Shown here in pieces: positions 1 through 50,714 of a stretch of DNA of 50,714 bases. The stretch lies in contig DQXT01000033.1 in NCBI GenBank assembly GCA_011042225.1, forward strand, positions 1 to 50,714. The letters are read 5' to 3'. Positions within the stretch are counted from its first letter, which is position 1; the number at the start of each line of letters is the position of its first letter. Under the pieces are notes generated by a model. It saw only the letters and a program-made list of their open reading frames with translations. It was not told where the DNA came from and made no database searches. The DNA comes from Deltaproteobacteria bacterium (GTDB taxonomy: Bacteria > Desulfobacterota > Dissulfuribacteria > Dissulfuribacterales > UBA3076). Made by a program: the position numbers and the translations under genes.

Positions 1-74
1 GCCGGAAAAGGGGGACGTTGGTTCTAAAGCATTTTGACAGGAGCGAAATTCTTCTTATACTGTATACTGGGACC

Positions 75-277
75 ATGCCAAGACAACCACGCCTGGATAC
101 GCCTGGAGCCCTTCACCATGTGATGGCCAGAGGCATTGAAAGAAAAAGAATCTCAAGAACAAATTTGACAAAGAGGATTTCCTCAAACGGCTGGCCGAAC
201 TGTGTGATACCGAAAGCCTGGCCGTTTATGCATGGATCCTCATGCCAAATCATGCATACCTTCTTGTGAGGACCGGT
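75..277 (+). pseudogene. REP-associated tyrosine (HUH/Y1, RAYT-type) transposase, 5' fragment, frameshifted and truncated
   Basis: From ATG75 it reads [26 protein letters not shown]. After a 1-nt frameshift near 152 it continues [41 protein letters not shown]. This matches the RAYT N-terminus, but the HUH motif reads HAY and the sequence stops at 277. Confidence 0.85.
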
Positions 278-433
278 AGAAAGGTATTCGCCGCAGATCT
301 CCGCAAGGCGTCCCCATGCTACTATGCGATGCCATTCGGTCTCTTCCTGCCATTCTCCATCCCGTTTTACCGGGGTGTTGGTGGCGAGGTTGAGATTGAC
401 AACCGCCGTTCCGCTTTGGGTATGACGAACTTC
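272..433 (-). pseudogene. ssb: single-stranded DNA-binding protein internal fragment
   Basis: Within ORF 113..589, [19 protein letters not shown]...[26 protein letters not shown] is the SSB OB-fold N-half. The start and the C-terminal half are missing. Confidence 0.85.
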
Positions 434-493
434 GTTTTTCCCGGGCACCCGGTAAAGACCTCTTGAGCTTCGTCCCGCACAGGACCACACTGT

Positions 494-555
494 GGTTAGA
501 AATAGGTTAGAAAAAATGAAAAAGGTTACAGAATAGACTCTATAACCTTTTGATT
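494..555. promoter_or_regulatory. att-like arm region 3' of the tRNA: GGTTAGAAA direct repeat, hairpin and IHF consensus site
   Basis: GGTTAGAAA at 494-502 and 505-513. Inverted repeat AAAAGGTTACAGA / TCTATAACCTTTT at about 520-551. The reverse complement of 543-555 (AATCAAAAGGTTA) fits the IHF consensus WATCAANNNNTTR. Confidence 0.5.
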
Positions 556-559
556 TTAT

Positions 560-636
560 TGGTCCGCCCAGCAGGACTCGAACCTGCAACCTGCGGATTA
601 GAAGTCCGCTGCTCTATCCAGTTGAGCCATGGGCGG
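560..636 (-). tRNA. tRNA-Arg (anticodon TCT)
   Basis: The minus strand reads CCGCCCATGGCTCAACTGGATAGAGCAGCGGACTTCTAATCCGCAGGTTGCAGGTTCGAGTCCTGCTGGGCGGACCA. It has a 7-bp acceptor stem, D loop, CT-TCT-AA anticodon loop, GTTCGA T loop and encoded CCA. Confidence 0.97.
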
Positions 637-753
637 AAACTGAATAACCGATTTGAATCCGTGTATAATCTCTTATAATATCGTTGTAAAGTGACTCCAT
701 CCGTAACTCTTTATATTTTTAATCAACTCTTGCACTCCTGAATCAGTGCACCA

Positions 754-1449
754 CTAAAGATGTTTTAATACCTCTGACAACCGATTTACCTTGATCTGCA
801 ATTCATTCAGTCCGGCATGATTTTGTATCACATAATCAGCCTTTGCAGCCTTTACTTCCTGAGAAATCTGAGTAGCTATCCATTTAGAGGCCATGTCACG
901 GGATATCTTCCTGCGTTTGATCAGGCGCTCCATACAAAGCGAATCAGGCGCCAGTACTGCAACTATATAGTCAAAAAGTTTTTGCCAGCCTGCTTCAAAG
1001 AGTAAAGGCACTTCAACTATTACGATATTCTTTCCTGAAGCGGCCAAATGTTGAAGCATTCCATCCATTCTTTTAAATACATAGGGATGAACTATATTTT
1101 CAACAAGCTTCCGTGCGCTGGCATCGTCCAATATGATGTTCAGCAACCGGTGCCTGCCAAGGACCTTATTGTCATCTAAAATTTCTTTTCCAAAGGTTTT
1201 GACGAGCTCCGCTAAAGCCGGTTCCCCAGGTACGGTAACCTCTTTGGCAAGCATGTCTGTATCAATGACCGGGAAATTATGCCCTGACAACATCCTTCCC
1301 GCGGTACTCTTCCCCGAGGCTATCCCCCCGGTAAGGCCTATGACTTTGTCGGGCCAGTTAAGGGGTCTTTTGCAAAATTCATCTTTTTTAGACAAAATTT
1401 TTTGGTGAAATGATATCGAAGTCATGTCAAGGGTCCATTGGAAAAGCAA
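754..1449 (-). CDS. coaE: dephospho-CoA kinase (true start probably downstream of 1449)
   Basis: IGLTGGIASGKST P-loop, VIDTD, LVENIVHPYV, VEVPLLFE and ADYVIQN motifs. Confidence 0.93.
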   Translation of the reverse strand: MLFQWTLDMTSISFHQKILSKKDEFCKRPLNWPDKVIGLTGGIASGKSTAGRMLSGHNFPVIDTDMLAKEVTVPGEPALAELVKTFGKEILDDNKVLGRHRLLNIILDDASARKLVENIVHPYVFKRMDGMLQHLAASGKNIVIVEVPLLFEAGWQKLFDYIVAVLAPDSLCMERLIKRRKISRDMASKWIATQISQEVKAAKADYVIQNHAGLNELQIKVNRLSEVLKHL

Positions 1450-1619
1450 TGGATGAAAAGTCAGTAGAATACATTTGTTATTATCAATAATACAGTAAAT
1501 ATAAAAAATGGCGAAACACTAAAAGATCTGAACCGGCCCCCTTTTCTCATTGCAGAGATCCTGACTTTCTCCGCTTGAAAAGGCCTTAATCTTGCCTGAA
1601 AGGTACTGTTTATTACAGT

Positions 1620-2036
1620 TTACTCCTTGCCTTCTTCTCTGGAAGGTGCTACAAGCAGAGTCAGACCCCTGACTTCTTCGACCCGAACGGCCTCTCCCTT
1701 TTCCATGGGTGGATTACCGTTCTTCAGCTCGGCCTTCCACAGCTCCCCATGGATTCGAATGTAGCCAGACGGTGCAAGCCGCTCCCTGGCGGTCCCCTGC
1801 CTGCCAACCATCGAATGTGCATCCCCATGTGAATTCCATTCATGGGCCCGCCGGACAAAGGGAAACAGGATTACGTCTTTAGCCACTGAGATAGCTACAA
1901 GACCATATATGGACCATACTGGAAGGTCGAACCATTTGTGTATCTGGATCAGTATTAAGATCAGCAGGGCCGTACCGGGTACTTGAAGAATTATATATCT
2001 CACCAGGACTCGAACTGTCCAACCCGTCTCTTTCAT
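1620..2036 (-). CDS. NfeD-family (short type) membrane protein
   Basis: Two N-terminal hydrophobic segments followed by the NfeD C-terminal OB fold (MVGRQGTARERLAPSGYIRIHGELWKA...GEAVRVEEVRGLTLLV). Confidence 0.85.
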   Translation of the reverse strand: MKETGWTVRVLVRYIILQVPGTALLILILIQIHKWFDLPVWSIYGLVAISVAKDVILFPFVRRAHEWNSHGDAHSMVGRQGTARERLAPSGYIRIHGELWKAELKNGNPPMEKGEAVRVEEVRGLTLLVAPSREEGKE

Positions 2037-2426
2037 GTCCCTTGTTACTACCTCGGCAACTCCGGAGTTAAGGATCGATTCCCTTAGAGTCTTCAGCCTT
2101 TCTCTATCTCATATTAATATTAAGGTATTCAGACAACAACGTTTTCAGAGAAACAAAAAAACAAACCGGCATACATATTTACAAAACTTGGAGACAATGG
2201 ATTCAACTGCTCCCAGAACACCCCCGGAATAACATCTTAGTGAAATCTAAAAAACTCTTTTAATCAACGCCCGAATAACTCTCCATTCTTAGTGAAAATC
2301 TGATTAAGAAGAAATTGAGACATGTTCAAGGCTATACAAAAATAACGAAGTCTGCCAAGACCCCTTTGGGGATTGACAAATTCACCTATAGAGAGCAGAA
2401 TCATCGTGGTTATAGGTAATCTGGAC

Positions 2427-4292
2427 ATGAGCAGACAGATAAAATACAAATTTGTGGACCAGCTTAATGAGAAAGTCATGCTGGGAGACGGCGCCTTTGG
2501 GACGTATCTCTTCGAAAAAGGTGTAGACCTCTCAAAAAATACCGATCTGCTTAACCTCAGCGATCCGGACCTGGTCTATTCTATTCACGAGGAATACATC
2601 AGGGCTGGAAGCGAACTCATTGAGACCAATACATTTGGGGCCAATCGTTTTAAAATGATCAAGTTCGGCCGGGAGCACAAGATTCGTGAAATTAACCTGA
2701 AGGGGGCTGAACTGGCCTGCAGGGCGGCGGGCAATGATATATTTGTAGGCGGATCCATTGGCCCGACAGGTGTAAAGTTTCCGCTTGAGAACGATAAAGT
2801 TGATTCAAGTGCGGTTCAGGAGGCCTTTTTTGAACAGATGACCGCCCTGCTGGAAGGCGGAGTTGATCTGTTCATTATTGAGACCTTTACTTATCTGGAT
2901 GAGATACTTTTGGCTATTGAAACGGCAAAGAAGGTTGCACCCGATATTCCGATTGTAGCTCAAATGATCTACCCGTTCCGTGGGCGAACAGCCATCGGCC
3001 TGGATGCCCTTGATTGTGGCAGGGCGACAGCCGCCGCAGGGGCCACAGTCGTTGGCACGAATTGCGGACGGGGAGTCAAATCTATGCTCTCAGCGGTTGA
3101 GCGGCTGTCCCTACTTAAGGATACGGTCCTCCTCTCAGCGTTTCCCAATGCCGGATTACCAGAAGTCATAGAACACCGCATGGTGTATTCCACACCGCCA
3201 AGCTATATGGCTGAAAAGGTGGCTGAAATGGTCAAGCTTGGGGTCCGGCTGATTGGCGGATGCTGCGGTACTACACCGGCCCATATCCATGAATTCAGAC
3301 AGCACCTTCACATCAAGAGACCCAAGGCCATAGGGGTTGCAGTCAGCGTGGAAAAGGCATCTGATCTGCCCGAAGACGGAAAGGACCTCACCGGCCGGGG
3401 CGGAATGATCGACGGCCTCAAACCCGACCGCATCCCTGTGCTTGTGGAAGTGGACCCTCCCAAGCATCTTGATGTAGAGGGAATTCTCACTGGAGCAAAA
3501 GCACTGGCCGGTGCCGGCGCTGATGCCATCACCCTTGCCGAACATCCCCTGGCCGTTCTTCGAACGGACAATCTATCCCTTGCGCACAGAATTCGGGTAG
3601 AGACAGGTATACAGACGGTACTACATCTGACCTGCAGAGATCGGAACGTATTAGGTCTTCAGGCACAGATTATGGGGGCTCATGTCCTTGGACTGGAGGC
3701 CATATTGGCCATTACCGGGGATCCGGCCACCTCAACGGATCAGCCTGGTGTCAGTGGAGTATTTGATGTCCGTTCCTTTGGCCTGATTCAAATGATAAGT
3801 CAGTTCAACCGTGGCCTGAATATGGCAGGGGTATCAATGAAAGAGCGCACTAATTTCTCTATTGGCGCTGCCTTCAGCTATCGTCCTGCAAATCCTGATC
3901 TACAGATCAGCAGACTGGCACGAAAGGCCGATCTGGGCGCGCATTTTGTCATGACCCAGCCTATTTTTGATCGAGATGCCGTAGAGGCCATGATGAATAG
4001 TACGCAACACCTTAACCTCTTGATTTTCACAGGTATTTTTCCTCTGATATCCGCCAGGAACGCGGATTTCCTTCACAACGAAATCCCAGGCATCTCAATT
4101 CCCACAGAGATTCGAAAACACCTATGGAAGTATGAAAAGGTCGAAGACCAGCGCAAGGCGGCCCTAGACCTGGCCAGAAAACTGATTGCCGATATCATTT
4201 CATTCGTTGACGGACTCTATTTGATCAGTCCCCTCAATAAGTGGGAAATTCCATTAACGTTATTGCAGGAACTAAGGGCCGCCGGACATTGA
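2427..4292 (+). CDS. bifunctional homocysteine S-methyltransferase / 5,10-methylenetetrahydrofolate reductase (YitJ type)
   Basis: N-terminal Hcy-MT domain (LGDGAFGT, IETNTFGAN, GTNC, IGGCCGTTPAHI) and C-terminal MTHFR domain (VEVDPP, HLTCRDRN, AITGDP, MTQPIFD, LHNEIPGI). ATG2427 preferred over TTG2373. Confidence 0.92.
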   Translation: MSRQIKYKFVDQLNEKVMLGDGAFGTYLFEKGVDLSKNTDLLNLSDPDLVYSIHEEYIRAGSELIETNTFGANRFKMIKFGREHKIREINLKGAELACRAAGNDIFVGGSIGPTGVKFPLENDKVDSSAVQEAFFEQMTALLEGGVDLFIIETFTYLDEILLAIETAKKVAPDIPIVAQMIYPFRGRTAIGLDALDCGRATAAAGATVVGTNCGRGVKSMLSAVERLSLLKDTVLLSAFPNAGLPEVIEHRMVYSTPPSYMAEKVAEMVKLGVRLIGGCCGTTPAHIHEFRQHLHIKRPKAIGVAVSVEKASDLPEDGKDLTGRGGMIDGLKPDRIPVLVEVDPPKHLDVEGILTGAKALAGAGADAITLAEHPLAVLRTDNLSLAHRIRVETGIQTVLHLTCRDRNVLGLQAQIMGAHVLGLEAILAITGDPATSTDQPGVSGVFDVRSFGLIQMISQFNRGLNMAGVSMKERTNFSIGAAFSYRPANPDLQISRLARKADLGAHFVMTQPIFDRDAVEAMMNSTQHLNLLIFTGIFPLISARNADFLHNEIPGISIPTEIRKHLWKYEKVEDQRKAALDLARKLIADIISFVDGLYLISPLNKWEIPLTLLQELRAAGH

Positions 4293-4608
4293 TGCAAGGC
4301 CGTTGTTCACTATTCTCTTTATTGCTAAAGCTACTGCAAACGCTAAGATAAAAGCATCTTCACGTCTATTTGAAATTCAATTGATAATTACGACCTGTTA
4401 GCAAAAGACCACTAACTGATAATATCTACTGCATTCAACTGCAGCGGCGCCAGGCACCTATTAAAATTGAAATAGCCCCTAAAATAAGTTATTATAAACA
4501 ATAAATTGCGTTTATACCGGCTAATATTGTTAATATGTAGGTTGGTGGCTTATTTTGTTAAGTCCCGCTCCCAAAAAAAATTATGTATCACCTTTTTCGA
4601 AGTCCGAG

Positions 4609-6036
4609 ATGTCATCTTTAAAATCACTGGTCAAACTGACTGTTAGGTGCAAAAATCTTTTTGAATCCGGAGCAGGAATAGTAGTAGCAGTTTCAGGTGG
4701 ACCGGATTCTGTCTGTTTGCTGCATATTCTTTATTTATTGAGCAGCGAGTGGGATCTGGCCCTTGAAGTAGCCCACTTTGAGCACGGCCTCAGGGGCTCT
4801 GAATCCAGAGACGATGCCTGTTTTGTCAAAAGGCTGTCTCATAATTTTGGGCTCGGTTTTTCTATTGAACACGGCAATGTCAAAGCCTTTGCACGCAGGG
4901 AAGGCATAGGAATTCAGGAGGCTGCTCGAATCCTCAGATACGAATTTCTGGAACGCGTGCGCATTAAAACCAAGAGCGCATATATAGCCACGGCACATAC
5001 TGCCGACGACCAGGCAGAAGAGGTGCTGATGCGCTTGATCAGAGGTACAGGTCTCTCAGGACTCAGTGGAATTCCATGGATAAGAGATAACTGCATAGTC
5101 CGTCCGCTTCTAGGTGTAACCAAGCAGCAGATACTGGACCACCTTAAAGTCTATGATATACCATATGTAATAGATCGATCTAATAACAGCAGGAAATATC
5201 TGCGAAACCGGATTCGCAAAGACCTTGTGCCGCTTTTGACTAAGAAATTCAACCCTGCCATTGTGCGTACTATCAACCGTATGACAGAAATGCTGGCAGA
5301 AGATCATCACCTGTTGACAGAGATGGCGGAAAAGGCATATCAGAATTCATTGTCATTGCCTTCCCGGGAAGGAAAACTGTGTTTCAGTATAAAAAAAATA
5401 AAAAAATATCCCGAACCGATTCGCCGCAGGATTTACAGAATGGCCCTTAGGGATTTGAGACTATTCAGCGGCAGGGTAAGGGCCGGCCATCTTCTTGGTA
5501 TAGATAAGTTGGTTAACAGTCTTAAAGACCCTTGCGCCTCGTTCAGGCTGCCCGGAGGTGCTATGGCATTTAGAAGATATGAAGATCTGTTTATTTCCTC
5601 TTCCAGCCCTGAAAAACAAATTCCGGATTCAAATGACACCGGTTTTTCAGTGTGCGTTACCGGACATGGACATTGGCCTACCCCCAATGGAAAGGGATAC
5701 GTGGAGATTTTATTATCAGATGTTACAAGTGACTTTAGATCCAGAGACCGAAAGGAGTATTTCAAGCCCCTGTGGTTAAATCCTCAGGCTGTTGAGTTTC
5801 CTCTTGATCTCAGGACCAGAAGGCCCGGTGAAATTTTCTGGCCCCTGGGCTCTCCGTCACCTTTTAAACTCAAAAAATTTTTAATATCAAGCAAAATCCC
5901 GCGCGATATCAGAGACTCTTTGCCAATACTCGCCAGAGGCAAAGAAGTAGTAGCGATAGCAGGAGTTGAAATCTCCCATCCCTACAGGCTCCTTCAAACG
6001 AGCAGAAAGGCGCTTTCGCTTCAGTGGATAATCTAA
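4609..6036 (+). CDS. tilS: tRNA(Ile)-lysidine synthetase
   Basis: VAVSGGPDS, HFEHGLRG, AARILRY, TAHTADDQAE, RPLL, RNRIR and a C-terminal TilS domain. Start ATG4609 (ORF open from 4555). Confidence 0.95.
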   Translation: MSSLKSLVKLTVRCKNLFESGAGIVVAVSGGPDSVCLLHILYLLSSEWDLALEVAHFEHGLRGSESRDDACFVKRLSHNFGLGFSIEHGNVKAFARREGIGIQEAARILRYEFLERVRIKTKSAYIATAHTADDQAEEVLMRLIRGTGLSGLSGIPWIRDNCIVRPLLGVTKQQILDHLKVYDIPYVIDRSNNSRKYLRNRIRKDLVPLLTKKFNPAIVRTINRMTEMLAEDHHLLTEMAEKAYQNSLSLPSREGKLCFSIKKIKKYPEPIRRRIYRMALRDLRLFSGRVRAGHLLGIDKLVNSLKDPCASFRLPGGAMAFRRYEDLFISSSSPEKQIPDSNDTGFSVCVTGHGHWPTPNGKGYVEILLSDVTSDFRSRDRKEYFKPLWLNPQAVEFPLDLRTRRPGEIFWPLGSPSPFKLKKFLISSKIPRDIRDSLPILARGKEVVAIAGVEISHPYRLLQTSRKALSLQWII

Positions 6037-6331
6037 AACAGGCTTCATTTCATTCACCTGTTTACACTTTTTTAAAAAAGTGTGTATTATTGAGTTAAAT
6101 GCCTATATCAGAGCTGTAAATTTGAGACTCGAAACTTGATAACGCGGCTACTGTTTTGTATTTTCCCAATTTCAAGTTTCAAATTCCACTGCCAAAATTC
6201 AAGCTCGACAAAGTATAAATAACGTTTGGTTCGTCGCAAAGTACGCCAAATAATTATTGTATTCAATTCGTTATTTTGATTTATTATATGTTCTGATTTA
6301 TGTTAAAAAAATATTATTTGGAGGATCACTC

Positions 6332-8155
6332 TTGAACACCTTTTACAGGAACTTGAGCCTGTGGCTTGTTATCGGCCTTGTTATGGTCTTTATATTCAAT
6401 CTCTTTAACGAGCCCCAGAAATCAATACAAGAAATCCCTTACAGCGGTTTTCTGGAACATGTTGAAACAGGTGGGGTGACCGCTGTTGTTATTCAGGGAG
6501 ACAGGCTTGACGGTGTATTTCAGGACCAGACGCCTTTTTTTACTGTAATACCTGCTCAGGACCCCGATATGATGCATTTGTTAAAAGAAAAAGGTGTTAC
6601 CATCCAGGTGAAACCCATTGAGGATACACCATGGTATCTTACATTGCTGATTTCGTGGTTTCCCATGTTGCTCCTCATAGGCGTATGGATTTTCTTCATG
6701 AGACAGATGCAGACAGGAGGCGGTCGTGCCCTGTCCTTTGGCCGTAGCAAGGCAAAGCTTGTCACTGAAGATACTACAAAGGTTACCTTTAAAGATGTGG
6801 CAGGTATAGAAGAGGCCAAGGAGGAACTGGAGGAGATAATCGACTTTTTAAAAGATCCCAAAAAGTTCACGCGTCTCGGCGGCAGAATCCCAAAAGGTGT
6901 CTTGCTTATCGGGTCACCCGGTACGGGTAAAACGCTTCTGGCCAGGGCCATAGCCGGAGAAGCGGGTGTGCCGTTTTTCACTATCAGCGGATCCGACTTT
7001 GTGGAGATGTTTGTCGGTGTCGGCGCTTCCAGAGTAAGAGACCTCTTTGTCCAGGCAAAGAAAAATGCGCCATGCATTATTTTCATTGATGAATTAGATG
7101 CAGTAGGCCGTCATAGAGGTGCCGGACTCGGAGGCGGACATGATGAAAGGGAACAGACGTTAAATCAGCTCCTGGTGGAAATGGACGGTTTTGAGAGCAC
7201 TGAAGGCGTCATTTTGGTTGCGGCTACCAACAGACCTGATGTATTGGATCCGGCCCTGTTAAGACCAGGGCGCTTCGATCGACAAGTAATTGTCCCTGTA
7301 CCCGATCTCAGAGGACGTGAAAAAATATTGGAGGTACACGTAAATAATATCCCGCTTGGACCCGATGTTGAACTGTCATTAATAGCCAGGGGTACACCTG
7401 GATTCTCCGGTGCCGATCTTGAAAATCTTGTAAACGAGGCAGCCCTCCTTGCGGCCAGAGACAACAAAGAGACCGTTAGCATGAATGATTTCGAAAAGGC
7501 CAAAGACAAGGTGCTTATGGGCACCGAGAGAAAAAGCCTCATTATCTCGGATGAGGAAAAGCGCATAACTGCTTATCATGAAGCAGGACATACGTTGGTG
7601 GCAAAGATCCTCCCCGGCACTGATCCAATCCACAAGGTAACCATCATACCAAGGGGTCGTGCGCTTGGGCTCACCCAGCAGCTTCCGGAAGATGAACGTC
7701 ATAGCTATTCGAGGTCATATCTTCTTAACAGCCTTGCAATCCTCATGGGAGGCAGGGTAGCAGAAGAGCTGATAATGAATGAATTTACCACCGGGGCGGG
7801 AAATGATATTGAAAAGGCCTCACACCTGGCAAGAAAGATGGTCTGTGAGTGGGGCATGAGTGAGGGGCTTGGCCCGATTGCATTCGGCAGGAAGGAAGAA
7901 CACCCGTTTCTCGGCAGGGACTTTAGTCAGGTTAAAGACTATGGCGAGGAAACAGCCCAAAGAATAGATCAAGAGATCCTGAAAATAGTGCATGATTCAT
8001 ACAAACGAGCCAAGTCTTTGATTCAGGAAAATATCGATTGTCTTCACGGTATTGCTAATGCCTTATTAGAGAAAGAGTCCCTTGATGCAGCCGGTATTGA
8101 ACAAATAATGAGTAACTGCCGAAAAGATACTCAGGTTCAAATGGCTGGTATCTGA
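6332..8155 (+). CDS. ftsH: ATP-dependent zinc metalloprotease FtsH
   Basis: Two TM segments, Walker A GSPGTGKT, Walker B IIFIDE, SRH region RPGRFDR and HEAGH Zn motif. TTG6332 follows a GGAGG SD. Confidence 0.98.
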
Positions 8156-8211
8156 TACAAAAAAATGGGCGGTTATTTACCCCTTTATAAATAGTATGAA
8201 CGGTTACGAGC

Positions 8212-9063
8212 ATGGCTCTTCCCTGTTTGACCATAAAAGAGCATATATTCCACTGGGGTTTTCGCACATATATTATGGGGGTCATAAACGTAACGCCCGA
8301 TTCATTTTCAGATGGTGGAAAATTCTGCTCTCCAGAAAGTGTTCAGCGACAGGCTGTCTCGCTGGTTTCCGCTGGAGCCGACATACTTGACATAGGAGGA
8401 GAATCTACTCGGCCTTTCTCAGAACCTGTTACTCTGGAAGAAGAATTGCGTCGGGTGATACCTGCCATAAGGGAAATACGAAAAATCAGTGATTGTCTGA
8501 TATCCGTAGATACTGTAAAGGCCGAAGTAGCCAAAGCCGCACTTTACGAGGGAGCTAATATTATCAATGATATCAGTGCATTGCGTTTTGATCCTCAAAT
8601 GGCCGATGTTATTTCCGCCCATGAAGCCACCGTTGTACTTATGCATATGAAAGGAAGCCCCAGGGATATGCAAGTGGATCCCTGTTATGAAGATGTGGTC
8701 GGGGAGGTCAGGGACTTTTTGGAAAAACGAATAACATGGGCCCATAGCAGGGGCATTCCCAAGGAAAAGATGCTTATTGACCCCGGCCTTGGATTTGGGA
8801 AAAGTTTTCAGGACAACTTGGTACTGATTAATCGGTTGCAGGAGTTTACCGACTTAGGAATACCGGTCATGGTGGGTGCGTCGCGAAAGGCCTTTCTTGG
8901 AGCGGTAACCGGAATAAAAGCGGCAAAAGAGCGAGATATTGCTACTCTGGGTGCGATTGCAGCATCAGCCATGAGGGGAGCGAATTTAGTGCGCGTACAC
9001 AATGTTGCCCTTACCAGACAGGTACTCCGGGTAGTTGACGCCATTTGCAGAGAGAGTCTTTAA
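8212..9063 (+). CDS. folP: dihydropteroate synthase
   Basis: MGVINVTPDSFSDGG, DIGGESTRP, IDPGLGFGK, SRK and VRVHNV. Confidence 0.97.
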   Translation: MALPCLTIKEHIFHWGFRTYIMGVINVTPDSFSDGGKFCSPESVQRQAVSLVSAGADILDIGGESTRPFSEPVTLEEELRRVIPAIREIRKISDCLISVDTVKAEVAKAALYEGANIINDISALRFDPQMADVISAHEATVVLMHMKGSPRDMQVDPCYEDVVGEVRDFLEKRITWAHSRGIPKEKMLIDPGLGFGKSFQDNLVLINRLQEFTDLGIPVMVGASRKAFLGAVTGIKAAKERDIATLGAIAASAMRGANLVRVHNVALTRQVLRVVDAICRESL

Positions 9064-9067
9064 TGAA

Positions 9068-9218
9068 TCCGCTGGGAATACTAGATTTGCGGTATTGCTT
9101 AAATCGTTCAGCAATTACAATGTCCGCTAACAAATACGTCTCATTCCTCAACAATTCCTCGTCTTGCACGCGGCTTTTTTTGAGCAAAATTCTGTTTCAG
9201 GACTCTTTACAGTGTAAC
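9068..9218. repeat. degenerate ~150-bp dispersed intergenic element, copy 1
   Basis: Colinear similarity with 27078-27228: GGTATTGCTT, CTTG, TTTTTGAG, TTT.AGG..C.TTT and TGTAA in the same order with similar spacing. Confidence 0.55.
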
Positions 9219-9223
9219 CTTTA

Positions 9224-10021
9224 ATGCTTGAGGGCCTTATTCAATACATACCTATAATCCGCTGGCTGGATGTAGTTGACATCCTGGTGGTCTCCTACAT
9301 CATATACCGTGTCATCCTTCTTATCAGGGGAACCCGTGCTGTACAGATGGCAGCGGGGCTGGCTTTAATTATATTAATCTATTTCGCAGCTGGTGAGCTG
9401 AAACTCTTCACTCTTCACTGGCTCTTGGAAATTATCCTTAGCTCTTTATTTCTGCTCATCATAATAGTATTTCAAGATGATATACGCAGGGCGCTGGCCC
9501 AGATGGGTCAGACCCCTTTCCCCAAACTTCGAGTAAAGACCTTCCAGGTCTTGGAGGAAATTGCAAAGGCGGCCACCAGTTTAATAGAAAGCCAAACAGG
9601 TGCATTGATAGTACTTGAAAGGGATGTAGGTTTAAAGGATTACCTTGAGTCAGGAGTAACCATTGACGGGCGAGTAAGTCGTGCCTTGCTCTGTACGATA
9701 TTTGACAAGAGAACTCCATTACATGACGGTGCGGTAATTATTCAAAAGGGTAGACTTTCAGTAGCGGGATGTATGCTGCCTTTGAGCACAAATCCAAATA
9801 TCAGTAGACGTCTTGGTACCAGACATCGGGCAGCTATAGGTATAACAGAGCAGACCGATGCTGTAGTAGTGGTGGTTTCAGAGGAAACCGGCAGTCTTTC
9901 CGTAGCTATTGCAGGAAAAATCACCAGAGACATAGATCTGGGCACGCTTAGGCGTATCCTGCACAATGCCTTTACAAGTGAAAAGACTGAAAAACCATGG
10001 TGGCGAAGGAGGATAATTTAG
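9224..10021 (+). CDS. cdaA: diadenylate cyclase CdaA/DacA
   Basis: Three N-terminal TM helices, DAC motifs PLHDGAVII and GTRHRAA, and VVSEETG. Confidence 0.95.
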   Translation: MLEGLIQYIPIIRWLDVVDILVVSYIIYRVILLIRGTRAVQMAAGLALIILIYFAAGELKLFTLHWLLEIILSSLFLLIIIVFQDDIRRALAQMGQTPFPKLRVKTFQVLEEIAKAATSLIESQTGALIVLERDVGLKDYLESGVTIDGRVSRALLCTIFDKRTPLHDGAVIIQKGRLSVAGCMLPLSTNPNISRRLGTRHRAAIGITEQTDAVVVVVSEETGSLSVAIAGKITRDIDLGTLRRILHNAFTSEKTEKPWWRRRII

Positions 10022-10024
10022 CCT

Positions 10025-10975
10025 GTGCGCCAGCAAGTTTTTTTGCGAAAAAACTGGTTTCTCAAGTTGCTCTCATTGGGATTTGCCTTACTACTTTGGT
10101 TCTTTGTAGTTGGAGAACAAAAAGCCGAGATCAGCATTTCTGTACCCCTTGAAATAATTAATATACCCACTGATCTTGTGATATCCAACGATGTCCCTTC
10201 TAATATTGATGTTACAGTCTATGGACCCCGCAGCATGATTCGCGCCATGACTACAAAGGGCATTTTGAAAGTAATTGATCTCAAAGACGCTGAAATAGGC
10301 AAAACTACTGTTCACATATCACCTGATAGCCTTTCTCTACCCGGGGCAGTTCGAGCACTTAGAATACAGCCCAGCAATATTGAAATTGTGCTGGAGCCTC
10401 TCGTATTAAGCGACTTTCCGGTAAGGCCTGTCCTAAAAGGCACGGTTGCTAAATATCACAAGGTTTTAGATACGGACGTAGATCCTCCCAGAGTGGTTGT
10501 CTCAGGGCCGGAAAGTGTAATAAAGGCTATGAAGGAAATAAAGACATTCCCCATAGACCTTGATGGGGCTTCGGATGATTTTACCAAAGAGGTGGGTTTG
10601 GATATTCAGGGTATACATGTATCACTTGAAGAAAAGAAAAAATATATAGTCACTGTACATATAGTGCCTGTCCAGGGCACAAGGCGCATCACGCATATAC
10701 CCGTACAGATTGAAACCAACCAGTCCGATGTTTTGTGGTGGCCCAAAGTAGTAAGTGTGACTTTACGAGGGCCTATGCTGGATATCAGAGAGATCAAGCC
10801 TACTGATATATATGTTGGGATTTCTGTAATAGGGCTTGAACCTGGAACTCATTCCTTAGAGCCCGAGTGCATTGTCCCTGAAGAATTTATATTAATGGAG
10901 ATAATACCTAAAAATATCAAAGTGAATATTCCTGAAAAAAAGATTAAGGAACTGAAAGAATCCGGAGATCATTAA
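10025..10975 (+). CDS. cdaR: CdaR/YbbR-family regulator of diadenylate cyclase
   Basis: NWFLKLLSLGFALLLWFFV anchor followed by YbbR-like repeats (VTVYGP, VVVSGPES, VTLRGP). Located between cdaA and glmM. Confidence 0.9.
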   Translation: MRQQVFLRKNWFLKLLSLGFALLLWFFVVGEQKAEISISVPLEIINIPTDLVISNDVPSNIDVTVYGPRSMIRAMTTKGILKVIDLKDAEIGKTTVHISPDSLSLPGAVRALRIQPSNIEIVLEPLVLSDFPVRPVLKGTVAKYHKVLDTDVDPPRVVVSGPESVIKAMKEIKTFPIDLDGASDDFTKEVGLDIQGIHVSLEEKKKYIVTVHIVPVQGTRRITHIPVQIETNQSDVLWWPKVVSVTLRGPMLDIREIKPTDIYVGISVIGLEPGTHSLEPECIVPEEFILMEIIPKNIKVNIPEKKIKELKESGDH

Positions 10976-12331
10976 ATGCGCAAGTTGTTTGGTACAGACG
11001 GCATTCGCGGAACAGCCAACATCCATCCTATTACTACTGATATTGCCATGAAAATCGGGCGTGCCGTGGCATATATGTTTAAAAATCGCCGCGGGAGTCA
11101 TCCCAGGATACTCATAGGAAAGGATACTCGATTGTCCTGCTATATGCTGGAAAATGCGCTTGCAGGCGGGATATGTTCAATGGGAGTGGACGTTTTACTG
11201 CTGGGCCCCATGCCTACCCCTGCCATTGCCTTTCTTACCACCAACATGAGAGCGGATGCCGGAGTAGTTATATCTGCATCCCACAATCTCTTTCAGGATA
11301 ATGGAATAAAACTCTTTTCAGGGGATGGATTTAAATTGCCCGACGAGTTGGAAAAACAAATAGAGGAATTGATGGATTCGCAAATATTAACAGAATCCCA
11401 ACCAACCGGGCAAGATGTAGGCAAGGCGGTCCGCATCGAGGATGCCCCCGGCAGGTACATAGTATTTGTAAAAAACACGTTTCCCAAGGATCTTGCGCTG
11501 GATGGCCTCAGGATTGTCCTGGACTGTGCGAATGGGGCTACCTATAAAGTGGCTCCGGCTGTTTTTGAAGAGCTCGGGGCAAAGGTAACCAAATTGGGAG
11601 TAAGTCCAAACGGTACCAATATCAACTACAGGTGCGGAGCGGTTTATCCCGAACTCATGCAGAAGGCTGTAGTCGAGCACAAGGCTGATATTGGAATCGC
11701 ATTTGATGGGGACGGCGACCGTTTAATAGTAGTTGATGAAAAGGGTTCAGTAGTTGATGGCGATCATATTATGACAATATGTGCCTATGATATGATTGAC
11801 AAGGGAAGGCTTAACTTTAATACCGTAGTAGCAACGGTTATGAGCAACATGGGGCTAGAGATTGCTCTGGAGAACAAGGGGGGGAAACTGGTCCGAACTC
11901 AGGTTGGTGACCGCTACGTAGTGGAGGCCATGAGGCAGGCAGGTTACAACTTCGGCGGAGAACAATCGGGGCACCTGGTGTTTCTGGATCATATAACTAC
12001 GGGTGATGGTATTTTGGCTTCTCTACAGCTTTTGGCTATCATGCAAAAAAAGGAAAGGGCCCTTTCAGAACTTGCCGGAACGATGGATTCCTTTCCTCAG
12101 GTACTTCATAATGTCCGCTTGCGGGAGAAAAAGGCTTTAGATGAAATTGCCGGCCTCAGGGAACTCCAAGACCAGTTAGAAAAAGATCTTAAGCACAGGG
12201 GCAGGATACTCGTCAGACCATCAGGTACTGAACCGGTTATACGCATAATGGTTGAAGGCGAAAACGAGGAACAGATACAGGCCATGGCTATGACAATGGG
12301 TAATCATGTTGAGTCGGTCTGTGGAATTTAG
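10976..12331 (+). CDS. glmM: phosphoglucosamine mutase
   Basis: [29 protein letters not shown] and RPSGTEP. Confidence 0.97.
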
Positions 12332-13518
12332 TCCGCCTTTCTTCTCATAAAGGCGGGGATACTATCCAATTCATCGGTGTTTAGTTTATCAAGGCCGTCA
12401 AAGTCTAATACTGGTTTCTTCGAATTTTTTATGTGGTCGGTTATCCTAATAGGGTCCTTTTTGATACAGATTGACGGATCATGATCCGGTTTCATAGCCT
12501 TACTATTTTTCTTAATAGATTCTATTGGGGTAACAATATGCTTTCCAAAGGAAAGGGCGTCAGATCCTATACCGGTGGCTATTACCGTTACCCTTATCTC
12601 TTCATCTATATTGTCATCAAACACAGTTCCTAAAATTATATTAGCGTCTTCATGCGCCTCGTCGTAAATCAAAGAGGATGCCTGTTCTACCTCCTCCATG
12701 CTCAGAGTAGAACTGCTGGCAGTAATATTCAGCAGGATGCCCTTGGCACCGTTTATGGATATGTCTTCCAGCAAGGGATTGGATATGGCCATCTGTATTG
12801 CCTCCAAGGCCCTGCGTGATCCTTTGGCAACACCCGTACCCATAAGGGCCATCCCCATTTCAGCCGTGACTGTGCGAACATCGGCAAAATCCACATTTAT
12901 ATAACCCCTAAGGACTATGAGATCCGAAATGCCTCTTACTGCATAGTAAAGGACCTCATCTGCCTTTCGGAACATCTCTAGTATGGGAGTATTGGGTTGA
13001 GCCAGATTTCTGAGTCGGTCGTTTGGAATTGTTATTATGGTATCTACTACATCTTTCAATTCCTCTATCCCCTCTTCAGCCACACGCATTCTGCGTTTTC
13101 CTTCAAAGGAAAAAGGTTTTGTCACTACCGCCACTGTAAGGGCACCCAATTCTTTACTTATTTCAGCAATTACAGGGGCACCCCCGGTGCCGGTACCTCC
13201 ACCCATGCCGGCTGTGATAAAGACCATATCACTTCCTTCCAGCATAGTCCGGATATCATCTATGCTCTCTTCCGCGGATTCCCTGCCGATTTCAGGTTTT
13301 GCTCCTGCTCCGAGTCCCTTGGTAAGCCCTTTACCAAGCTGAATCTTTGCGCCGGCTTTGGATATTTCAAGGGCCTGAGAATCAGTGTTTGCAGCTATAA
13401 ACTCGACACCCTTGAGCTCAGAGGAAATCATGCTGTTAATAGCGTTTCCACCTCCGCCACCGACTCCTATTGCCTTTATCCTTGCAGTAAGTTTCGGTTC
13501 TATAAACTCAAAAGACAT
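12328..13518 (-). CDS. ftsZ: cell division GTPase FtsZ
   Basis: [24 protein letters not shown] and C-terminal peptide IPAFMRR. Confidence 0.99.
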
Positions 13519-13557
13519 ATGCTTGGCCCTCCATCCAACTCGAACAGATTAAATTCT

Positions 13558-14781
13558 CTAAATCTTAAACCATGACTTCATACGAAGGGTTACCTTGTTG
13601 AATATATTACCATCCCTTATTCGGAATTTTTTCTGGGAATGATGTTCCATGCCATAAAGCACAAGACCTACAGCAGTAGCAAACATGGGTCCGTTGACCA
13701 CATCCACCAAACCTGAAATCCTCTGTGGGAAGCCGATTCTTGTCGGCAACTGGAATACCTGATCCGCAATCTCAGCGGTTCCCGGCAGTAGGGCAGAGCC
13801 CCCGGTTATAACTATCCCCGAAGCCAATAGTTCCTTAAGTTCTGTCCGTTCTATTTCCTGGTCAATCAAGGTAAAAATCTCCTCTACCCTGGGCTCAAGT
13901 ATTTCAGACAGAATTTGCCTGGACAGAAGCCTGGGTTTACGTCCTCCCACACCGGGAACTTCTATCATCTGACCTCTGTCTGCCAGAGAATTGATACAGC
14001 TGCCGTCGCTTATCTTGATCTGTTCTGCCTCTTTACTGGGTGTCCTTAACCCGACTGCTATATCATTAGTGAGGTTGTTACCGCCAAGTCCCAGTACAGC
14101 TGTGTGTTTTATTGCACTTTCAGTAAATAGAGCAAGATCAGTGGTGCCACCACCAAAGTCCACAAGTGCAACACCCAGATCCTTTTCTTCCTGATTTAAG
14201 ACTGCTTCGGCCGAGGCAATGGGCTGAAAAACTATATCAACCACATCGAGCCCGGCCCTGTTTGCACACTTGATGAGGTTCTGGGCAGCCGTAACTGCTC
14301 CTGTCACGATATGTACCTTGGATTCCAGCCTTACACCGGTTATCCCTATAGGATCCAATATACCGCCCTGTTCATCTACGATATACTCCTGTGGCAGGAT
14401 ATGTATGACCTCTCTATCAAGGGGTATGGCTACCGCCCTTGCCGCATCTATAACTCTGTCAACGTCTTCCTGGGAGACCTCCTGGCCCTGTATGGCTATC
14501 ACCCCGTGACTGTTAAAACCCTTTATATGACTACCGGCGATGCCGATGAACACTGAGCTTATTTCACATCCGGCCATAAGTTCGGCCTCTTCAATAGCCC
14601 TTTTTATGGAATCGACCGTATTATCTATATTGACGACTACTCCCTTTCGCAGACCTACAGAAGGATAAGTCCCTACACCTATAATCTCGGCACTATTCTC
14701 ATTAAACTCGCCCACTACCGCACATATTTTAGTAGTGCCGATATCGAGCCCGACAATCATGTTACCGGGTTTTTCGACCAT
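13558..14781 (-). CDS. ftsA: cell division protein FtsA
   Basis: GLDIGTTKI, VDFGGGTTD, ITGGSA and FATAVGL. Confidence 0.98.
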   Translation of the reverse strand: MVEKPGNMIVGLDIGTTKICAVVGEFNENSAEIIGVGTYPSVGLRKGVVVNIDNTVDSIKRAIEEAELMAGCEISSVFIGIAGSHIKGFNSHGVIAIQGQEVSQEDVDRVIDAARAVAIPLDREVIHILPQEYIVDEQGGILDPIGITGVRLESKVHIVTGAVTAAQNLIKCANRAGLDVVDIVFQPIASAEAVLNQEEKDLGVALVDFGGGTTDLALFTESAIKHTAVLGLGGNNLTNDIAVGLRTPSKEAEQIKISDGSCINSLADRGQMIEVPGVGGRKPRLLSRQILSEILEPRVEEIFTLIDQEIERTELKELLASGIVITGGSALLPGTAEIADQVFQLPTRIGFPQRISGLVDVVNGPMFATAVGLVLYGMEHHSQKKFRIRDGNIFNKVTLRMKSWFKI

Positions 14782-14789
14782 TTCCTCTC

Positions 14790-15650
14790 CTAATGTTTCA
14801 AACTGACCAGGGCTTTGCCGGGACCATAATCGAGTTCCACCTTAACTGCTTTTTTATATGTCCCTGAGCGATAGAGTTGATAAAGGACTTTTTCCGCTCT
14901 ACTAAATTGGACGCCGAGATTTTCATAGTCAAAGTAAAAAGGAATACTGCCATAAGATGTAACCAGTATTAAGGTGTCTTTTTCAGCTATGTCTATTTGG
15001 CTGATATTGTTAACACCCAGAGTTCTTGTGCCCTTACTAGCCATGGATATCAACTCCAGGGCCTTTTGGATTCGGTTATTGTGCGATCTTGTTAAATTGT
15101 TATCTATAATGTTTTTAGGATCAATTCCTGTAATGATTGGAAGAGAGACGGATTCTTCTATTGAAAGTCTATCAATAATTTCGCCTTGTTCATCAATCAG
15201 GTACATTTTGTCGGAGTTCAAAATGGCTACCGGAGTGTGCTCTTTGAGCGTAATCATTAGGTGATCCGGCAATTTTTTTTTAACTTCAACACTATGGACC
15301 CAGGGATGCCCTTCTATGGACTTTGCAATCGATTCCAAGTCGAGAGACAGCAGATTGTCTTGGGCGGTCACATTACTCAATTGCAAAATCTCCTCTTCCG
15401 TGACACGGTCATTGCCTGTAATCAAAACCTGACAGACCCTAAAAAGCTCGGTTTGGTAAGCCCAATGTCGACACAAAAAAAAAGCGACAAAGCCAATGGA
15501 CATTACAGCTATAGCAACCAGTAATTTAGGATATATAGACCACAACACGGAAAACACCGGTTTTGTAGATTTGTCCCGCGAGATGAAGCTACATACTGAA
15601 GACCTGGATTCTAAAGACGGTCTTCTAATTTTCATGTTTCCATACCCCAA
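14790..15650 (-). CDS. ftsQ: cell division protein FtsQ
   Basis: Single TM segment, POTRA domain (ITGNDRV...HPWVHSVEVKKKLPD), E..PVA and YLIDEQG. dcw position. Confidence 0.9.
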   Translation of the reverse strand: MGYGNMKIRRPSLESRSSVCSFISRDKSTKPVFSVLWSIYPKLLVAIAVMSIGFVAFFLCRHWAYQTELFRVCQVLITGNDRVTEEEILQLSNVTAQDNLLSLDLESIAKSIEGHPWVHSVEVKKKLPDHLMITLKEHTPVAILNSDKMYLIDEQGEIIDRLSIEESVSLPIITGIDPKNIIDNNLTRSHNNRIQKALELISMASKGTRTLGVNNISQIDIAEKDTLILVTSYGSIPFYFDYENLGVQFSRAEKVLYQLYRSGTYKKAVKVELDYGPGKALVSLKH

Positions 15651-16609
15651 AAAGATACCTCCGGAACAAGTTCTACATCAGTCTCTTTTTTTACACGTTC
15701 TTTAATAATTTCCAATAAGTCCATTACCTCTACGGCGCTGGCTTTTCCACGGTTTATAATAAAATTTGCATGCCTTTTGGACACTTCAGCATCCCCAACT
15801 CTAAAACCTTTGAGTCCACATTGGTCTATGAGCTTTCCAGCTGAAACACCGGGGGGATTTTTGAAAATGCATCCCGCGCTTGGTTTTCCTAAAGGCTGGG
15901 TGGCTTTCCGCTGGCACATAGCGCTTCTCAAATGCTGCCTGATCTGATCGGCATTGCTTTTGCCGAATTTAATTCTTGCAGCCGAGATAATAGCATTGTC
16001 TTGCAGTCTGAAGGCCCTGTAATCAAAATACAATTGATCTCTATGAGACCAGCAACTACCATCAGGGCCTGTAAACTGAACAGCGTCTATCACTTCTGCC
16101 ATAAAGCACTTGTTAGTGCCGGCATTCATGAAGATGGCCCCGCCCACACTGGCCGGAATGCCGGAAAGATTTTCAAGACCGCCCAGGCTATTACGCACGG
16201 ACCAGGAAATAAGAGACCTCAGCCTGCAACCTGCCTCTACGTCTACCATTTTAAAGCGATGGCCATTAGCTGATCTCTCTTCCTGTAAAAAGGAACTAGA
16301 AGAAATTTGCCGGTGGTCCTCAGATTCAAATCTGCTTTCCACAGAGCATTGAATACGCTTCAGGGCCGCCAGAGACATAACCAGCTTCACGCCTTTGTCG
16401 CTGATCAAGAGATTGCTTCCTTGACCAATCACCTTATAAGATATGGAACGGTTACTGAGATAAAAAATGGTCTTTTCAAGGGCCTTCAATGTCTTCGGAG
16501 CCAGAAACAGATGTGCAGGCCCACCTATACGAAAACTCGTCAGCGGTAAAAGCGGTACACCTTCAAAGACTTGGAGATCTTCTATCTTTCTTAGATCCTT
16601 AGAGAGCAA
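15632..16609 (-). CDS. murB: UDP-N-acetylenolpyruvoylglucosamine reductase
   Basis: TSFRIGGPA, GQGSNLL, GIPASVGGAIFMNAG, SAGCIFKNP and HANFIIN. There is an ~25-aa insertion after the FAD loop. Confidence 0.96.
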   Translation of the reverse strand: MLSKDLRKIEDLQVFEGVPLLPLTSFRIGGPAHLFLAPKTLKALEKTIFYLSNRSISYKVIGQGSNLLISDKGVKLVMSLAALKRIQCSVESRFESEDHRQISSSSFLQEERSANGHRFKMVDVEAGCRLRSLISWSVRNSLGGLENLSGIPASVGGAIFMNAGTNKCFMAEVIDAVQFTGPDGSCWSHRDQLYFDYRAFRLQDNAIISAARIKFGKSNADQIRQHLRSAMCQRKATQPLGKPSAGCIFKNPPGVSAGKLIDQCGLKGFRVGDAEVSKRHANFIINRGKASAVEVMDLLEIIKERVKKETDVELVPEVSFWGMET

Positions 16610-17993
16610 TTGCTGACTCCTTTGTCTTAAGCATGCCCAAAATTCTCGGCCCCATATGCCCTATGGTACCAGCCCCAAGAGTCATGACCACGTCACCCTC
16701 CTGCAGGCTCGGCAAAATTGCCTGAGGAAGATCCCCGCATGACTCTATATAGTGTACTGTTCCACCACGTTGATTCATGATATTTCTTGCCAAACGTTTT
16801 CCGCTAACCCCTACTATGGGAGTCTCGCTCGCTGGATATATTTCCGTCAGCCACAGTTCATCAGCTTCTCCAAAGGCAGTGGTGAAATCGTCCATCAATG
16901 CCTGAGTTCTAGTATACCGATGGGGTTCGAAAAGAACCACGAGTCGGCGCTCAGGCCAACATGCCCTGGCGGCTTTGAGAGTGGCCACTATCTCAGTAGG
17001 GTGATGCGCATAGTCATCTACTACAATTATCCTTTCTGTTTCGCCCAATATCTCAAATCGCCTGCCTACACCTTCATATGACATAAGACCGGTCTGGATT
17101 TTGTGAAAGGGTATCTCAAGTTCAAGACCCAGGGCCATTGCGGCCAGAGAATTCCTTACATGGTGCAATCCAGGGACCTTGAGTTGTATCTCGCCAAGTT
17201 CGGAATTCTGCCACCAGGCATTGAAGGATACCCCCGGACCTTTGAAACTGATATCCCTGGCCTGTAGATCACATTCAGGTCCTGTACCATAAGTCATTGT
17301 TCGTTTTTTTACTACCGAGAGCATTTCTCTGAGGTGAGGGTTGTCTCCACAAAGTATGGCAAGACCATAGAAAGGTATTTTGTCTATGAAGTCCTGAAAA
17401 CAGCGTATTATTGCATCCAAATTGGAATAATAATCCAAGTGCTCCCTATCTATATTCGTTACCACGACTATGCTTGGTGTAAGGCGCAAAAAGCTGCCGT
17501 CACTTTCATCGGCTTCTGCTATAAGAAATTCGCCCTGTCCCCAATAGGCATTGCTCCCAATACCATTTACCTTCCCTCCTATGATAACCGTTGGATCAAG
17601 GCCACCGACACGAAGCACGGAAGAGATCATAGAGGTGGTGCTGGTCTTTCCATGTGCCCCGGCCACTGCTATGCCGAATTTTTTGAGCCGCATCAATTCT
17701 GCCACCATTTCAGCCCTTGGTATAACCGGAATTTGGGAAGAAAGTGCCCCCTGCACCTCAAGGTTATGTTCTCTGATGGCAGAGGAAATCACCACTACAT
17801 CGGCACCTTGAATATTTTCAGGGGCATGACCATTGTAAATTGTACCCCCCAATTTTCTTAGAGACCTGGTGATTTCAGTCTCACGCAAATCCGAACCCGT
17901 GACTTTATATCCCAGATTAAGAAGGATTTGTGCAAGGCCGCTCATGCCTATCCCGCCGATTCCTACAAAATGAATATGTTGTTTTTTATACAT
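16599..17993 (-). CDS. murC: UDP-N-acetylmuramate--L-alanine ligase
   Basis: HFVGIGGIGMSG, GAHGKTSTT, EADESD and DDYAHHPTE. Confidence 0.98.
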   Translation of the reverse strand: MYKKQHIHFVGIGGIGMSGLAQILLNLGYKVTGSDLRETEITRSLRKLGGTIYNGHAPENIQGADVVVISSAIREHNLEVQGALSSQIPVIPRAEMVAELMRLKKFGIAVAGAHGKTSTTSMISSVLRVGGLDPTVIIGGKVNGIGSNAYWGQGEFLIAEADESDGSFLRLTPSIVVVTNIDREHLDYYSNLDAIIRCFQDFIDKIPFYGLAILCGDNPHLREMLSVVKKRTMTYGTGPECDLQARDISFKGPGVSFNAWWQNSELGEIQLKVPGLHHVRNSLAAMALGLELEIPFHKIQTGLMSYEGVGRRFEILGETERIIVVDDYAHHPTEIVATLKAARACWPERRLVVLFEPHRYTRTQALMDDFTTAFGEADELWLTEIYPASETPIVGVSGKRLARNIMNQRGGTVHYIESCGDLPQAILPSLQEGDVVMTLGAGTIGHMGPRILGMLKTKESAIAL

Positions 17994-19188
17994 GGCTGCG
18001 TACTTTAGAACATTTCAATGAATTGGTTTCTTTTTGAGAACATGAAAATGTATGCCCGGCCATCTTCATCAGTGTAGAGGCCATATCTGCAGCCGCCTTG
18101 GGCCTTCCGAGTTTGCGCGCATTTTCTCCCATATTGTTGAGTTTTTGAGGATCCTCCAGTAAAGACTGTATCTCTCCTGCCAGTTTTATAGCTCCGACTT
18201 CTCCTTCCAGGAAATATTTGGAAGCCCCGGCTTCAGCCAGTTTTCTGGCGTTTGCATCCTGATGGCCGTCTGTTGCCCAAGGATAGGGAATAAGTATCGA
18301 AGGCTTTCCCGTAATCGCGAGTTCAGCCAAAGTACCCGCTCCTGCCCGGCAAATAACCAGATCTGCCCAGGAATAGGACTCACCAATGTCGGAAATAAAT
18401 TGGACCACTTTGGCCGGAATATTTGCATCTGCATAAAATTTCTCAACATAAGACATATCCAGCCTTCCTGTCTGGTGAATAATTCCCAAATGAAAACCAG
18501 ATTGCCACAGAACCTCTATGGCTGAACTGGCAAGCCGGTTCATGCATGTGGCACCCTGACTACCACCCAGGACCAAAATATTGTGTGATTGTGCGATCTT
18601 ATGATTTTGTGATTGGAATATGTCTTTCCGCACTGGATTTCCCGTAAAAATTACTCTGTTTCTTGGAAAATATTTGGTAGTCTCCTTAAAGCTCACAAAA
18701 ACTGTCTTTACAAATTTAGAGGCCAAACGATTTGTGAGGCCGGGTATAAGGTTCTGCTCATGAAGTGCTGCAGGTATCCGCAGTATCCGCGCTGCAAGAA
18801 GTGTGGGACCCGAGACATATCCGCCGACACCGAGCACCACATGAGGCCTGAATGATTTGAGCCACGAACAAGCCCTGATAGTGGAGAAAGGAAGTCCAGC
18901 CAGAGAACGTACAGTCCCTGAAATGCCTGAGCCCCTCAAAGGCCCCGTATTAAGGATTTTATAATCCCATTTATGTTCTAAAAGCGCATTTTTTTCCACC
19001 GGGCGGCCTGTACCTATCCACATAACATCTATAGGGCCGTATGATTCCATGGCCTCAACCACTGCCATTCCGGGAAATACATGCCCTCCCGTGCCGCCAC
19101 CAGCCACCACTAATTTGATGATTTGCCGGTTTGATGATTCGGTATTTGTTTTGTGCTTATATATTTCTCGACTCTTAGCCAAATTCAT
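17986..19188 (-). CDS. murG: undecaprenyldiphospho-muramoylpentapeptide beta-N-acetylglucosaminyltransferase
   Basis: AGGGTGGHVFP, GGYVS, HEQN, GNPVR, GGSQGA, RAGA and HQDANA. Confidence 0.97.
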   Translation of the reverse strand: MNLAKSREIYKHKTNTESSNRQIIKLVVAGGGTGGHVFPGMAVVEAMESYGPIDVMWIGTGRPVEKNALLEHKWDYKILNTGPLRGSGISGTVRSLAGLPFSTIRACSWLKSFRPHVVLGVGGYVSGPTLLAARILRIPAALHEQNLIPGLTNRLASKFVKTVFVSFKETTKYFPRNRVIFTGNPVRKDIFQSQNHKIAQSHNILVLGGSQGATCMNRLASSAIEVLWQSGFHLGIIHQTGRLDMSYVEKFYADANIPAKVVQFISDIGESYSWADLVICRAGAGTLAELAITGKPSILIPYPWATDGHQDANARKLAEAGASKYFLEGEVGAIKLAGEIQSLLEDPQKLNNMGENARKLGRPKAAADMASTLMKMAGHTFSCSQKETNSLKCSKVRSHV

Positions 19189-19242
19189 GACCTGCTCGCA
19201 GCTTTATTTTTAAATTAAAGTTCCTTTCCTGAAATAACCAAA

Positions 19243-20664
19243 TCACTCAATCAATAAATCATTCAATTCCCTGGCTGCCTCCTGAAAGGCCATGCCACGT
19301 TCTTCATAATTTTCGAACATGTCAAAGCTGGAACAGGCCGGGGAAAGAATTATTGCATCGCCGGGCTCAGCCAGGGACCTAGCTTTCTCCACGGCTTTTT
19401 TCATAACCTTTTTGCCTTCTTTTGTCCCATGTACTTTAACAACCGGCATTACCTTACCCAGAATTTTTTCAAACGCCTTGGCCTCTTCACCTATAACGAT
19501 CGCACCACGAACAACTGTCTTTTTAGCGATATCGGCCAGGGAACCATAATTTTCACCTTTGCCACGGCCGCCCAAAATAATTACTATTGGCTGTTCTATG
19601 GACTCTAGTGCACAAAGTACGGATGCAACATTAGTGGCCTTAGAATCGTCATAATAGTCGATACCCCCGTTTTGGACCACCCACTGAATTCTATGATTCG
19701 CTGCTTTGAAAATTCGAATAACAGACTTTACTGCAACAGCACCTGCACCTGCCAGACGTGAAATAAGTATGGCACAAGCCAAATTTTCAACATTATGTCG
19801 ACCCTTTAGAGACCAGCTTTCCAAATCATATCTTTCCCACGTATTATCAGACCACATTATGTCGATCTTTTTCAAAGAGGTGTCCAGCCCGGCCCCTGGA
19901 ACTCCAGGGCTCAGCATCCCAAAGTAAAGCCTTCTGGCACGTCCCCGGTCATTCCAAGTTTCTAGTTCCTTGTCATTCATGTTGCGTATGGACCAGTCAC
20001 CAGGCCCTTGAAAATCATAGATTACTGCCTTGCTGTCTCCGTAGCTTTTAATGTTCTGATAACGATCAAGATGATCCGGGGCAAGATTGAGCCATGCGGT
20101 TATATTGAACCTTGGGGGATTAAAGTTGAAATATCTGGTCCTCGGGAAATAATCCAATTGAAAACTGCTAATCTCAAGGACAGCAATAGTTTGCTCAGTA
20201 TGTCCTTCAATAAATGCCGACAAGGGTGTTCCGATGTTCCCAGCCCTTACATGAGGCACACCGGCCTTATTCAGCATCTCATCTACAAGCATCGTGGTAG
20301 TAGTTTTTCCATTTGTGCCGGTGATAGCAATAAGCGGTCCTTTCCAGACAGATGCAGCAAGGGCCATTTCTCCCAACACAGGGATGTTGTGCTTGTGTGC
20401 CGCCTCAAGGGCAGAAATTTCAGGTGAGACACCAGGGCTGACCACTATCAGGTCAGAGGAGAGGCAAGTGTCTATCTTGTGCTTTTTTGTCTCTATGCCG
20501 ACACCATTTTGGTGACACCATCTTGTGAAATCATTAGGCCATTCCTTAAGGGCATTTAAGTCACTGCATATGACTTGTGCCCCTTGAGAGACGATCCATC
20601 TGGCGGCTGCCTGCCCGGATACTCCCATGCCCAGTATTGTTACTTTTTTGCCCTTAAGCTCCAC
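19243..20664 (-). CDS. murD: UDP-N-acetylmuramoyl-L-alanine--D-glutamate ligase
   Basis: GMGVSG, ITGTNGKTTT, EISSFQL, DHLDRY, DSKATN and SPACSSFDMF. Confidence 0.97.
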   Translation of the reverse strand: MELKGKKVTILGMGVSGQAAARWIVSQGAQVICSDLNALKEWPNDFTRWCHQNGVGIETKKHKIDTCLSSDLIVVSPGVSPEISALEAAHKHNIPVLGEMALAASVWKGPLIAITGTNGKTTTTMLVDEMLNKAGVPHVRAGNIGTPLSAFIEGHTEQTIAVLEISSFQLDYFPRTRYFNFNPPRFNITAWLNLAPDHLDRYQNIKSYGDSKAVIYDFQGPGDWSIRNMNDKELETWNDRGRARRLYFGMLSPGVPGAGLDTSLKKIDIMWSDNTWERYDLESWSLKGRHNVENLACAILISRLAGAGAVAVKSVIRIFKAANHRIQWVVQNGGIDYYDDSKATNVASVLCALESIEQPIVIILGGRGKGENYGSLADIAKKTVVRGAIVIGEEAKAFEKILGKVMPVVKVHGTKEGKKVMKKAVEKARSLAEPGDAIILSPACSSFDMFENYEERGMAFQEAARELNDLLIE

Positions 20665-20760
20665 TCAATTACTCAAAAAAAATTTCTAATTCGATCAAAA
20701 CACTAAAAAGTGCAAACAGGAAAATGAAATATACATATCAAAAATTACTAAATTTCCTAC

Positions 20761-21840
20761 CTATCTCAATTTGAGCGTGCTGATTGCCAACAGCCCAAGC
20801 AATATGGAAATTATCCAAAACCTTACAATGACCTTTGGTTCTTTCCATCCTTTAAGCTCAAAATGATGATGGATAGGTGCCATACGGAAGATCCTCTTGC
20901 CTCCTGTTGTTTTGAAGTAAAGGACCTGAAGAATTACGGATAATGCCTCAATAACAAAAATCCCGCCTACAATTACAAGCAGCATTTCCTGCTTTGAAAG
21001 TACGGCCACCGTCCCAAGAGCCCCTCCCAAGGAAAGGGAGCCGACATCTCCCATGAAGATCTGGGCCGGATAGGTATTATACCAGAGGAAACCCAGACCG
21101 GCGCCTACCATGGCGCCACAAAACACTGCAAGCTCTCCTGCACCAGGAACCGAAGGAATCCGAAGGTATTGTGCAAGAGTCGAATGACCCGCCAGGTAGG
21201 TAAACAGGGTGTAAACCGCTGCAGCTATTATAAAAGGGCCTGCGGCAAGTCCGTCCAGACCATCGGTCAGGTTAACCGCATTAGAGGTCCCCACAACCAC
21301 AAGCAGAGCGAAAAGACCATACATAATTCCTAGATCAGGCTGAAAATTCTTAAAAAAAGGAATACTAAGATGGGTATCCCACTTACCATGTGCGGCAATT
21401 AACCCTGCGGCTAAAAATACAAAAACTATTTGCCCGACAAGCTTCAATCTGCCCGACAGACCTTTGGCATTCTTTTTCCAGATCTTTAACAGGTCGTCTA
21501 CGAGACCTATTATACCGTAACCGACAAGGATTAAAATGCTTATCCAAACATAAAGGTTTCTTAAGTCAGCCCAGAGAAGTGTAGCGATTAGAATGGACCC
21601 TATGATTAATATGCCCCCTATACTCGGTGTTCCGGCTTTTGTATGATGTATTGTCGGCCCATCGTCCCGGATGATCTGGCCCATCTGCATTTCACACATA
21701 ATTCTTATAAACCAAGGTCCAAAAATCAATATTATTGAAAGGGCAGTCACTGCAGCGTATATTGTTCTAAATGTAATATAGCGAAAAACGTTAAATACAG
21801 GCCACATATCGTTAAGGGGATATAGCAGATGAAAAAGCAT
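20761..21840 (-). CDS. mraY: phospho-N-acetylmuramoyl-pentapeptide transferase
   Basis: [28 protein letters not shown] and MAPIHHHFE. Confidence 0.98.
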
Positions 21841-21843
21841 AGC

Positions 21844-24800
21844 CTATACTGTCAACCCCCCTCTTTTACCCTCTCCCAGTTGCCTGATAAGGGCATTTAC
21901 CGCTCTCTCGAGACCTATGGCCCTTGATCCCTTTACAAGTATAGTTGCCGGAAAGGGCATACAATCAAGAGCAGCTAATTCTATCCAGGAAAGCAGATCT
22001 TCAATGTCAGGGAAAACACGTATAGCCTTTTTTGAAATACCCGCCTTTCTGGCTGTTTCAGAAACAGCATCAGCAAATTCGCCTATTAAGACCAAGAGAT
22101 CAACCCCCGTATTGGCTGAAATTCTTCCGAGTTCCTGATGAAACTCGTAGGCAGCATCTCCAAGTTCCAGCATATCTCCCAGAATCGCTATCTTTTTCCC
22201 GCCTCCGCTCCAAAAATCCAGAGTCTCAAGAGCCGATCGCATAGAGCAGGGGTTTGCATTATAAGAATCATCGATCAGCATCCATTTAGGTCCAAGATTT
22301 CTCAAAAAAAGGCGCCCCGGGAGCGGCCTTGCTTCCTCCAGCCCCTGTTTGATCAAAGCCGGCGTCACCCCTACTGCATGACCTGCAGCTGCAGATGCAA
22401 CGGCATTTTGTACATTCGCCTTCCCTATAAGGTGAAGATCAACATAAAGTCTGTTTCCGGCAATATCCAGATCCAGCAAAGTGCCATGTTCGCTTAATGT
22501 CCATGACAGGCAGGTAATTTTATCATTTGAAGATTTTAAAATTTGGTGATCTGGAAACGAATCCGCCTTTTGTCCCATTGAATAGCCCACGACCTGACAT
22601 TTTAGGTCTTTGGCCCCCTCCATCACCATAGGATCATCAAGGTTAACCACTGCTACACCCGTCTGGGAAATGGCTCGCCACAGCTCCCACTTTTCTTGGG
22701 CTACTGCCTTTAAGTCCCCCAGACCGACAAGATGGGCAGGTTGAATTGTAGTAATAAGGGCTACTTGCGGCTGGGCAATTTCACAGAGTCGTGATATTTC
22801 TCCCGGTTGGTTGGTTCCCATTTCCAGCACTGCCCAAGAATCGTTGGATCCGGCGGAAAGCAGGCTAAGCGGCAGGCCGATAAGGTTATTAAAATTGCCA
22901 CTGGTTTTAGCGACTTTCCATTTTTTTTTCAGGATCGAGAAAATCAGTTCTTTTGTGGTTGTCTTGCCGCAACTACCCGTAATGCCGATTACTTTGATTC
23001 CAAGATGGTTTTTATACCATGCTGCGAAATCTCCTAAGGCCTTTAATACATCCTGGACTTGCAATAAAACGGGACGACAAGATCGAGGGTCTAAATTCAA
23101 GTTTCGGAAGTCAAAGCTAGAACTAATTACTGCACTAGTACATCCTTGTCCTACAGCATCAAGGATAAAATCGTGCCCATTGAAACGGTCCCCGGAAAGT
23201 GCCCAAAAAATATTTGCCTTTCTTACTGATCTGGAATCTGTCGATATGCCCTGGATTAATGTATTAGGGTCACCTGAAAGAACTCTGGCTCCAATAGCCG
23301 TTGCCACCTGAGAAGCCTTTAATCGAAATCCATAATCCTCAAAATTCTCAAGCGTTGACCTTCCAGCTTCTATCTTTGATTCAAAGGCCTTTGTCAATAT
23401 TTCTCTGTCGTCAAAGACAAGTCGTTCCCTGCCGATTATTTGGTAGGTTTCGTGGCCCTTCCCAGCCACGAGAAGACAAACACCGGGCTGCGCCCTTTCT
23501 ACTGCCCATGAAATAGCTGCTTCTCTATCTGGAATTATTTTCACTTCAGCTTTGGTTGCAGGGTGACAGGGAGGGAGATCTCGGAGACCGTTCAACATCT
23601 GATCGATTATTGCAAGGGGATCTTCAGTACGAGGATTATCCGAAGTCAACACAACAATATCTGCCAGTGAAGCAGCTGCCCGGGCCATTAGAGGACGCTT
23701 GCCTCTGTCTCTGTCTCCTCCGCAGCCGATAACACAGATCAGAAGCTTATTAGGCCCTAACCCGATAAGGCTGCTAAGAACACTTTCCAGAGCGTCAGGG
23801 GTGTGTGCGTAATCTACAAAAGCGGTGACTCCATTGTGAGAATATACAGGATCCAGTCTTCCCGGAATACGTATTATTGATTTTATGCCGGCCTGAATAT
23901 GGTCCGGCTCTATCCCGAGACTGATTGAAACCGCTACTGTTGCAAGGATATTGTATAGGTTGTGCAAACCCATAAGCTTGGATTTGATGGAAATAGGGCC
24001 TTTGGGCGTAGATATATCACATATTATTCCTTCACTATCAATAAATTGAAACTCCGGTTTTACCTCTGCTTCAGGGCTGAGGCCATAACTGATCTTTTTC
24101 TCTTTTACTATCTCCCACAGACGCCTTCCATATAAGTCATCAATGTTAATAATTGCCGCATCAGAGGGATATTTCAAAAATAATTTTACTTTCGCCTGAA
24201 AGTATTGTTCCATGTCTTGGTGATAATCCAGGTGATCGCGACCTAGGTTGGTAAAAATAGATGCTGCGAAACTACATCCTGAGATCCTCTGCTGGTCAAG
24301 GGCATGGGAAGACACCTCTAAGGCCACTGCCTTTGCGCCTCTTTTCAACATGTTGGCCAGGGTCTCCTGAAGTTTTACGGCATCAGGGGTAGTAAGTTCA
24401 GAAGGCACCTCTATGCCGCAATGTCTTTGGCTTATCGAGCCTATTACACCGGGATTCAGCCCGGCTTTGCTGAAAATGCCTTCCAGGAGGTATGAAATCG
24501 TAGTCTTACCATTAGTGCCTGTAATAGCTATAAGAGACATTTTTTCACTTGGATTTCCATAAAAAGCACTTGCCAAAAGACCTATGGAAAGCCTGGGATC
24601 GTCCACTCCTATAACAGGCAAGGCCATGGGAACGTTTTTGACGTAATGATGCAGATCTTGCCTAGACATCAACACGGCGGAGGCACCTTTCACCACGGCA
24701 TCATTGATAAATTGTCTTCCGTCAAATTCAGTGCCTGGAATTGCAACAAACATGTATTCCCGTTTTACCTGTCTGGAGTCTGCTGTTATACCCCTGATTT

Positions 24801-24897
24801 TTACGTCGTACTTCTCAAATGATATAAAAACAGCGGGCTTCAACACTTCCAACATATCCCGCAAGGTCCTTTCGTTTTGCGTATTACCAAACATCAC
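21844..24897 (-). CDS. murE-murF: fused MurE (meso-DAP ligase) - MurF (D-Ala-D-Ala adding enzyme)
   Basis: MurE half: ITGTNGKTT, EVSSHAL, DHLDYH, DYAHTPD, DNPR, AGKGHE, FDDRE. After a short linker, MurF half: ISTDSR, ITGSCGKTTTK, NNLIGLP, EMG, DDSYNANP, GDMLELG, KGSR. One continuous ORF. Confidence 0.95.
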   Translation of the reverse strand: MMFGNTQNERTLRDMLEVLKPAVFISFEKYDVKIRGITADSRQVKREYMFVAIPGTEFDGRQFINDAVVKGASAVLMSRQDLHHYVKNVPMALPVIGVDDPRLSIGLLASAFYGNPSEKMSLIAITGTNGKTTISYLLEGIFSKAGLNPGVIGSISQRHCGIEVPSELTTPDAVKLQETLANMLKRGAKAVALEVSSHALDQQRISGCSFAASIFTNLGRDHLDYHQDMEQYFQAKVKLFLKYPSDAAIINIDDLYGRRLWEIVKEKKISYGLSPEAEVKPEFQFIDSEGIICDISTPKGPISIKSKLMGLHNLYNILATVAVSISLGIEPDHIQAGIKSIIRIPGRLDPVYSHNGVTAFVDYAHTPDALESVLSSLIGLGPNKLLICVIGCGGDRDRGKRPLMARAAASLADIVVLTSDNPRTEDPLAIIDQMLNGLRDLPPCHPATKAEVKIIPDREAAISWAVERAQPGVCLLVAGKGHETYQIIGRERLVFDDREILTKAFESKIEAGRSTLENFEDYGFRLKASQVATAIGARVLSGDPNTLIQGISTDSRSVRKANIFWALSGDRFNGHDFILDAVGQGCTSAVISSSFDFRNLNLDPRSCRPVLLQVQDVLKALGDFAAWYKNHLGIKVIGITGSCGKTTTKELIFSILKKKWKVAKTSGNFNNLIGLPLSLLSAGSNDSWAVLEMGTNQPGEISRLCEIAQPQVALITTIQPAHLVGLGDLKAVAQEKWELWRAISQTGVAVVNLDDPMVMEGAKDLKCQVVGYSMGQKADSFPDHQILKSSNDKITCLSWTLSEHGTLLDLDIAGNRLYVDLHLIGKANVQNAVASAAAGHAVGVTPALIKQGLEEARPLPGRLFLRNLGPKWMLIDDSYNANPCSMRSALETLDFWSGGGKKIAILGDMLELGDAAYEFHQELGRISANTGVDLLVLIGEFADAVSETARKAGISKKAIRVFPDIEDLLSWIELAALDCMPFPATILVKGSRAIGLERAVNALIRQLGEGKRGGLTV

Positions 24898-26651
24898 TCG
24901 CAGGTTATACTGCAGGTCTTCACACCATTAAGAGGTATTCCTGATTCTGGTTTCTGCGCGATCACGGTCCCTACACCTTTGAGCTCTGTATAAATGCCCA
25001 TGGATTGCAAAATGTCCAGGGCCTGTCTTACGGATTTTCCCTTAAGATTCGGCATAGTGGAAAACTGTCTTTCTGCCTCTTCGGTTTTCACCGTTCGCCA
25101 TTCGTCTTTCAAGGGTATCTGCACCGCCTGTTTTGCTACTACCAGTGAACGCCCTAAAGTGCCCCGACGCTCACGAGGGTCGATTTTTACGCCGTCGAGC
25201 AAAACAATATAACTTACTTTGGGTGATCTTTCGGGCCAGAATCCTAGGGCAGTAACCTGTGCTGGAAATTGATTAGAAATTTGGTCAGACTGTTCATTCC
25301 ACCTGATACTCGCAAGAGACGGCCCTCCTCTGACCGCGAGCTTTCTCAGCGATTTGTGTATCAGTTCTTCTGTCAACCAGGAAATTGGGGCATGCTTTTG
25401 GTCATTCGCGGAAGAGCCCGGTATCAAAAATTCATCAGTGCTTTGTAGGGCCACGTGCGGTGTAACTAATATATTTTTATTTATCAGGGCAGAGAAGGCC
25501 CTGAGAATCTGGATAGGACTGGCGGTAACGGCCTGCCGCAAGAGGCTATTACGTAACCCTGCCGGGGCTGATGGGAGGCTGCCCCGGCCTTCACCCGGAA
25601 GGTCGATACCTGTAAATTGACCAAATCCCAGACCCCAGAGATCTCTTGAAATGTCATTATAAGGGACAATATCCTTTAACTCCTTTTCAGTCCAGGGACT
25701 CCATAATACCATACCCTTATCCAAAACCTCCCATTGGCACTGGTGGGCGGTTTTCCCCAAAGGCAAAATCTCTGACTTTTGAAGTTCACTTTGTTCAAAC
25801 ATCCAGTTTAAAAGGGGCACAAGTATCATCAGGTCAACATTATCTTGGAGAGAATAGTTTATGATATTCCTCTCAGATATTTCCCAAAAACGTTCAGGAT
25901 CCCAGGAAGGCTTGCTGGCAAGGGCAAGAATCTCACCATTTTCAACACCCATTATAACAAAACAGCCTTTCTCTGCCTTAAGTCTTTTGATCTGCCTGTC
26001 AAGCTCTTTTTCTGCTGATGACTGAATATCTTTACTAAGTGCAAGCGTAAGATCCTGTCTACCTGGGTAAATTTGTGACCCTTTAGTTTGCCTTAAAAGG
26101 CTATCATATGTGTATTCAATTCCCTCAAGACCTCTGCCGCCTTGGTCGACAAATCCCAAAACCGGAGAAGCCAGTGAATTACAAGGATATACCCTTTTAT
26201 ATTGTTCCAGTATTTCTAAGCCTCTAACCTGCATGTCTTTGAGCTTCCGGCCTTGTTCTTCGGAAATACAGTCTTTTAGACATATAAGGTCCTGCTCATC
26301 TGCAAGCATATCTTTCAAAGTTGGCAAATCAAGGTCAAGAATTTCTGACACCTCTGCCAGCCAATCATCAACTTGCCGCAAACGGGAAGGCCGCGCCAAG
26401 ATAGAGATTTTTTTTTGGTTTGCAACAAATATTGCTCCTGTCCTGTCAAGGATCATGCCTCTATCTAAGGGACTTTGCTGGGAATAGTAGCCGGTGTTTT
26501 GTTGTTGACAAAGCATGGACGAATCAATGTCATCTTCGCTATTGACAGCGTTGCCTTGCCAAAGACAACCAACAAACGCTGCGGCAATAACAGCAAGACT
26601 CAATAAGCTGAAAAGAAAAGAAATTTTCTTTTTTTTATAAGGAAAAATCAT
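24894..26651 (-). CDS. ftsI: FtsI/PBP3-like class B PBP with C-terminal PASTA domain; transpeptidase motifs absent
   Basis: ftsI position between ftsL and murE. N-terminal TM, pedestal motifs RGMILDRTG, RVYP and GLEGIE, then GEILALAS, GFGQFTGIDLPGE, SPIQ, GFWP and PASTA MPNLKGKSVRQA. No SxxK, SxN or KTG at the expected positions. Confidence 0.85.
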   Translation of the reverse strand: MIFPYKKKKISFLFSLLSLAVIAAAFVGCLWQGNAVNSEDDIDSSMLCQQQNTGYYSQQSPLDRGMILDRTGAIFVANQKKISILARPSRLRQVDDWLAEVSEILDLDLPTLKDMLADEQDLICLKDCISEEQGRKLKDMQVRGLEILEQYKRVYPCNSLASPVLGFVDQGGRGLEGIEYTYDSLLRQTKGSQIYPGRQDLTLALSKDIQSSAEKELDRQIKRLKAEKGCFVIMGVENGEILALASKPSWDPERFWEISERNIINYSLQDNVDLMILVPLLNWMFEQSELQKSEILPLGKTAHQCQWEVLDKGMVLWSPWTEKELKDIVPYNDISRDLWGLGFGQFTGIDLPGEGRGSLPSAPAGLRNSLLRQAVTASPIQILRAFSALINKNILVTPHVALQSTDEFLIPGSSANDQKHAPISWLTEELIHKSLRKLAVRGGPSLASIRWNEQSDQISNQFPAQVTALGFWPERSPKVSYIVLLDGVKIDPRERRGTLGRSLVVAKQAVQIPLKDEWRTVKTEEAERQFSTMPNLKGKSVRQALDILQSMGIYTELKGVGTVIAQKPESGIPLNGVKTCSITCE

Positions 26652-26662
26652 TCTGATCTCGA

Positions 26663-27025
26663 TCAGTTGAGATATATTATTTGCCGTTTAGTAGGTGGAT
26701 GAAGTCCCATTTCACCCCCCAATTTTTCCATATGGCTGCGTGCCTTGATCCGATCCAGCCGAGTGGTGAAATCCTTATATCGATTACTGAGTCGGCCTTG
26801 TTCCCTTTGAAGCAACTCTAAGTCCTTTGCTGTTTCTCTGACTTCGTGAGTAATCAAAATTCCTAGAATTAATAAAGCGCCTAAAACAATCAGCGCAATG
26901 GCCTTATTAAGGCTCATTTTGAGTATTTTTGATAACAAAAGGTGGTCACAGGCCCTGTTTTTCTGTGCCGTCGAAACATATGAGCGTCTCTGGGGTGTTC
27001 TAATTGTTGCTGATCGGAGACTCAT
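26663..27025 (-). CDS. ftsL: cell division protein FtsL
   Basis: Small basic N-tail, one TM segment, coiled coil and LGGEMGLHPP end. Located between rsmH and ftsI. ATG27025 follows a GGGAG SD. Confidence 0.8.
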   Translation of the reverse strand: MSLRSATIRTPQRRSYVSTAQKNRACDHLLLSKILKMSLNKAIALIVLGALLILGILITHEVRETAKDLELLQREQGRLSNRYKDFTTRLDRIKARSHMEKLGGEMGLHPPTKRQIIYLN

Positions 27026-27077
27026 TTTCTCCCCTCCCAAAACAGGTTTTTGTCAAAAGGCTCAAGGGCACTTTTAT

Positions 27078-27228
27078 GTTTCTGTCGGGAAAATAGCAAT
27101 CTGAGGTATTGCTTCAGATTTTCACCTGCTGCAAGACAAGCCGAACATTTCTTATTTCCGAGAAATTTTGAGACTTGTATCTTAGACTTTTTGAGTGAAG
27201 TCATTTTTAGGGCCTTTTAAAATGTAAT
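27078..27228. repeat. degenerate ~150-bp dispersed intergenic element, copy 2 (between rsmH and ftsL)
   Basis: Colinear with 9068-9218, e.g. TGAGGTATTGCTT vs TGCGGTATTGCTT and TTTTTGAG...AGGGCCTTTTAAAATGTAA vs TTTTTGAG...AGGACTCTTTACAGTGTAA. Confidence 0.55.
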
Positions 27229-27230
27229 CA

Positions 27231-28193
27231 TTATAGTAATTGGGTCAGAGCAGTATTCTGCCCTCTATATTGAGCAACTCTTAGCTTGGCACTTCTAGCC
27301 CGGGGATTACTATTTATTTCTTCAAGGCTTGGCACCAAAGGTTTTTTAGTTAAGGGCTTCAATCTCTTGTCTTCTCTGAAAGCGATTTTGACCAGACGGT
27401 CCTCCATAGAATGAAAGGAGATAACACACATTCGTCCTCCGGGTCTCAGACAAGATGGGAATGAGTCAAGGGCCTCTTTAAGATTGTCCAGTTCTCGGTT
27501 CAATGCGATTCGAAGTGCCTGGAAGGTGCGTGTAGCGGGATGAATTCGGCGTGGATGATATTTTCTCGGAATGGAATCGGCAATCACTTCCGCCAGGTCT
27601 CTCGAACTCAGAATAACTTCTGCCTTGCGCCTTTCATATATGCGTTTGGCGATCCTTTTTGCCCATCTTTCTTCCCCATATGTATGGATAAGCTCGGTCA
27701 ATCTTTCAACCGAAAGCTTATTGACTATGTCGGCAGCAGTCACTGCACCAGATTGATCCATGCGCATGTCAAGAGGTTCGTCCCTGGAAAAGCTGAAGCC
27801 TCTCCCGCTGTTTTCCAAATGGAAGCTGGAAATGCCGAGATCCATAAGTATGCCATCAACTTGCTCTATTCTGTTGGATAAAAGAACATCACGAAGATGA
27901 ATGAAGTTGCTGTAAACTAATCGAACCCTGCTGCCAAATGCGGCCAATCTGGATCCGGCCTTTTTCATGGCTTCTGTATCATAATCAAGGGCCAGCACCA
28001 TTTTGACTTCGGGGCACCTTGACAGTATGGCCTCTGTATGGCCTCCCAGACCAAGTGTTGCATCCACATAGATACCCCCTGACCTCAATGACAGGCCATC
28101 CAGAACTTCGGAGAGCATTACAGGGACATGCATGGCCTCTTTTCTAACCGCTAATTCCGAATTTGGCGGTGATATCGCTGCTGTACTGATCAA
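27231..28193 (-). CDS. rsmH: 16S rRNA m4C1402 methyltransferase RsmH (MraW); real start likely near MHVPV
   Basis: HVPVML, DATLGLGGH, DLGISS, PLDMRMD, HPATRTFQALRI, FHSMEDR and NPRARSAKLR. Confidence 0.97.
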   Translation of the reverse strand: MISTAAISPPNSELAVRKEAMHVPVMLSEVLDGLSLRSGGIYVDATLGLGGHTEAILSRCPEVKMVLALDYDTEAMKKAGSRLAAFGSRVRLVYSNFIHLRDVLLSNRIEQVDGILMDLGISSFHLENSGRGFSFSRDEPLDMRMDQSGAVTAADIVNKLSVERLTELIHTYGEERWAKRIAKRIYERRKAEVILSSRDLAEVIADSIPRKYHPRRIHPATRTFQALRIALNRELDNLKEALDSFPSCLRPGGRMCVISFHSMEDRLVKIAFREDKRLKPLTKKPLVPSLEEINSNPRARSAKLRVAQYRGQNTALTQLL

Positions 28194-28593
28194 AGTTACT
28201 CCTAGTCTTCTGCAATTCTTTGTTCAAGCTGTCCCGGTTTGATATTTCAAAATAGGTAAGCATACCCGAAAGAACCACATCCCTGGTCAATACCGCCTCT
28301 TCACGAAGCCTCTGGGGTATCAATATTCTCCCCTGAGCATCCAGTGAACATTCCGCTGCAGCTCCCAACAGGTATCTTTTAAAGGCTATGACTTCAGGAG
28401 GCCCGAATTGAAACCGGCTGAAATGTTCTTCTATTTTTCTCCATTCCTCAAAAGGATAAGCTGCAAGGCAAGAGGGCAAGTTGGTAACTACCAGCCGGTC
28501 ATCATATTTTGCCTGCAAGAACTCTCTAAAACGCGCCGGAATGCTAAGACGGCCCTTGGCATCCAAAACATGGGCTGACCGTCCTCTAAACAT
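28144..28593 (-). CDS. mraZ: transcriptional regulator MraZ
   Basis: Two DxxGR repeats (LDAKGRLSIP and LDAQGRILIP). First gene of the dcw cluster. Confidence 0.97.
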   Translation of the reverse strand: MFRGRSAHVLDAKGRLSIPARFREFLQAKYDDRLVVTNLPSCLAAYPFEEWRKIEEHFSRFQFGPPEVIAFKRYLLGAAAECSLDAQGRILIPQRLREEAVLTRDVVLSGMLTYFEISNRDSLNKELQKTRSNFDQYSSDITAKFGISG

Positions 28594-28600
28594 TAGATTC

Positions 28601-28664
28601 TACCCCTTTTCCCCACTTTATCCCACTATATACTTATATATTTTAATAAAGGGCTGACTGTCAA
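28601..28664 (-). promoter_or_regulatory. dcw promoter region with MraZ-binding boxes
   Basis: Minus strand GTGGGAtaaaGTGGGGaaaaGGGGTA (28601-28626) gives 10-bp-phased TGGGN-type boxes just upstream of mraZ. TTGACA at 28659-28664 with TATATA 18 bp downstream. Confidence 0.75.
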
Positions 28665-28894
28665 GAGACTTAAGAGAGAATTTAACTAAAAAATATCAAT
28701 ATATTATGTAATACGAACTGTGCTTTTCTTTATTTTTCTATAATTTGCTCTTAAAAATGAGAATTCCTGCAAATGGGACAAAACTATATAAATTACGCTA
28801 AATATTTATATCGAATAAAACCATCATCTACTTGAAACTTTTGAAAAAGTTTTTTGATAATTTTTTGACGATTAAAAGAAAAAAGATGGGTGGT

Positions 28895-29962
28895 TTAAAG
28901 TGGGGTATTAGTTTGTGTCGAATCGGGGCTGGTCTTTTTGTTGGGTCTGTATTGGCGCCTGCGTTGATACCTATCTACAGCTCTATTATGTTCAGCCAGA
29001 GTCCGAGAAAAATAATGTTTGCCATTGTTTTTCGAAACAAAATAGAAATAATCCTTTTCTGATGGATAGAGAGTCGCCTTGATGGACTCCTTGCCGGGAT
29101 TTGAAATCGGTCCAATGGGCAATCCCCTGTTTACATAGGTGTTATAAGGAGTTTTTTTCCTAAGATCTTTCCATCTAAGACGACGCTTTTTTGTTTTGTT
29201 TTCCACAAGTATTCCGTAAAGGACGGTTGGATCCGCCTGAAGAGGCATATTTTTTTTAAGGCGATTCCAAAATACACAAGCTATCAGCGGCCTTTCTTTT
29301 GATTGCATGGCCTCTTTTTCAACTATGGAAGCGATAGTTACTATATCGTGGATTTGGACATCCAGTTCTTCTGTTCTGCGACTGAATTTTTCTGAATTCC
29401 ATACTTCCCAAAAATGATTTACAAATGTGCAGAGCATCTCATACGGAGTGGCATCCTTTGTCAATTGATAAGTGTCAGGGTAAACATAACCCTCGGCGCT
29501 GTCAGCTTCTATACCTAAAGTTCTTAAGATGTTTTTGTCTCGTGCCACATTGATGAATGAATCATCAGATATCAATTTCGCATTTGCAAGGAGGTCATCT
29601 ATTTGGAACAGGTTATAGCCTTCGGGAATGGTAATAATATATTGGCGGATTTTCCCTTTGACCAGATAATCCAGAATCTCTGCAGGGGTTTGAGTTGGAG
29701 AAAGTTCGTATTCTCCAGCCTTTATCTTGGTCGTTGCATCTTTCCACCAGGCCAAGCAATAAAATGCCCTTTTGGATTTGATTAAACCCTCTGTTTCAAG
29801 CTTTTGTGCTACTGAAAAGAAGGTGCTCCCAATGGAGATCAATATGATCTTATTTTTGCCTGTTTCGGAAACAGGCAACGTACAATCTTTCCAGATCTGA
29901 TAGCCGGATAGAAAAACTGCGTAGAATAAAACGGGTACCCAAAATTCACGTATTATTCTCAT
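28895..29962 (-). CDS. mltG: endolytic transglycosylase MltG
   Basis: KAGEY, TIPEG, EGYVYPDTY, ASIVEKE (catalytic Glu), LQADPT, PYNTY, GLPIGPI and YFVS. Confidence 0.95.
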   Translation of the reverse strand: MRIIREFWVPVLFYAVFLSGYQIWKDCTLPVSETGKNKIILISIGSTFFSVAQKLETEGLIKSKRAFYCLAWWKDATTKIKAGEYELSPTQTPAEILDYLVKGKIRQYIITIPEGYNLFQIDDLLANAKLISDDSFINVARDKNILRTLGIEADSAEGYVYPDTYQLTKDATPYEMLCTFVNHFWEVWNSEKFSRRTEELDVQIHDIVTIASIVEKEAMQSKERPLIACVFWNRLKKNMPLQADPTVLYGILVENKTKKRRLRWKDLRKKTPYNTYVNRGLPIGPISNPGKESIKATLYPSEKDYFYFVSKNNGKHYFSRTLAEHNRAVDRYQRRRQYRPNKKTSPDSTQTNTPL

Positions 29963-29986
29963 ATTAATAAAATGCTTTATTCCCTA

Positions 29987-30601
29987 TCAGGCGGAAACAC
30001 CTGTAATATCTTTTGGATCAATTATACCTTCCCTTATAATCTTGAAGGGTTCGGTACACACATCTACGATCGTGGATGGCGCCCCTCCGGATGTAGGACC
30101 ACCATCCAGTATATAGTCAGGAGGGGGGGCTCGTAACTGATCCTTAATCTCCTCTGCGTTACAGGCGGCAGGGTATTTTGAGATATTTGCACTCGTTGCA
30201 GTCATAGGACTCCCCAGGGCTGTTACCAGGGAATGGGCCCATGAATGGCTAGAAATTCTCACCCCTACTTTTCCTGTATTTGCACAAAGTGGCCACGGTA
30301 ATCCAGGTTTAGCCGGTAAAAGCAGGGTCAAAGGACCAGGCCAAAATCGCTCCATTAAGACAACCGCAGTCGCGGGAACTTGTCTGACCAAATGTATAAG
30401 ATCTGAAATATTTGAAATGAGGATCAAAAGGGGTTTATACCTTGGCCTCTTTTTGATTATATAGATCCGTTCAAGGGCATAGACCTGCTTTATTGAGGCC
30501 CCCAACCCATAGCTCGTCTCTGTGGGAAAGGCTACCACTCCACCTTTACGCATTATATCTGCAGCTTGTTGAATTAATGCGTGGTCGGTTGATAAAACCA
30601 T
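29987..30601 (-). CDS. tsaC: L-threonylcarbamoyladenylate synthase (Sua5/YrdC)
   Basis: VAFPTETSYGLG, KKRP, FWPGPLT, TSANIS and PSTIVD. Confidence 0.93.
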   Translation of the reverse strand: MVLSTDHALIQQAADIMRKGGVVAFPTETSYGLGASIKQVYALERIYIIKKRPRYKPLLILISNISDLIHLVRQVPATAVVLMERFWPGPLTLLLPAKPGLPWPLCANTGKVGVRISSHSWAHSLVTALGSPMTATSANISKYPAACNAEEIKDQLRAPPPDYILDGGPTSGGAPSTIVDVCTEPFKIIREGIIDPKDITGVSA

Positions 30602-30633
30602 TCGCCTCAGAGTTATTTCATTTCCACCAAATT

Positions 30634-32442
30634 TTAAATTTCAGGTTGCATCTCTTCTATCTTTCTTGCCTGAGTCTCTCTATATTCCTTTAGCCTCTTT
30701 GCAATATCCCGATCTTCCAATGCCAAAATCTGAAGTGCCAACAAAGCGGCGTTCTTTGCCCCGGCCTCTCCTATCGCCATAGTCGCAACAGGAACCCCGG
30801 GAGGCATCTGGACAGTGGATAGTAAAGCATCAAGTCCACTCAACGATGAACTGTCTACCGGCACGCCTATAACAGGAAGTATGGTGTTGGCTGCCAAACT
30901 GCCGGCCAAGTGTGCGGCCATTCCGGCGCCAGCTATTAATACCTTTATTCCTCTGTTTTCCGCCTCTTTTGCATATATTGAAGTAAGTTCCGGAGAGCGA
31001 TGAGCTGAAGCAACCTTTAACTCACATAAGATACCAAACTCATTCAAAACATCCCTGGCTGCTTTCATAACCTCTTGGTCACTGAGGCTTCCCATTATAA
31101 TACCTACCTTGGCAGGGCTGCCAAAATGCGAGGGAACCGACTTGCCGGCCTTATCTGATATGTATCTGAGGGCCTTTTGACCAATATCCCTTCTGTAATG
31201 CATACCTTCCCAGGAAATTTGACCAACTGCTTTATACGCAAGGTCTATTGCCTCTGGAATCGTATCCCCGAGCGCCGTAACACCTAAAACTCTTCCACCG
31301 GATGTGACGAGTCGACCCCTTTCCTTGGCAGTCCCTGCGTGAAAGACCATTACGTCTTGCATCTCAGTCACTTTATCTAGACCGTGGATAACCTGGCCTG
31401 TCTCATAGCTTCCAGGATAGCCTCCGGAGGCGAGGACAACGCAGACAGCAGCCCTGGGATCCCACTCAAGCTCGACTTCATTTAACCTGCCTTCAAGTGC
31501 TGCCTCAATTACCTCCATCAGGTCAGTGCGAAGTCTCATCAGGATCGGTTGAGCCTCGGGATCACCGAACCGGCAGTTAAATTCCAAGACACTGGATATA
31601 CCATCTTTGATTATAATGCCACCATAAAGTACTCCCTGATAAGGCCTTTTTATCTTTGCCATGGCTTCTACTGTGGGCCTCATAACCGTATCCATTATAT
31701 CATCAAACAGGTTACCGCTTACCACAGGTGCTGGAGAATAAGCCCCCATACCACCGGTATTAGGCCCCTTATCATCATCAAATACAGGCTTATGGTCCTG
31801 AGAAGTAGCAAGGGGAAGGACTGTTCTTCCGTCTGTTATAGCCATGAAGGATGCCTCTTCTCCGGTGAGAAATTCCTCTACTATCAGACAATTACCTGCT
31901 TTACCAAAGGCATTTTTGCGAAGGATAAGGTCTATTGCCTCTTCCGCATCCGCGAGGGAGCGGGCCAGCAGCACCCCCTTGCCGGCTGCCAGCCCGTCTG
32001 CCTTTATTACAATTGGTACTCCAGTTATGTTCTTGATATAATCAAAAGCGGCATTCGGCTCGGCAAAGACCCTGTAGGCCCCTGTTCGTATACCGGCTTC
32101 AGTGAGCAGATCTTTTGAAAACACCTTACTTGCTTCAATCTGGGCAGCCGCTTTAGTAGGTCCGAACACCGCAAGTCCATGTTCGTTGAATCTGTCTACC
32201 AGACCTTCAGCCAGAGGAACCTCCGGACCCACCAATGTTATATCGATATCCTCCTTTTTGACAAACGATACAAGGCCATTAATGTCACAGACTTTTATAG
32301 GTACACAGACGGCATGTTGACTTATACCGGCATTGCCGGGCGCGCAGAATACTCTTGACACCTTTGGGCTGGACGCCAGCTTCCAGCAAAGGGCGTGTTC
32401 GCGGCCTCCTGAACCTATGACTAAAATTTTCTTCTTGTGCAT
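30634..32442 (-). CDS. purD-purE: fused phosphoribosylamine--glycine ligase (PurD) / PurE
   Basis: PurD: GSGGREHAL, VGPEVPL, KADGLAAGKGV, GPNTGGMGAY, EFNCRFGDPE, YRRDIG. PurE: IIMGSLSD, SAHRSP, AGAGMAAHL, QMPPGVPVAT. ATG32442 follows AGGGAG. Confidence 0.95.
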   Translation of the reverse strand: MHKKKILVIGSGGREHALCWKLASSPKVSRVFCAPGNAGISQHAVCVPIKVCDINGLVSFVKKEDIDITLVGPEVPLAEGLVDRFNEHGLAVFGPTKAAAQIEASKVFSKDLLTEAGIRTGAYRVFAEPNAAFDYIKNITGVPIVIKADGLAAGKGVLLARSLADAEEAIDLILRKNAFGKAGNCLIVEEFLTGEEASFMAITDGRTVLPLATSQDHKPVFDDDKGPNTGGMGAYSPAPVVSGNLFDDIMDTVMRPTVEAMAKIKRPYQGVLYGGIIIKDGISSVLEFNCRFGDPEAQPILMRLRTDLMEVIEAALEGRLNEVELEWDPRAAVCVVLASGGYPGSYETGQVIHGLDKVTEMQDVMVFHAGTAKERGRLVTSGGRVLGVTALGDTIPEAIDLAYKAVGQISWEGMHYRRDIGQKALRYISDKAGKSVPSHFGSPAKVGIIMGSLSDQEVMKAARDVLNEFGILCELKVASAHRSPELTSIYAKEAENRGIKVLIAGAGMAAHLAGSLAANTILPVIGVPVDSSSLSGLDALLSTVQMPPGVPVATMAIGEAGAKNAALLALQILALEDRDIAKRLKEYRETQARKIEEMQPEI

Positions 32443-32560
32443 GATCTTCTTCTCCCTGTATTTGTTCTCTAAACAAGGCAAGCTCACCCTACCATCGGGC
32501 ATGAAGGTGTCAACGCCTGTTCTGATAATTTTATGCCTTGAGTGCCCGAATTCTTAGTTA

Positions 32561-33927
32561 GTTTCCATCCGGAAACCCATGTTTTTTGGGTGTACTGACT
32601 GACACCGAGCAAGCGAAGTAGGTTGAGCGGATCATGACAGTGGAGATTTTGGAGTGATAGACGCCAATTTTCAGTTTACAGGATCACCAGAGGCGTTTGG
32701 GGGTGTCTCCAGGGCATACCTCTCCTGTCGTAATCAGACAATGACACCAGAACTATCCTTGATGCAACTCCATTTTCAACCTGGCCAGCACCGAAAGATT
32801 ATACGATACAATCGCACTCCAAACATACTGCCGAAAGCCCGGCCATCCAGTCCGGTTGCACCGGTTAAACCCAAAGGACCGCTTGAGCCTCGAAATGTTC
32901 GCTTCAATACCTGCACGGAAATTCCTGAGCTTCTTGTACACCCAGTTGCTCTTGACCATCTGGAGTACAGAAAGGCCCTTTCTCTTCGCGAACATGACAT
33001 CCTTGATCTTTTCTTTCTTGGCCCACTTGAGATTGTCTTCGGAGGCAAACCCTCCATCAGCTGCCGTCTGACGCGGTACCCTTCCGTAGAGGACTTTCTG
33101 CCTCTCTATCATGGGCTGAAACATCTGCGAATCGGCAGGATTTCCATGCACGACCACGCAGTCCGTGATAATGCCGGAATCTCCTCCTGTAAGAAAGACC
33201 TTGTGGCCAAACCGGGTATCGCGGCCGCCCTTGACAATGATGTCTGTGTGACATTCAAAGAACGAACTGACTTTCTCGGACGCCGGAACCTTCTCACCCC
33301 GAATGACCCGCCGTTCGGTCTGATCCATGACACGTCCGAGAATCGAAAGAGTCCGCTCAAGCTTTTCTCTCAGCACCCTGGCGCGTACCCCATTGCATCA
33401 GATCAACCCTGTCAAACGTCTTCAGGGCAAAAATGGCATACATTGCATATCCACGTGCGAACAGAAACATTGAGCAGGTCCTTATACGCCTTTTCCCGTA
33501 TCTTCTGTTTCTTGGCGTTCAGTATCGTAACCACCCGCTTCCTGACTACTCTCCGGTGATCAGCAAACGAGTATTCAGGCATGGGCTTCAACTCCTTGCC
33601 TGCAATAAGCAACCGCGTGATAACGCGGACTCCATCCTCAAGCAGTTTGGAATCCGTCGGATGATGGATGTTGCTCTCTACGGCCGTGGAGTCGATACGG
33701 ATCTTTCGACCCTTCTCAAGCTCCTGATCCAGGGCGTATTCGATCAAAACCTGATGGACCGCCTCCCACGTCGATGCGCTGATGGCCTTGATGTTTTCCT
33801 GCAGCACAGACCTGCTCGGATACTGATTTATATCCAGCCTTGCAAAGGCACGAAACGACTGAGAGTCTTCAAGGTGAAACGCCAGTTCCTCATAAGTCAG
33901 GCTCCGGTACTGTTTCAGGATGGAAAC
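32561..33927 (-). mobile_element. insertion sequence (IS5-like/ISNCY DDE transposase), internally deleted, non-autonomous
   Basis: Inverted repeats GTTTCCATCCGGAAAC (32561-32576) and GTTTCAGGATGGAAAC (33912-33927), 15/16 match. Flanks TAGTTA and TTGTTA resemble a 6-bp target duplication with one mismatch. Confidence 0.85.
32753..33920 (-). pseudogene. DDE transposase pseudogene (5' truncated, two frameshifts around 33380-33460)
   Basis: LKQYRSLTYEELAFHLEDSQSFRAFARL, RIDSTAVESNIHHPTDSKLL, EKVSSFFECHTDII, FGHKV, AADGGF and RAGIEANISRLKR, split across ORFs 33412..33807 and 32753..33376. Confidence 0.88.
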
Positions 33928-34121
33928 TTGTTAATCAAAATCTACAAAGTATATAATTCCTGAGCAAGAATCTTGACATCATGATATACATTAATGATTG
34001 ATTTAGAAAACGTCGACCCAGTCTTACAATAGTGTATGTTTAGGTTGTTTTATGACTGCTCACGGTTGAAATTTGAAATTAAAAGTAAAAATTGAGATTT
34101 AAGTAAAAGGCAAAAAGAAAA

Positions 34122-34868
34122 ATGTATGCGAAACTCAAAGAGTCACTGATGGATATAGCGGTAAAGAATGGTTTTATGGAAAGTGAGATAAATATTACGG
34201 CGAAAGTCCTGACACCTGAAGAAGCTATAGGTAAGACAGAAAGGAAGGATTTCCCGCTACTTAAAGGCAAGGAGTCCTTAATCCAGGCAAATTTCAAGAA
34301 TTCCCTGGGACAGGCATTTACTGACACGCCAAGGACCTACAGAGGAAAACTTGAAAAAATACTCGAATTTAAATTACAGGATAACGGTGAAAGGGCGCTC
34401 TTTGTCGCCACGTTAAACGCACTGATGCGATATGTAGGTATTATTAACGACACTGTTCACTGCAAAGGGGAGGAGCCGGAATGGTGTGCCGAGGAAATGG
34501 CCAAAACGATCATTGATAAATACAGCCCTGATGTCAAGATTGGAATCGTTGGTTTTCAGCCGGCAATAATTGATAATTTCTCCAGTAGATTATCTGCGGA
34601 AAATCTGAAAGTAACCGACCTTGATCGAGACAATATTAATAAAATAAAATATGGGGTGTCTATATGGGATGGTGAAGAAATGACAGAAGAAATATTTAAG
34701 ACCTGCGACGTTATTCTGGCGACAGGCTCGACAATAGTAAACGATTCCTTGTCACAGTTAATTTTTCTTTCAGATAGATATAAAAAGCCGATTTATCTCT
34801 ATGGTACAACTATCGCTGGAGCCAGCAGGTTTTTGAATTTGAAAAGACTGTGTTTTCAATCTTCTTGA
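34122..34868 (+). CDS. DUF364-family Rossmann-like protein
   Basis: ATLNAL, KIGIVGFQP, DVILATGSTIVN and LYGTT fit my recollection of the DUF364 pattern. Confidence 0.7.
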   Translation: MYAKLKESLMDIAVKNGFMESEINITAKVLTPEEAIGKTERKDFPLLKGKESLIQANFKNSLGQAFTDTPRTYRGKLEKILEFKLQDNGERALFVATLNALMRYVGIINDTVHCKGEEPEWCAEEMAKTIIDKYSPDVKIGIVGFQPAIIDNFSSRLSAENLKVTDLDRDNINKIKYGVSIWDGEEMTEEIFKTCDVILATGSTIVNDSLSQLIFLSDRYKKPIYLYGTTIAGASRFLNLKRLCFQSS

Positions 34869-34963
34869 GCATACATACATCCGGATAATTACTGATCTGT
34901 ATTAGTAGAATCGAATATTTTGGTAATCAGCACAGAGCACAATACAAAATTTAAGTAACGCAA

Positions 34964-35692
34964 TTAATGGCAACGAAGTAGAGGACTCAGTCCCCAGATT
35001 CTGAGACCCTTATCTTTTATGCCGGTAACCAGTAATGTAAGAAGCTCAACAAAGAGGTGCTCCGGAGGCGACGTCAGGGGATGATTTTCCACCAGAATTA
35101 TGTCTCCCGGCCTCGCATGCATCAGAATATGCTCAACTGAAGTACTAAAAAGTACCCCCGCTTTACGCCATCTGAGCTTTAGGGATGGATTTATCACCAA
35201 AAGACCTAGCTCTCTTGCCGTTTTTATCAACTGAAGATCCTTCCATCCGTGAGGGGGCATAAGAAAGCAGGCATCTCTTCCCTGAATGTCGCTTGCCAGT
35301 GTTACACACGGCTTGAGCATATGTCTTAATTCTATTCTGTTTTTAAATACAAGCGATCTGTAAGTCTCTCCATGGATCCCTATCTCAAAGGACTGCAAAG
35401 CGCGCATGGACCTAGGATTATCCCTGGCTTTTTTCTCTTCTATGAAAAATGTGGCTGGAATCTCAAGCTCATGGAGTCGTTTGCAAATGGGCTCTGTTAA
35501 AGGGTTTGGGCTCTGATCGAATACGAGACTTATTGCAGGCACATGTCTGGAACCATGGGTTAATACCCTGCCCCATAAAGTGGCCCTCGAGCAAAAAATC
35601 TCATATGCGCATGCAGCCAAGGCACCTGTGCCTCCAAGAAAAATAAGGCCCTTTAAACCACTCTTGGAAAAAATTCCAGTCGATTTCAGCAT
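34964..35692 (-). CDS. polysaccharide deacetylase (NodB/CE4)-like protein with degenerate active site
   Basis: N-terminal hydrophobic anchor, ISLVFDQSP, ATFF, EIGIHG, MPPHG and PGDIILV, in CE4 fold order. Confidence 0.75.
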   Translation of the reverse strand: MLKSTGIFSKSGLKGLIFLGGTGALAACAYEIFCSRATLWGRVLTHGSRHVPAISLVFDQSPNPLTEPICKRLHELEIPATFFIEEKKARDNPRSMRALQSFEIGIHGETYRSLVFKNRIELRHMLKPCVTLASDIQGRDACFLMPPHGWKDLQLIKTARELGLLVINPSLKLRWRKAGVLFSTSVEHILMHARPGDIILVENHPLTSPPEHLFVELLTLLVTGIKDKGLRIWGLSPLLRCH

Positions 35693-35711
35693 TGTCTTGC
35701 CCTCACTTATT

Positions 35712-36722
35712 TTACTTGCGACGTTCTAAAACAAACCAAGCAAGGCCATGGAGTAAGTCTCTTGTTTCTACCGGGGCAAAAGTCTCCAACCCTTTACAGG
35801 CCATACCAACCAAGGCCTTTGCACGCCTATGCGTATAATCCAATCCACCGGTATCGATCAGCAAATCCTTCACCCATATAAGTTCCTTTTTAGAGATACT
35901 GCCACCCTTGAGCAACTGCGACAACATTACTTTTTCTCTTGAAGACGCCTTCTCAATAGCCACGACAAGGGGCAGCGTAATTTTCCCTTCTGCAAGATCT
36001 GTACCGATGGCCTTTCCCAGCTCACTGGTATCTGCAGTATAGTCAAGAATATCGTCAATCATCTGAAATGCCTGGCCCAAATAAAGACCATAGTCACTGA
36101 GGGCTTGCACCTCTGGCTTCCCTGCACCGGCAAAAAGCGCCCCGATTTTACATGACACAGAAATCAGTGAGGCCGTCTTTTTGTTAATGATTTCTAAATA
36201 GGTCTTCTCGTCAAAACTCGGGGTCTCTACCTGTAAAAGCTGTAGAATTTCACCTTCAGACATCAAGGCGACTGTCTCTGCAATAGCCTTTGCAATGCGG
36301 ATATCGTCAAACCGGCTGGCAAGATCGAGGGCCTTGGCATAGAGAAAATCCCCAACCAGGACCGCGGCCTTATTACCCCATATTTTATAGGCAGGAGACC
36401 TGCCACGACGCATCACGCCTCCATCCACTACGTCATCGTGGAGAAGACTGGCAGCATGAAGATACTCAGGGACTGCCGAAAGATTGAACACATCTTCATC
36501 GTCTCTGCCTAACAGTCTTGCTGCACATACAGTTAGTAAAGGCCTTAAACGTTTCCCCCCTGCAAAAAGGATATACCGGCTTATTTCATTTACCAAAGGT
36601 ATGTGAGAAGCAAAATGCCTGCTCAATACCAGCTCAATTTTCTCAAAATCCGGTCTGAAAGAGTCTAAAATGCCCTTGAGATTAGATCTGTAGTCAGATA
36701 CCTGCTCTGGGAATACTTCCAC
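35712..36722 (-). CDS. ispB: polyprenyl diphosphate synthase (IspB-like)
   Basis: GGKRLRP, LLHDDVVD, RRG, KTA, FQMIDDILD and DLAEGKITLP. Confidence 0.9.
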   Translation of the reverse strand: MEVFPEQVSDYRSNLKGILDSFRPDFEKIELVLSRHFASHIPLVNEISRYILFAGGKRLRPLLTVCAARLLGRDDEDVFNLSAVPEYLHAASLLHDDVVDGGVMRRGRSPAYKIWGNKAAVLVGDFLYAKALDLASRFDDIRIAKAIAETVALMSEGEILQLLQVETPSFDEKTYLEIINKKTASLISVSCKIGALFAGAGKPEVQALSDYGLYLGQAFQMIDDILDYTADTSELGKAIGTDLAEGKITLPLVVAIEKASSREKVMLSQLLKGGSISKKELIWVKDLLIDTGGLDYTHRRAKALVGMACKGLETFAPVETRDLLHGLAWFVLERRK

Positions 36723-36860
36723 CTATTAAAAACCCCCTTTCCTAATTTTAAACAAGGAAATAACATAGAAAATGACAAAGGGCTATGCTCAAACAATTAT
36801 TCGATCTCTTGTCTGCAGTTATGAACCGTTATATGCTCAAGTTATACTTTTTAATAGCTA

Positions 36861-39551
36861 ATGGCAAAGAATATAAAAGATAAAACGAAAGGCCTTACGC
36901 CTATGTTGCAGCAATATAAGGGTATTAAATCTCAGTATCCTGATGCAATTTTATTTTTTCGAATGGGAGATTTTTACGAAATGTTTCTGGATGATGCCGA
37001 GATAGCCTCCAGGATTCTTGAAATCACACTTACATCCAGAAATAAACACAAAGAAGAACGAATACCAATGTGTGGTGTGCCGGTACATGCAGCTGAGAAC
37101 TATCTGAACAGGCTTGTACAATCCGGACATCGGGTAGCAATATGTGAACAGGTAGAAGACCCCAAACAGGCCAAAGGATTAGTCAAAAGAGAAGTGATTC
37201 GAGTTATAACCCCCGGACTCATCACTACAGAAGGGAGTGTAGGTGCTAAGACCAATAACTTCCTTATTTCTATAAATCCAGGAGACACCAAAAACCCTTG
37301 GGGACTTTCCTGTCTGGACATCTCAACAGGAGAATTCAGGGTGACCGAACTTTTCAAGGAAGAAGACGCCCTTACAGAACTCTTTCGTCTGGAGCCTTCT
37401 GAAGTCCTCTTGCCGGACAGCCAACAGGAAAGACAACTTATTGTCCGTGTGAAACAGGCCATCCCTGCGGCCTTGCTGAGCTTTAGGCCGGACATATGGT
37501 GGCAACATGACAGGGCCAGAAAAAACCTTCAAGAACATTTAAGGACCCTCTCCCTGGATGGTTTTGGATTGACAGGGCTCAGTTCTGGTATCGGGGCGGC
37601 AGGAGCGCTTCTGTCATATGCTTCAGAGACCCAAAAAGGCGATACGTCTCACATAAAGCATCTAAAGCCTTATCTCCTTAGCGATTATCTCATCATAGAT
37701 GAGGTTACGAAACAGAATCTGGAACTGCTCTCAAACTCTTTGGACCGCGGTCGCCAAGGTACTCTGCTGGATGTACTGGACCTTACTCTAACTCCGATGG
37801 GAGGACGTCTTCTAAAAAAGTGGATTCTCTATCCATCTAGAGATATTGCTAAAATACAAGACAGACTGTCCGCTGTAGAAATAATCAAAAAAAATCCTTC
37901 GATTCGGAAATATTTAAGAAAGGAGATGCGCCGGATTTATGACATTGAGAGACTCGTTGCCAGAACAGTCCTCGGCACTGCAAATGGAAAAGATCTGCTG
38001 GCCCTCAAACAATCGGTTACTAGAATACCGGATATAAAAAAAGTCCTTGGAAATCTATTGAAAATTCCTTCTTTTAAAAAAGACCAAAATGGGGATCTGG
38101 AAAAAATTTACACGGCCTTGGATCCTTTGCAGGATATAGCAGATATCATAAACCGTTCCATAAGAGATGATTGCCCAACAGTTCTTAGAGAGGGCAGACT
38201 TATAAAGGAAGGATTTAACAACAAACTTGATGAAATCATTCATATTCAGAGAGATGGGAGGTCTTTTATAGCCCGGCTGGAAACCAAAGAGCGGGAAAGA
38301 ACCGGTATCCCATCTCTCAAAGTCGGATTTAATAAGGTCTTTGGTTATTACCTTGAGGTCTCAAAGGCCAGATTACACAATATCCCTGATGATTATATCA
38401 GAAAGCAGACCCTTGTAGCGGCAGAACGCTATGTTACTCCGGAACTGAAGGAAATAGAATCAAAGATCCTTACTGCACAGGATAGAAGGCTGACCCTTGA
38501 ATTTGAGCTGTTCATGGAGATCAGGTCTAGAGTAGCTGGAGCAAAAACTCGCTTACAAAACACTGCTGCGGCACTGGCAAAGATAGATTGCATGGCTTCC
38601 CTTGCAGAGGTGGCTGAACGATATAACTACACGAGACCAAAACTGGATCAAGACGAAAGAATATTTATACGCCAAGGCAGACATCCGGTTATAGAACATA
38701 CCCTTAAGGAAAGTTTTGTTCCAAATGATATAGAGCTAAATCACAGCAATTCTCAGCTGGTGATTATAACCGGGCCTAACATGGCCGGTAAATCCACGGT
38801 CCTCAGACAGACCGCACTTATTGTCTTAATGGCCCAGATGGGAAGTTTTGTTCCGGCGGAAAAGGCACTTATAGGTATGGTGGATCGGATATTCACGCGG
38901 GTAGGTGCTACAGACTATTTGACTAGAGGTCAAAGTACGTTCATGGTAGAGATGACTGAAACTGCAAATATTCTCCATAACGCCACAAGCCGTAGTCTTG
39001 TAATCCTGGACGAGATCGGCCGGGGGACAAGCACTTATGATGGCCTTGCCATTGCGTGGGCAGTTGCGGAAAATTTATTGTACAAGGATAAAAGGGGAGT
39101 GAAAGCACTATTTGCCACTCATTATCACGAATTGACCGACCTAACCAAAAAACACGACAAGGTGCGCAATATGCATATAGCTGTTAAAGAATGTGGGGAT
39201 CAGATAATCTTCTTGCGCCGTCTGCTGGATGGATTCACTAGTCGCAGTTATGGAATCCAGGTTGCTGCGCTGGCCGGTGTGCCTGAATCAGTAATTAAAA
39301 ATGCCGATGATATCCTGAAAAGGATTGAAACAAAGACATCTAAATACAAAAAGGGAAACCATGTCGACCATGTATGGAAAAGGAAATCTAAACAGTATCC
39401 GGCCCAAATGCCGTTACCACTTGTAATTGATAAGGAAAGTGAACTCAGAGAAAAGATACTCTCAGCCGATATCAATAAAATGACACCGCTTGAAGCCATT
39501 AACTACTTAGCGGAGCTTAGATCTCTAGCAAAAAATAAAAGGACAACATAA
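36861..39551 (+). CDS. mutS: DNA mismatch repair protein MutS
   Basis: TPMLQQY, GDFYEMF, TGPNMAGKST, STFMVEM, DEIGRGT, ATHYHEL and SYGIQVA. Confidence 0.98.
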   Translation: MAKNIKDKTKGLTPMLQQYKGIKSQYPDAILFFRMGDFYEMFLDDAEIASRILEITLTSRNKHKEERIPMCGVPVHAAENYLNRLVQSGHRVAICEQVEDPKQAKGLVKREVIRVITPGLITTEGSVGAKTNNFLISINPGDTKNPWGLSCLDISTGEFRVTELFKEEDALTELFRLEPSEVLLPDSQQERQLIVRVKQAIPAALLSFRPDIWWQHDRARKNLQEHLRTLSLDGFGLTGLSSGIGAAGALLSYASETQKGDTSHIKHLKPYLLSDYLIIDEVTKQNLELLSNSLDRGRQGTLLDVLDLTLTPMGGRLLKKWILYPSRDIAKIQDRLSAVEIIKKNPSIRKYLRKEMRRIYDIERLVARTVLGTANGKDLLALKQSVTRIPDIKKVLGNLLKIPSFKKDQNGDLEKIYTALDPLQDIADIINRSIRDDCPTVLREGRLIKEGFNNKLDEIIHIQRDGRSFIARLETKERERTGIPSLKVGFNKVFGYYLEVSKARLHNIPDDYIRKQTLVAAERYVTPELKEIESKILTAQDRRLTLEFELFMEIRSRVAGAKTRLQNTAAALAKIDCMASLAEVAERYNYTRPKLDQDERIFIRQGRHPVIEHTLKESFVPNDIELNHSNSQLVIITGPNMAGKSTVLRQTALIVLMAQMGSFVPAEKALIGMVDRIFTRVGATDYLTRGQSTFMVEMTETANILHNATSRSLVILDEIGRGTSTYDGLAIAWAVAENLLYKDKRGVKALFATHYHELTDLTKKHDKVRNMHIAVKECGDQIIFLRRLLDGFTSRSYGIQVAALAGVPESVIKNADDILKRIETKTSKYKKGNHVDHVWKRKSKQYPAQMPLPLVIDKESELREKILSADINKMTPLEAINYLAELRSLAKNKRTT

Positions 39552-39591
39552 AATCGCAAATCAACGCAAAAGAGCATGAATTACTGTAATT

Positions 39592-41388
39592 ATGAATCCA
39601 TTAGTATCTGAGCATAACTGCGTACGACTACGATTTTCTTCGTGTCTGTTTATTATTGCTTTACTATTAGGTACATTTTTATTAATTGAAATAGAATATG
39701 CACACGCAAAACCAAAAAATTCTGCCCTAAACAGGACGGAATACACCTATCGTCAAGCCAAATCTGAATATAATCGCCTTGCCAGGGATTCCCGGCTTCG
39801 CACCCGCAGAACAGCGTGGATTCAAGTAATTAAAAAATTCAGGACAGTATATCTCACCCATCCCAACGATATTAAGGTTGCCCCCAAAGCCCTCTTTATG
39901 ATGGCATGCTGTTACAGCGAATTATATGGATACTCAGGAGCTATTAAGGATATACATGAGGCTATTGAGCGATATAAGGTCCTGATTGAGAGATTTTCCG
40001 AAAGTTACTTGGCAGATGACGCCCTCTATGACCTCGGAAACCTTTATAACCGTATCGGGAATATTAATCTAGCCCTAAAAGCATGGGAACGGATAATTAA
40101 AGAATACCCCAAAAGAGATAAGGTCGGGCTTGCCGAAAAAAAGTTAAAACTTTTAGGTCCTGTAAAGCGGCAAGAAATAAAAACTCCAAAGCTGGCAAGT
40201 TATAATAATGAAGAATTCTCAAGTATATCCAGCCCGAAGATTTCTCCAGATACAAAACCTGCTGTTGTGCGAGAGGTGAGGCATTGGTCCGCTGCGGACT
40301 ACACCAGGGTGGTCATTGATACAGCAGGCCCTGTATACTTTACAAAAGGATATCTTCCTGCCAATAAGGCCGAACACCTTCCGGAACGTATTTATTTAGA
40401 TCTCAAACCGGCCTTTATAGGAAAAAATTTCAAGAACGACATATCTATAAGAGACGGACTACTTAAGGGGGTGAGAATAGCCCAATTTAACCGTAGTACG
40501 GTCAGGGTGGTATTTGATCTCAAGAACACCCATAAGACAAAGATCTTTTATCTGGAGGATCCCTTCAGGGTAGTAGTAGACGCATTTGGAGAAAACTACT
40601 TTCATAGACCTTCCTGCCCACAACGATCTCCCGAAATACATAAAAAGAGCAGGGCTCAATTAAAAGATGACGATCTTTCTCTCGCGCAACAATTGGGCCT
40701 CTGTGTAAAACGAGTGGTAATAGATGCCGGCCACGGCGGAAAGGATCCGGGGGCTATCGGACCTACCGGCCTGAAAGAAAAAGACGTGGTACTCACGATT
40801 GCAAAAAAAGTGGCTTTACGACTTAAAAAAGACCTGGGTTATCAGGTTATCCTGACCAGAAAAGAAGATCGATTTCTGCCACTTATGCAAAGAACCGCCA
40901 TTGCCAATGCCGAAAAGGCCGATCTATTTTTGTCTATTCATGCAAATGCAGCCCCTAGTAGGGGAGTTAGTGGGCTTGAAACCTACTTTTTAAACTTTGC
41001 CCTGGATAAAGAGGCTATGAATGTGGCAGCCCGAGAAAATGCTACATCAACAAAAAGAATAGGGGATCTTAAGCATATACTAAACGATATAATGAAAAAT
41101 ACCAAAGTGGATGAATCCTCACGCTTGGCAGGCTGCGTGCAGAGGGAGCTTGTAAAAAAGCTCAGAAAACAATATGATAAAGTGAAAAGCAAAGGAGTTA
41201 AACAGGCCCCATTTTTTGTGCTGATAGGGGCGAGAATGCCCTCGGTTCTTGTGGAAGTATCGTTTATAAGCAACAGGCAAGAAGAGAAGCGTCTCAAAAG
41301 CGACCGTTATCTGAGCAGCGTGGCCGATGGGATCGTAAACGGTATTAAATCATATGCCAGCGACACCAAGTTCGCTTATCTACCTTGA
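39592..41388 (+). CDS. N-acetylmuramoyl-L-alanine amidase (TPR + AMIN + Amidase_3, AmiC-like)
   Basis: N-terminal TM/signal segment, TPR-like repeats (APKALF, ADDALY), AMIN segment (VRIAQFNRSTVRVVFDL, DPFRVVVD) and catalytic IDAGHGG, EK, SIHAN and LVEVSF. Confidence 0.9.
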   Translation: MNPLVSEHNCVRLRFSSCLFIIALLLGTFLLIEIEYAHAKPKNSALNRTEYTYRQAKSEYNRLARDSRLRTRRTAWIQVIKKFRTVYLTHPNDIKVAPKALFMMACCYSELYGYSGAIKDIHEAIERYKVLIERFSESYLADDALYDLGNLYNRIGNINLALKAWERIIKEYPKRDKVGLAEKKLKLLGPVKRQEIKTPKLASYNNEEFSSISSPKISPDTKPAVVREVRHWSAADYTRVVIDTAGPVYFTKGYLPANKAEHLPERIYLDLKPAFIGKNFKNDISIRDGLLKGVRIAQFNRSTVRVVFDLKNTHKTKIFYLEDPFRVVVDAFGENYFHRPSCPQRSPEIHKKSRAQLKDDDLSLAQQLGLCVKRVVIDAGHGGKDPGAIGPTGLKEKDVVLTIAKKVALRLKKDLGYQVILTRKEDRFLPLMQRTAIANAEKADLFLSIHANAAPSRGVSGLETYFLNFALDKEAMNVAARENATSTKRIGDLKHILNDIMKNTKVDESSRLAGCVQRELVKKLRKQYDKVKSKGVKQAPFFVLIGARMPSVLVEVSFISNRQEEKRLKSDRYLSSVADGIVNGIKSYASDTKFAYLP

Positions 41389-41564
41389 AGGACTTAGATA
41401 AAAATATATGGATTATAAATATGTGAACGTCTACTTTTTGATTCAGTAAATAAAACCCATCATAACAGGTTGAATTTTGTTTTTCCTCTGCTAAAATGCA
41501 GTATTTACTTGTGGATTTTAAGTGTAGTTTTATTATAGTTTCATATTATAAATAAAAAGCCATC

Positions 41565-42188
41565 ATGCGGGAGGTATCTATGTATTGGGGAAATACGGGA
41601 ATAAAAGTCTGTTTACTGGTGCTCATTTCGATATTGAGCCTGACTCTTCTCGGCGGATGTTGTAAAAAACCGGTAAAAGCCGTTGAAGGAGAAACACTTG
41701 TCACTGAGCAGATCGAGGAGACGACTGTAAGCCCTGAGGAGATGTCTGGCATGGCTGAAGTCGGTATAGGTGAGACGGAAATTCAAGCCGAAGCAGTAGA
41801 AGCTGCTCCAGCCTTTGGAGAAACTATTTCCGAGGGCAGAACCAGCGCTCCTATGCACCCGGTATACTTTGATTTTGACCGTTTTAATATCCGCGATGAC
41901 ATGAAGTCCGTAATGGAAGGCAATGCCCTTTTCCTGCTTGATCATCCTGAAATCATGATAGAAATCCAGGGCAACTGTGATGAACGAGGTACCAATGAAT
42001 ATAATTTGGCTCTCGGAGAAAGAAGGGCAAAAGGCGCCCAGGCATATCTTGTCAATCTGGGGATAAACCCGGATCGTATAGAAACTGTGAGCTTCGGTGA
42101 GGAGCAGCCTCTGGATCTAGGACATAACGAGGAGGCGTGGGCAAAAAACCGCAGAGATGACTTTGTTATCACAAAAGCAGGTAATTAA
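41565..42188 (+). CDS. pal: peptidoglycan-associated lipoprotein Pal
   Basis: Lipobox LLGGC, VYFDFD, GNCDERGTNEYNLALGERRA, SFGEE and KNRR. Confidence 0.93.
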   Translation: MREVSMYWGNTGIKVCLLVLISILSLTLLGGCCKKPVKAVEGETLVTEQIEETTVSPEEMSGMAEVGIGETEIQAEAVEAAPAFGETISEGRTSAPMHPVYFDFDRFNIRDDMKSVMEGNALFLLDHPEIMIEIQGNCDERGTNEYNLALGERRAKGAQAYLVNLGINPDRIETVSFGEEQPLDLGHNEEAWAKNRRDDFVITKAGN

Positions 42189-42220
42189 TTAAAACTTCTG
42201 ATATCCCAAACAAAGCACTT

Positions 42221-42258
42221 TGACCACTGCGTTATGTAACGCAGTGGTCATTATTTTG
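42221..42258 (+). terminator. intrinsic terminator-like hairpin after pal
   Basis: Perfect inverted repeat TGACCACTGCGTTA-tg-TAACGCAGTGGTCA followed by TTATTTTG. Confidence 0.75.
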
Positions 42259-42400
42259 TAAAAGAGCCCTTGAAAAAACTCTTAGTCTTATTCTAGATGG
42301 GAGACTGTAAAATTTGTCGATATTTCTCGCAAATGATTGAGCTATATATCCATAAAAGACACATAAATTATTTTAAAGCCCAGGAGATAGTGATTGCCGT

Positions 42401-42952
42401 ATGAAAGGTCGCTTAAACTTAATACCCCCGCTACTGATTTTTCTTTGCACTACGGTCCTGTGCTGTAATGTAACTGCTGGAGAAACAGCTCAGACAAAGA
42501 TGGCTGTTATCAATATGCAAAAAGTCATACGAAAATCCATAGCCGGTCAAAAGGCCATGGAAAATCTCGAAAAAAAACTTACAAAATTGCAGGGAGAAAT
42601 CAGAGTTAAACAAGACGAGATCAATGCATTTAAGGAAGAAATAGAAAAAAAGGGACCTCTAATGAATGAGGTTGCCAAGGCGGAAAAGGAACGCGAATAT
42701 AAAAAGGCCCTTCGAGATCTTCAAGATAAAAAAGAGGATGCCCAATTTGAAATGCGCCAGGCGGAAACCAAAAGCATGGAGCCATTGCTTCATGATCTTG
42801 AAAAGGTTGTCAGCGTTATTGGTAAGAAAGGTGGATACACACTCATTCTGGATAAAAACATGCCTGGTATATATTTCATTGATTCCGACATAGATATCAC
42901 GGAAGAAGTCATAAAGGCCTACGATAATCAAATAAAATCCGATAAGGAATAA
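42401..42952 (+). CDS. skp: OmpH/Skp periplasmic chaperone
   Basis: Signal peptide, KMAVINMQKVI, long coiled coil, GYTLILD and DITEEVI. Confidence 0.9.
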   Translation: MKGRLNLIPPLLIFLCTTVLCCNVTAGETAQTKMAVINMQKVIRKSIAGQKAMENLEKKLTKLQGEIRVKQDEINAFKEEIEKKGPLMNEVAKAEKEREYKKALRDLQDKKEDAQFEMRQAETKSMEPLLHDLEKVVSVIGKKGGYTLILDKNMPGIYFIDSDIDITEEVIKAYDNQIKSDKE

Positions 42953-43125
42953 GGGTAAAAAAAATAGATCCTTACTGAACTAACCCCCTTCAAAACTGGA
43001 AGTTTGAAATTGGTTAACTGGTCTCCATCTTCATTATTTTCTCAATTTCGAGCTTCAACTTTTGAACTTCACTATAAAAATAGAAGATCAACCGACTTAA
43101 AAGTATAAACTATTTTGGGTAAAGT

Positions 43126-45081
43126 ATGCCTATGTTTTATGTAAATCTAGAAAAACAAAACGAACTTACACAAAAACAGCTATCTGACCTACAGGCCATG
43201 TGGAATAGATGCGCAATGCGCATTGTTCTTTCTACTACGCTTGCAAAAAGCGGTCATCCTGGCGGCTCTCTTTCCTCCCTGCACACACTGCTTGTCATTT
43301 ACAGCATAATTAAACATCGTCCGGAGGAACCCCTCTGGCCTGACCGTGACCGGGTAGTCGTGAGCATTGGGCATATCTCTCCGTGCGTCTACAGCGTACT
43401 CACTGAATTCGGCTATTTTTCAGAGGAAGATTTCCTTACCGAATTCCGTCGTGCAGGTTCATCCTGTGCCGGCCATGTAGAACAAACCATGCCTGGAATT
43501 GAGTGGAATACTGGAAATCTAGGCCAGGGACTTTCAGTAGGTACAGGCATATGTCTTGCCCAAAATCTTATTGGCCGGCCCGGCAAAACGATCGTCCTCA
43601 TGGGTGACGGAGAACAGCAGAAAGGACAGATAGCTGAAGCAAGACGTTTTGCAACAAAGTTCGGACAAGGAAATTTGATAGGTGTAGTCGACAGAAACCA
43701 TCTTCAGATTGGCGGCTCTACTGAAGTTGTCATGCCTGTGCGTGTAAGGGATGAATATACTGCTGCAGGCTGGAACGTATTGTATGTACCGGACGGCCAT
43801 GATTTCCAGGCCATATTCAAGGCCCTGAAAAAGACATGGGCAAATGACGGCCTTATGCCTGACCGCCCCACTGTCCTTATCATGCGTACTGTTATGGGAA
43901 AAGGTATCTCGTTTATGGAGAACAAAGCAAGGTATCATGGATCTCCGTTGCCGGAGGAAGATGCCAGAGCAGCTTTGAGAGAACTAGGTCAAGATCAGGG
44001 CCTACTTGAGATATGGTTAAAGAACAGGGCTACACACAAAATAAAAGGCAATAACAAAAAATCAGAAATCAATTATCCATTTATTGACCCCGGAAAACCC
44101 ATTGTCTACGGTACTGAGATCAAAACAGATTGCCGTTCTGCATATGGCGCGGCATTAAAGGATCTAGCACAAAGAAACAATGTCCCTGGTTCTGCCCCAA
44201 AAATTGTAGGATTTAGCTGTGATCTGGAAGAATCAGTAAAGATGCAGGGGTTTCACAGCGTTTCACCCAGCGCCTTCATAGAGACAGGCATACAAGAGCA
44301 TCACGCAGCTACCTGTGCTGGAGCAATAAGCAGGGAGGGATTTGCTACCTTCTTAAGCACCTTTGGTGTCTTTGCTACGGCAGAGACTTATAACCAGCAC
44401 CGCTTAAATGACCTCAATAAAACCTATCTTAAAATTGTATCTACTCATTTGGGACTGGACGTTGGAGAAGACGGCCCAACCCATCAAAGTATAGACTATG
44501 TGGGACTCTTCAACAACCTGTTTGGCTTCTCCATATTCATGCCTGCGGATCCAAATCAAACCGACAGGATAGTCCGTTATGTAGCTATTAATCCCGGCAA
44601 TGCCTTCGTGGGTATGGGAAGGTCCAAACTATCAATTATTACCACAAAGGATGGGAAACCCTTTTATGATGCGGACTATGTATTTCGGCCTGGACATGCA
44701 GACTGGTTGAGACAGGGAGACAAGGCCACTTTTCTTACCTATGGCTCAGCCACATCTCAGGTTCTCAAGGCATGTTCAATTCTTGACTCAGCGGGTCTAT
44801 CAGTAGGGGTACTCAATATGGCATCTCTCAAACCCATAGACGGAAAATCAATTTTGGAGGCAGCCAAGAAAGGACCTTTGATAACGGTTGAAGACCATAT
44901 AGCCCATACGGGTTTAGGGGCCATAGTAGCGCAGGAACTTGTAAGTGCAGGTGTGCATCAACAACTCCTCACTATAGGTGTGACACACTATAGTTCTTCA
45001 GGTAAACCGGATGATCTGTATCGCCATCAGCACCTTGATGCTAAAAGTCTTGTCAAAAAGGTAAAAAAACTCTTAAGTTAG
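43126..45081 (+). CDS. tkt: transketolase
   Basis: SGHPGGSLS, RDRVVVS.GH, TGNLGQG, GDGE, GIQEHH, GEDGPTHQ and EDH. Confidence 0.93.
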   Translation: MPMFYVNLEKQNELTQKQLSDLQAMWNRCAMRIVLSTTLAKSGHPGGSLSSLHTLLVIYSIIKHRPEEPLWPDRDRVVVSIGHISPCVYSVLTEFGYFSEEDFLTEFRRAGSSCAGHVEQTMPGIEWNTGNLGQGLSVGTGICLAQNLIGRPGKTIVLMGDGEQQKGQIAEARRFATKFGQGNLIGVVDRNHLQIGGSTEVVMPVRVRDEYTAAGWNVLYVPDGHDFQAIFKALKKTWANDGLMPDRPTVLIMRTVMGKGISFMENKARYHGSPLPEEDARAALRELGQDQGLLEIWLKNRATHKIKGNNKKSEINYPFIDPGKPIVYGTEIKTDCRSAYGAALKDLAQRNNVPGSAPKIVGFSCDLEESVKMQGFHSVSPSAFIETGIQEHHAATCAGAISREGFATFLSTFGVFATAETYNQHRLNDLNKTYLKIVSTHLGLDVGEDGPTHQSIDYVGLFNNLFGFSIFMPADPNQTDRIVRYVAINPGNAFVGMGRSKLSIITTKDGKPFYDADYVFRPGHADWLRQGDKATFLTYGSATSQVLKACSILDSAGLSVGVLNMASLKPIDGKSILEAAKKGPLITVEDHIAHTGLGAIVAQELVSAGVHQQLLTIGVTHYSSSGKPDDLYRHQHLDAKSLVKKVKKLLS

Positions 45082-45479
45082 CCGCCCGAGAAAGGACTTC
45101 GCCGACAAGGGCGGCAGGACTTACATGCGGCTTAGTTTTTTTCTGGTTCGGTTATATTATCATCAGATATAAGATATAGAAGCTATCTATGGATCTTAAC
45201 CATATCTGTCTCAGCAAATCTGAATCACAATTATTGTCATCACAGCCTGTCAAAAAGGCCGCGGCCAATCTCCCTTCCACTCATCGGGACTCTATGAGTT
45301 TGCCTTAATCCTAAGTATTTAGGACCGCCGACATAGCCGGTATCTTACATATAGAAAAGCTTTAATATCTTAAATAATCTTGTCGATAAAAGCTTTAGAG
45401 TCTTAAATCCAGGAGTCTTGGTTGATAGTTCATGCATCTTTGATACAAAAATGCCTTTTATCTTTTGGGGAATTTAACC

Positions 45480-45881
45480 GTGGCTGATCTGATATTGACC
45501 CAATCGGTCCTGGATAAAACCAAAACAGAGATAGAAAACGCCCTTATTAAAGCAGGTGTTAATACTGTTCTCCTTATTGACGAAGCGGGCAATGTTGTGA
45601 CTGCTTGCAAACATAAAACCTGTACTCTTGACACAACTTCTCTTGCTGCACTGGCAGCGGCAAACTTCGGTGTCACTGCACAAATTGCAAAATTGATAGG
45701 AGAAGATGATTTTTCACTCCTGTTCCACAAGGGGAAAAAGGATAGCATACACTTTGCGCGGATAAACAATGATTTGATTCTGGTAACAATATTTGGAGAA
45801 AATGTATCTTTGGGCTTGGTAAGGTTAAGGGTCGCAGAATTGGCAAAAACCATAGAAAAGGCATTTGCCCAAATTTATTGA
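45480..45881 (+). CDS. mglB: MglB-type roadblock/LC7 GTPase-activating protein
   Basis: LLIDEAG, DTTSLAALAAANFG, AKLIGE..FSLLFHKG and LGLVRLRV. Directly upstream of mglA. GTG45480 is the likely start. Confidence 0.9.
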   Translation: MADLILTQSVLDKTKTEIENALIKAGVNTVLLIDEAGNVVTACKHKTCTLDTTSLAALAAANFGVTAQIAKLIGEDDFSLLFHKGKKDSIHFARINNDLILVTIFGENVSLGLVRLRVAELAKTIEKAFAQIY

Positions 45882-45883
45882 AT

Positions 45884-46501
45884 ATGGCGCTGATAAATCT
45901 TAGCAAAAAAGAAATACACTGCAAGATAGTATACTACGGTCCCGGGCGGTGCGGTAAGACCACGAATTTGCTCTATATATATAATGCAATGAACAATCAA
46001 GCCCGAAGTAAGATGCTGACTATTGAGACAAAAGGAGAAAGGACACTTTTTTTTGATCTTCTTCCCTTAAATCTGGGCAAAATAAATGGCTTTAATATAA
46101 GAATCCAGCTTTACACAGTACCGGGCCAAATCATTTATAAGGCTACCAGGAAACTGGTACTTAAGGGTGTGGATGGTATGGTTTTCGTTGCCGATAGTCT
46201 TAAAGTACGTCAGGGAAAAAATATGGAAAGTCTCCAAGATCTACACGATAATCTCCTTGACTACAATCTAAATACAGAAGAAATCCCAATCATTTTGCAA
46301 TTCAACAAACGTGATCTTGTGCCTACACCCATACCGACGCTGACTAAAGAAGAGCTTGAAATAGATCTGAACAGTCAACTTAATACAAAGGTTTTTGAAG
46401 CGGCAGCTATTAAAGGAATAGGGGTCTTTGAAACCCTGAAAGAAATAAGCAAAAGGACTATCCAATATGTGGCAAGAAAGCATCTCTCAACAAATCATTA
46501 A
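45884..46501 (+). CDS. mglA: MglA small Ras-like GTPase
   Basis: KIVYYGPGRCGKTTNL, ERTLFFD (intrinsic Arg), LYTVPGQ, GVDGMVFVADS and NKRDL. Confidence 0.93.
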   Translation: MALINLSKKEIHCKIVYYGPGRCGKTTNLLYIYNAMNNQARSKMLTIETKGERTLFFDLLPLNLGKINGFNIRIQLYTVPGQIIYKATRKLVLKGVDGMVFVADSLKVRQGKNMESLQDLHDNLLDYNLNTEEIPIILQFNKRDLVPTPIPTLTKEELEIDLNSQLNTKVFEAAAIKGIGVFETLKEISKRTIQYVARKHLSTNH

Positions 46502-46600
46502 AAAATATATTCTCAGGTTGTAACCCCCTATACTCTTTGATAGGCGTAAATAATTAGTCGGATTAGTTATTAAAAAATAAAATACAGAAGGAGAACGAGC

Positions 46601-48253
46601 ATGGATCAGACAAATAAAAACCCTGATCCCGAAGACTTCGCTAGAAACGTAGAAAGTACTATTGATGAACTGTTTTGTGTATCACGGCAGATAGAAATAG
46701 ACCCTTTGACTAATGAAATTAAGGACTTATCTCAAGATAAAACAGATAAAGGGCAGGGATTTCAGGTTATAGACCAGAGAGAAAAATATCCTGAAGAAAT
46801 CAAGCCTTCAGATACCATAGAGACAGGAGAACCTGTTGAACACATAGAAAATACCATTAACGAAAAGATATTGGAATCAAGCTCAGATCTGGAGCATGAG
46901 GGAAAAGATACTAAAGATGTGAATTTGGAACAACAACTCAGCCAACTCAACCAACTCTTGTTGACCTTGGAGTGGGAGGTCGACCAGATACAAGCAGTAT
47001 CAGCTAAAAACCTGGTAGAGACAATACTGAAAAATCCAGAGATAGAGGCAGATAAAGATCTCCACGAACTGCTCAGTCTTATGATAAGACTCCTTGAAGG
47101 GATGGCGGATCATCCTGAAAAAATGCCTACTTTCAGCCCAGAGGTCCTGAAAAGAGGTCTTGACACCTTTAAAAACCTTGTTTGGAATGAAGGGCGGGAG
47201 CCAGGGGCTAGAAAAGAGGCCTTTAGATCCATAAAAAAGGAACTTGAATCGGCAATAGACATGGATATAAGCGAAATTGACCGCGAGATATCCTTGAAGG
47301 CGGACTCAGAACACCATATTGAAGAGGTCGATGAGCTTGAATCCGGGGCTAAATATGATGCCCAAAAAAACGCCCAAAAAGAGAAAACTTCCAATCTACA
47401 GGGACATATCGATAATTCCATTCCAGAAACGAACATACAAGAAAAAGCGGCATCCATTGATCCGGAGTTACTTGAACACTCGGTGCTTGTACGTGCGGTC
47501 AAATCCCATATCAAAATCCTTGATGACTGCATAAAATACATTCTACCGGTTGAAAAGCTCCTTGCCCAGACTCAGGGGATGGAAAAACTACATCATTTTC
47601 AGCAAAATATTAAAAACAGGCTTGAAGAACAAAAAAAGATATTGGGAAAGGCATTAAAGGGCGATTACGAACCATCTTCTGATATGAGTAATTATGCTAC
47701 TCAACGGATCGAAGACATTACCATAGAAATTGACAAAACAGAAACGCCTCCGGTGAGCACTTCCTGCCCGTGGAATGAACTTTTGACTGGCCAGTGGAAC
47801 CAAAAGCAAGTTGCATTTATACCTGAACATGTCGCATTTGCAGGTCCCATCCCCTTTTGGGCAAAAAAAGGATTTAAAAATCTGAAAACTTTTAAATTAA
47901 AGAAACTCAAGACCTGGCCATGGACAAAAATTCAGCCAATGATGCATGGGAAATTGTCAAATCGGAAAGAATCGGAGCTTATAAGGCTCGAATTCCCGGT
48001 ACTACAAAAATCGATTTCATCTTCCGATCAGTCTCAGCTCTCAAACCCGACTTTATTGGTCCTCTCTAATGAAAATAAAGGGCTGGTTCTAATGCTGGAT
48101 ACTCCGCTAGAATCCATTTCTATAACTCCTGAGTATTCCTGGGAACCATCCACAAATAACAATGGACAATGGGTTGGCAACCTGGGTATAGATAACAAAC
48201 AGATATCCGTGGCAACACTGGAAAGCCTTTTAAATACACTGCCAAATGAATAA
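46601..48253 (+). CDS. hypothetical protein: acidic linkers, Hpt-like helical bundle, coiled hairpin and CheW-like C-terminus (by eye)
   Basis: 550-aa ORF with AGGAG SD whose stop overlaps the next start. Domain calls are pattern inference only. Confidence 0.75.
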   Translation: MDQTNKNPDPEDFARNVESTIDELFCVSRQIEIDPLTNEIKDLSQDKTDKGQGFQVIDQREKYPEEIKPSDTIETGEPVEHIENTINEKILESSSDLEHEGKDTKDVNLEQQLSQLNQLLLTLEWEVDQIQAVSAKNLVETILKNPEIEADKDLHELLSLMIRLLEGMADHPEKMPTFSPEVLKRGLDTFKNLVWNEGREPGARKEAFRSIKKELESAIDMDISEIDREISLKADSEHHIEEVDELESGAKYDAQKNAQKEKTSNLQGHIDNSIPETNIQEKAASIDPELLEHSVLVRAVKSHIKILDDCIKYILPVEKLLAQTQGMEKLHHFQQNIKNRLEEQKKILGKALKGDYEPSSDMSNYATQRIEDITIEIDKTETPPVSTSCPWNELLTGQWNQKQVAFIPEHVAFAGPIPFWAKKGFKNLKTFKLKKLKTWPWTKIQPMMHGKLSNRKESELIRLEFPVLQKSISSSDQSQLSNPTLLVLSNENKGLVLMLDTPLESISITPEYSWEPSTNNNGQWVGNLGIDNKQISVATLESLLNTLPNE

Positions 48254-50603
48254 TACTTCAACTTCAGACAATCTAAAATCCATGTTAGCGGAAGCCGATC
48301 TTTATTATAGTCAAGGTCTTAACGAAGAGGCCCGCATTATCTGTTTAAAGCTTCTACAAATGACCAGTGATAAATCTGATCCTGTCCGTACTGAAATAGA
48401 ATCCCGTCTGAAAAAACTCCAGTGTGATGGTATGGAAACAGTACAATCGGGAGAGATAAATTTTACCACCAGCCCTGAAGATCTCAAACCTGAAGATCTC
48501 AAAGAATATCAGGACAATAAATTCAGTAGTTGTATAGGTCTCATAGATGCCGGATTTTATTTGGAGGCCATAGAAGAATTAAAGACCTTACTTGAAGCAG
48601 AATACAGACCAGGGATAATTCGAGCAAAGATCGGAGAATCATATCTACAGATGGATATGCCCTTTGAGGCACTTGAATATCTGGAAAAAGCGCTTGAAGA
48701 TACGCAACTGTCCAAAGACGAAAGGCTGGATGTACTATATCAGCTAGCACTTACCCATGAACGAACCGGGGCGATGCCTAAGGCCATCGAGGCGCTTGAA
48801 CAAATCATCCGCCTTGATCCTGCATTTAGAAATGCCAAACAGAGGCTTGAGGGCCTTTCCAAAACCGCTCAGGAATATGGCCGTTTCTATTATCTGATTC
48901 GCAATCAGTCCATCTCTAAGGAACAACTCAGCAGGACCAAAGAATTGGCCAAACAAGGGAAAAAATCCATAGAAAGTATTCTGCTAAACCAGTTTGGCGT
49001 AGACAAAATGGAACTCGGCCGCTCACTTGGCGAATATTACCGATGCCCCTTTGTGGAATTTGACGAACTGGAAGTAGGGAGTACACCTTCTTGCGTGCGC
49101 GGTATCAAAGAACACTTTTTCAGGACCAATTCCTGTGCACCTATTCGCGAAAAAGCGGGGACCCTTATAGTTGCATTAGATAACCCCCATGATTTGGCAA
49201 AGACGGACAATATTAGAAGGGTCCTGAAAGCCAAAAATTTTCAATTTGCAGTAGCACTAAAGGAAGACATCAACAGATTCATAGACTATTTCTATGGAAA
49301 ATATTCTGCAGAAGGATCTGATGATGATGTGTTTGAGCAACTGGAACTGGTTGAAGAAGATTCGGAATTCGAAGAAGAGGATTCCAGCTTAGCATCAGAG
49401 GCCGATAGCGTAGTAGTCCAGATAGCCAATAAAATTATAGAGGATGCCTTTCAGCGCAGGGCCTCTGATATACATATTGAAAGCCTAGCAGGCAAACGGG
49501 GTGCCCTCGTCCGCTTCAGGATTGATGGCGATTGCATGCGATATCAGACAATTCCATATAACTATAAGCGGGGCCTATTATCCAGAATCAAAATCATGTC
49601 TAATCTGGACATTGCCGAAAAACGCCTGCCTCAAGATGGAAAAATAAAATTCAAGACCCGATCCGGCAAACCCCTGGAACTTCGTGTAGCCACACTCCCC
49701 ACAACGGAAGGCAATGAAGATGTCGTACTGAGGTTATTGGCCTCTTCTGATGCTATGCCAATTGATCGCATAGGGCTCCTTGATCAAAATCTTAGTCAGC
49801 TAAAGCAGCTTTTGCAGTTGCCTTATGGACTTATACTGGCAGTCGGTCCTACCGGATCAGGAAAAACAACCAGTCTGCATTCTGCACTTGGCTATATAAA
49901 TCGACCTGAAAAGAAAATTTGGACAGCCGAAGATCCTGTAGAAATCATGCAGGAGGGATTGCGTCAGGTACAGGTAAGGCCCCATATTGGTCTGACCTTT
50001 GCTCGGGTTCTCAGGGCCTTTTTAAGGGCCGATCCGGATGTAATAATGGTAGGCGAAACCCGAGATGAAGAAACTGCTATAACAGCAATAGAGGCATCCC
50101 TGACAGGGCATTTAGTCTTTTCAACCCTCCACACCAATTCCGCCCCTGAGACAGTTACAAGGCTTTTAGGGATGGGAATGGACCCTTTCAACTTTGCTGA
50201 TGCCCTTTTAGGCGTCTTGGCTCAAAGGCTTGTAAAAAGACTCTGCCCTAAGTGTCGTGAGGCATATCAGCCTGATGACAATGAAAAAAAACATATTCTA
50301 CACGAATACGGGTTTCATCCGACTCATCCCCTAGAACTATCAAAACTGAACGACATAACACTTTATCGGCCCAAGGGTTGCCAATATTGCAACAGGACCG
50401 GTTTCCGAGGCAGGCTTGCAATTCACGAACTACTCATATCGGATGACGGTCTCAAAAAACTTATACAAGATAAAAGGCCTGTGGGAGAGATCCGAGAATA
50501 TGTCATGAACCAGGGAATGTTTACCTTAAAACAAGACGGTATACAAAAGGTCTTAAATGGAGATACAGACCTCAAGCAGATTAAAGCAGCCTGCATAAGG
50601 TGA
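48246..50603 (+). CDS. PilB/GspE-family secretion ATPase with N-terminal TPR module
   Basis: ASDIHIE, RFRIDG, LDIAEKRLPQDG, Walker A GPTGSGKTT, TAEDPVE, LRADPDVIMVGETRD, GHLVFSTLHTN and the CPKC/CQYC Zn site. aa 1-205 are TPR-like. Confidence 0.93.
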   Translation: MNNTSTSDNLKSMLAEADLYYSQGLNEEARIICLKLLQMTSDKSDPVRTEIESRLKKLQCDGMETVQSGEINFTTSPEDLKPEDLKEYQDNKFSSCIGLIDAGFYLEAIEELKTLLEAEYRPGIIRAKIGESYLQMDMPFEALEYLEKALEDTQLSKDERLDVLYQLALTHERTGAMPKAIEALEQIIRLDPAFRNAKQRLEGLSKTAQEYGRFYYLIRNQSISKEQLSRTKELAKQGKKSIESILLNQFGVDKMELGRSLGEYYRCPFVEFDELEVGSTPSCVRGIKEHFFRTNSCAPIREKAGTLIVALDNPHDLAKTDNIRRVLKAKNFQFAVALKEDINRFIDYFYGKYSAEGSDDDVFEQLELVEEDSEFEEEDSSLASEADSVVVQIANKIIEDAFQRRASDIHIESLAGKRGALVRFRIDGDCMRYQTIPYNYKRGLLSRIKIMSNLDIAEKRLPQDGKIKFKTRSGKPLELRVATLPTTEGNEDVVLRLLASSDAMPIDRIGLLDQNLSQLKQLLQLPYGLILAVGPTGSGKTTSLHSALGYINRPEKKIWTAEDPVEIMQEGLRQVQVRPHIGLTFARVLRAFLRADPDVIMVGETRDEETAITAIEASLTGHLVFSTLHTNSAPETVTRLLGMGMDPFNFADALLGVLAQRLVKRLCPKCREAYQPDDNEKKHILHEYGFHPTHPLELSKLNDITLYRPKGCQYCNRTGFRGRLAIHELLISDDGLKKLIQDKRPVGEIREYVMNQGMFTLKQDGIQKVLNGDTDLKQIKAACIR

Positions 50604-50611
50604 GGTAACCA

Positions 50612-50688
50612 TTCAGAGGTTCAGGGTTCAAAGGTTCAAAGGTTACACTGAAAGATGAACATCGAACATCGAACGTCCAACGTCGAAT
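50612..50688 (+). repeat. short tandem 7-8-bp repeats
   Basis: AGGTTCA-GGGTTCA-AAGGTTCA-AAGGTTA followed by GAACATC-GAACATC-GAACGTC-CAACGTC-GAA. Confidence 0.75.
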
Positions 50689-50714
50689 GAAAAACAAACA
50701 CCAAATGAGAAATA

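Follow-up and report, generated by a model that had tools for sequence, protein, structure and literature searches.

The canonical synthase of septal peptidoglycan, known from models such as E. coli and P. aeruginosa, is the pair FtsW-FtsI, which is activated by FtsQLB. According to published descriptions, this pair is conserved in all bacteria and the septal wall cannot be made without it, Clostridioides difficile being the exception reported in 2023 (PMC10693644). The dcw cluster examined here raises the question of how a diderm bacterium divides when ftsW is absent from that cluster and the product of its ftsI gene appears to be catalytically dead. The cluster lies on the minus strand of contig DQXT01000033.1 (assembly GCA_011042225.1), and the whole of this 50,714-nt sequence is called the window below. 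The genome that contains it comprises 153 contigs (2.05 Mb; 96.38% complete, 0.39% contamination); like most of the relatives with which we compared it, it is a metagenome bin. We conclude that this lineage of sulfate reducers has lost FtsW while keeping FtsI as a dead protein, and that its septal wall would be made by other enzymes.

Along the minus strand, the genes run mraZ, rsmH, ftsL, ftsI, a murE-murF fusion, mraY, murD, murG, murC, murB, ftsQ, ftsA and ftsZ, an order that an earlier note on this DNA had proposed and that the list of open reading frames and scans with Pfam and NCBIfam bear out. The cluster opens with mraZ (28144..28593; PF02381, 98 bits) and rsmH, also called mraW (27231..28193; PF01795, 359 bits). 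The next gene (26663..27040; 125 aa) probably encodes FtsL; it is assigned mainly by position, between rsmH and ftsI, with sub-threshold matches to Pfam FtsL_2 (23.4 bits; cut-off 24.6) and NCBIfam FtsL_Actino (19.4 bits, likewise below its cut-off). Beyond ftsI, the murE-murF fusion is a single reading frame of 1017 aa with two sets of Mur ligase domains (21844..24897), and it is followed by mraY (20761..21840; PF00953, 117 bits). On the far side of murD and murG lie murC (16599..17993; Mur ligase N, M and C domains), murB (15632..16609; MurB_C and FAD_binding_4), ftsQ (14790..15650; POTRA_1 at 67 bits and FtsQ_DivIB_C), ftsA (13558..14781; FtsA and SHS2_FTSA) and ftsZ (12328..13518; Tubulin and FtsZ_C). 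The core of the divisome is retained in this genome: FtsZ, FtsA, FtsQ and FtsL, and also FtsB.

The slot in which ftsW would be expected is the interval between murD (19243..20664; 473 aa; TIGR01087, 382 bits against a cut-off of 212, with Pfam Mur ligase domains) and murG (17986..19188; 400 aa; TIGR01133, 316 bits against a cut-off of 250, with the N and C domains of Pfam GT28). This expectation, a premise of the earlier note, holds in the phylum: a SEDS gene stands between murD and murG in all 22 loci examined from FtsW-bearing genomes. In the window, the stop codon of murD occupies 19243-19245 and the ATG of murG starts at 19188, and the 54 bp between the two genes (19189..19242), as the note had given them, leave no room for any gene remnant. 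Misassembly does not account for the junction. In four of four independent sequencing runs (X2, X3, X6 and X18, from four studies with three habitat labels), Logan contigs span the spacer without indels and continue for 31 letters or more on either side. Likewise, murD adjoins murG in all 18 dcw loci retrieved from as many other genomes of the class, which represent 10 families and include one closed genome of 2.03 Mb. The two genes also adjoin each other in Desulfobulbus-type loci.

A six-frame search of the whole genome with PF01098 returned a single match, on contig C4. The window itself therefore has no SEDS gene, as had been claimed. This single SEDS protein scores 402.6 bits against the RodA model TIGR02210, above the cut-off of 336.7, and 296.1 bits against the FtsW model TIGR02614, under the cut-off of 337.5. 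Its gene belongs to the row mreB, mreC, a 177-aa reading frame with no Pfam match, mrdA and rodA; it directly follows mrdA, whose product scores 716.7 bits against TIGR03423 (cut-off 455). In a tree of 48 SEDS proteins obtained by a quick IQ-TREE search, 22 dcw-encoded FtsW proteins are split from 26 mrdA-linked proteins with an SH-aLRT support of 100, and each lone SEDS protein from an FtsW-less genome, that of the window's genome included, falls on the RodA side. Judged by NCBIfam score, operon position and tree, the one SEDS protein of this genome is RodA.

Exactly one SEDS match was also found in 50 of the 51 class genomes that are at least 90% complete, and the closed, one-contig genome G024 shows this single-SEDS state too. 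The remaining genome, G044 (90% complete), has none, and hence bins do miss genes. As a positive control, a sample of 121 genomes from the phylum gave two SEDS matches in 94, three in 2 and one in 25; the FtsW cut-off was passed in 98 of the 121 and in none of the four class members among them. In families f12 and f64, the ftsW slot holds a polytopic membrane reading frame of about 262 aa, which we considered as a degenerate FtsW and rejected: its profile-profile probability was 1.9%, it had no Pfam match at E up to 1, and two genomes of the f12/f64 type yielded no SEDS match at E up to 10.

These data bear on the simplest alternative, namely that ftsW and an active ftsI reside in unassembled or unbinned DNA, or that the murD-murG junction is misassembled. 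That the genome is a bin of 153 contigs, 96.4% complete, and that G044 has no SEDS match at all lend this explanation some plausibility. It is contradicted by the single SEDS gene of 50 of 51 class genomes, the closed G024 among them, by the uniform junction in 18 of 18 loci and its bridging in four of four runs, and by the dead dcw FtsI in all 17 copies described below; we regard it as extremely improbable. The search of the genome and the class for a bona fide ftsW or an intact FtsI paralogue found neither, and ftsW is on this evidence genuinely absent from this genome and from the entire class.

The gene between ftsL and murE, the usual slot of ftsI, encodes a protein of 585 aa (24894..26651, minus strand; Pfam PBP_dimer 50 bits, Transpeptidase 45 bits, PASTA 32 bits) that we call pseudo-FtsI. 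It consists of an N-terminal membrane helix, a pedestal, a domain of the transpeptidase fold and a C-terminal PASTA domain. All three of the SxxK, SxN and KTG positions are occupied by other residues, and the Pfam Transpeptidase match covers only positions 124-222 of the 299 in the model; the suggestion that this FtsI is dead is thereby confirmed. The three motifs are missing from 17 of 17 FtsI copies of the class (that of the window and 16 others) and intact in the controls, the FtsI proteins of two of two FtsW-bearing relatives and the genome's own MrdA. Pseudo-FtsI scores under every NCBIfam cut-off for bPBPs; the best match is spoVD_pbp (129 bits; cut-off 688), and the FtsI subfamily NF011685 reaches 61 bits (cut-off 737). 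In public databases it goes by the names “PASTA domain-containing protein”, “SpoVD” and “penicillin-binding transpeptidase domain-containing protein”.

An AF2 model of pseudo-FtsI (pLDDT 78.8, pTM 0.72; helix at residues 6-34) has PBP3 of P. aeruginosa as its top Foldseek match (4kqr_B; E 1.6e-30, TM 0.57/0.63, 18% identity). The architecture of PBP_dimer, transpeptidase and PASTA domains matches that of FtsI in three of the four FtsW-bearing relatives checked, and in a tree the protein falls outside the MrdA clade, which has a support of 100. Slot, architecture and tree position point to descent from FtsI, and the motifs together with the model predict a conserved, non-catalytic protein with a PBP3-like fold. 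Like the canonical system, then, this bacterium has the FtsI gene slot, the pedestal-transpeptidase fold, FtsQ, FtsL and FtsB, and a cluster that closes with ftsA and ftsZ. Unlike that system, it has no FtsW, and its bPBP has no nucleophile serine, SxN or KTG, so that pseudo-FtsI could not supply the two activities of the pair.

Such a protein might be a decaying relic without function, in a cell that divides with no need of it or of FtsQLB in their usual roles. In keeping with this idea, its identity between families of the class (29-36%) is far below that of MraY (65-78%) and FtsA (56-83%; 71-83% in 16 of 18 loci), and between families its end branches measure 0.8-1.9, roughly double the 0.3-0.9 of intact FtsI. 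Its length also ranges from 410 to 585 aa across the class, and the FtsI remnants of other FtsW-less lineages are shortened to 248-324 aa. Against it, each of the 16 class loci spanning this slot has an intact reading frame, free of stop codons and frameshifts. Measured against two congeners, its dN/dS (0.25 and 0.24) resembles that of the neighboring MurD (0.23/0.14), MurG (0.25/0.20) and FtsQ (0.23/0.18); the dead transpeptidase region taken alone gives 0.15/0.22, and the pedestal region 0.40 and 0.18. Moreover, 14 columns are invariant and 31 nearly invariant among 44 sequences, those conserved across the class being motifs of the pedestal and the N-module, and the AF2 model is confidently bPBP-like. 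A functionless relic is consequently very unlikely, and pseudo-FtsI is, on these measures, maintained by purifying selection.

From the genomes compared, the loss of FtsW together with a dead FtsI is common to the whole class, beyond this genome. SxxK, SxN and KTG are also missing from the dcw FtsI of D. elongatus DSM 2908, of D. alkaliphilus DSM 24258 and of two Desulfobulbus bins. The FtsI remnant of families f12 and f64 comprises a membrane helix and a PASTA-like end, the pedestal being gone, and that of f37 is the N-terminal part only. The FtsW-less state thus recurs in the phylum, cultured Desulfobulbus included, with at least two origins; these were counted with an IQ-TREE test on 35 rows, a tree of 8 dcw proteins and the phylum sample of 121 genomes.

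The absence of ftsW is partly known: Desulfobulbaceae and cable bacteria, which belong to the same phylum as our lineage, were noted in passing in 2021 to lack the gene (Geerlings et al., PMC7873302). The passages of that report concerned with division treat FtsI like any other protein recruited to the divisome and describe septal synthesis by way of the activity of E. coli FtsI, whereas we find the dcw FtsI of Desulfobulbus to be dead; the class studied here, of the Dissulfuribacteria type, lies outside the coverage of that report. In our literature searches, we found no report of a catalytically dead FtsI in these bacteria, nothing on FtsW in Dissulfuribacter or on dcw and FtsW in Desulfobacterota, and, among titles and abstracts on lineages without FtsW, no report on this phylum.

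Which enzymes, then, could make the septum? Only two peptidoglycan polymerases are left: RodA, whose operon (mreB-mreC-mrdA-rodA) also encodes its intact partner PBP2, and a class A PBP; these are exactly the two candidates that the earlier note had named. A single class A PBP (GT51) is encoded in this genome, and one is found in each of the 51 class genomes. Here its gene is surrounded by the unrelated panE, rho and prfA and lies away from division genes, a point against a septal role for it. GT51 is present in 120 of the 121 phylum genomes, FtsW-bearing or not, and in five of five other FtsW-less genomes, and RodA is retained across the FtsW-less genomes examined (50 of 51 in the class and five of five others). 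The presence or absence of either is therefore uninformative as to the septal synthase.

The pair could also have been replaced by some other transpeptidase or polymerase. The genome does encode a pedestal-less PBP of 470 aa bearing SIFK and KSGS motifs (contig C66) as well as two YkuD LD-transpeptidases, either of which might serve, as might an unrecognized polymerase; pedestal-less bPBPs have been proposed as stand-ins in FtsI-less phyla in a global survey (PMC12516126). However, the 470-aa PBP occurs in 35 of the 121 phylum genomes, all of which except the window's own are FtsW-bearing or unexamined, and no copy was detected in the sample's three other class genomes or in f12, f23, f26 and f37. 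This distribution rules it out as a general substitute. Further, five other class genomes have no such extra transpeptidase: their transpeptidase domains are those of MrdA, of the class A PBP and, as a weak match in four of the five (none in G023), of pseudo-FtsI, with one additional weak match (23.7 bits) in G024. Finally, no second SEDS protein was found in five other FtsW-less genomes of the phylum at E up to 10. We consider replacement of this kind to have very little probability.

The loss of ftsW and a dead FtsI, combined with retention of ftsZ, ftsA, ftsQ, ftsL and ftsB, make it probable in our view that these bacteria divide independently of FtsWI, with pseudo-FtsI as a non-catalytic component. 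In the mechanism that we propose, division would proceed without a dedicated SEDS-bPBP septal synthase, pseudo-FtsI would persist as a subunit that serves the FtsQLB module in a structural or regulatory role, and the remaining synthases would make the septal peptidoglycan. The reading that we favor, at somewhat less than an even chance, assigns septal polymerization and cross-linking to the class A PBP, which would be recruited or regulated by FtsQLB and pseudo-FtsI. FtsBLQ is reported to regulate PBP1b in E. coli (PMC6325244). Vegetative division of C. difficile, for its part, uses the class A enzyme PBP1 without FtsW and FtsI, while RodA-PBP2, encoded beside mreBCD, serves elongation (Shrestha et al. 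2023, PMC10693644); that account agrees with the use of C. difficile as a precedent in the earlier note.

Alternatively, RodA-PBP2 alone may be the septal synthase. As the sole SEDS pair, it would serve both elongation and division, the membrane helix and pedestal of pseudo-FtsI bringing RodA to the FtsZ ring or activating it there under FtsQLB, with cross-linking by PBP2 or the class A PBP. In canonical complexes, the pedestal of the bPBP contacts the SEDS partner. Because the pedestal is also the best-conserved part of pseudo-FtsI, together with the N-module motifs, its retention (dN/dS as above) argues for the surviving SEDS partner, RodA, and against the choice of the class A PBP. RodA is, besides, the only SEDS protein kept in FtsW-less genomes, and both the HTDF aspartate and the QPSE block, which are catalytic or essential residues, are among the columns that never vary in it. 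On the other hand, rodA still resides in its mre operon, and the branch lengths of RodA in the SEDS tree are ordinary, with a stem of 0.17 for the class and terminal branches like those of other RodA proteins. Furthermore, in lineages that also lack FtsW, the remnants of f12 and f64 have no pedestal and that of f37 is reduced to the N-terminal part, which implies that contact between pedestal and SEDS protein is not universally needed. A prediction of the complex of RodA with residues 1-270 of pseudo-FtsI, run without controls, scored 0.00 and carries no weight either way. We judge septal synthesis by FtsZ-guided RodA-PBP2 alone to be possible but on the unlikely side, and participation of both the class A PBP and RodA-PBP2 at the septum to be unlikely.

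The resemblance to C. difficile, as described for that organism, is considerable: there is no division-specific FtsW/FtsI pair, FtsQ, FtsL and FtsB are kept, the only other SEDS-bPBP pair is RodA-PBP2 by the mre genes, and a class A PBP is available for the septum. Unlike C. difficile, the lineage studied here is a non-sporulating diderm, and its dcw SEDS gene has been deleted outright. Its dcw bPBP is a dead protein, whereas the corresponding genes of C. difficile are reported to encode the active sporulation pair SpoVE/SpoVD. An inactive canonical bPBP can still support division in B. subtilis and C. difficile if another PBP supplies the activity (cited in PMC12516126). As in those cases, it would be the presence of the bPBP that matters and not its transpeptidase activity, and they thereby support a scaffold role for pseudo-FtsI. 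They are, as cited there, engineered or conditional and retain the SEDS partner; the state described here is natural, fixed in a class and coupled to the loss of the SEDS protein.

These observations lead us to a broader proposal, which we advance tentatively and with more doubt than belief. A large block of diderm Desulfobacterota, some of them in culture, may divide without any SEDS-bPBP septal synthase; it would take in the Seep-SRB2/Dissulfuribacteria class, Desulfobulbus together with the cable bacteria, and other lineages besides. In two or more independent events, FtsI would have become a pseudoenzyme maintained by selection. Through this adaptor, FtsQLB would activate a non-cognate synthase at the Z ring, either the class A PBP or RodA-PBP2. 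If this is true, the graded series, in which the domain is first dead and then deleted until nothing but a membrane anchor and a PASTA-like end is left, would trace the dismantling of an essential enzyme pair whose regulatory shell was kept.

The state inferred here would be a second route to FtsWI-independent division, independent of the Firmicutes case, in bacteria of the Gram-negative type, fixed in a class and recurrent in its phylum. Pseudo-FtsI may be viewed as a natural “separation of function” allele, in which fold and selection are kept and no catalytic motif remains; the role of the non-catalytic part of FtsI, and the question of which synthases FtsQLB can drive, thus become directly testable. 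Cultured relatives include Desulfobulbus species as well as Dissulfuribacter and Dissulfurirhabdus (PMC10553843). The finding has a bearing on the annotation of proteins of the pseudo-FtsI type, and also on the biology of cable bacteria and of the syntrophic partners of methane-oxidizing archaea.

[quoted passage not shown] In the direction of transcription it comprises mraZ (28593-28144), rsmH (28193-27231), an ftsL-like gene (27040-26663), a class B PBP gene in the ftsI slot (ftsI*; 26651-24894), a murE-murF fusion (24897-21844; a single 1017-aa ORF), mraY (21840-20761), murD (20664-19243), murG (19188-17986), murC (17993-16599), murB (16609-15632), ftsQ (15650-14790), ftsA (14781-13558) and ftsZ (13518-12328). 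Names were taken from Pfam throughout, with NCBIfam added for ftsL, ftsI*, murD, murG and the off-window RodA and MrdA (PBP2); because the ftsL matches fell under cut-off, that name is based on position. Between the murD stop codon (19243-19245) and the murG ATG (19188) lies a spacer of only 54 bp (19189-19242), again as the note had it.

A six-frame search of the whole assembly (153 contigs, 2.05 Mb, 96.38% complete, 0.39% contamination) with the Pfam model of the SEDS polymerases returned one match, on contig C4. The 369-aa product scores above the RodA equivalog cut-off (402.6 bits vs 336.7) and below that for FtsW (296.1 bits vs 337.5). Its gene immediately follows mrdA (635-aa product; TIGR03423, 716.7 bits) in the row mreB, mreC, a 177-aa ORF with no Pfam match, mrdA, rodA. 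A maximum-likelihood tree was built by quick search from 48 SEDS proteins of the phylum, two of its rows being flagged as long. In it, 22 dcw-encoded FtsW and 26 mrdA-linked SEDS split at SH-aLRT 100, and the RodA side holds this protein, 11 others of the class and six single SEDS of other FtsW-less genomes. Thus, the absence of ftsW that the earlier note had read from the window extends to the genome: the search and tree it had proposed found no FtsW, and the sole SEDS is RodA by score, gene position and phylogeny. The murD-murG junction, which the note had also wished to see checked, is no assembly error, as independently assembled contigs bridge the spacer in four of four runs (four studies, labelled marine, hydrothermal vent and oil field) with 0 inserted or missing letters.

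The same state is found across the window's class, which is a single order. Exactly one SEDS match occurs in 50 of the 51 class genomes at least 90% complete, including the window's own and G060, whose match is only a fragment; G044 (90% complete) is the sole genome of the 51 with none. In a looser set, 39 of 41 relatives have one; the remaining two, at 70% and 74% completeness, have none. An even sample of 121 genomes from the phylum gave two matches in 94, three in 2 and one in 25, with a match above the FtsW cut-off in 98; the two matches in 94 genomes show that the search does detect a second SEDS where present. Further, murG directly follows murD in 18/18 class dcw loci (18 genomes, 10 families, including a closed genome of 2.03 Mb), none of which holds a SEDS-like ORF. 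The premise that ftsW normally lies between murD and murG is well founded, for a SEDS gene occupies that place in 22/22 dcw loci of FtsW-bearing phylum genomes.

The product of ftsI*, which we call pseudo-FtsI, has Pfam matches to the pedestal (50 bits) and PASTA (32 bits) domains, but aligns only to positions 124-222 of the 299 in the transpeptidase model (45 bits); intact FtsI from four FtsW-bearing relatives score 261-285 bits. Two intact FtsI have STFK or STLK at the SxxK position, SSN at SxN and KTGT at KTG, and this genome's MrdA has STFK, SCD and KTGT. The window protein has VDLMILVP and SPW at the first two positions and lacks KTG. The dead FtsI of the earlier note is therefore real, and is the rule in its class: SxxK, SxN and KTG are all absent from 17/17 class copies (10 families).

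Pseudo-FtsI is nonetheless under selection and is not decaying. An open frame of 410-585 aa is present in all 16 class loci that cover the slot. Against two congeners, ftsI* has dN/dS values (Nei-Gojobori) of 0.25 and 0.24, inside the 0.14-0.25 span of MurD, MurG and FtsQ (FtsA is lower, at 0.03 and 0.07), and the dead transpeptidase domain alone gives 0.15 and 0.22. Among 44 homologues, 14 columns are invariant and 31 nearly so; most of these cluster in the pedestal/N-module (I67, D69, R70, G72; R153, G166, G172, G174, G177, E179, Y180; G229 to A243), and within the transpeptidase fold in two blocks (G342 to L359; P379 to F386). An AlphaFold2 model (pLDDT 78.8, pTM 0.72) has an N-terminal helix at residues 6-34, and its top Foldseek matches in the PDB are chains of P. 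aeruginosa PBP3 (E 1.6e-30, query TM 0.57, 18% identity); the best solved relatives by sequence are C. difficile SpoVD and PBP3. To judge from its slot between ftsL and murE, from the pedestal-transpeptidase-PASTA architecture that it shares with the FtsI of three of the four FtsW-bearing relatives, and from its placement outside the MrdA clade (support 100) in a 65-row bPBP tree, pseudo-FtsI descends from FtsI. It also evolves fast: between-family identity is 29-36%, vs 65-78% for MraY, and between-family end branches are 0.8-1.9, vs 0.3-0.9 for intact FtsI, with long-branch warnings.

Elsewhere in the phylum, 23 of the 121 sampled genomes lack a match above the FtsW cut-off. Four belong to the window's class; three of the 23 fall just short of it (330-337 bits), in G163 ftsW is in place but divergent, and G120 is represented by a fragment. 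Apart from G075, the remainder fall in six families, and no SEDS gene lies between murD and murG in the 8 genomes examined from them. G075, a closed genome of the Desulfobulbus family (f23), gives two weak matches to the Pfam SEDS model (best E 7e-72), neither above the FtsW cut-off, and may hold a divergent second SEDS as an exception inside an FtsW-less family. Three of the 8 genomes (f23, f26, f54) encode a full-length FtsI homologue (610-656 aa) without SxxK, SxN or KTG; that of f23 is related to Desulfobulbus proteins, and FtsI of D. elongatus DSM 2908 and D. alkaliphilus DSM 24258 likewise lack all three motifs. The f37 genome, closed at 1.8 Mb, has in this slot a protein of 324 aa that corresponds to just the N-terminal part. 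In f12 and f64 the slot product, of 248-324 aa, has no transpeptidase domain left; it has a membrane helix at the N-terminus and ends in a weak PASTA-like region (Pfam E 1e-4 to 1e-2 in the three of the four that were scanned; that of locus L045 is judged by its sequence). Together with the full-length dead copies, these reduced ORFs (L039 4836-5810; L043 5091-6005; L040 15073-15819; L045 15092-15856; L042 5001-5975) form a graded series of FtsI reduction. Families f12 and f64 also have a polytopic membrane ORF of about 262 aa between murD and murG (L039 11216-12007; L043 11213-12001; L040 9085-9879; L045 9107-9892), with mean column identity of 55% over four genomes. It has no Pfam match, hhalign detects no relation to FtsW (probability 1.9%), and it may represent either a new gene or a degenerate remnant. 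Wherever examined, ftsW loss and FtsI degeneration coincide (16 class loci covering both slots, and 8 genomes), although these include related genomes and the counts are not independent; both ftsW and the FtsI motifs are intact in 2/2 motif-checked controls.

Eight dcw proteins were concatenated for a tree (49 rows, 3001 columns, LG+G4, quick search), in which the class comes out monophyletic at support 100 and four changes of the FtsW-less label are required. A single clade of all FtsW-less rows was rejected (AU p = 3e-05, delta lnL 151) in a 35-row set (6 class, 8 other FtsW-less and 21 FtsW-bearing; 13 class rows and gappy G100 dropped), so the FtsW-less state has at least two origins. Grouping the class with f23, f26, f54 and f37 was not rejected in that set (p = 0.35), and the class and the Desulfobulbus group may share one loss. 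Both the number of origins and the shared loss are read from trees built by fast searches from the dcw genes themselves.

The FtsW-FtsI pair is considered universally conserved in PMC10693644, which presents C. difficile as lacking it. For the sister group, absence of ftsW is already in print: PMC7873302 records it as missing from four Desulfobulbaceae genomes and, in the passages concerned, handles FtsI as an ordinary divisome component. A Bacteria-wide bPBP/SEDS survey (PMC12516126) names Thermotogota and Deinococcota as being without FtsI, and its main text does not mention Desulfobacterota. Seep-SRB2 is assigned to Dissulfuribacterales in PMC10553843, in which the terms FtsW, "cell division" and "peptidoglycan" do not occur. 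Literature searches on FtsW loss returned nothing on the window's class, and we found no published account of the class-wide extent, of a dead yet conserved FtsI, of its graded reduction or of the repeated origin.

The murB and ftsQ genes of the window overlap (15632-15650) with no intervening gene, and most class loci likewise have nothing there, the intervals running from overlaps to gaps of 97 bp. In most FtsW-bearing relatives some 0.9-1 kb separates the two genes (cf. locus L044, 15848-16927), presumably ddl, which appears to have departed from the cluster in the window's class. The murE-murF genes are fused in 13 of 18 class loci, split in three (G021, G023, G026) and truncated by the locus start in two; the fusion recurs in a Desulfobulbus-type locus (L041), and MurE-MurF natural chimeras are on record (PMC10214165). 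A YceG/MltG-family gene (298 bits; 28895-29962, minus strand) just upstream of mraZ places a glycan-strand terminase beside the cluster. Convergent with ftsZ is a c-di-AMP synthase operon of cdaA (DAC domain), ybbR and glmM (9224-12331, plus strand). A 598-aa Amidase_3 protein with TPR and AMIN domains (39592-41388, plus strand), followed by OmpA-family and OmpH genes, is likely a septum-targeted cell-wall amidase. Farther along the plus strand (45878-50603), an Arf/Ras-like small GTPase (207 aa), a 550-aa ORF with no Pfam match and a 785-aa T2SSE-type ATPase with TPR and MshEN domains may form a motility or secretion module.

In this genome the transpeptidase domain is matched by MrdA, by a single class A PBP (688-689 aa, combining GT51 and transpeptidase), by a PBP of 470 aa and, weakly, by pseudo-FtsI. 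For five further genomes of the class the matches are limited to MrdA, the class A PBP and, except in G023, a weak one to pseudo-FtsI; G024 has one additional match of 23.7 bits. The class A PBP is present in 51/51 class genomes, single-copy save for one extra GT51 in G021. The 470-aa PBP (contig C66, L004 1399-2811, minus strand) has SIFK and KSGS motifs, lacks a pedestal and adjoins a PIN-domain gene. Its distribution rules it out as a general substitute: it occurs patchily in 35/121 phylum genomes, unrelated to FtsW status (the carriers examined, other than this genome, are FtsW-bearing), and was not found in the three other class genomes of that sample or in four other FtsW-less families. 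The genome also encodes two SPOR-domain proteins and two YkuD LD-transpeptidases. FtsZ, FtsA, FtsQ and FtsL are retained in the cluster, as the earlier note had stated (by Pfam; ftsL by position), as is FtsB in the genome (DivIC 45 bits, cut-off 28.9). The two synthases the note had put forward, RodA-PBP2 and a class A PBP, are both present and are the only polymerases.

Which of these would build the septum is a matter of weighing. The class A PBP is our favoured candidate, if a tentative one, because it holds both activities in one enzyme, because C. difficile offers a worked precedent (PMC10693644), because FtsBLQ is reported to regulate PBP1b in E. coli (PMC6325244), and because RodA is neither relocated nor unusually divergent. 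RodA-PBP2 alone could instead serve, and the kept pedestal of pseudo-FtsI points to a surviving SEDS contact with RodA; we regard this as the less probable reading, and participation of both synthases as less probable again. Whichever of them serves, division in this organism probably proceeds without a dedicated SEDS-bPBP pair.

Follow-up and report, generated by a model that had tools for sequence, protein, structure and literature searches.

A conserved and probably non-catalytic FtsI in the dcw cluster of Dissulfuribacterales that lack FtsW

The FtsW-FtsI pair is generally viewed as the universally essential synthase of the septal wall, with Clostridioides difficile described as the exception (PMC10693644). 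[quoted passage not shown] This clostridium is walled and uses FtsZ, its vegetative septum is built via the class A enzyme PBP1 rather than by FtsW-FtsI, RodA-PBP2 is its only other SEDS pair, and the dcw-encoded pair is re-used as the active SpoVE-SpoVD (PMC10693644). Catalysis by class B PBPs (bPBPs) can also be dispensable, as described for Bacillus subtilis PBP2B (PMC5656894). For the PBP2B mutant and for C. difficile SpoVD, the presence of the protein is reported to be needed, not its transpeptidase activity, and another PBP carries out the cross-linking; both cases are laboratory point mutants of active enzymes which are still paired with a SEDS protein (PMC5656894, PMC12516126). Non-canonical or decayed bPBPs in conserved loci were likewise recorded in a 2025 domain-architecture survey, in the form of pedestal-only or transpeptidase-lacking proteins and ftsI pseudogenes (PMC12516126). 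Working at the level of domain architecture, the survey would count a full-length protein with a dead active site as canonical, and its main text mentions neither the active site, SXXK, Desulfobacterota nor Thermodesulfobacteriota. In our literature searches, outside which lay subscription-only papers and supplements, no publication came up that deals with an FtsI inactivated in nature, or with FtsW or peptidoglycan of Seep-SRB2 or Dissulfuribacterales.

The window analyzed here, a stretch of 50,714 nucleotides, comes from a 153-contig draft genome (96% complete) of a Seep-SRB2 / Dissulfuribacterales-type bacterium, from a lineage of sulfate reducers, and includes a dcw cluster with the gene order mraZ-rsmH-ftsL-[ftsI]-murEF (Table 1). 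The open reading frame that lies in the position of ftsI, flanked by an ftsL-like gene and murE, is referred to here as pseudo-ftsI. An earlier note on this DNA had described it as full-length and uninterrupted, which is correct, and had given its coordinates exactly while leaving the minus strand unstated. FtsL profile matches of the ftsL-like gene are weak and below the cut-off. FtsB is encoded in the same genome, and FtsQ and the FtsL-like protein are encoded inside the cluster. Fusion of murE and murF is common to the clade with dead FtsI. Judging from the stop/start overlap, pseudo-ftsI is predicted to be co-transcribed and translationally coupled with murEF.

Table 1. Features of pseudo-ftsI and its dcw neighbourhood in the window
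Feature	Coordinates	Strand	Remarks
pseudo-ftsI ORF (P0001)	24894..26651	-	585 aa, uninterrupted; class B PBP; orthology via synteny and bPBP tree
F-V-G-C, aa 26-29	26565..26576	-	lipobox-like end of the N-terminal hydrophobic segment
Pedestal (PBP_dimer) domain, aa 63-195	26067..26465	-	RGxIxDR, RxYP and GLEGIE conserved
18-residue deletion site, between Gln193 and Ile194	26070..26075	-	gap relative to P. aeruginosa FtsI 194-211
Dead transpeptidase-like domain, about aa 231-505	25137..25961	-	most constrained part of the protein
SxxK-equivalent segment NYSLQDNVDLMILVP, aa 265-279	25815..25859	-	Ser->Ile276, Lys->Pro279
LWSPW, aa 316-320	25692..25706	-	family-specific Trp-rich motif at the SxN position; S-x-N -> W-S-P
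SLASIRW, aa 445-451	25299..25319	-	expected KTG region; K-S/T-G -> P-S-L, or gap
PASTA domain, aa 532-571	24939..25058	-	PF03793, 31.8 bits versus cut-off 23.2
ftsL-like gene, 125 aa	26663..27040	-	11 nt upstream of the pseudo-ftsI start; assigned by position
Fused murE-murF, 1017 aa	21844..24897	-	start overlaps the pseudo-ftsI stop
murD-murG junction (usual ftsW site)	19189..19242	-	too short for any gene
ftsQ	14790-15650	-	divisome core gene present
ftsA	13558-14781	-	divisome core gene present
ftsZ	12328-13518	-	divisome core gene present
ftsQ, ftsA and ftsZ block	12328..15650	-	remaining divisome core in the cluster

The cluster and the genome lack ftsW. In the source genome murD abuts murG, so that ftsW is missing from its usual place, and only one PF01098 (SEDS) match is present genome-wide. 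This sole SEDS protein passes the RodA equivalog (402.6 > 336.7) and fails the FtsW equivalog (296.1 < 337.5), and its gene adjoins that of an intact MrdA (PBP2), with rodA in an operon with mrdA. A single SEDS match, again a RodA adjacent to an intact PBP2, was found in 39 of the 41 genomes of the order; among genomes at least 90% complete, 50 of 51 have a SEDS match, one each, including a closed genome (G024) which is in the same state. These genome counts are matches in mostly draft metagenome-assembled genomes. The spacing between murD and murG is −19 to 132 nt in 27 loci.

Phylogenetic and structural comparisons place the protein with FtsI. In a bPBP tree of 38 rows (quick IQ-TREE), FtsI with the dead proteins and PBP2 form separate clades, each with support of 100, and pseudo-FtsI groups with FtsI. 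The dead proteins have branches roughly double the length of those leading to intact FtsI, so the single dead clade could partly reflect long-branch attraction. The best PDB match (HMMER) is Pseudomonas aeruginosa FtsI (E 1.5e-49), and an ESM Atlas model of pseudo-FtsI aligns to FtsI/PBP2 clusters with TM scores of 0.62-0.68 over residues 58-523 or 58-585. The best NCBIfam scores are below the curated cut-offs (129 versus 688 bits for SpoVD and 61 versus 737 for FtsI), and the same holds for MrdA. Pseudo-FtsI shares the dcw slot, domain order and pedestal motifs with FtsI/PBP3 of Gram-negatives (P. aeruginosa, PDB 8BH1; Escherichia coli), and a PASTA domain with many FtsI of Thermodesulfobacteriota. 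Unlike FtsI/PBP3, it has no SxxK, SxN, KTG, anchor-loop or FtsW partner, its N-terminus is lipobox-like and it scores far below the NCBIfam cut-offs. Pseudo-ftsI is probably a true ftsI (PBP3) orthologue turned pseudoenzyme.

The pedestal domain is recognized (PBP_dimer PF03717, 50 bits versus the Pfam cut-off of 24.4), with residues I67, R70, R153, G174, G177 and E179 invariant in 33 family sequences. The Transpeptidase match (PF00905, 45.3 bits versus cut-off 22.1) is limited to residues 339-442, corresponding to profile positions 124-222 of 299. The PASTA domain aligns with that of true FtsI (hhalign). Whereas the transpeptidase-like domain is retained in all 33 family members, PASTA is absent in 14 and the head subdomain in 9, so no single accessory interface is universal. 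PASTA was considered as a general cause of retention in the order and was ruled out by the same 14 members.

The motifs quoted in the earlier note are each found at the residues given there, namely RGMILDRTG (64-72), RVYP (153-156), GLEGIE (174-179), GEILALAS (239-246), GFGQFTGIDLPGE (342-354), SPIQ (378-381) and GFWP (470-473), as well as NYSLQDNVDLMILVP and SLASIRW (Table 1). Its central claim, that the nucleophilic Ser, the Lys, SxN and K(T/S)G are missing, was borne out by four alignments: MAFFT of pseudo-FtsI with 8 true FtsI, MAFFT of the FtsI ORFs from 80 loci, a HMMER profile against PDB chains, and an hhalign comparison of the family profile (33 sequences) with a profile built from 20 true FtsI (probability 100, E 3e-77, 533 columns). 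All four methods agree on the loss of the three catalytic motifs. Ile276 and Pro279 occupy the Ser and Lys columns (MAFFT, hhalign), Trp317-Ser318-Pro319 stands in place of SxN, and at KTG there is either a gap (hhalign) or Pro-Ser-Leu 444-446 (HMMER), with no K[ST]G anywhere in the protein. S..K strings occur only at residues 212 and 434, both outside the active-site columns, and by our reading of the MAFFT alignment with 8 true FtsI they appear not to be conserved. The same replacements are found in 29 of 29 related loci (L021-L049), and outgroup FtsI keep all three motifs in 50 of 50 loci (L050-L099); the motif loss is therefore not due to chance. With the nucleophilic Ser, the general-base Lys, SxN and KTG gone, the protein should be unable to acylate or cross-link peptidoglycan, as far as alignments can make the case at the level of residues.

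There are also differences outside the active site. The shortened pedestal loop suspected in the earlier note is real: the equivalent of P. aeruginosa FtsI 194-211 is lost across the family. The anchor-loop of FtsI is reported to contact FtsW and to sit on extracellular loop ECL4 of the SEDS protein (PMC10390529), and it is this FtsW-contacting element that the 18-residue deletion removes. Where true FtsI has its juxtamembrane helix motif, pseudo-FtsI has an acidic, polar linker. A PROSITE-like lipobox pattern (A-F-V-G-C29 in the window protein) fits 18 of 33 family members and none of 8 true FtsI, and is absent from whole sub-clades; the idea that pseudo-FtsI may be a lipoprotein is kept as a lead. 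Absence of ftsW from cluster and genome, the identity of the shortened loop with the FtsW-contacting anchor-loop, and the spread of the trait through a class-level lineage and its sisters had not been noticed in the earlier note.

Of the 41 genomes of the order, 40 have a homologue, spread over 11 families and 19 genera, and the motif loss is common to orthologues throughout the order, with no close relative with intact motifs found. The dN/dS of pseudo-FtsI is 0.28 (NG86; 45 pairs from 10 genus-level sequences, chosen from about 25 available), near that of its essential neighbours (murEF 0.27, murB 0.23, ftsL 0.37, mraY 0.10), and is lowest, 0.22, in the dead transpeptidase-like domain. Bacterial core genes are usually under tighter constraint than a value around 0.3 indicates, though the neighbours are alike. 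The proposal of the earlier note that the protein is retained and not decaying, for which shared motif loss with dN/dS below 1 was the suggested test, is supported by these results. Having lost its catalytic residues while under purifying selection, pseudo-FtsI fits, on sequence grounds, the definition of a pseudoenzyme.

Dead FtsI and missing ftsW go together without exception. Among 50 assessable dcw loci, 27 have dead FtsI and no SEDS gene between murD and murG, 23 have intact FtsI and SEDS, and none is mixed. L077 was left out as not assessable, with an all-gap ORF at a contig end; it is intact in the 80-locus MAFFT alignment. The distribution fits one change for both dead FtsI and ftsW loss on a tree of MraY, MurD, MurG and MurC, and since related genomes are not independent, a single event perhaps underlies the 27/23 table. 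Elsewhere in the phylum, sister lineages are in the same dead-FtsI state or have smaller remnants. In three other FtsW-less lineages, the ftsI slot holds a remnant of 248-324 aa whose only Pfam match is a C-terminal PASTA, above the cut-off in L137 (2e-5) and below it in L138 (1e-3) and L140 (0.012). Such remnants may belong to the transpeptidase-lacking or pseudogene class of the domain-architecture survey (PMC12516126), as this class is described in its main text. Intact, full-length dead and 248-324-aa remnant forms of FtsI coexist in one phylum. The loss of ftsW, the anchor-loop deletion, the perfect co-occurrence of dead FtsI with ftsW absence, and the same state or remnants in sister lineages are new here.

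With ftsI dead and ftsW missing, wall synthesis for division seems to proceed in these bacteria without the supposedly universal machine. In the explanation which we favour as probable, the conserved FtsI pseudoenzyme is a non-catalytic part of the divisome, with wall synthesis at the septum left to the single class A PBP and/or RodA-PBP2. Inactivation of FtsI coincides with the loss of its glycosyltransferase partner FtsW and the deletion of the FtsW-contacting anchor-loop. Pseudo-FtsI keeps its membrane anchor, pedestal core, penicillin-binding fold and PASTA, and would most likely remain in the divisome with FtsQ, FtsL and FtsB in a structural or regulatory capacity. Both polymerisation and cross-linking of septal peptidoglycan would fall to the class A PBP, as in C. 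difficile, possibly with help from RodA-PBP2. A GT51 class A PBP is present in 41 of 41 genomes of the order. We infer divisome residence and the role of the class A PBP by elimination, and the scaffold or regulator role and the identity of the septum-building synthase are presumed in the same conditional sense. A pedestal-less 470-aa transpeptidase encoded in the source genome (contig C66) was considered as a universal stand-in for FtsI catalysis and rejected, since no more than 18 of the 41 genomes of the order encode it and it is confined to 4 of the 19 genera.

Other readings of the same data have to be weighed. The dead FtsI might be an adaptor for the only SEDS protein, pairing with RodA at midcell while PBP2 or the class A PBP supplies the cross-links; one glycosyltransferase would then be shared by PBP2, for elongation, and a second class B PBP, pseudo-FtsI, for septal targeting. 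RodA is indeed the sole SEDS protein in the genome and the order, the pedestal core motifs which mediate bPBP-SEDS allostery are invariant, and one SEDS protein serving two bPBPs is reported for Salmonella and C. difficile (PMC12516126). However, the very loop that sits on SEDS ECL4 is deleted, the juxtamembrane helix motif has become a polar linker, a lipobox replaces the plain transmembrane anchor in many members, and rodA is still in an operon with intact mrdA, which makes this arrangement rather unlikely. A complex prediction for RodA with residues 1-270 of pseudo-FtsI (score 0.00, mark 0.32) gave no answer either way. The earlier note had proposed a scaffold or a PASTA-mediated sensor. 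A sensor or regulator of the peptidoglycan or lipid II binding kind, outside the structural synthase core, would bind muropeptide or glycan via PASTA and/or the dead cleft with its new LWSPW motif, and report or regulate wall synthesis or hydrolysis. Retention of PASTA in the window protein and as the only match in the remnants (with the one above and two below the cut-off), together with family-specific invariant Trp residues in the most constrained, transpeptidase-like domain of the 33 sequences, is consistent with such a function. Against it, 14 of 33 members have no PASTA, no ligand-binding residues can be assigned from the sequence, and translational coupling inside the dcw operon fits a stoichiometric divisome part; we consider a sensor unlikely.

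Far less probable is that the protein is still an enzyme and uses non-canonical residues for transpeptidation or some other reaction. Its fold is retained under constraint, and a Ser persists beside the SxN position, in WSP, in many members, but it is Gly or Thr in several others, and KTG is deleted. No Ser, Cys, Lys or His is invariant within the transpeptidase-like domain of the 33 sequences, and the nucleophile position is Ile, Val, Leu, Phe, Trp, Pro or Gly depending on the member. As for a recent pseudogene drifting neutrally, or an assembly or binning artefact in which ftsW merely remained unassembled, the fragmented source genome and two in-frame stops in the match of one relative (G019) could be taken to point that way. 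Nevertheless, the window copy reads through without a stop, as does the copy in 39 of the 40 genomes that have a match, the ORF is kept while identity falls to 30%, and the dN/dS, the short murD-murG intervals and the closed genome all contradict this reading, which we regard as refuted to our satisfaction.

The non-catalytic divisome subunit remains the preferred explanation, and its logic has a parallel. LytM factors of the EnvC/NlpD type are catalytically inactive and regulate septal amidases (see PMC8416486). They too are division-site pseudoenzymes that descend from a wall enzyme and were retained for regulation; the fold and the partner are different, and the analogy is of logic only. 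Compared with the PBP2B and SpoVD mutants, inactivation of pseudo-FtsI is natural, ancient and complete, and the SEDS partner is gone. Whereas C. difficile is a monoderm spore-former, the lineage described here belongs to Thermodesulfobacteriota, with ftsW deleted and ftsI persisting in a dead form. It would constitute a second, independent exception to the universality of FtsW-FtsI, of a different kind from C. difficile: more than 40 draft genomes and a closed one have lost ftsW but retain ftsI, constrained and catalytically dead.

The broader proposal, to which we give about as much credence as doubt, is that a class-level lineage of free-living Thermodesulfobacteriota using FtsZ, FtsA and FtsQLB, namely Dissulfuribacterales (including Seep-SRB2, partners of methane-oxidising archaea) and sister lineages, divides without FtsW or a septal class B transpeptidase. 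FtsI would have been re-purposed, with the dead fold as the selected part, and short remnants would persist elsewhere, three of them with a PASTA match. Several questions become testable: what the non-catalytic job of FtsI is, otherwise hidden behind essential enzymology; which synthase is under FtsQLB control once FtsWI is gone; and by which steps an enzyme becomes a pseudoenzyme, given intact, dead and remnant forms in one phylum. The order has cultured members, so experiments should be feasible. The finding is also relevant to cell biology in the bacteria that live in syntrophy with methanotrophic archaea. If the proposal is true, FtsWI is not at the core of every FtsZ divisome among diderm bacteria, and what was once a beta-lactam target has been turned into a regulator.

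P0001, the protein in the ftsI slot, is encoded by an uninterrupted minus-strand frame of 585 codons within a complete dcw cluster, all genes of which are co-directional in the window annotation. Its start lies 11 nt from the ftsL-like stop, and its own stop overlaps the murE-murF start. It is an FtsI orthologue by synteny, and the penicillin-binding fold is kept. Pfam places PBP_dimer at residues 63-195, PASTA at residues 532-571 and a partial Transpeptidase match at residues 339-442 (profile positions 124-222 of 299); the NCBIfam SpoVD, MrdA and FtsI models all score far under their cut-offs. The ESM Atlas model of the exact sequence has a pTM of 0.67 and matches FtsI/PBP2 clusters with TM 0.62-0.68 over residues 58-523 or 58-585. 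In a bPBP tree of 38 rows chosen by us (15 dead proteins, 15 intact FtsI, 8 PBP2), PBP2 forms one clade and FtsI plus the dead proteins the other (support 100 for both). The dead proteins group together (support 99) within the Thermodesulfobacteriota FtsI; their branches have about twice the length, and a long-branch caveat attaches to this quick search. Elsewhere in the window we note two fused metabolic genes and, next to ftsZ, a CdaA-CdaR-GlmM type operon. A 301-aa ORF matching zero Pfam families at E <= 1e-5 is possibly no gene, because an opposite-strand ORF overlaps it.

Features of the window and of the compared loci
Feature	Location	Strand	Remark
mraZ	28144-28593		dcw
rsmH/mraW	27231-28193		dcw
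ftsL-like	26663-27040		dcw
P0001 ORF	24894-26651	-	dcw, ftsI slot
Trp-rich signature LWSPW	25692-25706	-	within P0001
murE-murF, fused	21844-24897	-	dcw, 1017 aa
mraY	20761-21840		dcw
murD	19243-20664		dcw
murG	17986-19188		dcw
murC	16599-17993		dcw
murB	15632-16609		dcw
ftsQ	14790-15650		dcw
ftsA	13558-14781		dcw
ftsZ	12328-13518		dcw
Diadenylate cyclase (DAC domain), YbbR-like, phosphoglucosamine-mutase-like trio	9224-12331	+	
Homocysteine S-methyltransferase + MTHFR fusion	2373-4292	+	639 aa
MltG/YceG	28895-29962	-	septal wall remodelling
GARS (PurD) + AIR carboxylase (PurE) fusion	30634-32502	-	622 aa
301-aa ORF	32654-33559	+	
Amidase with TPR + AMIN domains	39592-41388	+	septal wall remodelling
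OmpA-family protein	41565-42188	+	listed with septal wall-remodelling genes
470-aa transpeptidase	L003:1399-2811	-	own genome (G000), contig C66
Short ftsI-slot ORF	L137:2005-2916		C-terminal PASTA match above cut-off
Short ftsI-slot ORF	L138:5436-6410		C-terminal PASTA match below cut-off
Short ftsI-slot ORF	L139:5201-6175		pedestal-like motifs only, by eye
Short ftsI-slot ORF	L140:12073-12819		C-terminal PASTA match below cut-off
Sole SEDS of genome G021	G021:C1:522019-523047		inside 1029-aa open frame

The loss of SxxK, SxN and KTG claimed in the earlier note is upheld by four concordant alignments, and each motif it had quoted is in place by residue and by coordinate. The alignments comprise MAFFT comparisons of P0001 with eight true FtsI and of FtsI ORFs from 80 public loci, a comparison of PDB chains with a family profile built from 33 sequences, and an hhalign comparison of that profile with a 20-sequence true-FtsI profile (probability 100, 533 columns). 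The top PDB match of the family profile is P. aeruginosa FtsI (E 1.5e-49); it is aligned in two parts, which leave out the SxxK-SxN region. EPGSxxK lies opposite V-D-L-M-I-L-V-P, so that Ser is replaced by Ile276 and Lys by Pro279; S-S/C-N lies opposite W-S-P (residues 317-319), and G-K-T-G opposite a gap or P-S-L. True FtsI and the P0001 family share the scaffold motifs GFG, xxLPGE, (S/T)P(I/L)Q and GF(W/A)P. The catalytic motifs are absent in all 29 loci L021-L049 and present in 50 of 50 outgroup FtsI. Among the best 150 matches of the family profile to 1.84 billion representatives, 51 are without all three motifs, 95 keep them and four are ambiguous. Where the SxN loop would lie, the family conserves a Trp-rich signature, W307 plus LWSPW, which could be a plug of the old cleft or a new binding surface.

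In the window, murG directly follows murD, with nothing in the ftsW position. PF01098, the SEDS family of FtsW/RodA-type proteins, has only one match in the own genome (2.05 Mb, 153 contigs, 96% complete). The matching protein, of 369 aa, adjoins an intact MrdA and scores above the equivalog cut-off for RodA but below that for FtsW. Exactly one SEDS match is found in 39 of 41 genomes of the order, the two blanks being 70-74% complete; the genomes compared are mostly draft MAGs. In the class, which comprises solely this order, 50 of the 51 genomes at least 90% complete have a SEDS match, one apiece, a closed 2.0-Mb genome included. The open frame around the sole SEDS of G021 suggests a PBP2-RodA fusion. 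The shortened pedestal loop described in the earlier note proved real, since residues 194-211 of P. aeruginosa FtsI have no counterpart in the family in the profile-to-chain alignment. According to the excerpted text of PMC10390529, the anchor-loop of E. coli FtsI (R207-D225) touches FtsW ECL4 and FtsL/FtsB, and E. coli residues 223-228 are equivalent to P. aeruginosa 209-215. As the deleted region is the anchor-loop on that excerpt, the missing element is the one gating FtsW. True FtsI proteins conserve a juxtamembrane helix motif, whereas the P0001 family has a polar linker instead. A lipobox-like pattern, present in 18 of 33 family members versus none of eight true FtsI, is a lead only, read from N-terminal sequence.

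We scored the FtsI state and the presence of SEDS between murD and murG in the window and 86 loci. Dead FtsI without SEDS was found in 27 loci (one of them, L090, a partial ORF assigned by family) and intact FtsI with SEDS in 23; both mixed states were found in none, and 37 loci were not assessable. The murD-murG spacing in dead loci is -19 to 132 nt. On a MraY+MurD+MurG+MurC tree of 38 rows (44 with all four genes minus six near-duplicate genus rows), 17 dead rows form a clade (support 99), the 18th (L115) is adjacent but unresolved, and a single change accounts for the distribution in a quick search. Because kin are not independent, the 27/23 table represents association by common descent, not repeated co-evolution. 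The murE-murF fusion is a marker of the 17-row clade; besides the window it occurs in L022-L048 (as two matches in L035), L100, L116, L117 and L141, and the two genes are separate in all outgroup dcw loci and L115. In a phylum sample of 251 genomes, most have two SEDS matches and, by our count, about 40 genomes from outside the order show a single one. Four genomes outside the class (G041, G083, G120, G153) combine a degenerate FtsI, a cluster without ftsW and one SEDS. In G263, G069, G094 and G145, from single-SEDS families, ftsW is absent and nothing but an ORF of 248-324 aa stands in the ftsI slot, a pattern that looks like graded FtsI decay. The opposite reduction to that of the FtsW-less genomes is seen in G071 (L105, L119) and G101 (L118), where intact FtsI and FtsW in the dcw cluster are the only SEDS pair and a RodA/PBP2-type pair was not found with the searches used.

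For wall synthesis the own genome encodes a single class A PBP of 688 aa, the pair PBP2 and RodA, and a protein of 470 aa whose transpeptidase domain is complete but which has no pedestal; FtsB is also present. The class A glycosyltransferase domain occurs in 41 of 41 genomes of the order (matched twice in two genomes), and the 470-aa transpeptidase in only 18, mostly of the window's own family.

That the dead FtsI represents decay or an artefact is poorly supported. One match, in G019, has two in-frame stops; a homologue is nevertheless found in 40 of 41 sampled genomes of the order (11 families, 19 genera), the sole exception being 83% complete, and identity in a word-index search is graded from 82% to about 30%. 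The contig of L022, which carries a bacterial dcw cluster 75% identical to the window protein, is yet titled 'archaeon isolate' and is probably a mislabelled bin out of a consortium. Pairwise NG86 comparison of 10 genus-level sequences out of about 25 available (45 pairs) gave a dN/dS of 0.28 for the whole gene, against 0.27 for murEF, 0.23 for murB, 0.37 for ftsL and 0.10 for mraY. Constraint within P0001 is strongest on the TP-like domain (0.22; pedestal 0.36, PASTA 0.33). The check proposed in the earlier note thus gave motif loss shared by orthologues (loci L021-L049) and, in the 10 sequences compared, a dN/dS below 1. Residual catalysis is also poorly supported: the TP-like domain has no invariant Ser, Cys, Lys or His across 33 family members, K[ST]G occurs nowhere in P0001, and its only two S..K strings lie away from the active site.

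Two further rivals assign the protein a non-catalytic role. It may sense a ligand through PASTA or the cleft; in the 33-member alignment PASTA is absent from 14 members and the head subdomain from nine, no member is without both, and the pedestal core and dead domain are present in all. The Seep-SRB2-like proteins P0034, P0036, P0038, P0040 and that of L032 (525-547 aa) are without the head subdomain (~residues 76-150). Alternatively, it may be an adaptor of RodA, the type to which the sole SEDS of the own genome belongs. Full-text literature searches turned up neither a naturally dead FtsI nor a loss of FtsW described for the lineage, and a term search of the text of a 2025 bPBP/SEDS architecture survey (PMC12516126) found neither active-site motifs nor 'Desulf'. 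Known parallels, from partial texts, are B. subtilis PBP2B with its active site mutated in the laboratory and division in C. difficile (PMC10693644). P0001 is an FtsI orthologue stripped of its catalytic machinery. Purifying selection acts on it, most strongly on the dead domain, and its lineage no longer has FtsW or the loop that contacts FtsW. We infer that the dead FtsI stays a divisome subunit alongside FtsQLB, and that the septum would be made by the class A PBP, by analogy with C. difficile as excerpted from PMC10693644, and/or by RodA-PBP2.

Follow-up and report, generated by a model that had tools for sequence, protein, structure and literature searches.

A conserved Desulfobacterota mglB-mglA locus encoding a predicted CheA-like scaffold and a TPR-fused PilB-type ATPase

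A run of four genes in a deltaproteobacterial contig raises the question of whether a small-GTPase switch and the motor that it may control can be encoded as a single unit. The initial annotation of this locus proposed a compact, self-contained pilus polarity switch, made up of an MglA-type GTPase, its activating protein, a chemosensory-derived scaffold and a PilB ATPase carrying its own TPR module. The window analysed here is a whole contig of 50,714 nucleotides, which ends 111 bp past the ATPase stop codon.

Locus layout and conservation

The locus comprises the following genes, the third of which is referred to here as X:

mglB, 45480..45881, + strand: Roadblock/LC7 GTPase-activating protein, 133 aa from GTG 45480 (alternative start TTG 45465)
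mglA, 45884..46501, + strand: MglA-type Ras-like GTPase from ATG 45884 (alternative start TTG 45878)
X, 46601..48253, + strand: 550 aa, predicted cytoplasmic scaffold of kinase-less CheA-like architecture, matching no Pfam or NCBIfam family
Gene 4, 48246..50603, + strand: TPR::MshEN::PilB-type hexameric ATPase, 785 aa, its start overlapping the X stop by 8 bp

The genes lie head to tail, and the spacings first claimed for them were borne out by the + strand ORF listing. The mglB start at GTG 45480 has GGGGAA 9-14 nt upstream, mglB and mglA are 2 bp apart with ATG 45884 (overlapping by 4 bp if mglA opens at TTG 45878), 99 bp separate mglA from X, and the stop codon of X (48251-48253) falls within the 8 bp shared with the ATPase from its start at 48246 (ATGAATAA). 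No terminator-like site was found on the + strand within the operon, which lies downstream of tkt, skp and ompA and is probably co-transcribed. In related loci, the mglA-to-X gap has a median of 49 nt (n = 53 loci) and the X-to-gene-4 gap a median of 17 nt, with 31/49 of the latter junctions overlapping or no more than 30 nt long.

The initial reading had been staked on this linkage being kept in relatives, and it is kept. Both mglB and mglA were found upstream of the TPR gene in 51 of 52 related loci, which were seeded from the TPR head, each had at least 3.6 kb of upstream DNA, and span Dissulfuribacterales-like, Desulfobulbales-like and Thermodesulfobacteria lineages; the linkage is far beyond chance. 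Within the host's order, the order mglA-X-ATPase was maintained in all 16 loci fetched, representing 11 families, with mglB detected in 15 of these (E<=1e-5), and X was present in 38/41 genomes. The labels of these relatives also identify the host as Desulfobacterota-type, in agreement with its initial description as a non-myxobacterial anaerobe. Many sulfur-cycling bacteria carry the operon, and cultured carriers include Desulfurivibrio, Dissulfurimicrobium and Thermosulfurimonas. A literature search found no published description of an mglB-mglA-X-TPR::ATPase arrangement, just as the initial annotation had not recognised it as described.

The GTPase, its GAP and the predicted scaffold

The identities proposed for MglB and MglA are supported by domain and homology searches. 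MglB matched Pfam Robl_LC7 (43.7 bits, above the cut-off of 23), and its orthologues in relatives, which are 55-93% identical, lie directly upstream of mglA; against the NCBIfam MglB equivalog NF052242, a Thermus-type model by name, it scored 57.8 bits, under the cut-off of 200. MglA was placed in the Arf/Ras families by domain search and aligned over residues 3-197 with M. xanthus MglA (PDB 5ymx; 205.7 bits, E 5e-60). Its translation contains the P-loop GPGRCGKT, Arg55, T80-V-P-G-Q84 and NKRD, and alignment to 5ymx equates Arg55 with R53 and Gln84 with Q82 of the M. xanthus protein, confirming that P-loop, intrinsic arginine, catalytic glutamine and NKRD are all retained. Across 50 orthologues, the P-loop, Arg, TVPGQ and NKxD show little or no variation. 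The residues that define the MglA family in the available portions of PMC3000849 and PMC4316618 are all present (GxxxxGKT, Thr in place of Asp in G3 as TxPGQ, the Arg finger, Gln and NKxD), as is the mglB-mglA tandem. An MglA profile search of the genome returned this mglA as its only match.

The third gene belongs to an unnamed family that accompanies mglA across the phylum (1136 cluster representatives at E<=0.001, 420 at <=1e-10). X contains no hydrophobic segment (KD19 maximum 0.88), and the fold of its AF2 model suggests a CheA-like scaffold that lacks the kinase and has three parts:

X residues 106-225, 46916..47275, + strand: predicted five-helix bundle resembling CheA P1/Hpt, without the conserved His
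X residues 288-353, 47462..47659, + strand: long helical hairpin where CheA has its P3 dimerisation domain, tentatively assigned
X residues 388-545, 47762..48235, + strand: predicted CheW/CheA-P5-like double beta-barrel domain

When the model of residues 388-545 (pLDDT 88.5, pTM 0.84) was compared with 48,161 PDB representatives, only CheA-P5 and CheW structures scored (Z 10.3, 9.8, 9.7, 7.9 and 6.9, the first three over 135, 125 and 129 aligned residues), the best unrelated fold reaching Z 3.0. This comparison gives the domain the two-subdomain SH3-like beta-barrel fold of CheW and CheA P5, and the top Foldseek matches were likewise all CheW or CheA. At the level of sequence, X does not reach the Pfam CheW (PF01584) gathering score, one of 53 family members gave a match (E 0.018), hhalign of the family against 24 CheW sequences returned a probability of 5.4%, and 0/28 mid-distance members contained a Pfam domain, bar one marginal cytochrome b562 match. 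Bridging homologues exist, as two relatives of X, of 418 and 448 aa, that follow mglA in other parts of the phylum match Pfam CheW at 30.7 and 28 bits (cut-off 23.5), and the ESM Atlas clusters nearest to X contain CheW in 68-84% of members, with CheW plus Hpt in lower-ranked ones.

The bundle at residues 106-225 aligned with CheA P1 of S. typhimurium at VIA Z 14.1 (rmsd 2.7, 117 of 129 residues), where helical bundles reach ~13-14 by chance, and with CheA3 P1 of R. sphaeroides at Z 13.3, in the grey zone for such bundles; designed four-helix bundles reached Z 11.8 against it. Neither X nor its 53-member family set matched Pfam Hpt/CheA P1 (PF01627), and no column between residues 100 and 230 has His in more than 13/53 sequences, while W125 and E126 vary little or not at all. 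Residues 293-549 of the model superposed weakly on CheA P3-P5 of 6s1k_A (188 residues, rmsd 13.7). Taken together, the CheW/P5 fold, the CheA-P1-like bundle and the bridging homologues agree with the earlier description of the 550-aa protein as chemosensory-derived. Docking to a classical array is not obligatory, because at least one other genome of the host's genus (G008, 95% complete) retains X and has no CheW-domain match.

The TPR-fused ATPase and its likely output

The product of gene 4 combines a proposed adaptor with MshEN and a T2SSE motor domain:

ATPase residues 1-215, 48246..48890, + strand: N-terminal hairpin motif EADLYxxQGLxEEA and TPR module, the proposed adaptor
ATPase residues 265-351, 49038..49298, + strand: MshEN (N1), Pfam PF05157, 54.3 bits
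ATPase residues 385-779, 49398..50582, + strand: T2SSE motor domain, Pfam PF00437, 394 bits

The Pfam TPR match covers residues 128-193, and E16, Y20, L25, A29 and A108 of the head are invariant in 50 sequences. Together with MshEN/N1, the motor region has all the motifs of the PilB family, namely Walker A (534), the Asp box (562), Walker B (599), the His box (620) and a tetracysteine (CPKC 667, CQYC 712). In a phmmer search of the PDB, its closest characterised relatives were PilB proteins (M. xanthus PilB 3jc8, 388 bits; Geobacter PilB, 378) rather than GspE (336) or PilT (107). In addition, all 15 TPR-ATPases formed one clade on the MshEN and ATPase part alone (SH-aLRT 99, quick tree). Against the NCBIfam PilB model (TIGR02538), the protein scored 504.6 bits, below the cut-off of 675.65, and 483.1 against the GspE model. 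The fusion of TPR and PilB-type ATPase claimed initially was therefore seen, while the name PilB stands as a best guess and not as membership, because the protein is one of four paralogues and scores below the NCBIfam cut-off.

Two kinds of variation among relatives bear on what the module may do. Firstly, the catalytic part of gene 4 can be exchanged. In four Syntrophobacteria-type loci, located through the EADLYxxQGLxEEA motif, gene 4 joins this TPR head to a Ser/Thr kinase. Secondly, the neighbours differ among lineages. A REC-PATAN gene directly follows the ATPase in Desulfobulbales-type loci, and in the other checked families of the host's order the operon is divergent from an adjoining cluster of HDOD, REC-CheB-like, PATAN-REC, CheY and CheA genes. 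In loci L164 and L171, from other lineages, the order is REC-PATAN, mglB, mglA, X, PAS-HisKA kinase, sigma-54 regulator, PilM, PilN and PilO, with PilP also in the L164 cluster; mglB-mglA-X sits here inside a pilS/pilR-like-pilMNOP cluster. These two loci provide the only, and indirect, link to pilus genes, as no pilC, pilT or pilM lies next to the ATPase within the window or the annotated flanks of six relatives, and those flanks contain no core pilus genes such as pilT, pilC or pilMNOPQ. The genome itself encodes PilM, two secretins, a Myxococcus-type PilC and two PilT-like matches as a type IVa pilus core, and elsewhere CheA, CheW, CheB and a REC-PATAN protein. Given these genes and the CheA/CheY/PATAN cluster beside the operon in the other checked families, the description of the locus as self-contained is not supported.

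The best explanation is that the locus is a conserved, operon-like module of the Desulfobacterota (Thermodesulfobacteriota), which probably couples an MglA/MglB switch to an extension-type ATPase of the type IVa pilus. The alternative with most in its favour, though unlikely, is that the module is real and the ATPase drives a different type IV filament or a secretion device, or is regulatory, in which case MglA would govern adhesion, DNA uptake, partner contact or the like instead of pilus polarity. Four PilB/GspE paralogues are present here, as in 5/5 other genomes of the order, and only two platform proteins were found for the four; an orphan copy of 579-589 aa, with 375 bits to Geobacter PilB, resembles PilB just as much, and the missed PilB equivalog cut-off and the lack of flanking pilus genes in the six annotated relatives point the same way. 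However, the ATPase of this locus scores highest of the four against M. xanthus PilB (the C33 copy reaches 357 bits and the C12 copy 330) and has the widest PilB-over-GspE margin (388 vs 336 bits; orphan 375 vs 361), and two of the other paralogues sit in clusters of their own (GspG-E-F and ATPase-T2SSF-AAA_22-secretin). The placement of mglBA-X within a pilus cluster in other lineages, and the PATAN regulators as neighbours, also favour the pilus. The reading as a GTPase-to-pilus-motor module is thus well supported by context.

Proposed mechanism and known systems

By homology to studied proteins, MglA would alternate between GTP and GDP states with MglB as its GAP. The hairpin-plus-TPR head of the ATPase may serve as the effector adaptor, to which MglA-GTP would bind either directly or via X, and binding could bring the PilB-type hexamer to the base of the pilus (PilM/PilC) at the site of MglA-GTP, or license it there, until MglB terminates the signal. 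The CheW-like domain of X might link the module to chemosensory-type input, for instance from the CheA, CheY and PATAN regulators encoded beside the operon in the other checked families of the host's order. MglA binding to the TPR head and the other protein-protein contacts, polar localisation and the polarity switch are all inferred.

A static on/off or targeting device, in which MglA-GTP gates the ATPase on chemosensory or c-di-GMP input without pole-to-pole switching, is a rather improbable alternative. It would fit the genus of the host, in which the operon has no Frz-like cluster beside it and is preceded by tkt, skp and ompA, and this 96%-complete genome, in which the sister families' cluster of multiple CheB-like and PATAN genes did not turn up, only one canonical CheB and one REC-PATAN; a kinase as gene-4 output would likewise suit a general signalling cassette. 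On the other hand, MglB is strictly kept beside MglA (51/52 loci), as where GAP asymmetry sets polarity, and the sister families keep CheA/CheY beside the operon, as expected for reversal control. That the adjacency is a conserved order of unrelated genes with no functional meaning is very hard to credit, as at least three class-level lineages share the order despite differing flanks, coding regions overlap at stop and start codons, and gene 4 swaps its catalytic domain and keeps its head.

The proposed GTPase-to-pilus-motor module shares features with several known systems. In M. xanthus, the Ser/Thr-type kinase MasK is genetically linked to MglA and its gene adjoins mglBA, a parallel to the TPR::kinase form of gene 4; masABK, however, runs divergently from mglBA and its products are membrane proteins, and the term TPR has 0 occurrences in the main text as available (PMC3546991). 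In Synechocystis, PATAN regulators bind PilB by docking on its N-terminal part, according to the accessible part of a preprint (10.1101/2021.06.11.447907), and PATAN-MglB neighbourhoods are noted in the sections available of PMC4316618. Similarly, PATAN genes neighbour the module in relatives, although none occurs in the window and the adaptor here is a TPR module fused in cis. Residues 388-545 of X have the fold of CheW and CheA P5, and with the tentatively P1-like residues 106-225 the predicted order P1 - hairpin - P5 would be that of CheA, but X has no P4 kinase domain, P2 or conserved phospho-His, and it always adjoins mglA rather than MCP or CheA genes.

Bdellovibrio offers a precedent for MglA outside the myxobacteria being tied to a TPR protein (Bd2492) and pili, although that protein is separate, and neither an ATPase fusion nor a CheW-like partner is described in the available portions of the reports (PMC3983030, PMC7668184). 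The closest parallel is again M. xanthus, where the pathway runs from MglA/MglB through SgmX to PilB, MglA-GTP binding TPR12-14 of SgmX (available text of PMC7519303, PMC7668184 and PMC11580455). Both systems have an MglA-type GTPase, a Roadblock GAP, a TPR module (a putative effector here) and a PilB-family ATPase as output. SgmX, however, is a separate 14-TPR protein for which direct PilB contact was not detected, as far as the accessible text of PMC11580455 reports, whereas in this locus the ATPase carries the TPR module as its own N-terminus, all parts lie in one predicted operon, and a third member, a predicted CheA-like protein without a kinase domain, is obligate. The operon is a natural handle on how small-GTPase switches reach the pilus motor and, if the mechanism holds, one polypeptide would combine the motor with the role that in Myxococcus falls to SgmX as a separate TPR protein acting on PilB.

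The four-gene locus and its conservation

The window is an entire contig (50,714 bp) of a 2.05-Mb assembly estimated to be 96% complete. Its ORF list places four genes in the same direction near one end:

45480-45881, + strand: mglB, with a GTG start, GGGGAA 9-14 nt upstream and an alternative TTG start at 45465
45884-46501, + strand: mglA, with an ATG start (TTG at 45878 is also possible)
46601-48253, + strand: the gene after mglA, here termed X, encoding 550 aa
48246-50603, + strand: the ATPase gene, encoding 785 aa

These coordinates agree with the spacings in the initial annotation, namely 2 bp between mglB and mglA, 99 bp between mglA and X, and an 8-bp overlap of the X stop with the ATPase start. 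The contig ends 111 bp past the ATPase stop, within two short tandem arrays (TTCAAAGG x4.2 at 50612-50644 and GAACATC x4.4 at 50657-50687) that may have caused the assembly to break at this point. In the genus of the window, ompA, skp and tkt lie upstream of the locus. A GC-rich inverted repeat (GCCGCCC ... GGGCGGC, 45081-45115) begins at the tkt stop and is followed ~18 nt beyond by a T-run; it may represent the tkt terminator, in which case mglB would open a new transcription unit. The terminator scan made no call at this repeat, and both promoter and terminator scans were uninformative, with counts below the shuffle means.

The products of the first two genes have well-studied relatives. 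MglB carries a Roadblock/LC7 domain (43.7 bits versus a Pfam cut-off of 23), and MglA aligns with the solved M. xanthus MglA over residues 3-197 (205.7 bits), retaining the P-loop, intrinsic Arg, family-typical TVPGQ and NKRD, all of which show little or no variation across 50 orthologues. It is also the only match to the MglA profile in the genome. Homology to the studied proteins supports MglA as a GTP switch and MglB as its GAP. Among relatives, MglB homologues of 278-281 aa with an N-terminal extension of ~145 aa were seen at two loci (L167:4471-5316 and L169:8403-9239).

The four-gene linkage picked out in the initial annotation is kept across relatives. Of 41 genomes belonging to the window's order, 38 contain X, and the order and strand of mglA, X and the ATPase gene were kept in all 16 fetched loci, which span 11 families, with mglB detected in 15 of them (E<=1e-5). 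Scanning one genome per species with two motifs from the TPR head of the ATPase (residues 1-215) returned 77 loci, 52 of which have >=3.6 kb of upstream sequence, the remaining 25 being cut by contig ends; mglB and mglA both lay upstream in 51 of these 52, the exception (L047) having mglA only. By their record titles, the TPR-head loci belong to the Thermodesulfobacteriota and include MAGs labelled Seep-SRB2 and Dissulfuribacterales as well as Desulfurivibrio, Dissulfurimicrobium, Thermosulfurimonas dismutans and Thermodesulfatator. An X profile built from the closer loci recovered the middle gene in seven of seven Thermodesulfobacteria and Syntrophobacteria loci (E 1e-16 to 6e-31). Intergenic distances were short, with a median of 49 nt between mglA and X and of 17 nt between X and the fourth gene, where 31 of 49 junctions were <=30 nt or overlapping. 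In addition, when the MshEN and ATPase part was analysed alone in a quick tree, all 15 TPR-ATPases fell into one clade apart from other paralogues (SH-aLRT 99). Genomic context supports inheritance of the switch, X and the hairpin-TPR head together as a unit that, in this branch, usually has a PilB-type motor as its output.

Fold, family and chemosensory surroundings of X

Domain searches assigned X to no Pfam or NCBIfam family, and its sequence contains no hydrophobic segment. An AlphaFold model from 53 orthologues (mean pLDDT 71) begins with a helix at the N-terminus and an acidic disordered stretch, continues with a helical bundle and further disorder, and ends with a long hairpin and a beta-rich domain, the folded parts being delimited as follows:

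X residues 106-225: helical bundle (pLDDT ~90)
X residues 288-353: long hairpin
X residues 388-545: beta-rich domain (pLDDT ~90)

Foldseek searches with this model ranked CheW and CheA first. Folded alone, the C-terminal domain reached a pLDDT of 88.5 and a pTM of 0.84, and among 48,161 PDB representatives only CheA-P5 and CheW scored against it (Z 10.3, 9.8, 9.7, 7.9 and 6.9), the next fold reaching Z 3.0. The bundle aligned best to CheA P1 (Z 14.1, rmsd 2.7, 117 residues), a Z that helical bundles easily reach, and contains no conserved His, with no column exceeding 13 of 53 sequences. In the model, X looks like a CheA from which P2, the kinase domain P4 and the phospho-His are missing.

Profile methods returned little for X itself. 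For example, Pfam CheW was matched in one of 53 X family members from the window's clade (E 0.018), hhalign of X against 24 CheW sequences gave a probability of 5.4%, none of 28 mid-distance family representatives matched a real Pfam family, and a PDB profile search returned designed helical repeats only, with no link to CheW or Hpt. In two other families of the phylum, genes immediately following one for MglA encode more distant homologues (418 and 448 aa); these match the X profile in its N-terminal part and also have a bona fide Pfam CheW domain, scoring 30.7 and 28 bits (cut-off 23.5). Similarly, the ESM Atlas clusters nearest to X (scores 0.92 and 0.91) contain Thermodesulfobacteriota proteins (432-465 aa), of which 68-84% carry CheW; lower-ranked clusters combine CheW with Hpt. 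Together, the CheW/P5 fold, the CheW-bearing homologues and the ESM Atlas clusters support a chemosensory origin of X, so that its initial description as a chemosensory-derived scaffold holds, chiefly on structural grounds.

X belongs to a large family without a name, with 1136 cluster representatives at E<=0.001, 420 at <=1e-10 and 97 at <=1e-30. Elsewhere, members of the phylum encode proteins of 860-1229 aa without a Pfam family, and those at three loci (L151, L152 and L153) contain the P1-like bundle of X twice in tandem. The MasABK proteins of M. xanthus were considered as an equivalent of X and rejected, as PMC3546991 describes MasA and MasB as membrane proteins whose genes diverge from mglBA and X lacks any hydrophobic segment.

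Other families of the window's order have, next to the operon and in divergent orientation, a cluster encoding an HDOD protein, two or three REC-CheB-like proteins (one with PATAN), CheY and a full CheA. At seven such loci (L015, L016, L017, L019, L020, L146 and L147), the CheA is 908-937 aa long and PATAN is N-terminal on one REC-CheB_methylest-like protein; the CheB-like domains of the cluster score weakly and may be non-catalytic. Since these chemosensory neighbours adjoin the operon in sister families, the proposal that the locus forms a self-contained pilus polarity switch is not supported. The window's own genome has just a single canonical CheB gene, a single CheA gene, two CheW genes and a single REC-PATAN gene, all elsewhere, and in another member of the genus (G008, 95% complete) X is kept and a CheW-domain match is absent.

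The ATPase, its paralogues and other outputs

The fourth gene of the window encodes an ATPase to which databases give generic names and in which Pfam recognises three domains:

ATPase residues 128-193: TPR
ATPase residues 265-351: MshEN
ATPase residues 385-779: T2SSE

The motor retains Walker A, Asp box, Walker B, His box and both CxxC pairs, and E16, Y20, L25 and A29 in the N-terminal hairpin of the TPR head are invariant across 50 sequences. The genome encodes four PilB/GspE-type ATPases and two PilT-type matches, a set also found in all five other genomes of the order that were compared. One paralogue lies in a GspG-E-F cluster and an orphan of 579 aa adjoins rsmE. Another, on a different contig of the same genome (C12; L031:9052-11436, - strand), is an N-terminally extended PilB-type protein of 794 aa with a partial PATAN/DUF4388 match, a T2SSE domain and an MshE-type c-di-GMP-binding motif (NF053729, 154.8 bits); its orthologous slot in a complete relative is occupied by a 549-aa ATPase within an ATPase-T2SSF-AAA_22-secretin cluster. 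None of the four paralogues reached the NCBIfam PilB cut-off (504.6 versus 675.65 for the TPR-ATPase). Against solved structures, the TPR-ATPase scored 388 bits to M. xanthus PilB versus 336 to GspE, the highest PilB score and the widest margin of the paralogues, compared with 375 bits to Geobacter PilB versus 361 to GspE for the orphan, while the PATAN-fused C12 paralogue scored 349 to PilF. The genome also holds a T4aP core of PilM, two secretins, a Myxococcus-type PilC and PilT-type ATPases. From these scores and this core, and with the PilB cut-off not reached, the TPR-ATPase is the best PilB candidate rather than a proven member. A 407-aa ORF of the window (13558-14781, - strand) matches PilM_2 weakly (29.2 bits, together with its neighbours in the frame) and, lying within a run of - strand ORFs, may be FtsA instead of PilM.

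The X profile matched 69 of 301 genomes of the phylum; of 20 loci picked from these, 17 have an X-like gene directly after mglA. At four Syntrophobacteria-labelled loci found with the TPR-head motifs (L103, L104, L108 and L110, the last identical to L160), the fourth gene encodes a hairpin-TPR head joined to a Ser/Thr kinase (Pkinase E 3e-26), with no ATPase, and at a locus from another family (L158) X is likewise followed by a TPR::kinase gene. X is 721-788 aa long at these four Syntrophobacteria-labelled loci. Two of the 20 loci chosen with the X profile (L164 and L171) show the gene order REC-PATAN, mglB, mglA, X, PAS-HisKA kinase, sigma-54 response regulator, PilM, PilN and PilO, with PilP also present in L164; mglB-mglA-X here sits inside a pilS/pilR-like-pilMNOP cluster. 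Four loci (L161, L165, L172 and L174) appear similarly arranged by matching gene sizes, and a TPR protein of 305-323 aa lies near clusters of this type. Standalone TPR proteins near mglBA (L164, L165, L171 and L174) score E about 1e-26 to 1e-27 against the profile of the TPR head; we do not claim them as an unfused head because generic TPR proteins of the window's genome, taken as a control, reach E 1.9e-21 (74 bits).

In one family (L156, L157 and L159), a paralogue of 356-365 aa that matches only the C-terminal CheW-like domain of X adjoins mglA, and the order is mglB, mglA, paralogue, three PATAN genes, Cache/HAMP, class III cytochrome c (cytochrome c3), X and TPR::ATPase, the mglB-mglA end of L159 lying beyond the sequence that was retrieved. 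Five loci (L162, L163, L166, L168 and L175) carry a short X of 230-314 aa matching the profile in its N-terminal part only, and at Desulfobulbales-type loci the ATPase gene is directly followed by a REC-PATAN gene and one for a ~220-aa protein without a known family.

Comparison with known polarity systems

In Myxococcus, MglA-GTP brings PilB to the leading pole by way of SgmX, a TPR protein. Binding of MglA-GTP has been mapped to TPR12-14 of SgmX (PMC7668184), and PMC11580455 states that the step from SgmX to PilB is unknown, with no direct contact detected. By analogy, MglA-GTP would bind the TPR head of the ATPase, as it does TPR12-14 of SgmX, or would bind X; binding would license the ATPase at the pilus base, and the CheW-like domain of X would tie the unit to a chemosensory-type input. 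By fold a kinase-stripped CheA, X travels with mglA, which suggests a direct structural bridge from chemosensory scaffolds to small-GTPase polarity modules. Carriers of the locus include relatives whose records label them syntrophic sulfate reducers from methane seeps, and sulfur disproportionators, in which pili may matter for cell–cell contact.

A broader reading, which we offer tentatively and regard as rather unlikely, is that mglB-mglA-X is an ancient modular cassette of the Desulfobacterota in which X physically plugs MglA into chemoreceptor-type scaffolds and the hairpin-TPR head passes the state of MglA to interchangeable outputs. If true, the head would act on a PilB motor in cis, on a Ser/Thr kinase or on a pilSR-like-pilMNOP neighbourhood, the TPR::PilB fusion would serve as a naturally occurring Rosetta stone indicating that TPR effectors of the SgmX kind contact the PilB N-terminus directly, and X would be the missing evolutionary link for the first wiring of chemosensory systems to MglAB.

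A TPR::PilB fusion or a conserved third gene after mglBA was not found described in the literature, and Table S2 of PMC4316618, which covers MglA neighbourhoods, may already contain the arrangement; in that paper, the neighbourhoods of Group 1, 4 and 5 MglA are said to 'vary widely', with occasional PATAN genes. The logic linking MglA, a TPR protein and PilB has been described before; what appears new is the fusion, the operon and the CheA-like partner. Whereas the TPR effector SgmX of Myxococcus is separate from PilB, the window's lineage joins a TPR adaptor and the ATPase in one protein and encodes it together with MglA and MglB, which makes the contact directly testable with three or four soluble proteins from one operon.

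Follow-up and report, generated by a model that had tools for sequence, protein, structure and literature searches.

A PilB-type ATPase with an SgmX-like TPR head and an MshEN domain lacking c-di-GMP motifs, encoded in an operon with mglB and mglA

The window, a 50,714-nt stretch of contig DQXT01000033.1 (assembly GCA_011042225.1) from a Deltaproteobacteria bacterium, carries near its 3′ end an operon in the order mglB, mglA, a CheA-like protein lacking the kinase domain (hereafter the scaffold) and, last, a PilB/GspE-type ATPase (Table 1). The mglB and mglA genes overlap by 4 nt and the scaffold and ATPase genes by 8 nt, and no terminator-like site was found on the + strand of positions 45000–50714. 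Because the ATPase reading frame codes for 785 aa, the range 48246–49040 given in the earlier note covers aa 1–265 only. The protein consists of a TPR head (aa 5–205), an MshEN fold (aa 206–351) that is complete in the predicted structure, and the PilB/GspE ATPase (aa 385–779). Its N-terminal 265 aa are kept in 71 protein clusters of identical architecture and all 13 genomes sampled from the same order contain the TPR-ATPase, so the pattern is not a product of chance. Literature searches returned no description of a TPR-headed, MglA-linked PilB-type ATPase.

Table 1. Genes and domains of the mglB–mglA–scaffold–ATPase locus.
Feature	Position	Strand	Basis
mglB, Roadblock/LC7 GTPase-activating protein, first operon gene	45465..45881	+	Pfam Robl_LC7, E 2.4e-11
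mglA, Ras-like polarity GTPase	45878..46501	+	invariant motifs in 30-row alignment A3
CheA-like scaffold without kinase domain, 550 aa	46601..48253	+	AlphaFold2 model and Foldseek
Scaffold helical bundle, aa 109–225	46925–47275	+	
Scaffold helical hairpin, aa 288–351	47462–47653	+	
Scaffold CheW-like beta domain, aa 390–545	47768–48235	+	
TPR-ATPase, 785 aa	48246–50603	+	
First TPR-like helix pair and third helix, aa 5–60	48258..48425	+	AlphaFold2 helices 5–22, 26–39, 46–60
Variable disordered linker, aa 61–81	48426..48488	+	pLDDT <50 at residues 62–72; no conservation
Three TPRs and start of capping helix, aa 82–205, ending DPAFRNAKQRLEGLS	48489..48860	+	Pfam, model, hhalign, BLASTP
MshEN_N-type four-helix bundle, aa 206–265	48861..49040	+	fold by Foldseek; both c-di-GMP motifs replaced
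MshEN / GspE-N1 C-terminal half, aa 265–351	49038..49298	+	Pfam PF05157, E 1.4e-14, profile 1–85/90
PilB/GspE-type core (N2 and C-terminal domain), aa 385–779	49398..50582	+	Pfam T2SSE, E 6.6e-118

The first operon gene scores 57.8 bits against the NCBIfam MglB model NF052242, under the cut-off of 200; BLASTP finds its homologues, 40–72 % identical, directly upstream of mglA in relatives. For the product of the second gene Pfam gives generic Arf/Ras matches only. This protein has a P-loop, the intrinsic arginine, a TVPGQ switch II with its threonine and catalytic glutamine, an NKxD motif and a co-encoded Roadblock GAP, features of the MglA family, whose defining residues are given in part in PMC4316618. 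The motifs GPG.xGKT, TLFFD, YTVPGQ and NK.D are invariant across the 30 rows of alignment A3, in which the gene is 49–80 % identical to the mglA genes beside related ATPases; translation probably begins at an ATG two codons further in. The scaffold has no match in Pfam or NCBIfam and bears the N-terminal motif IDxLF/IEIDPLTNE. Its AlphaFold2 model has a mean pLDDT of 72.7, with folded blocks above 90, and Foldseek relates it to CheW (6s1k_C, E 3.5e-4, TMt 0.59), CheA P5 (2ch4) and CheA P1 (1i5n_D, E 7e-3). The positional counterpart of the scaffold in genome G024 has an LTLEWE domain in common with it (hhalign 93 %) and matches Pfam CheW at E 7e-18.

The co-occurrence with mglAB raised in the earlier note extends beyond the operon described here. 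Among 401 genomes of the phylum we found 31 TPR-ATPase loci outside the source genome. At 27 of these mglA is no more than 9 kb away; two of the others are cut by contig ends and two are unlinked. The genes mglA, scaffold and ATPase are contiguous at all 11 same-order loci that have upstream DNA, and at L065 and L068 mglA abuts the ATPase gene directly, with no scaffold gene in between. As a control in five genomes, mglA was near none of 14 other PilB/GspE-type ATPases, versus five of six TPR-ATPases. In one genome that is 100 % complete (G077), mglA was not found with the query used (E <= 1e-30). The head is not confined to ATPases: after mglA and the scaffold, the same type of head occurs by itself as a TPR protein (G024, G101) or joined to a Ser/Thr kinase (G344, G147), and the position of the scaffold gene, behind mglA and ahead of the gene for the head, does not change with the output domain. 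A search of the source genome with the head found no separate module-bearing protein (one match in G000). Beside more distant loci REC-DUF4388 response regulators recur, and PilZ and HDOD genes also lie near such loci.

The "about four TPR-like repeats" that the earlier note saw at the N-terminus of the ATPase are confirmed. Pfam recognises TPR_12 at aa 128–193 (34.0 bits, cut-off 30.1) and TPR_2 at aa 162–193 (33.7 bits, cut-off 27). In an AlphaFold2 model of aa 1–390 (68-row alignment, mean pLDDT 83), six helices at aa 82–190 form three TPRs, followed by a capping helix at 197–219, and Foldseek fits this three-repeat block to the designed protein CTPR3 (1na0) with an rmsd of 2.1 A over 119 columns. 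In the first repeat, residues E16, A17, Y20, G24, L25, E28, A29 and L37 are at least 90 % conserved.

A likeness of this head to the C-terminal TPRs of SgmX, which the earlier note had proposed, is supported by profile comparison. The family N-terminus (aa 6–212) aligns by hhalign with residues 743–1014 of a 1043-aa Corallococcus SgmX orthologue over 197 columns, with a probability of 99.4 % and E 9.6e-22, scores that may be inflated in repeat proteins. The alignment is colinear, including the variable linker: the three-TPR block (aa 82–205) falls on residues 886–1005, aa 5–60 pair with residues ~750–785, the repeat preceding the last three, and the SgmX family stretch matching aa 61–81 is likewise variable and gapped. 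The orthologue is identified by relatives at 89 % and 70 % identity that NCBI names 'type IV pili formation protein SgmX', and an M. xanthus protein is 68 % identical to it. Excerpts of PMC7668184 and PMC9811614 divide SgmX into an activating domain (TPR1–8), a FrzS-binding S-domain (TPR9–11) and, at the C-terminal end, the M-domain (TPR12–14) that binds MglA-GTP; in M. xanthus TPR12–14 alone bind MglA-GTP and not MglA-GDP, as described in part of PMC7668184. By profile alignment, aa 82–205 of the ATPase are homologous to this M-domain. BLASTP places the head on the last 137 residues of an SgmX-like protein, P0094 (29 % identity, E 6e-16), and on the N-terminal TPRs of that protein at E 1e-3 only. 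Among the best 150 of 816 library matches, 21 are the TPR-ATPase family itself and 92 are proteins of at least 600 aa, 50 of which align with the head no more than 40 aa from their C-terminal end. The specific relation to SgmX is visible solely with profiles and via the intermediate P0094: pairwise, the head does not match the C-terminus of the bona fide Corallococcus SgmX significantly (E 0.78), and the best pairwise segments lie on the N-terminal TPRs of SgmX (E 0.003). The full SgmX layout (~1000–1100 aa, 14 TPRs) is absent from the ATPase, and since the counterpart is limited to the last ~270 SgmX residues, the ATPase is not an SgmX and carries the SgmX C-terminal module.

Downstream of the TPRs, the modeled MshEN bundle comprises helices 197–219, 225–238, 242–248 and 254–265, in which E243 is at least 90 % conserved. 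Together with aa 265–351 these helices superpose on MshE with c-di-GMP (5htl_B; target-normalised TM 0.71, rmsd 3.2 A, 135 columns), and the MshEN part also superposes on PilF GSPII-B (8pdk_B, TM 0.67). The strict c-di-GMP motif, as set out in the excerpted text of PMC5013675, consists of two RLGxx(L/V/I)(L/V/I)xxG(L/V/I)(L/V/I)xxxxLxxxLxxQ copies with a 5-residue spacer, the ligand being contacted by R1, G3, G10 and Q24 of each 24-residue copy. Compared with Geobacter PilB (5tsg), motif I of the ATPase has R1->G, L2->R, G3->F, L21->K and Q24->A, motif II has R1->S, G3->E, G10->F and Q24->Y, and the spacer is 3 residues rather than 5; the replaced regions read GRFYYLIRN... and KSIESILLNQFGV.... 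When whole proteins were scanned, none of 63 family members contained the strict or the relaxed published motifs (PMC5013675), in agreement with the earlier note, which had described an MshEN-like region without the RLG residues. These replacements suggest that the MshEN domain of the ATPase no longer binds c-di-GMP. NF053729, the 53-position NCBIfam model of the motif, is absent from the 25 best families of the ATPase, so its E-value there exceeds 0.0089, versus 154.8 bits (cut-off 38) for a paralogous ATPase in the same genome.

It is very doubtful that the altered domain continues to sense a nucleotide, whether c-di-GMP bound in a new way or a different second messenger, with this input as the chief control and the head adding only localisation. 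The replacement residues are strongly conserved (YGRFYYLIRN, KKSIE, SLSEYY) and so hint at a function under selection instead of decay. NF053729 also matches 54 of 63 members at E <= 10 (best 3.2e-7), weak matches that may therefore reflect residual nucleotide binding in some members, and the PilZ and HDOD genes near distant loci fit such a role. However, the contact residues R1, G3, G10 and Q24 have given way to bulky or acidic ones in both motifs, a Thermus PilF GSPII domain with deviating motifs is reported to have bound c-di-GMP only after reconstruction (abstract of PMC12002112), and a separate ATPase with canonical motifs is kept in the genome.

The remainder of the protein is the ATPase core. 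Pfam T2SSE (PF00437) matches with 394 bits (cut-off 24.9) over profile positions 3–368 of 370, and residues G534–T542, E604, H622, H629, C667, C670, C712 and C715, which we take to be the Walker A, Walker B, His box and the four-cysteine zinc site characteristic of extension ATPases, are invariant in 63 of 63 members. The best solved relative of aa 201–785 is M. xanthus PilB (3jc8, 389 bits, residues 8–557), followed by Geobacter PilB (379 bits), Thermus PilF (363 bits) and GspE (337 bits). That this motor powers some fibre other than the type IVa pilus, or a secretion machine, or is a non-translocating regulator, so that the MglA module controls that process instead, seems to us improbable. 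The TPR-ATPase falls below both the PilB equivalog TIGR02538 (504.6 bits over aa 216–782, cut-off 675.65) and the GspE equivalog (483.1 bits, cut-off 630.25), and all four PilB/GspE-type paralogues of the source genome miss every equivalog cut-off. No pilus structural genes were found in the operon, here or in ten related loci, and no pilC, pilM or pilin gene lies near the TPR-ATPase at any examined locus. Against this reading, the catalytic and zinc-site residues are invariant, and the TPR-ATPase is the closest of the four paralogues to M. xanthus PilB, aligning from PilB residue 8 onwards. The complete genome G039 has only two PilB/GspE-type ATPases, the TPR-ATPase and one beside a GspF-like gene, and also carries PilM, two PilT genes and a second PilC-like platform gene that stands alone; complete genome G383 has three ATPases and three platforms, which form two adjacent pairs and leave a lone TPR-ATPase and a lone PilC-like gene. 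In both, the TPR-ATPase is the sole ATPase left for the lone PilC-like platform, an elimination that makes the type IVa pilus of the organism the machine it most likely drives. The argument fails in the source genome because four ATPases stand there against two platform proteins.

Given the loss of the c-di-GMP motifs, the SgmX MglA-binding domain at the front and the shared operon with mglA and mglB, the ATPase looks like a natural fusion of the link between GTPase and pilus motor. We think it somewhat better than an even bet that the protein is a PilB-type extension ATPase bearing the MglA-GTP-binding module of SgmX and a motif-less MshEN domain, co-transcribed with mglB, mglA and the scaffold; most likely, the pilus extension motor is gated or placed directly by MglA-GTP. 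Every refuting condition named in the earlier note that computation could address turned out in favour of its interpretation. A predicted complex of ATPase aa 1–355 with MglA, GTP and Mg scored 0.54 (runs 0.54, 0.55, 0.53), a weak pass without an interface, while the best of three controls reached 0.01; at least 21 % of contacts agreed between runs and partner pLDDT was at least 78. Of 157 solved complexes 116 reach the mark, as do 2 of 215 mismatched pairs; at scores up to 0.60 just 18 of the 157 solved complexes reached it and both passing mismatches fall there, counts that are only a rough guide here because custom alignments and riding ligands were used. The model thus hints that MglA may bind the head.

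Alternatively, the head could fail to bind MglA and dock another partner encoded nearby, either the scaffold or a receiver-domain protein, as SgmX TPR9–11 do with FrzS, and MglA would then reach the motor through that partner or through shared transcription. This is unlikely, if not negligibly so. The scaffold is translationally coupled to the ATPase gene and holds its position whatever the output domain, the first head TPR aligns with an SgmX repeat of the FrzS-binding S-domain, the one ahead of the M-domain, and REC-DUF4388 regulators recur beside the more distant loci. On the other hand, no other part of the head is as large or as well conserved as the M-domain homologue, mglA directly adjoins the ATPase gene at the two loci without an intervening scaffold, and the MglA fold passed its controls, if weakly.

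If the motor is indeed controlled directly by MglA-GTP, MglA-GTP would dock on the TPR head and either recruit the motor to the site of MglA-GTP or lift an inhibitory contact between head and MshEN bundle; MglB would stop the signal by stimulating GTP hydrolysis, and the scaffold may couple the module to a chemoreceptor-type input. In M. xanthus, excerpts of PMC7668184 and PMC9811614 describe the M-domain as unmasking another domain of SgmX, its deletion giving MglA-independent activity, and the portions of the M. xanthus work drawn on here report that neither an SgmX–PilB nor an MglA–PilB contact was detected; the head fused to the motor may therefore hold it back instead of serving as a handle for recruitment. 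We tentatively propose, at less than even confidence, that a small Ras-like GTPase binds a PilB-type hexameric motor directly and thereby gates it, and that the rebuilt MshEN pocket (GRFYY, KSIE) is an intramolecular latch or scaffold-binding site that would relay the signal to the ATPase. If so, this lineage would have exchanged a second-messenger input for one from a G protein, received by the same regulatory domain, and the head would also have been reused to bring Ser/Thr kinases under MglA control.

The closest precedent is the M. xanthus MglA-GTP/SgmX/PilB pathway, with FrzS and SopA (excerpts of PMC7668184, PMC7519303, PMC9811614 and PMC11580455), which shares three players with the locus described here: MglA together with MglB as its GAP, the TPR module of the SgmX C-terminus or its homologue, and an extension ATPase of PilB type. 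Here, by contrast, the predicted MglA-binding module is fused to the ATPase itself, the SgmX activating domain TPR1–8 and most of the FrzS-binding domain are missing, and a single operon holds the genes along with that for a CheA-like scaffold, whereas those of Myxococcus are scattered. The c-di-GMP-controlled ATPases of MshE type, MshE of Vibrio cholerae (5htl) and Thermus PilF GSPII-B (8pdk), have the same N-terminal fold ahead of the ATPase; in the TPR-ATPase Phe, Glu and Phe stand in place of key glycines, even the relaxed pattern fails, and the spacer is shortened. In the FimX–PilZ–PilB system of Xanthomonas and Pseudomonas (7lko, a PilB N-terminus with PilZ that is among the Foldseek matches), a protein partner likewise acts on the MshEN-like N-terminus of PilB, although the input is still c-di-GMP via FimX and the adaptors are separate, non-TPR proteins. 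Finally, Bd2492 of Bdellovibrio bacteriovorus, which uses pili at one pole, is a TPR protein called a remote SgmX homologue that binds MglA (cited in PMC7668184 and PMC7519303); likened here by description only, it is a separate protein, unlike the head fused to the motor in the TPR-ATPase.

The 785-aa ATPase encoded at the end of the window joins a TPR head (aa 5–205) to an MshEN fold (aa 206–351) and a PilB/GspE-type ATPase domain. Pfam matches cover the TPRs (significant at aa 128–193), MshEN (265–351) and T2SSE (385–779). An AlphaFold2 model of aa 1–390, based on a 68-row alignment (mean pLDDT 83), predicts three helices at aa 5–60, a disordered linker at 61–81, six helices at aa 82–190 that constitute three TPRs, and a long helix (197–219) that caps the TPRs and continues into a four-helix bundle ending at residue 265, followed by an alpha/beta subdomain that ends at residue 349. 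In Foldseek comparisons, the TPR block matches designed three-repeat TPRs (1na0, rmsd 2.1 Å, 119 columns), and aa ~211–350 match MshE with c-di-GMP (5htl_B, TMt 0.71), Thermus PilF GSPII-B (8pdk_B, 0.67) and the PilB N-terminus in the Xanthomonas PilB-PilZ complex (7lko_A). Full-length PilB can be aligned to the ATPase from aa 216 on. The top solved relative of aa 201–785 is M. xanthus PilB (3jc8, 389 bits, residues 8–557), followed by Geobacter PilB (379 bits), Thermus PilF (363) and GspE (337). Catalytic and zinc-site residues are invariant in all 63 family members, and the protein scores under all NCBIfam equivalog cut-offs (PilB, 504.6 against 675.65; GspE, 483.1 against 630.25).

Profile comparison identifies the TPR head with the C-terminal module of SgmX, a likeness that an earlier note on this DNA had raised. 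Over 197 columns, the ATPase-family profile aligns with an SgmX-family profile headed by P0288, a 1043-aa Corallococcus SgmX ortholog, at a probability of 99.4% (E 9.6e-22). The first TPR (aa ~13–45) falls on P0288 residues ~750–785 and the three-TPR block (aa 90–205) on residues 886–1005, and a variable linker separates the two in both families. A phmmer search of 1.84 billion representatives with aa 1–265 yielded 816 proteins at E ≤ 0.001. Among the best 150 of these 816, re-aligned locally, 21 are the ATPase family itself and 92 are at least 600 aa long; the match lies within 40 aa of the protein's own C-terminus in 50 of the 92. The SgmX-like protein P0094 (1110 aa) aligns to aa 66–205 with its last 137 residues (29% identity, E 6e-16), its N-terminal TPRs matching the head at E 1e-3 at best. 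Its family, TPR proteins of ~900–1150 aa from Myxococcota, includes Corallococcus proteins such as P0288, relatives of which at 89% and 70% identity carry the NCBI name "type IV pili formation protein SgmX"; a M. xanthus protein is 68% identical to P0288. The homology claim rests on profiles because pairwise BLASTP of the head against P0288 falls short of significance at the C-terminal end (E 0.78), its top segments lying on the N-terminal TPRs (E 0.003); the relation is seen only by profiles and via intermediates. The PDB matches of the head (Foldseek, phmmer) are generic or designed TPR proteins only, with no SgmX or Bd2492 structure among them. In the passages on M. xanthus SgmX in PMC7668184 and PMC9811614, TPR12–14 (the M-domain) alone bind MglA-GTP, without binding MglA-GDP, FrzS is bound by TPR9–11, and the pilus is activated by TPR1–8. 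A generic TPR decoration is rejected on account of the colinear match including the linker, the C-terminal preference of the long matches and the linkage to mglA.

The window spans contig C3 from end to end, and its host genome comprises 2.05 Mb in 153 contigs and is 96% complete. Four genes follow the transketolase gene (43126–45081) after a 380-nt gap and end with that of the ATPase. Across the 30 rows of an MglA alignment, the motifs GPGRCGKT, TLFFD, YTVPGQ and NKRD do not vary. No terminator-like sites were found on the plus strand from 45000 to the contig end, and a promoter scan was uninformative, giving 8 promoter-like sites where shuffled sequences gave 11.4 ± 2.7.

Genes of the mglBA-linked ATPase operon in the window
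Feature	Position	Strand	Remark
Roadblock/LC7 protein, MglB-like	45465–45881	+	Pfam/NCBIfam search
MglA-type GTPase	45878–46501	+	4-nt overlap with mglB
550-aa protein	46601–48253	+	without Pfam or NCBIfam match
785-aa ATPase	48246–50603	+	8-nt overlap with 550-aa gene

In relatives, a divergent HDOD-domain gene lies upstream of mglB (locus extracts L043:3082–3936, L051:9344–10198 and L070:3702–4553), a position occupied in the window by the transketolase gene. At 39592–41388 the window encodes an N-acetylmuramoyl-L-alanine amidase carrying TPR_6 and AMIN domains, and OmpA-family and OmpH-like genes follow it; these are ordinary envelope genes with no relation to the operon. The 111 nt between the ATPase stop codon and the contig end contain two short tandem arrays, at 50612–50644 (TTCAAAGG x4.2) and 50657–50687 (GAACATC x4.4), which may be the cause of the assembly break. 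The final 32 nt of the ATPase gene (50572–50603) recur identically, in the opposite orientation, at the extreme end of another contig of the genome, C79 (8259–8290, minus strand; L002), and the 111 nt past the stop codon are absent from that match. Since an assembly-graph junction or strain variation probably accounts for this identity, the sequence downstream of the operon is uncertain.

A word-index search recovered 71 protein clusters with the TPR, MshEN and T2SSE architecture, mostly of 770–800 aa, whose named sources are Deltaproteobacteria, Thermodesulfobacteriota, Thermodesulfobacteria, Thermodesulfatator, Dissulfurimicrobium and one "Nitrospiraceae" MAG. Close relatives of the ATPase gene are held by uncultured sulfate-reducer-type MAGs, two of them labeled "SeepSRB2", organisms for which pili are discussed in connection with cell-cell contact. 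Linkage was assessed in 401 genomes drawn evenly from the phylum. Counting only loci in which the head is matched over nearly its full length in a frame of at least 650 aa, we found 32 loci in 31 genomes; G018 (aa 73–210 only, 599-aa frame) and shorter TPR-only or MshEN-only matches are excluded, and subtracting G147, a head-kinase fusion, leaves 31 TPR-ATPase loci. The co-occurrence with mglAB raised in the earlier note holds at this scale: mglA lies on the same contig less than 9 kb away in 27 of the 31. In a control of five genomes, none of 14 other PilB/GspE-type ATPases is near the single mglA, against five of six TPR-ATPases. In G259 and G361 the locus begins at a contig end and mglA is placed on a separate contig. 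Two of the 31 are unlinked: one of the two copies in G338, and the locus of G077, a 100% complete genome in which mglA was not found at E ≤ 1e-30. The ATPase occurs in 13 of 13 same-order genomes, and all 11 same-order loci having upstream DNA show contiguous mglA, scaffold and ATPase genes (mglB by BLASTP in 10 of those 11), an order also seen in G329, G335 and G383. Related genomes are not independent, and the linked loci span roughly 20 family-level groups. The gene mglA itself is far more widespread than the TPR-ATPase (229 of 401 genomes).

The c-di-GMP motif, as set out in the motif definition of PMC5013675, comprises two copies of RLGxx(L/V/I)(L/V/I)xxG(L/V/I)(L/V/I)xxxxLxxxLxxQ with a 5-residue spacer; a relaxed search pattern is also given there. 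Neither pattern is present in the ATPase or in any of the 63 family members, which reach down to 21–24% N-terminal identity. MshEN-like spacing lacking the RLG residues had already been noticed in the earlier note, and comparison with Geobacter PilB (5tsg) confirms it residue by residue. In the HMMER alignment, motif II reads SIESILLNQFGVDKMELGRSLGEY against RLGSILIKNGLISEPDLTSFLSKQ in 5tsg (R1 to S, G3 to E, G10 to F, Q24 to Y), motif I starts GRFYYLI (R1 to G, L2 to R, G3 to F, L21 to K, Q24 to A), and the spacer is 3 residues against 5. The replacement residues are kept in the close family (YGRFYYLIRN, KKSIE), distant members carry S(R/K)(F/Y)DYLL and KSVE instead, and E243 is present in at least 90% of rows. 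The NCBIfam motif model NF053729 is not among the ATPase's best 25 families, which places it at E > 0.0089; at E ≤ 10 it matches 54 of the 63 members (best 3.2e-7). On alignment evidence, the motif region is a conserved variant and not a decayed one. A decayed, functionless MshEN is rejected, the replacement residues being kept down to 24% overall identity. That the altered bundle still reads a nucleotide appears improbable: the conserved replacement residues and the weak NF053729 matches are compatible with such a role, and the replacement of the contact residues in both motifs speaks against it. The ATPase would be a case of an MshEN domain repurposed away from c-di-GMP. On contig C12 (29051–31435, minus strand; L006:1396–3780) the same genome encodes a 794-aa PilB-type paralog whose c-di-GMP motifs are strongly canonical, with an NF053729 score of 154.8 bits (cut-off 38); its aa 30–67 show a weak DUF4388/PATAN-like match. 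The genome thus retains a predicted c-di-GMP-reading ATPase alongside the MglA-linked one.

Its occurrence in other proteins marks the TPR head as a portable module. Downstream of mglA in G024 and G101 come genes for a 431/432-aa protein and then for an all-TPR protein of 478/477 aa, which matches aa 14–206 with its last 200 residues; the 431-aa protein of G024 has the LTLEWE domain in common with the 550-aa family (hhalign, 93%) and matches Pfam CheW (E 7e-18). In G344 and G147, mglB and mglA precede a gene for a 600/748-aa protein that has no Pfam match, and the head is encoded next, fused to a Ser/Thr kinase. The fusions lie at L075:7183–9192 (G344) and L060:6956–9112 (G147), and the kinase domain replaces the ATPase. 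The M. xanthus kinase MasK is encoded beside mglBA, and TPRs go unmentioned in the passage of PMC3546991 describing it. The query used in the 401-genome survey revealed no further protein bearing the head in the host genome.

The AlphaFold2 model of the 550-aa protein (mean pLDDT 72.7, folded blocks >90) contains a helical bundle (109–225), a helical hairpin (288–351) and a beta domain (390–545). Foldseek matches the model to CheW (6s1k_C, E 3.5e-4) and CheA P5, and the bundle to CheA P1 (1i5n_D, E 7e-3); as modeled, the protein looks like a CheA without the kinase domain. Some relatives have MCP and CheW genes adjoining, and neighbors of distant loci include HDOD, REC-DUF4388, zinc-ribbon/HAMP, ParA-like and PilZ genes. 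Distant TPR-ATPase loci are part of larger same-strand clusters (L068:7212–12118; L071:1899–6963 and 9514–9984) containing REC-DUF4388 regulators, zinc-ribbon/HAMP proteins, a ParA/MinD-like ATPase, REC-HDOD, a PAS histidine kinase and a PilZ protein. In keeping with these neighbors, the partner of the head could be the scaffold or a receiver protein and not MglA; we consider this unlikely, given the match of the head to the MglA-binding region of SgmX.

A complex fold of aa 1–355 (68 rows) with MglA (30 rows), GTP and Mg scored 0.54 (runs 0.54, 0.55, 0.53) against 0.01 for the best of three controls, the score being given without an interface; contact agreement between runs was at least 21% and partner pLDDT at least 78. 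Of 157 solved complexes, 116 reach the mark for such folds, as do 2 of 215 mismatched pairs, counts that are rough because of the alignments of our own and the riding ligands, and the range up to 0.60 holds just 18 of the 157 solved complexes and both passing mismatches. The fold weakly supports binding of MglA to aa 1–355 and raises its odds modestly. We lean toward a mechanism in which MglA-GTP docks on the fused M-domain-type head, and this docking would place or release the pilus extension motor, whose former c-di-GMP input would have been abandoned; MglB would turn the motor off, and the CheA-like scaffold would supply the upstream input. By analogy with SgmX, which in M. xanthus becomes independent of MglA once the M-domain is deleted (as described in PMC7668184 and PMC9811614), the head may latch the altered MshEN bundle instead of serving as a simple handle.

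No pilus structural genes are found in the operon, here or at ten related loci. The host genome has four PilB/GspE-type ATPases, namely one on contig C123 beside a GspF-like gene, one on C33, the C12 paralog and the TPR-ATPase, together with two PilT, two platform proteins, two secretins and one PilM. The complete genome G039 has only two such ATPases, one adjoining a platform gene and the other the TPR-ATPase; its second platform gene is a lone PilC-like gene amid housekeeping genes, and it also has two PilT and one PilM. G383 has three ATPases and three platforms, of which two adjacent pairs leave the TPR-ATPase and a lone PilC-like gene unpaired. By elimination in G039 and G383, we infer that the TPR-ATPase serves the lone PilC; the elimination does not carry over to the host genome, with its four ATPases and two platform proteins. 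A motor that drives some other machine would fit an operon without pilus genes and seems a rather doubtful alternative beside the lone PilC-like genes and the PilB kinship of the ATPase.

Full-text literature searches turned up neither a TPR-PilB fusion nor an mglA-linked PilB operon. In the main text of PMC4316618, a survey of prokaryotic Ras-like GTPases, "TPR" is absent and PilB occurs a single time, in a different context; the gene-neighborhood listing in its supplementary table S2 could include the linkage. For biochemical and structural studies, the operon offers a compact system of two or three proteins. The M. xanthus papers describe the mechanism by which SgmX delivers PilB to the machine as one that "remains to be discovered", and they report that neither SgmX-PilB nor MglA-PilB contact was detected. 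The joining of the SgmX MglA-binding module to PilB, beside MglA and MglB, argues that the GTPase signal reaches the N-terminal regulatory region of the motor.
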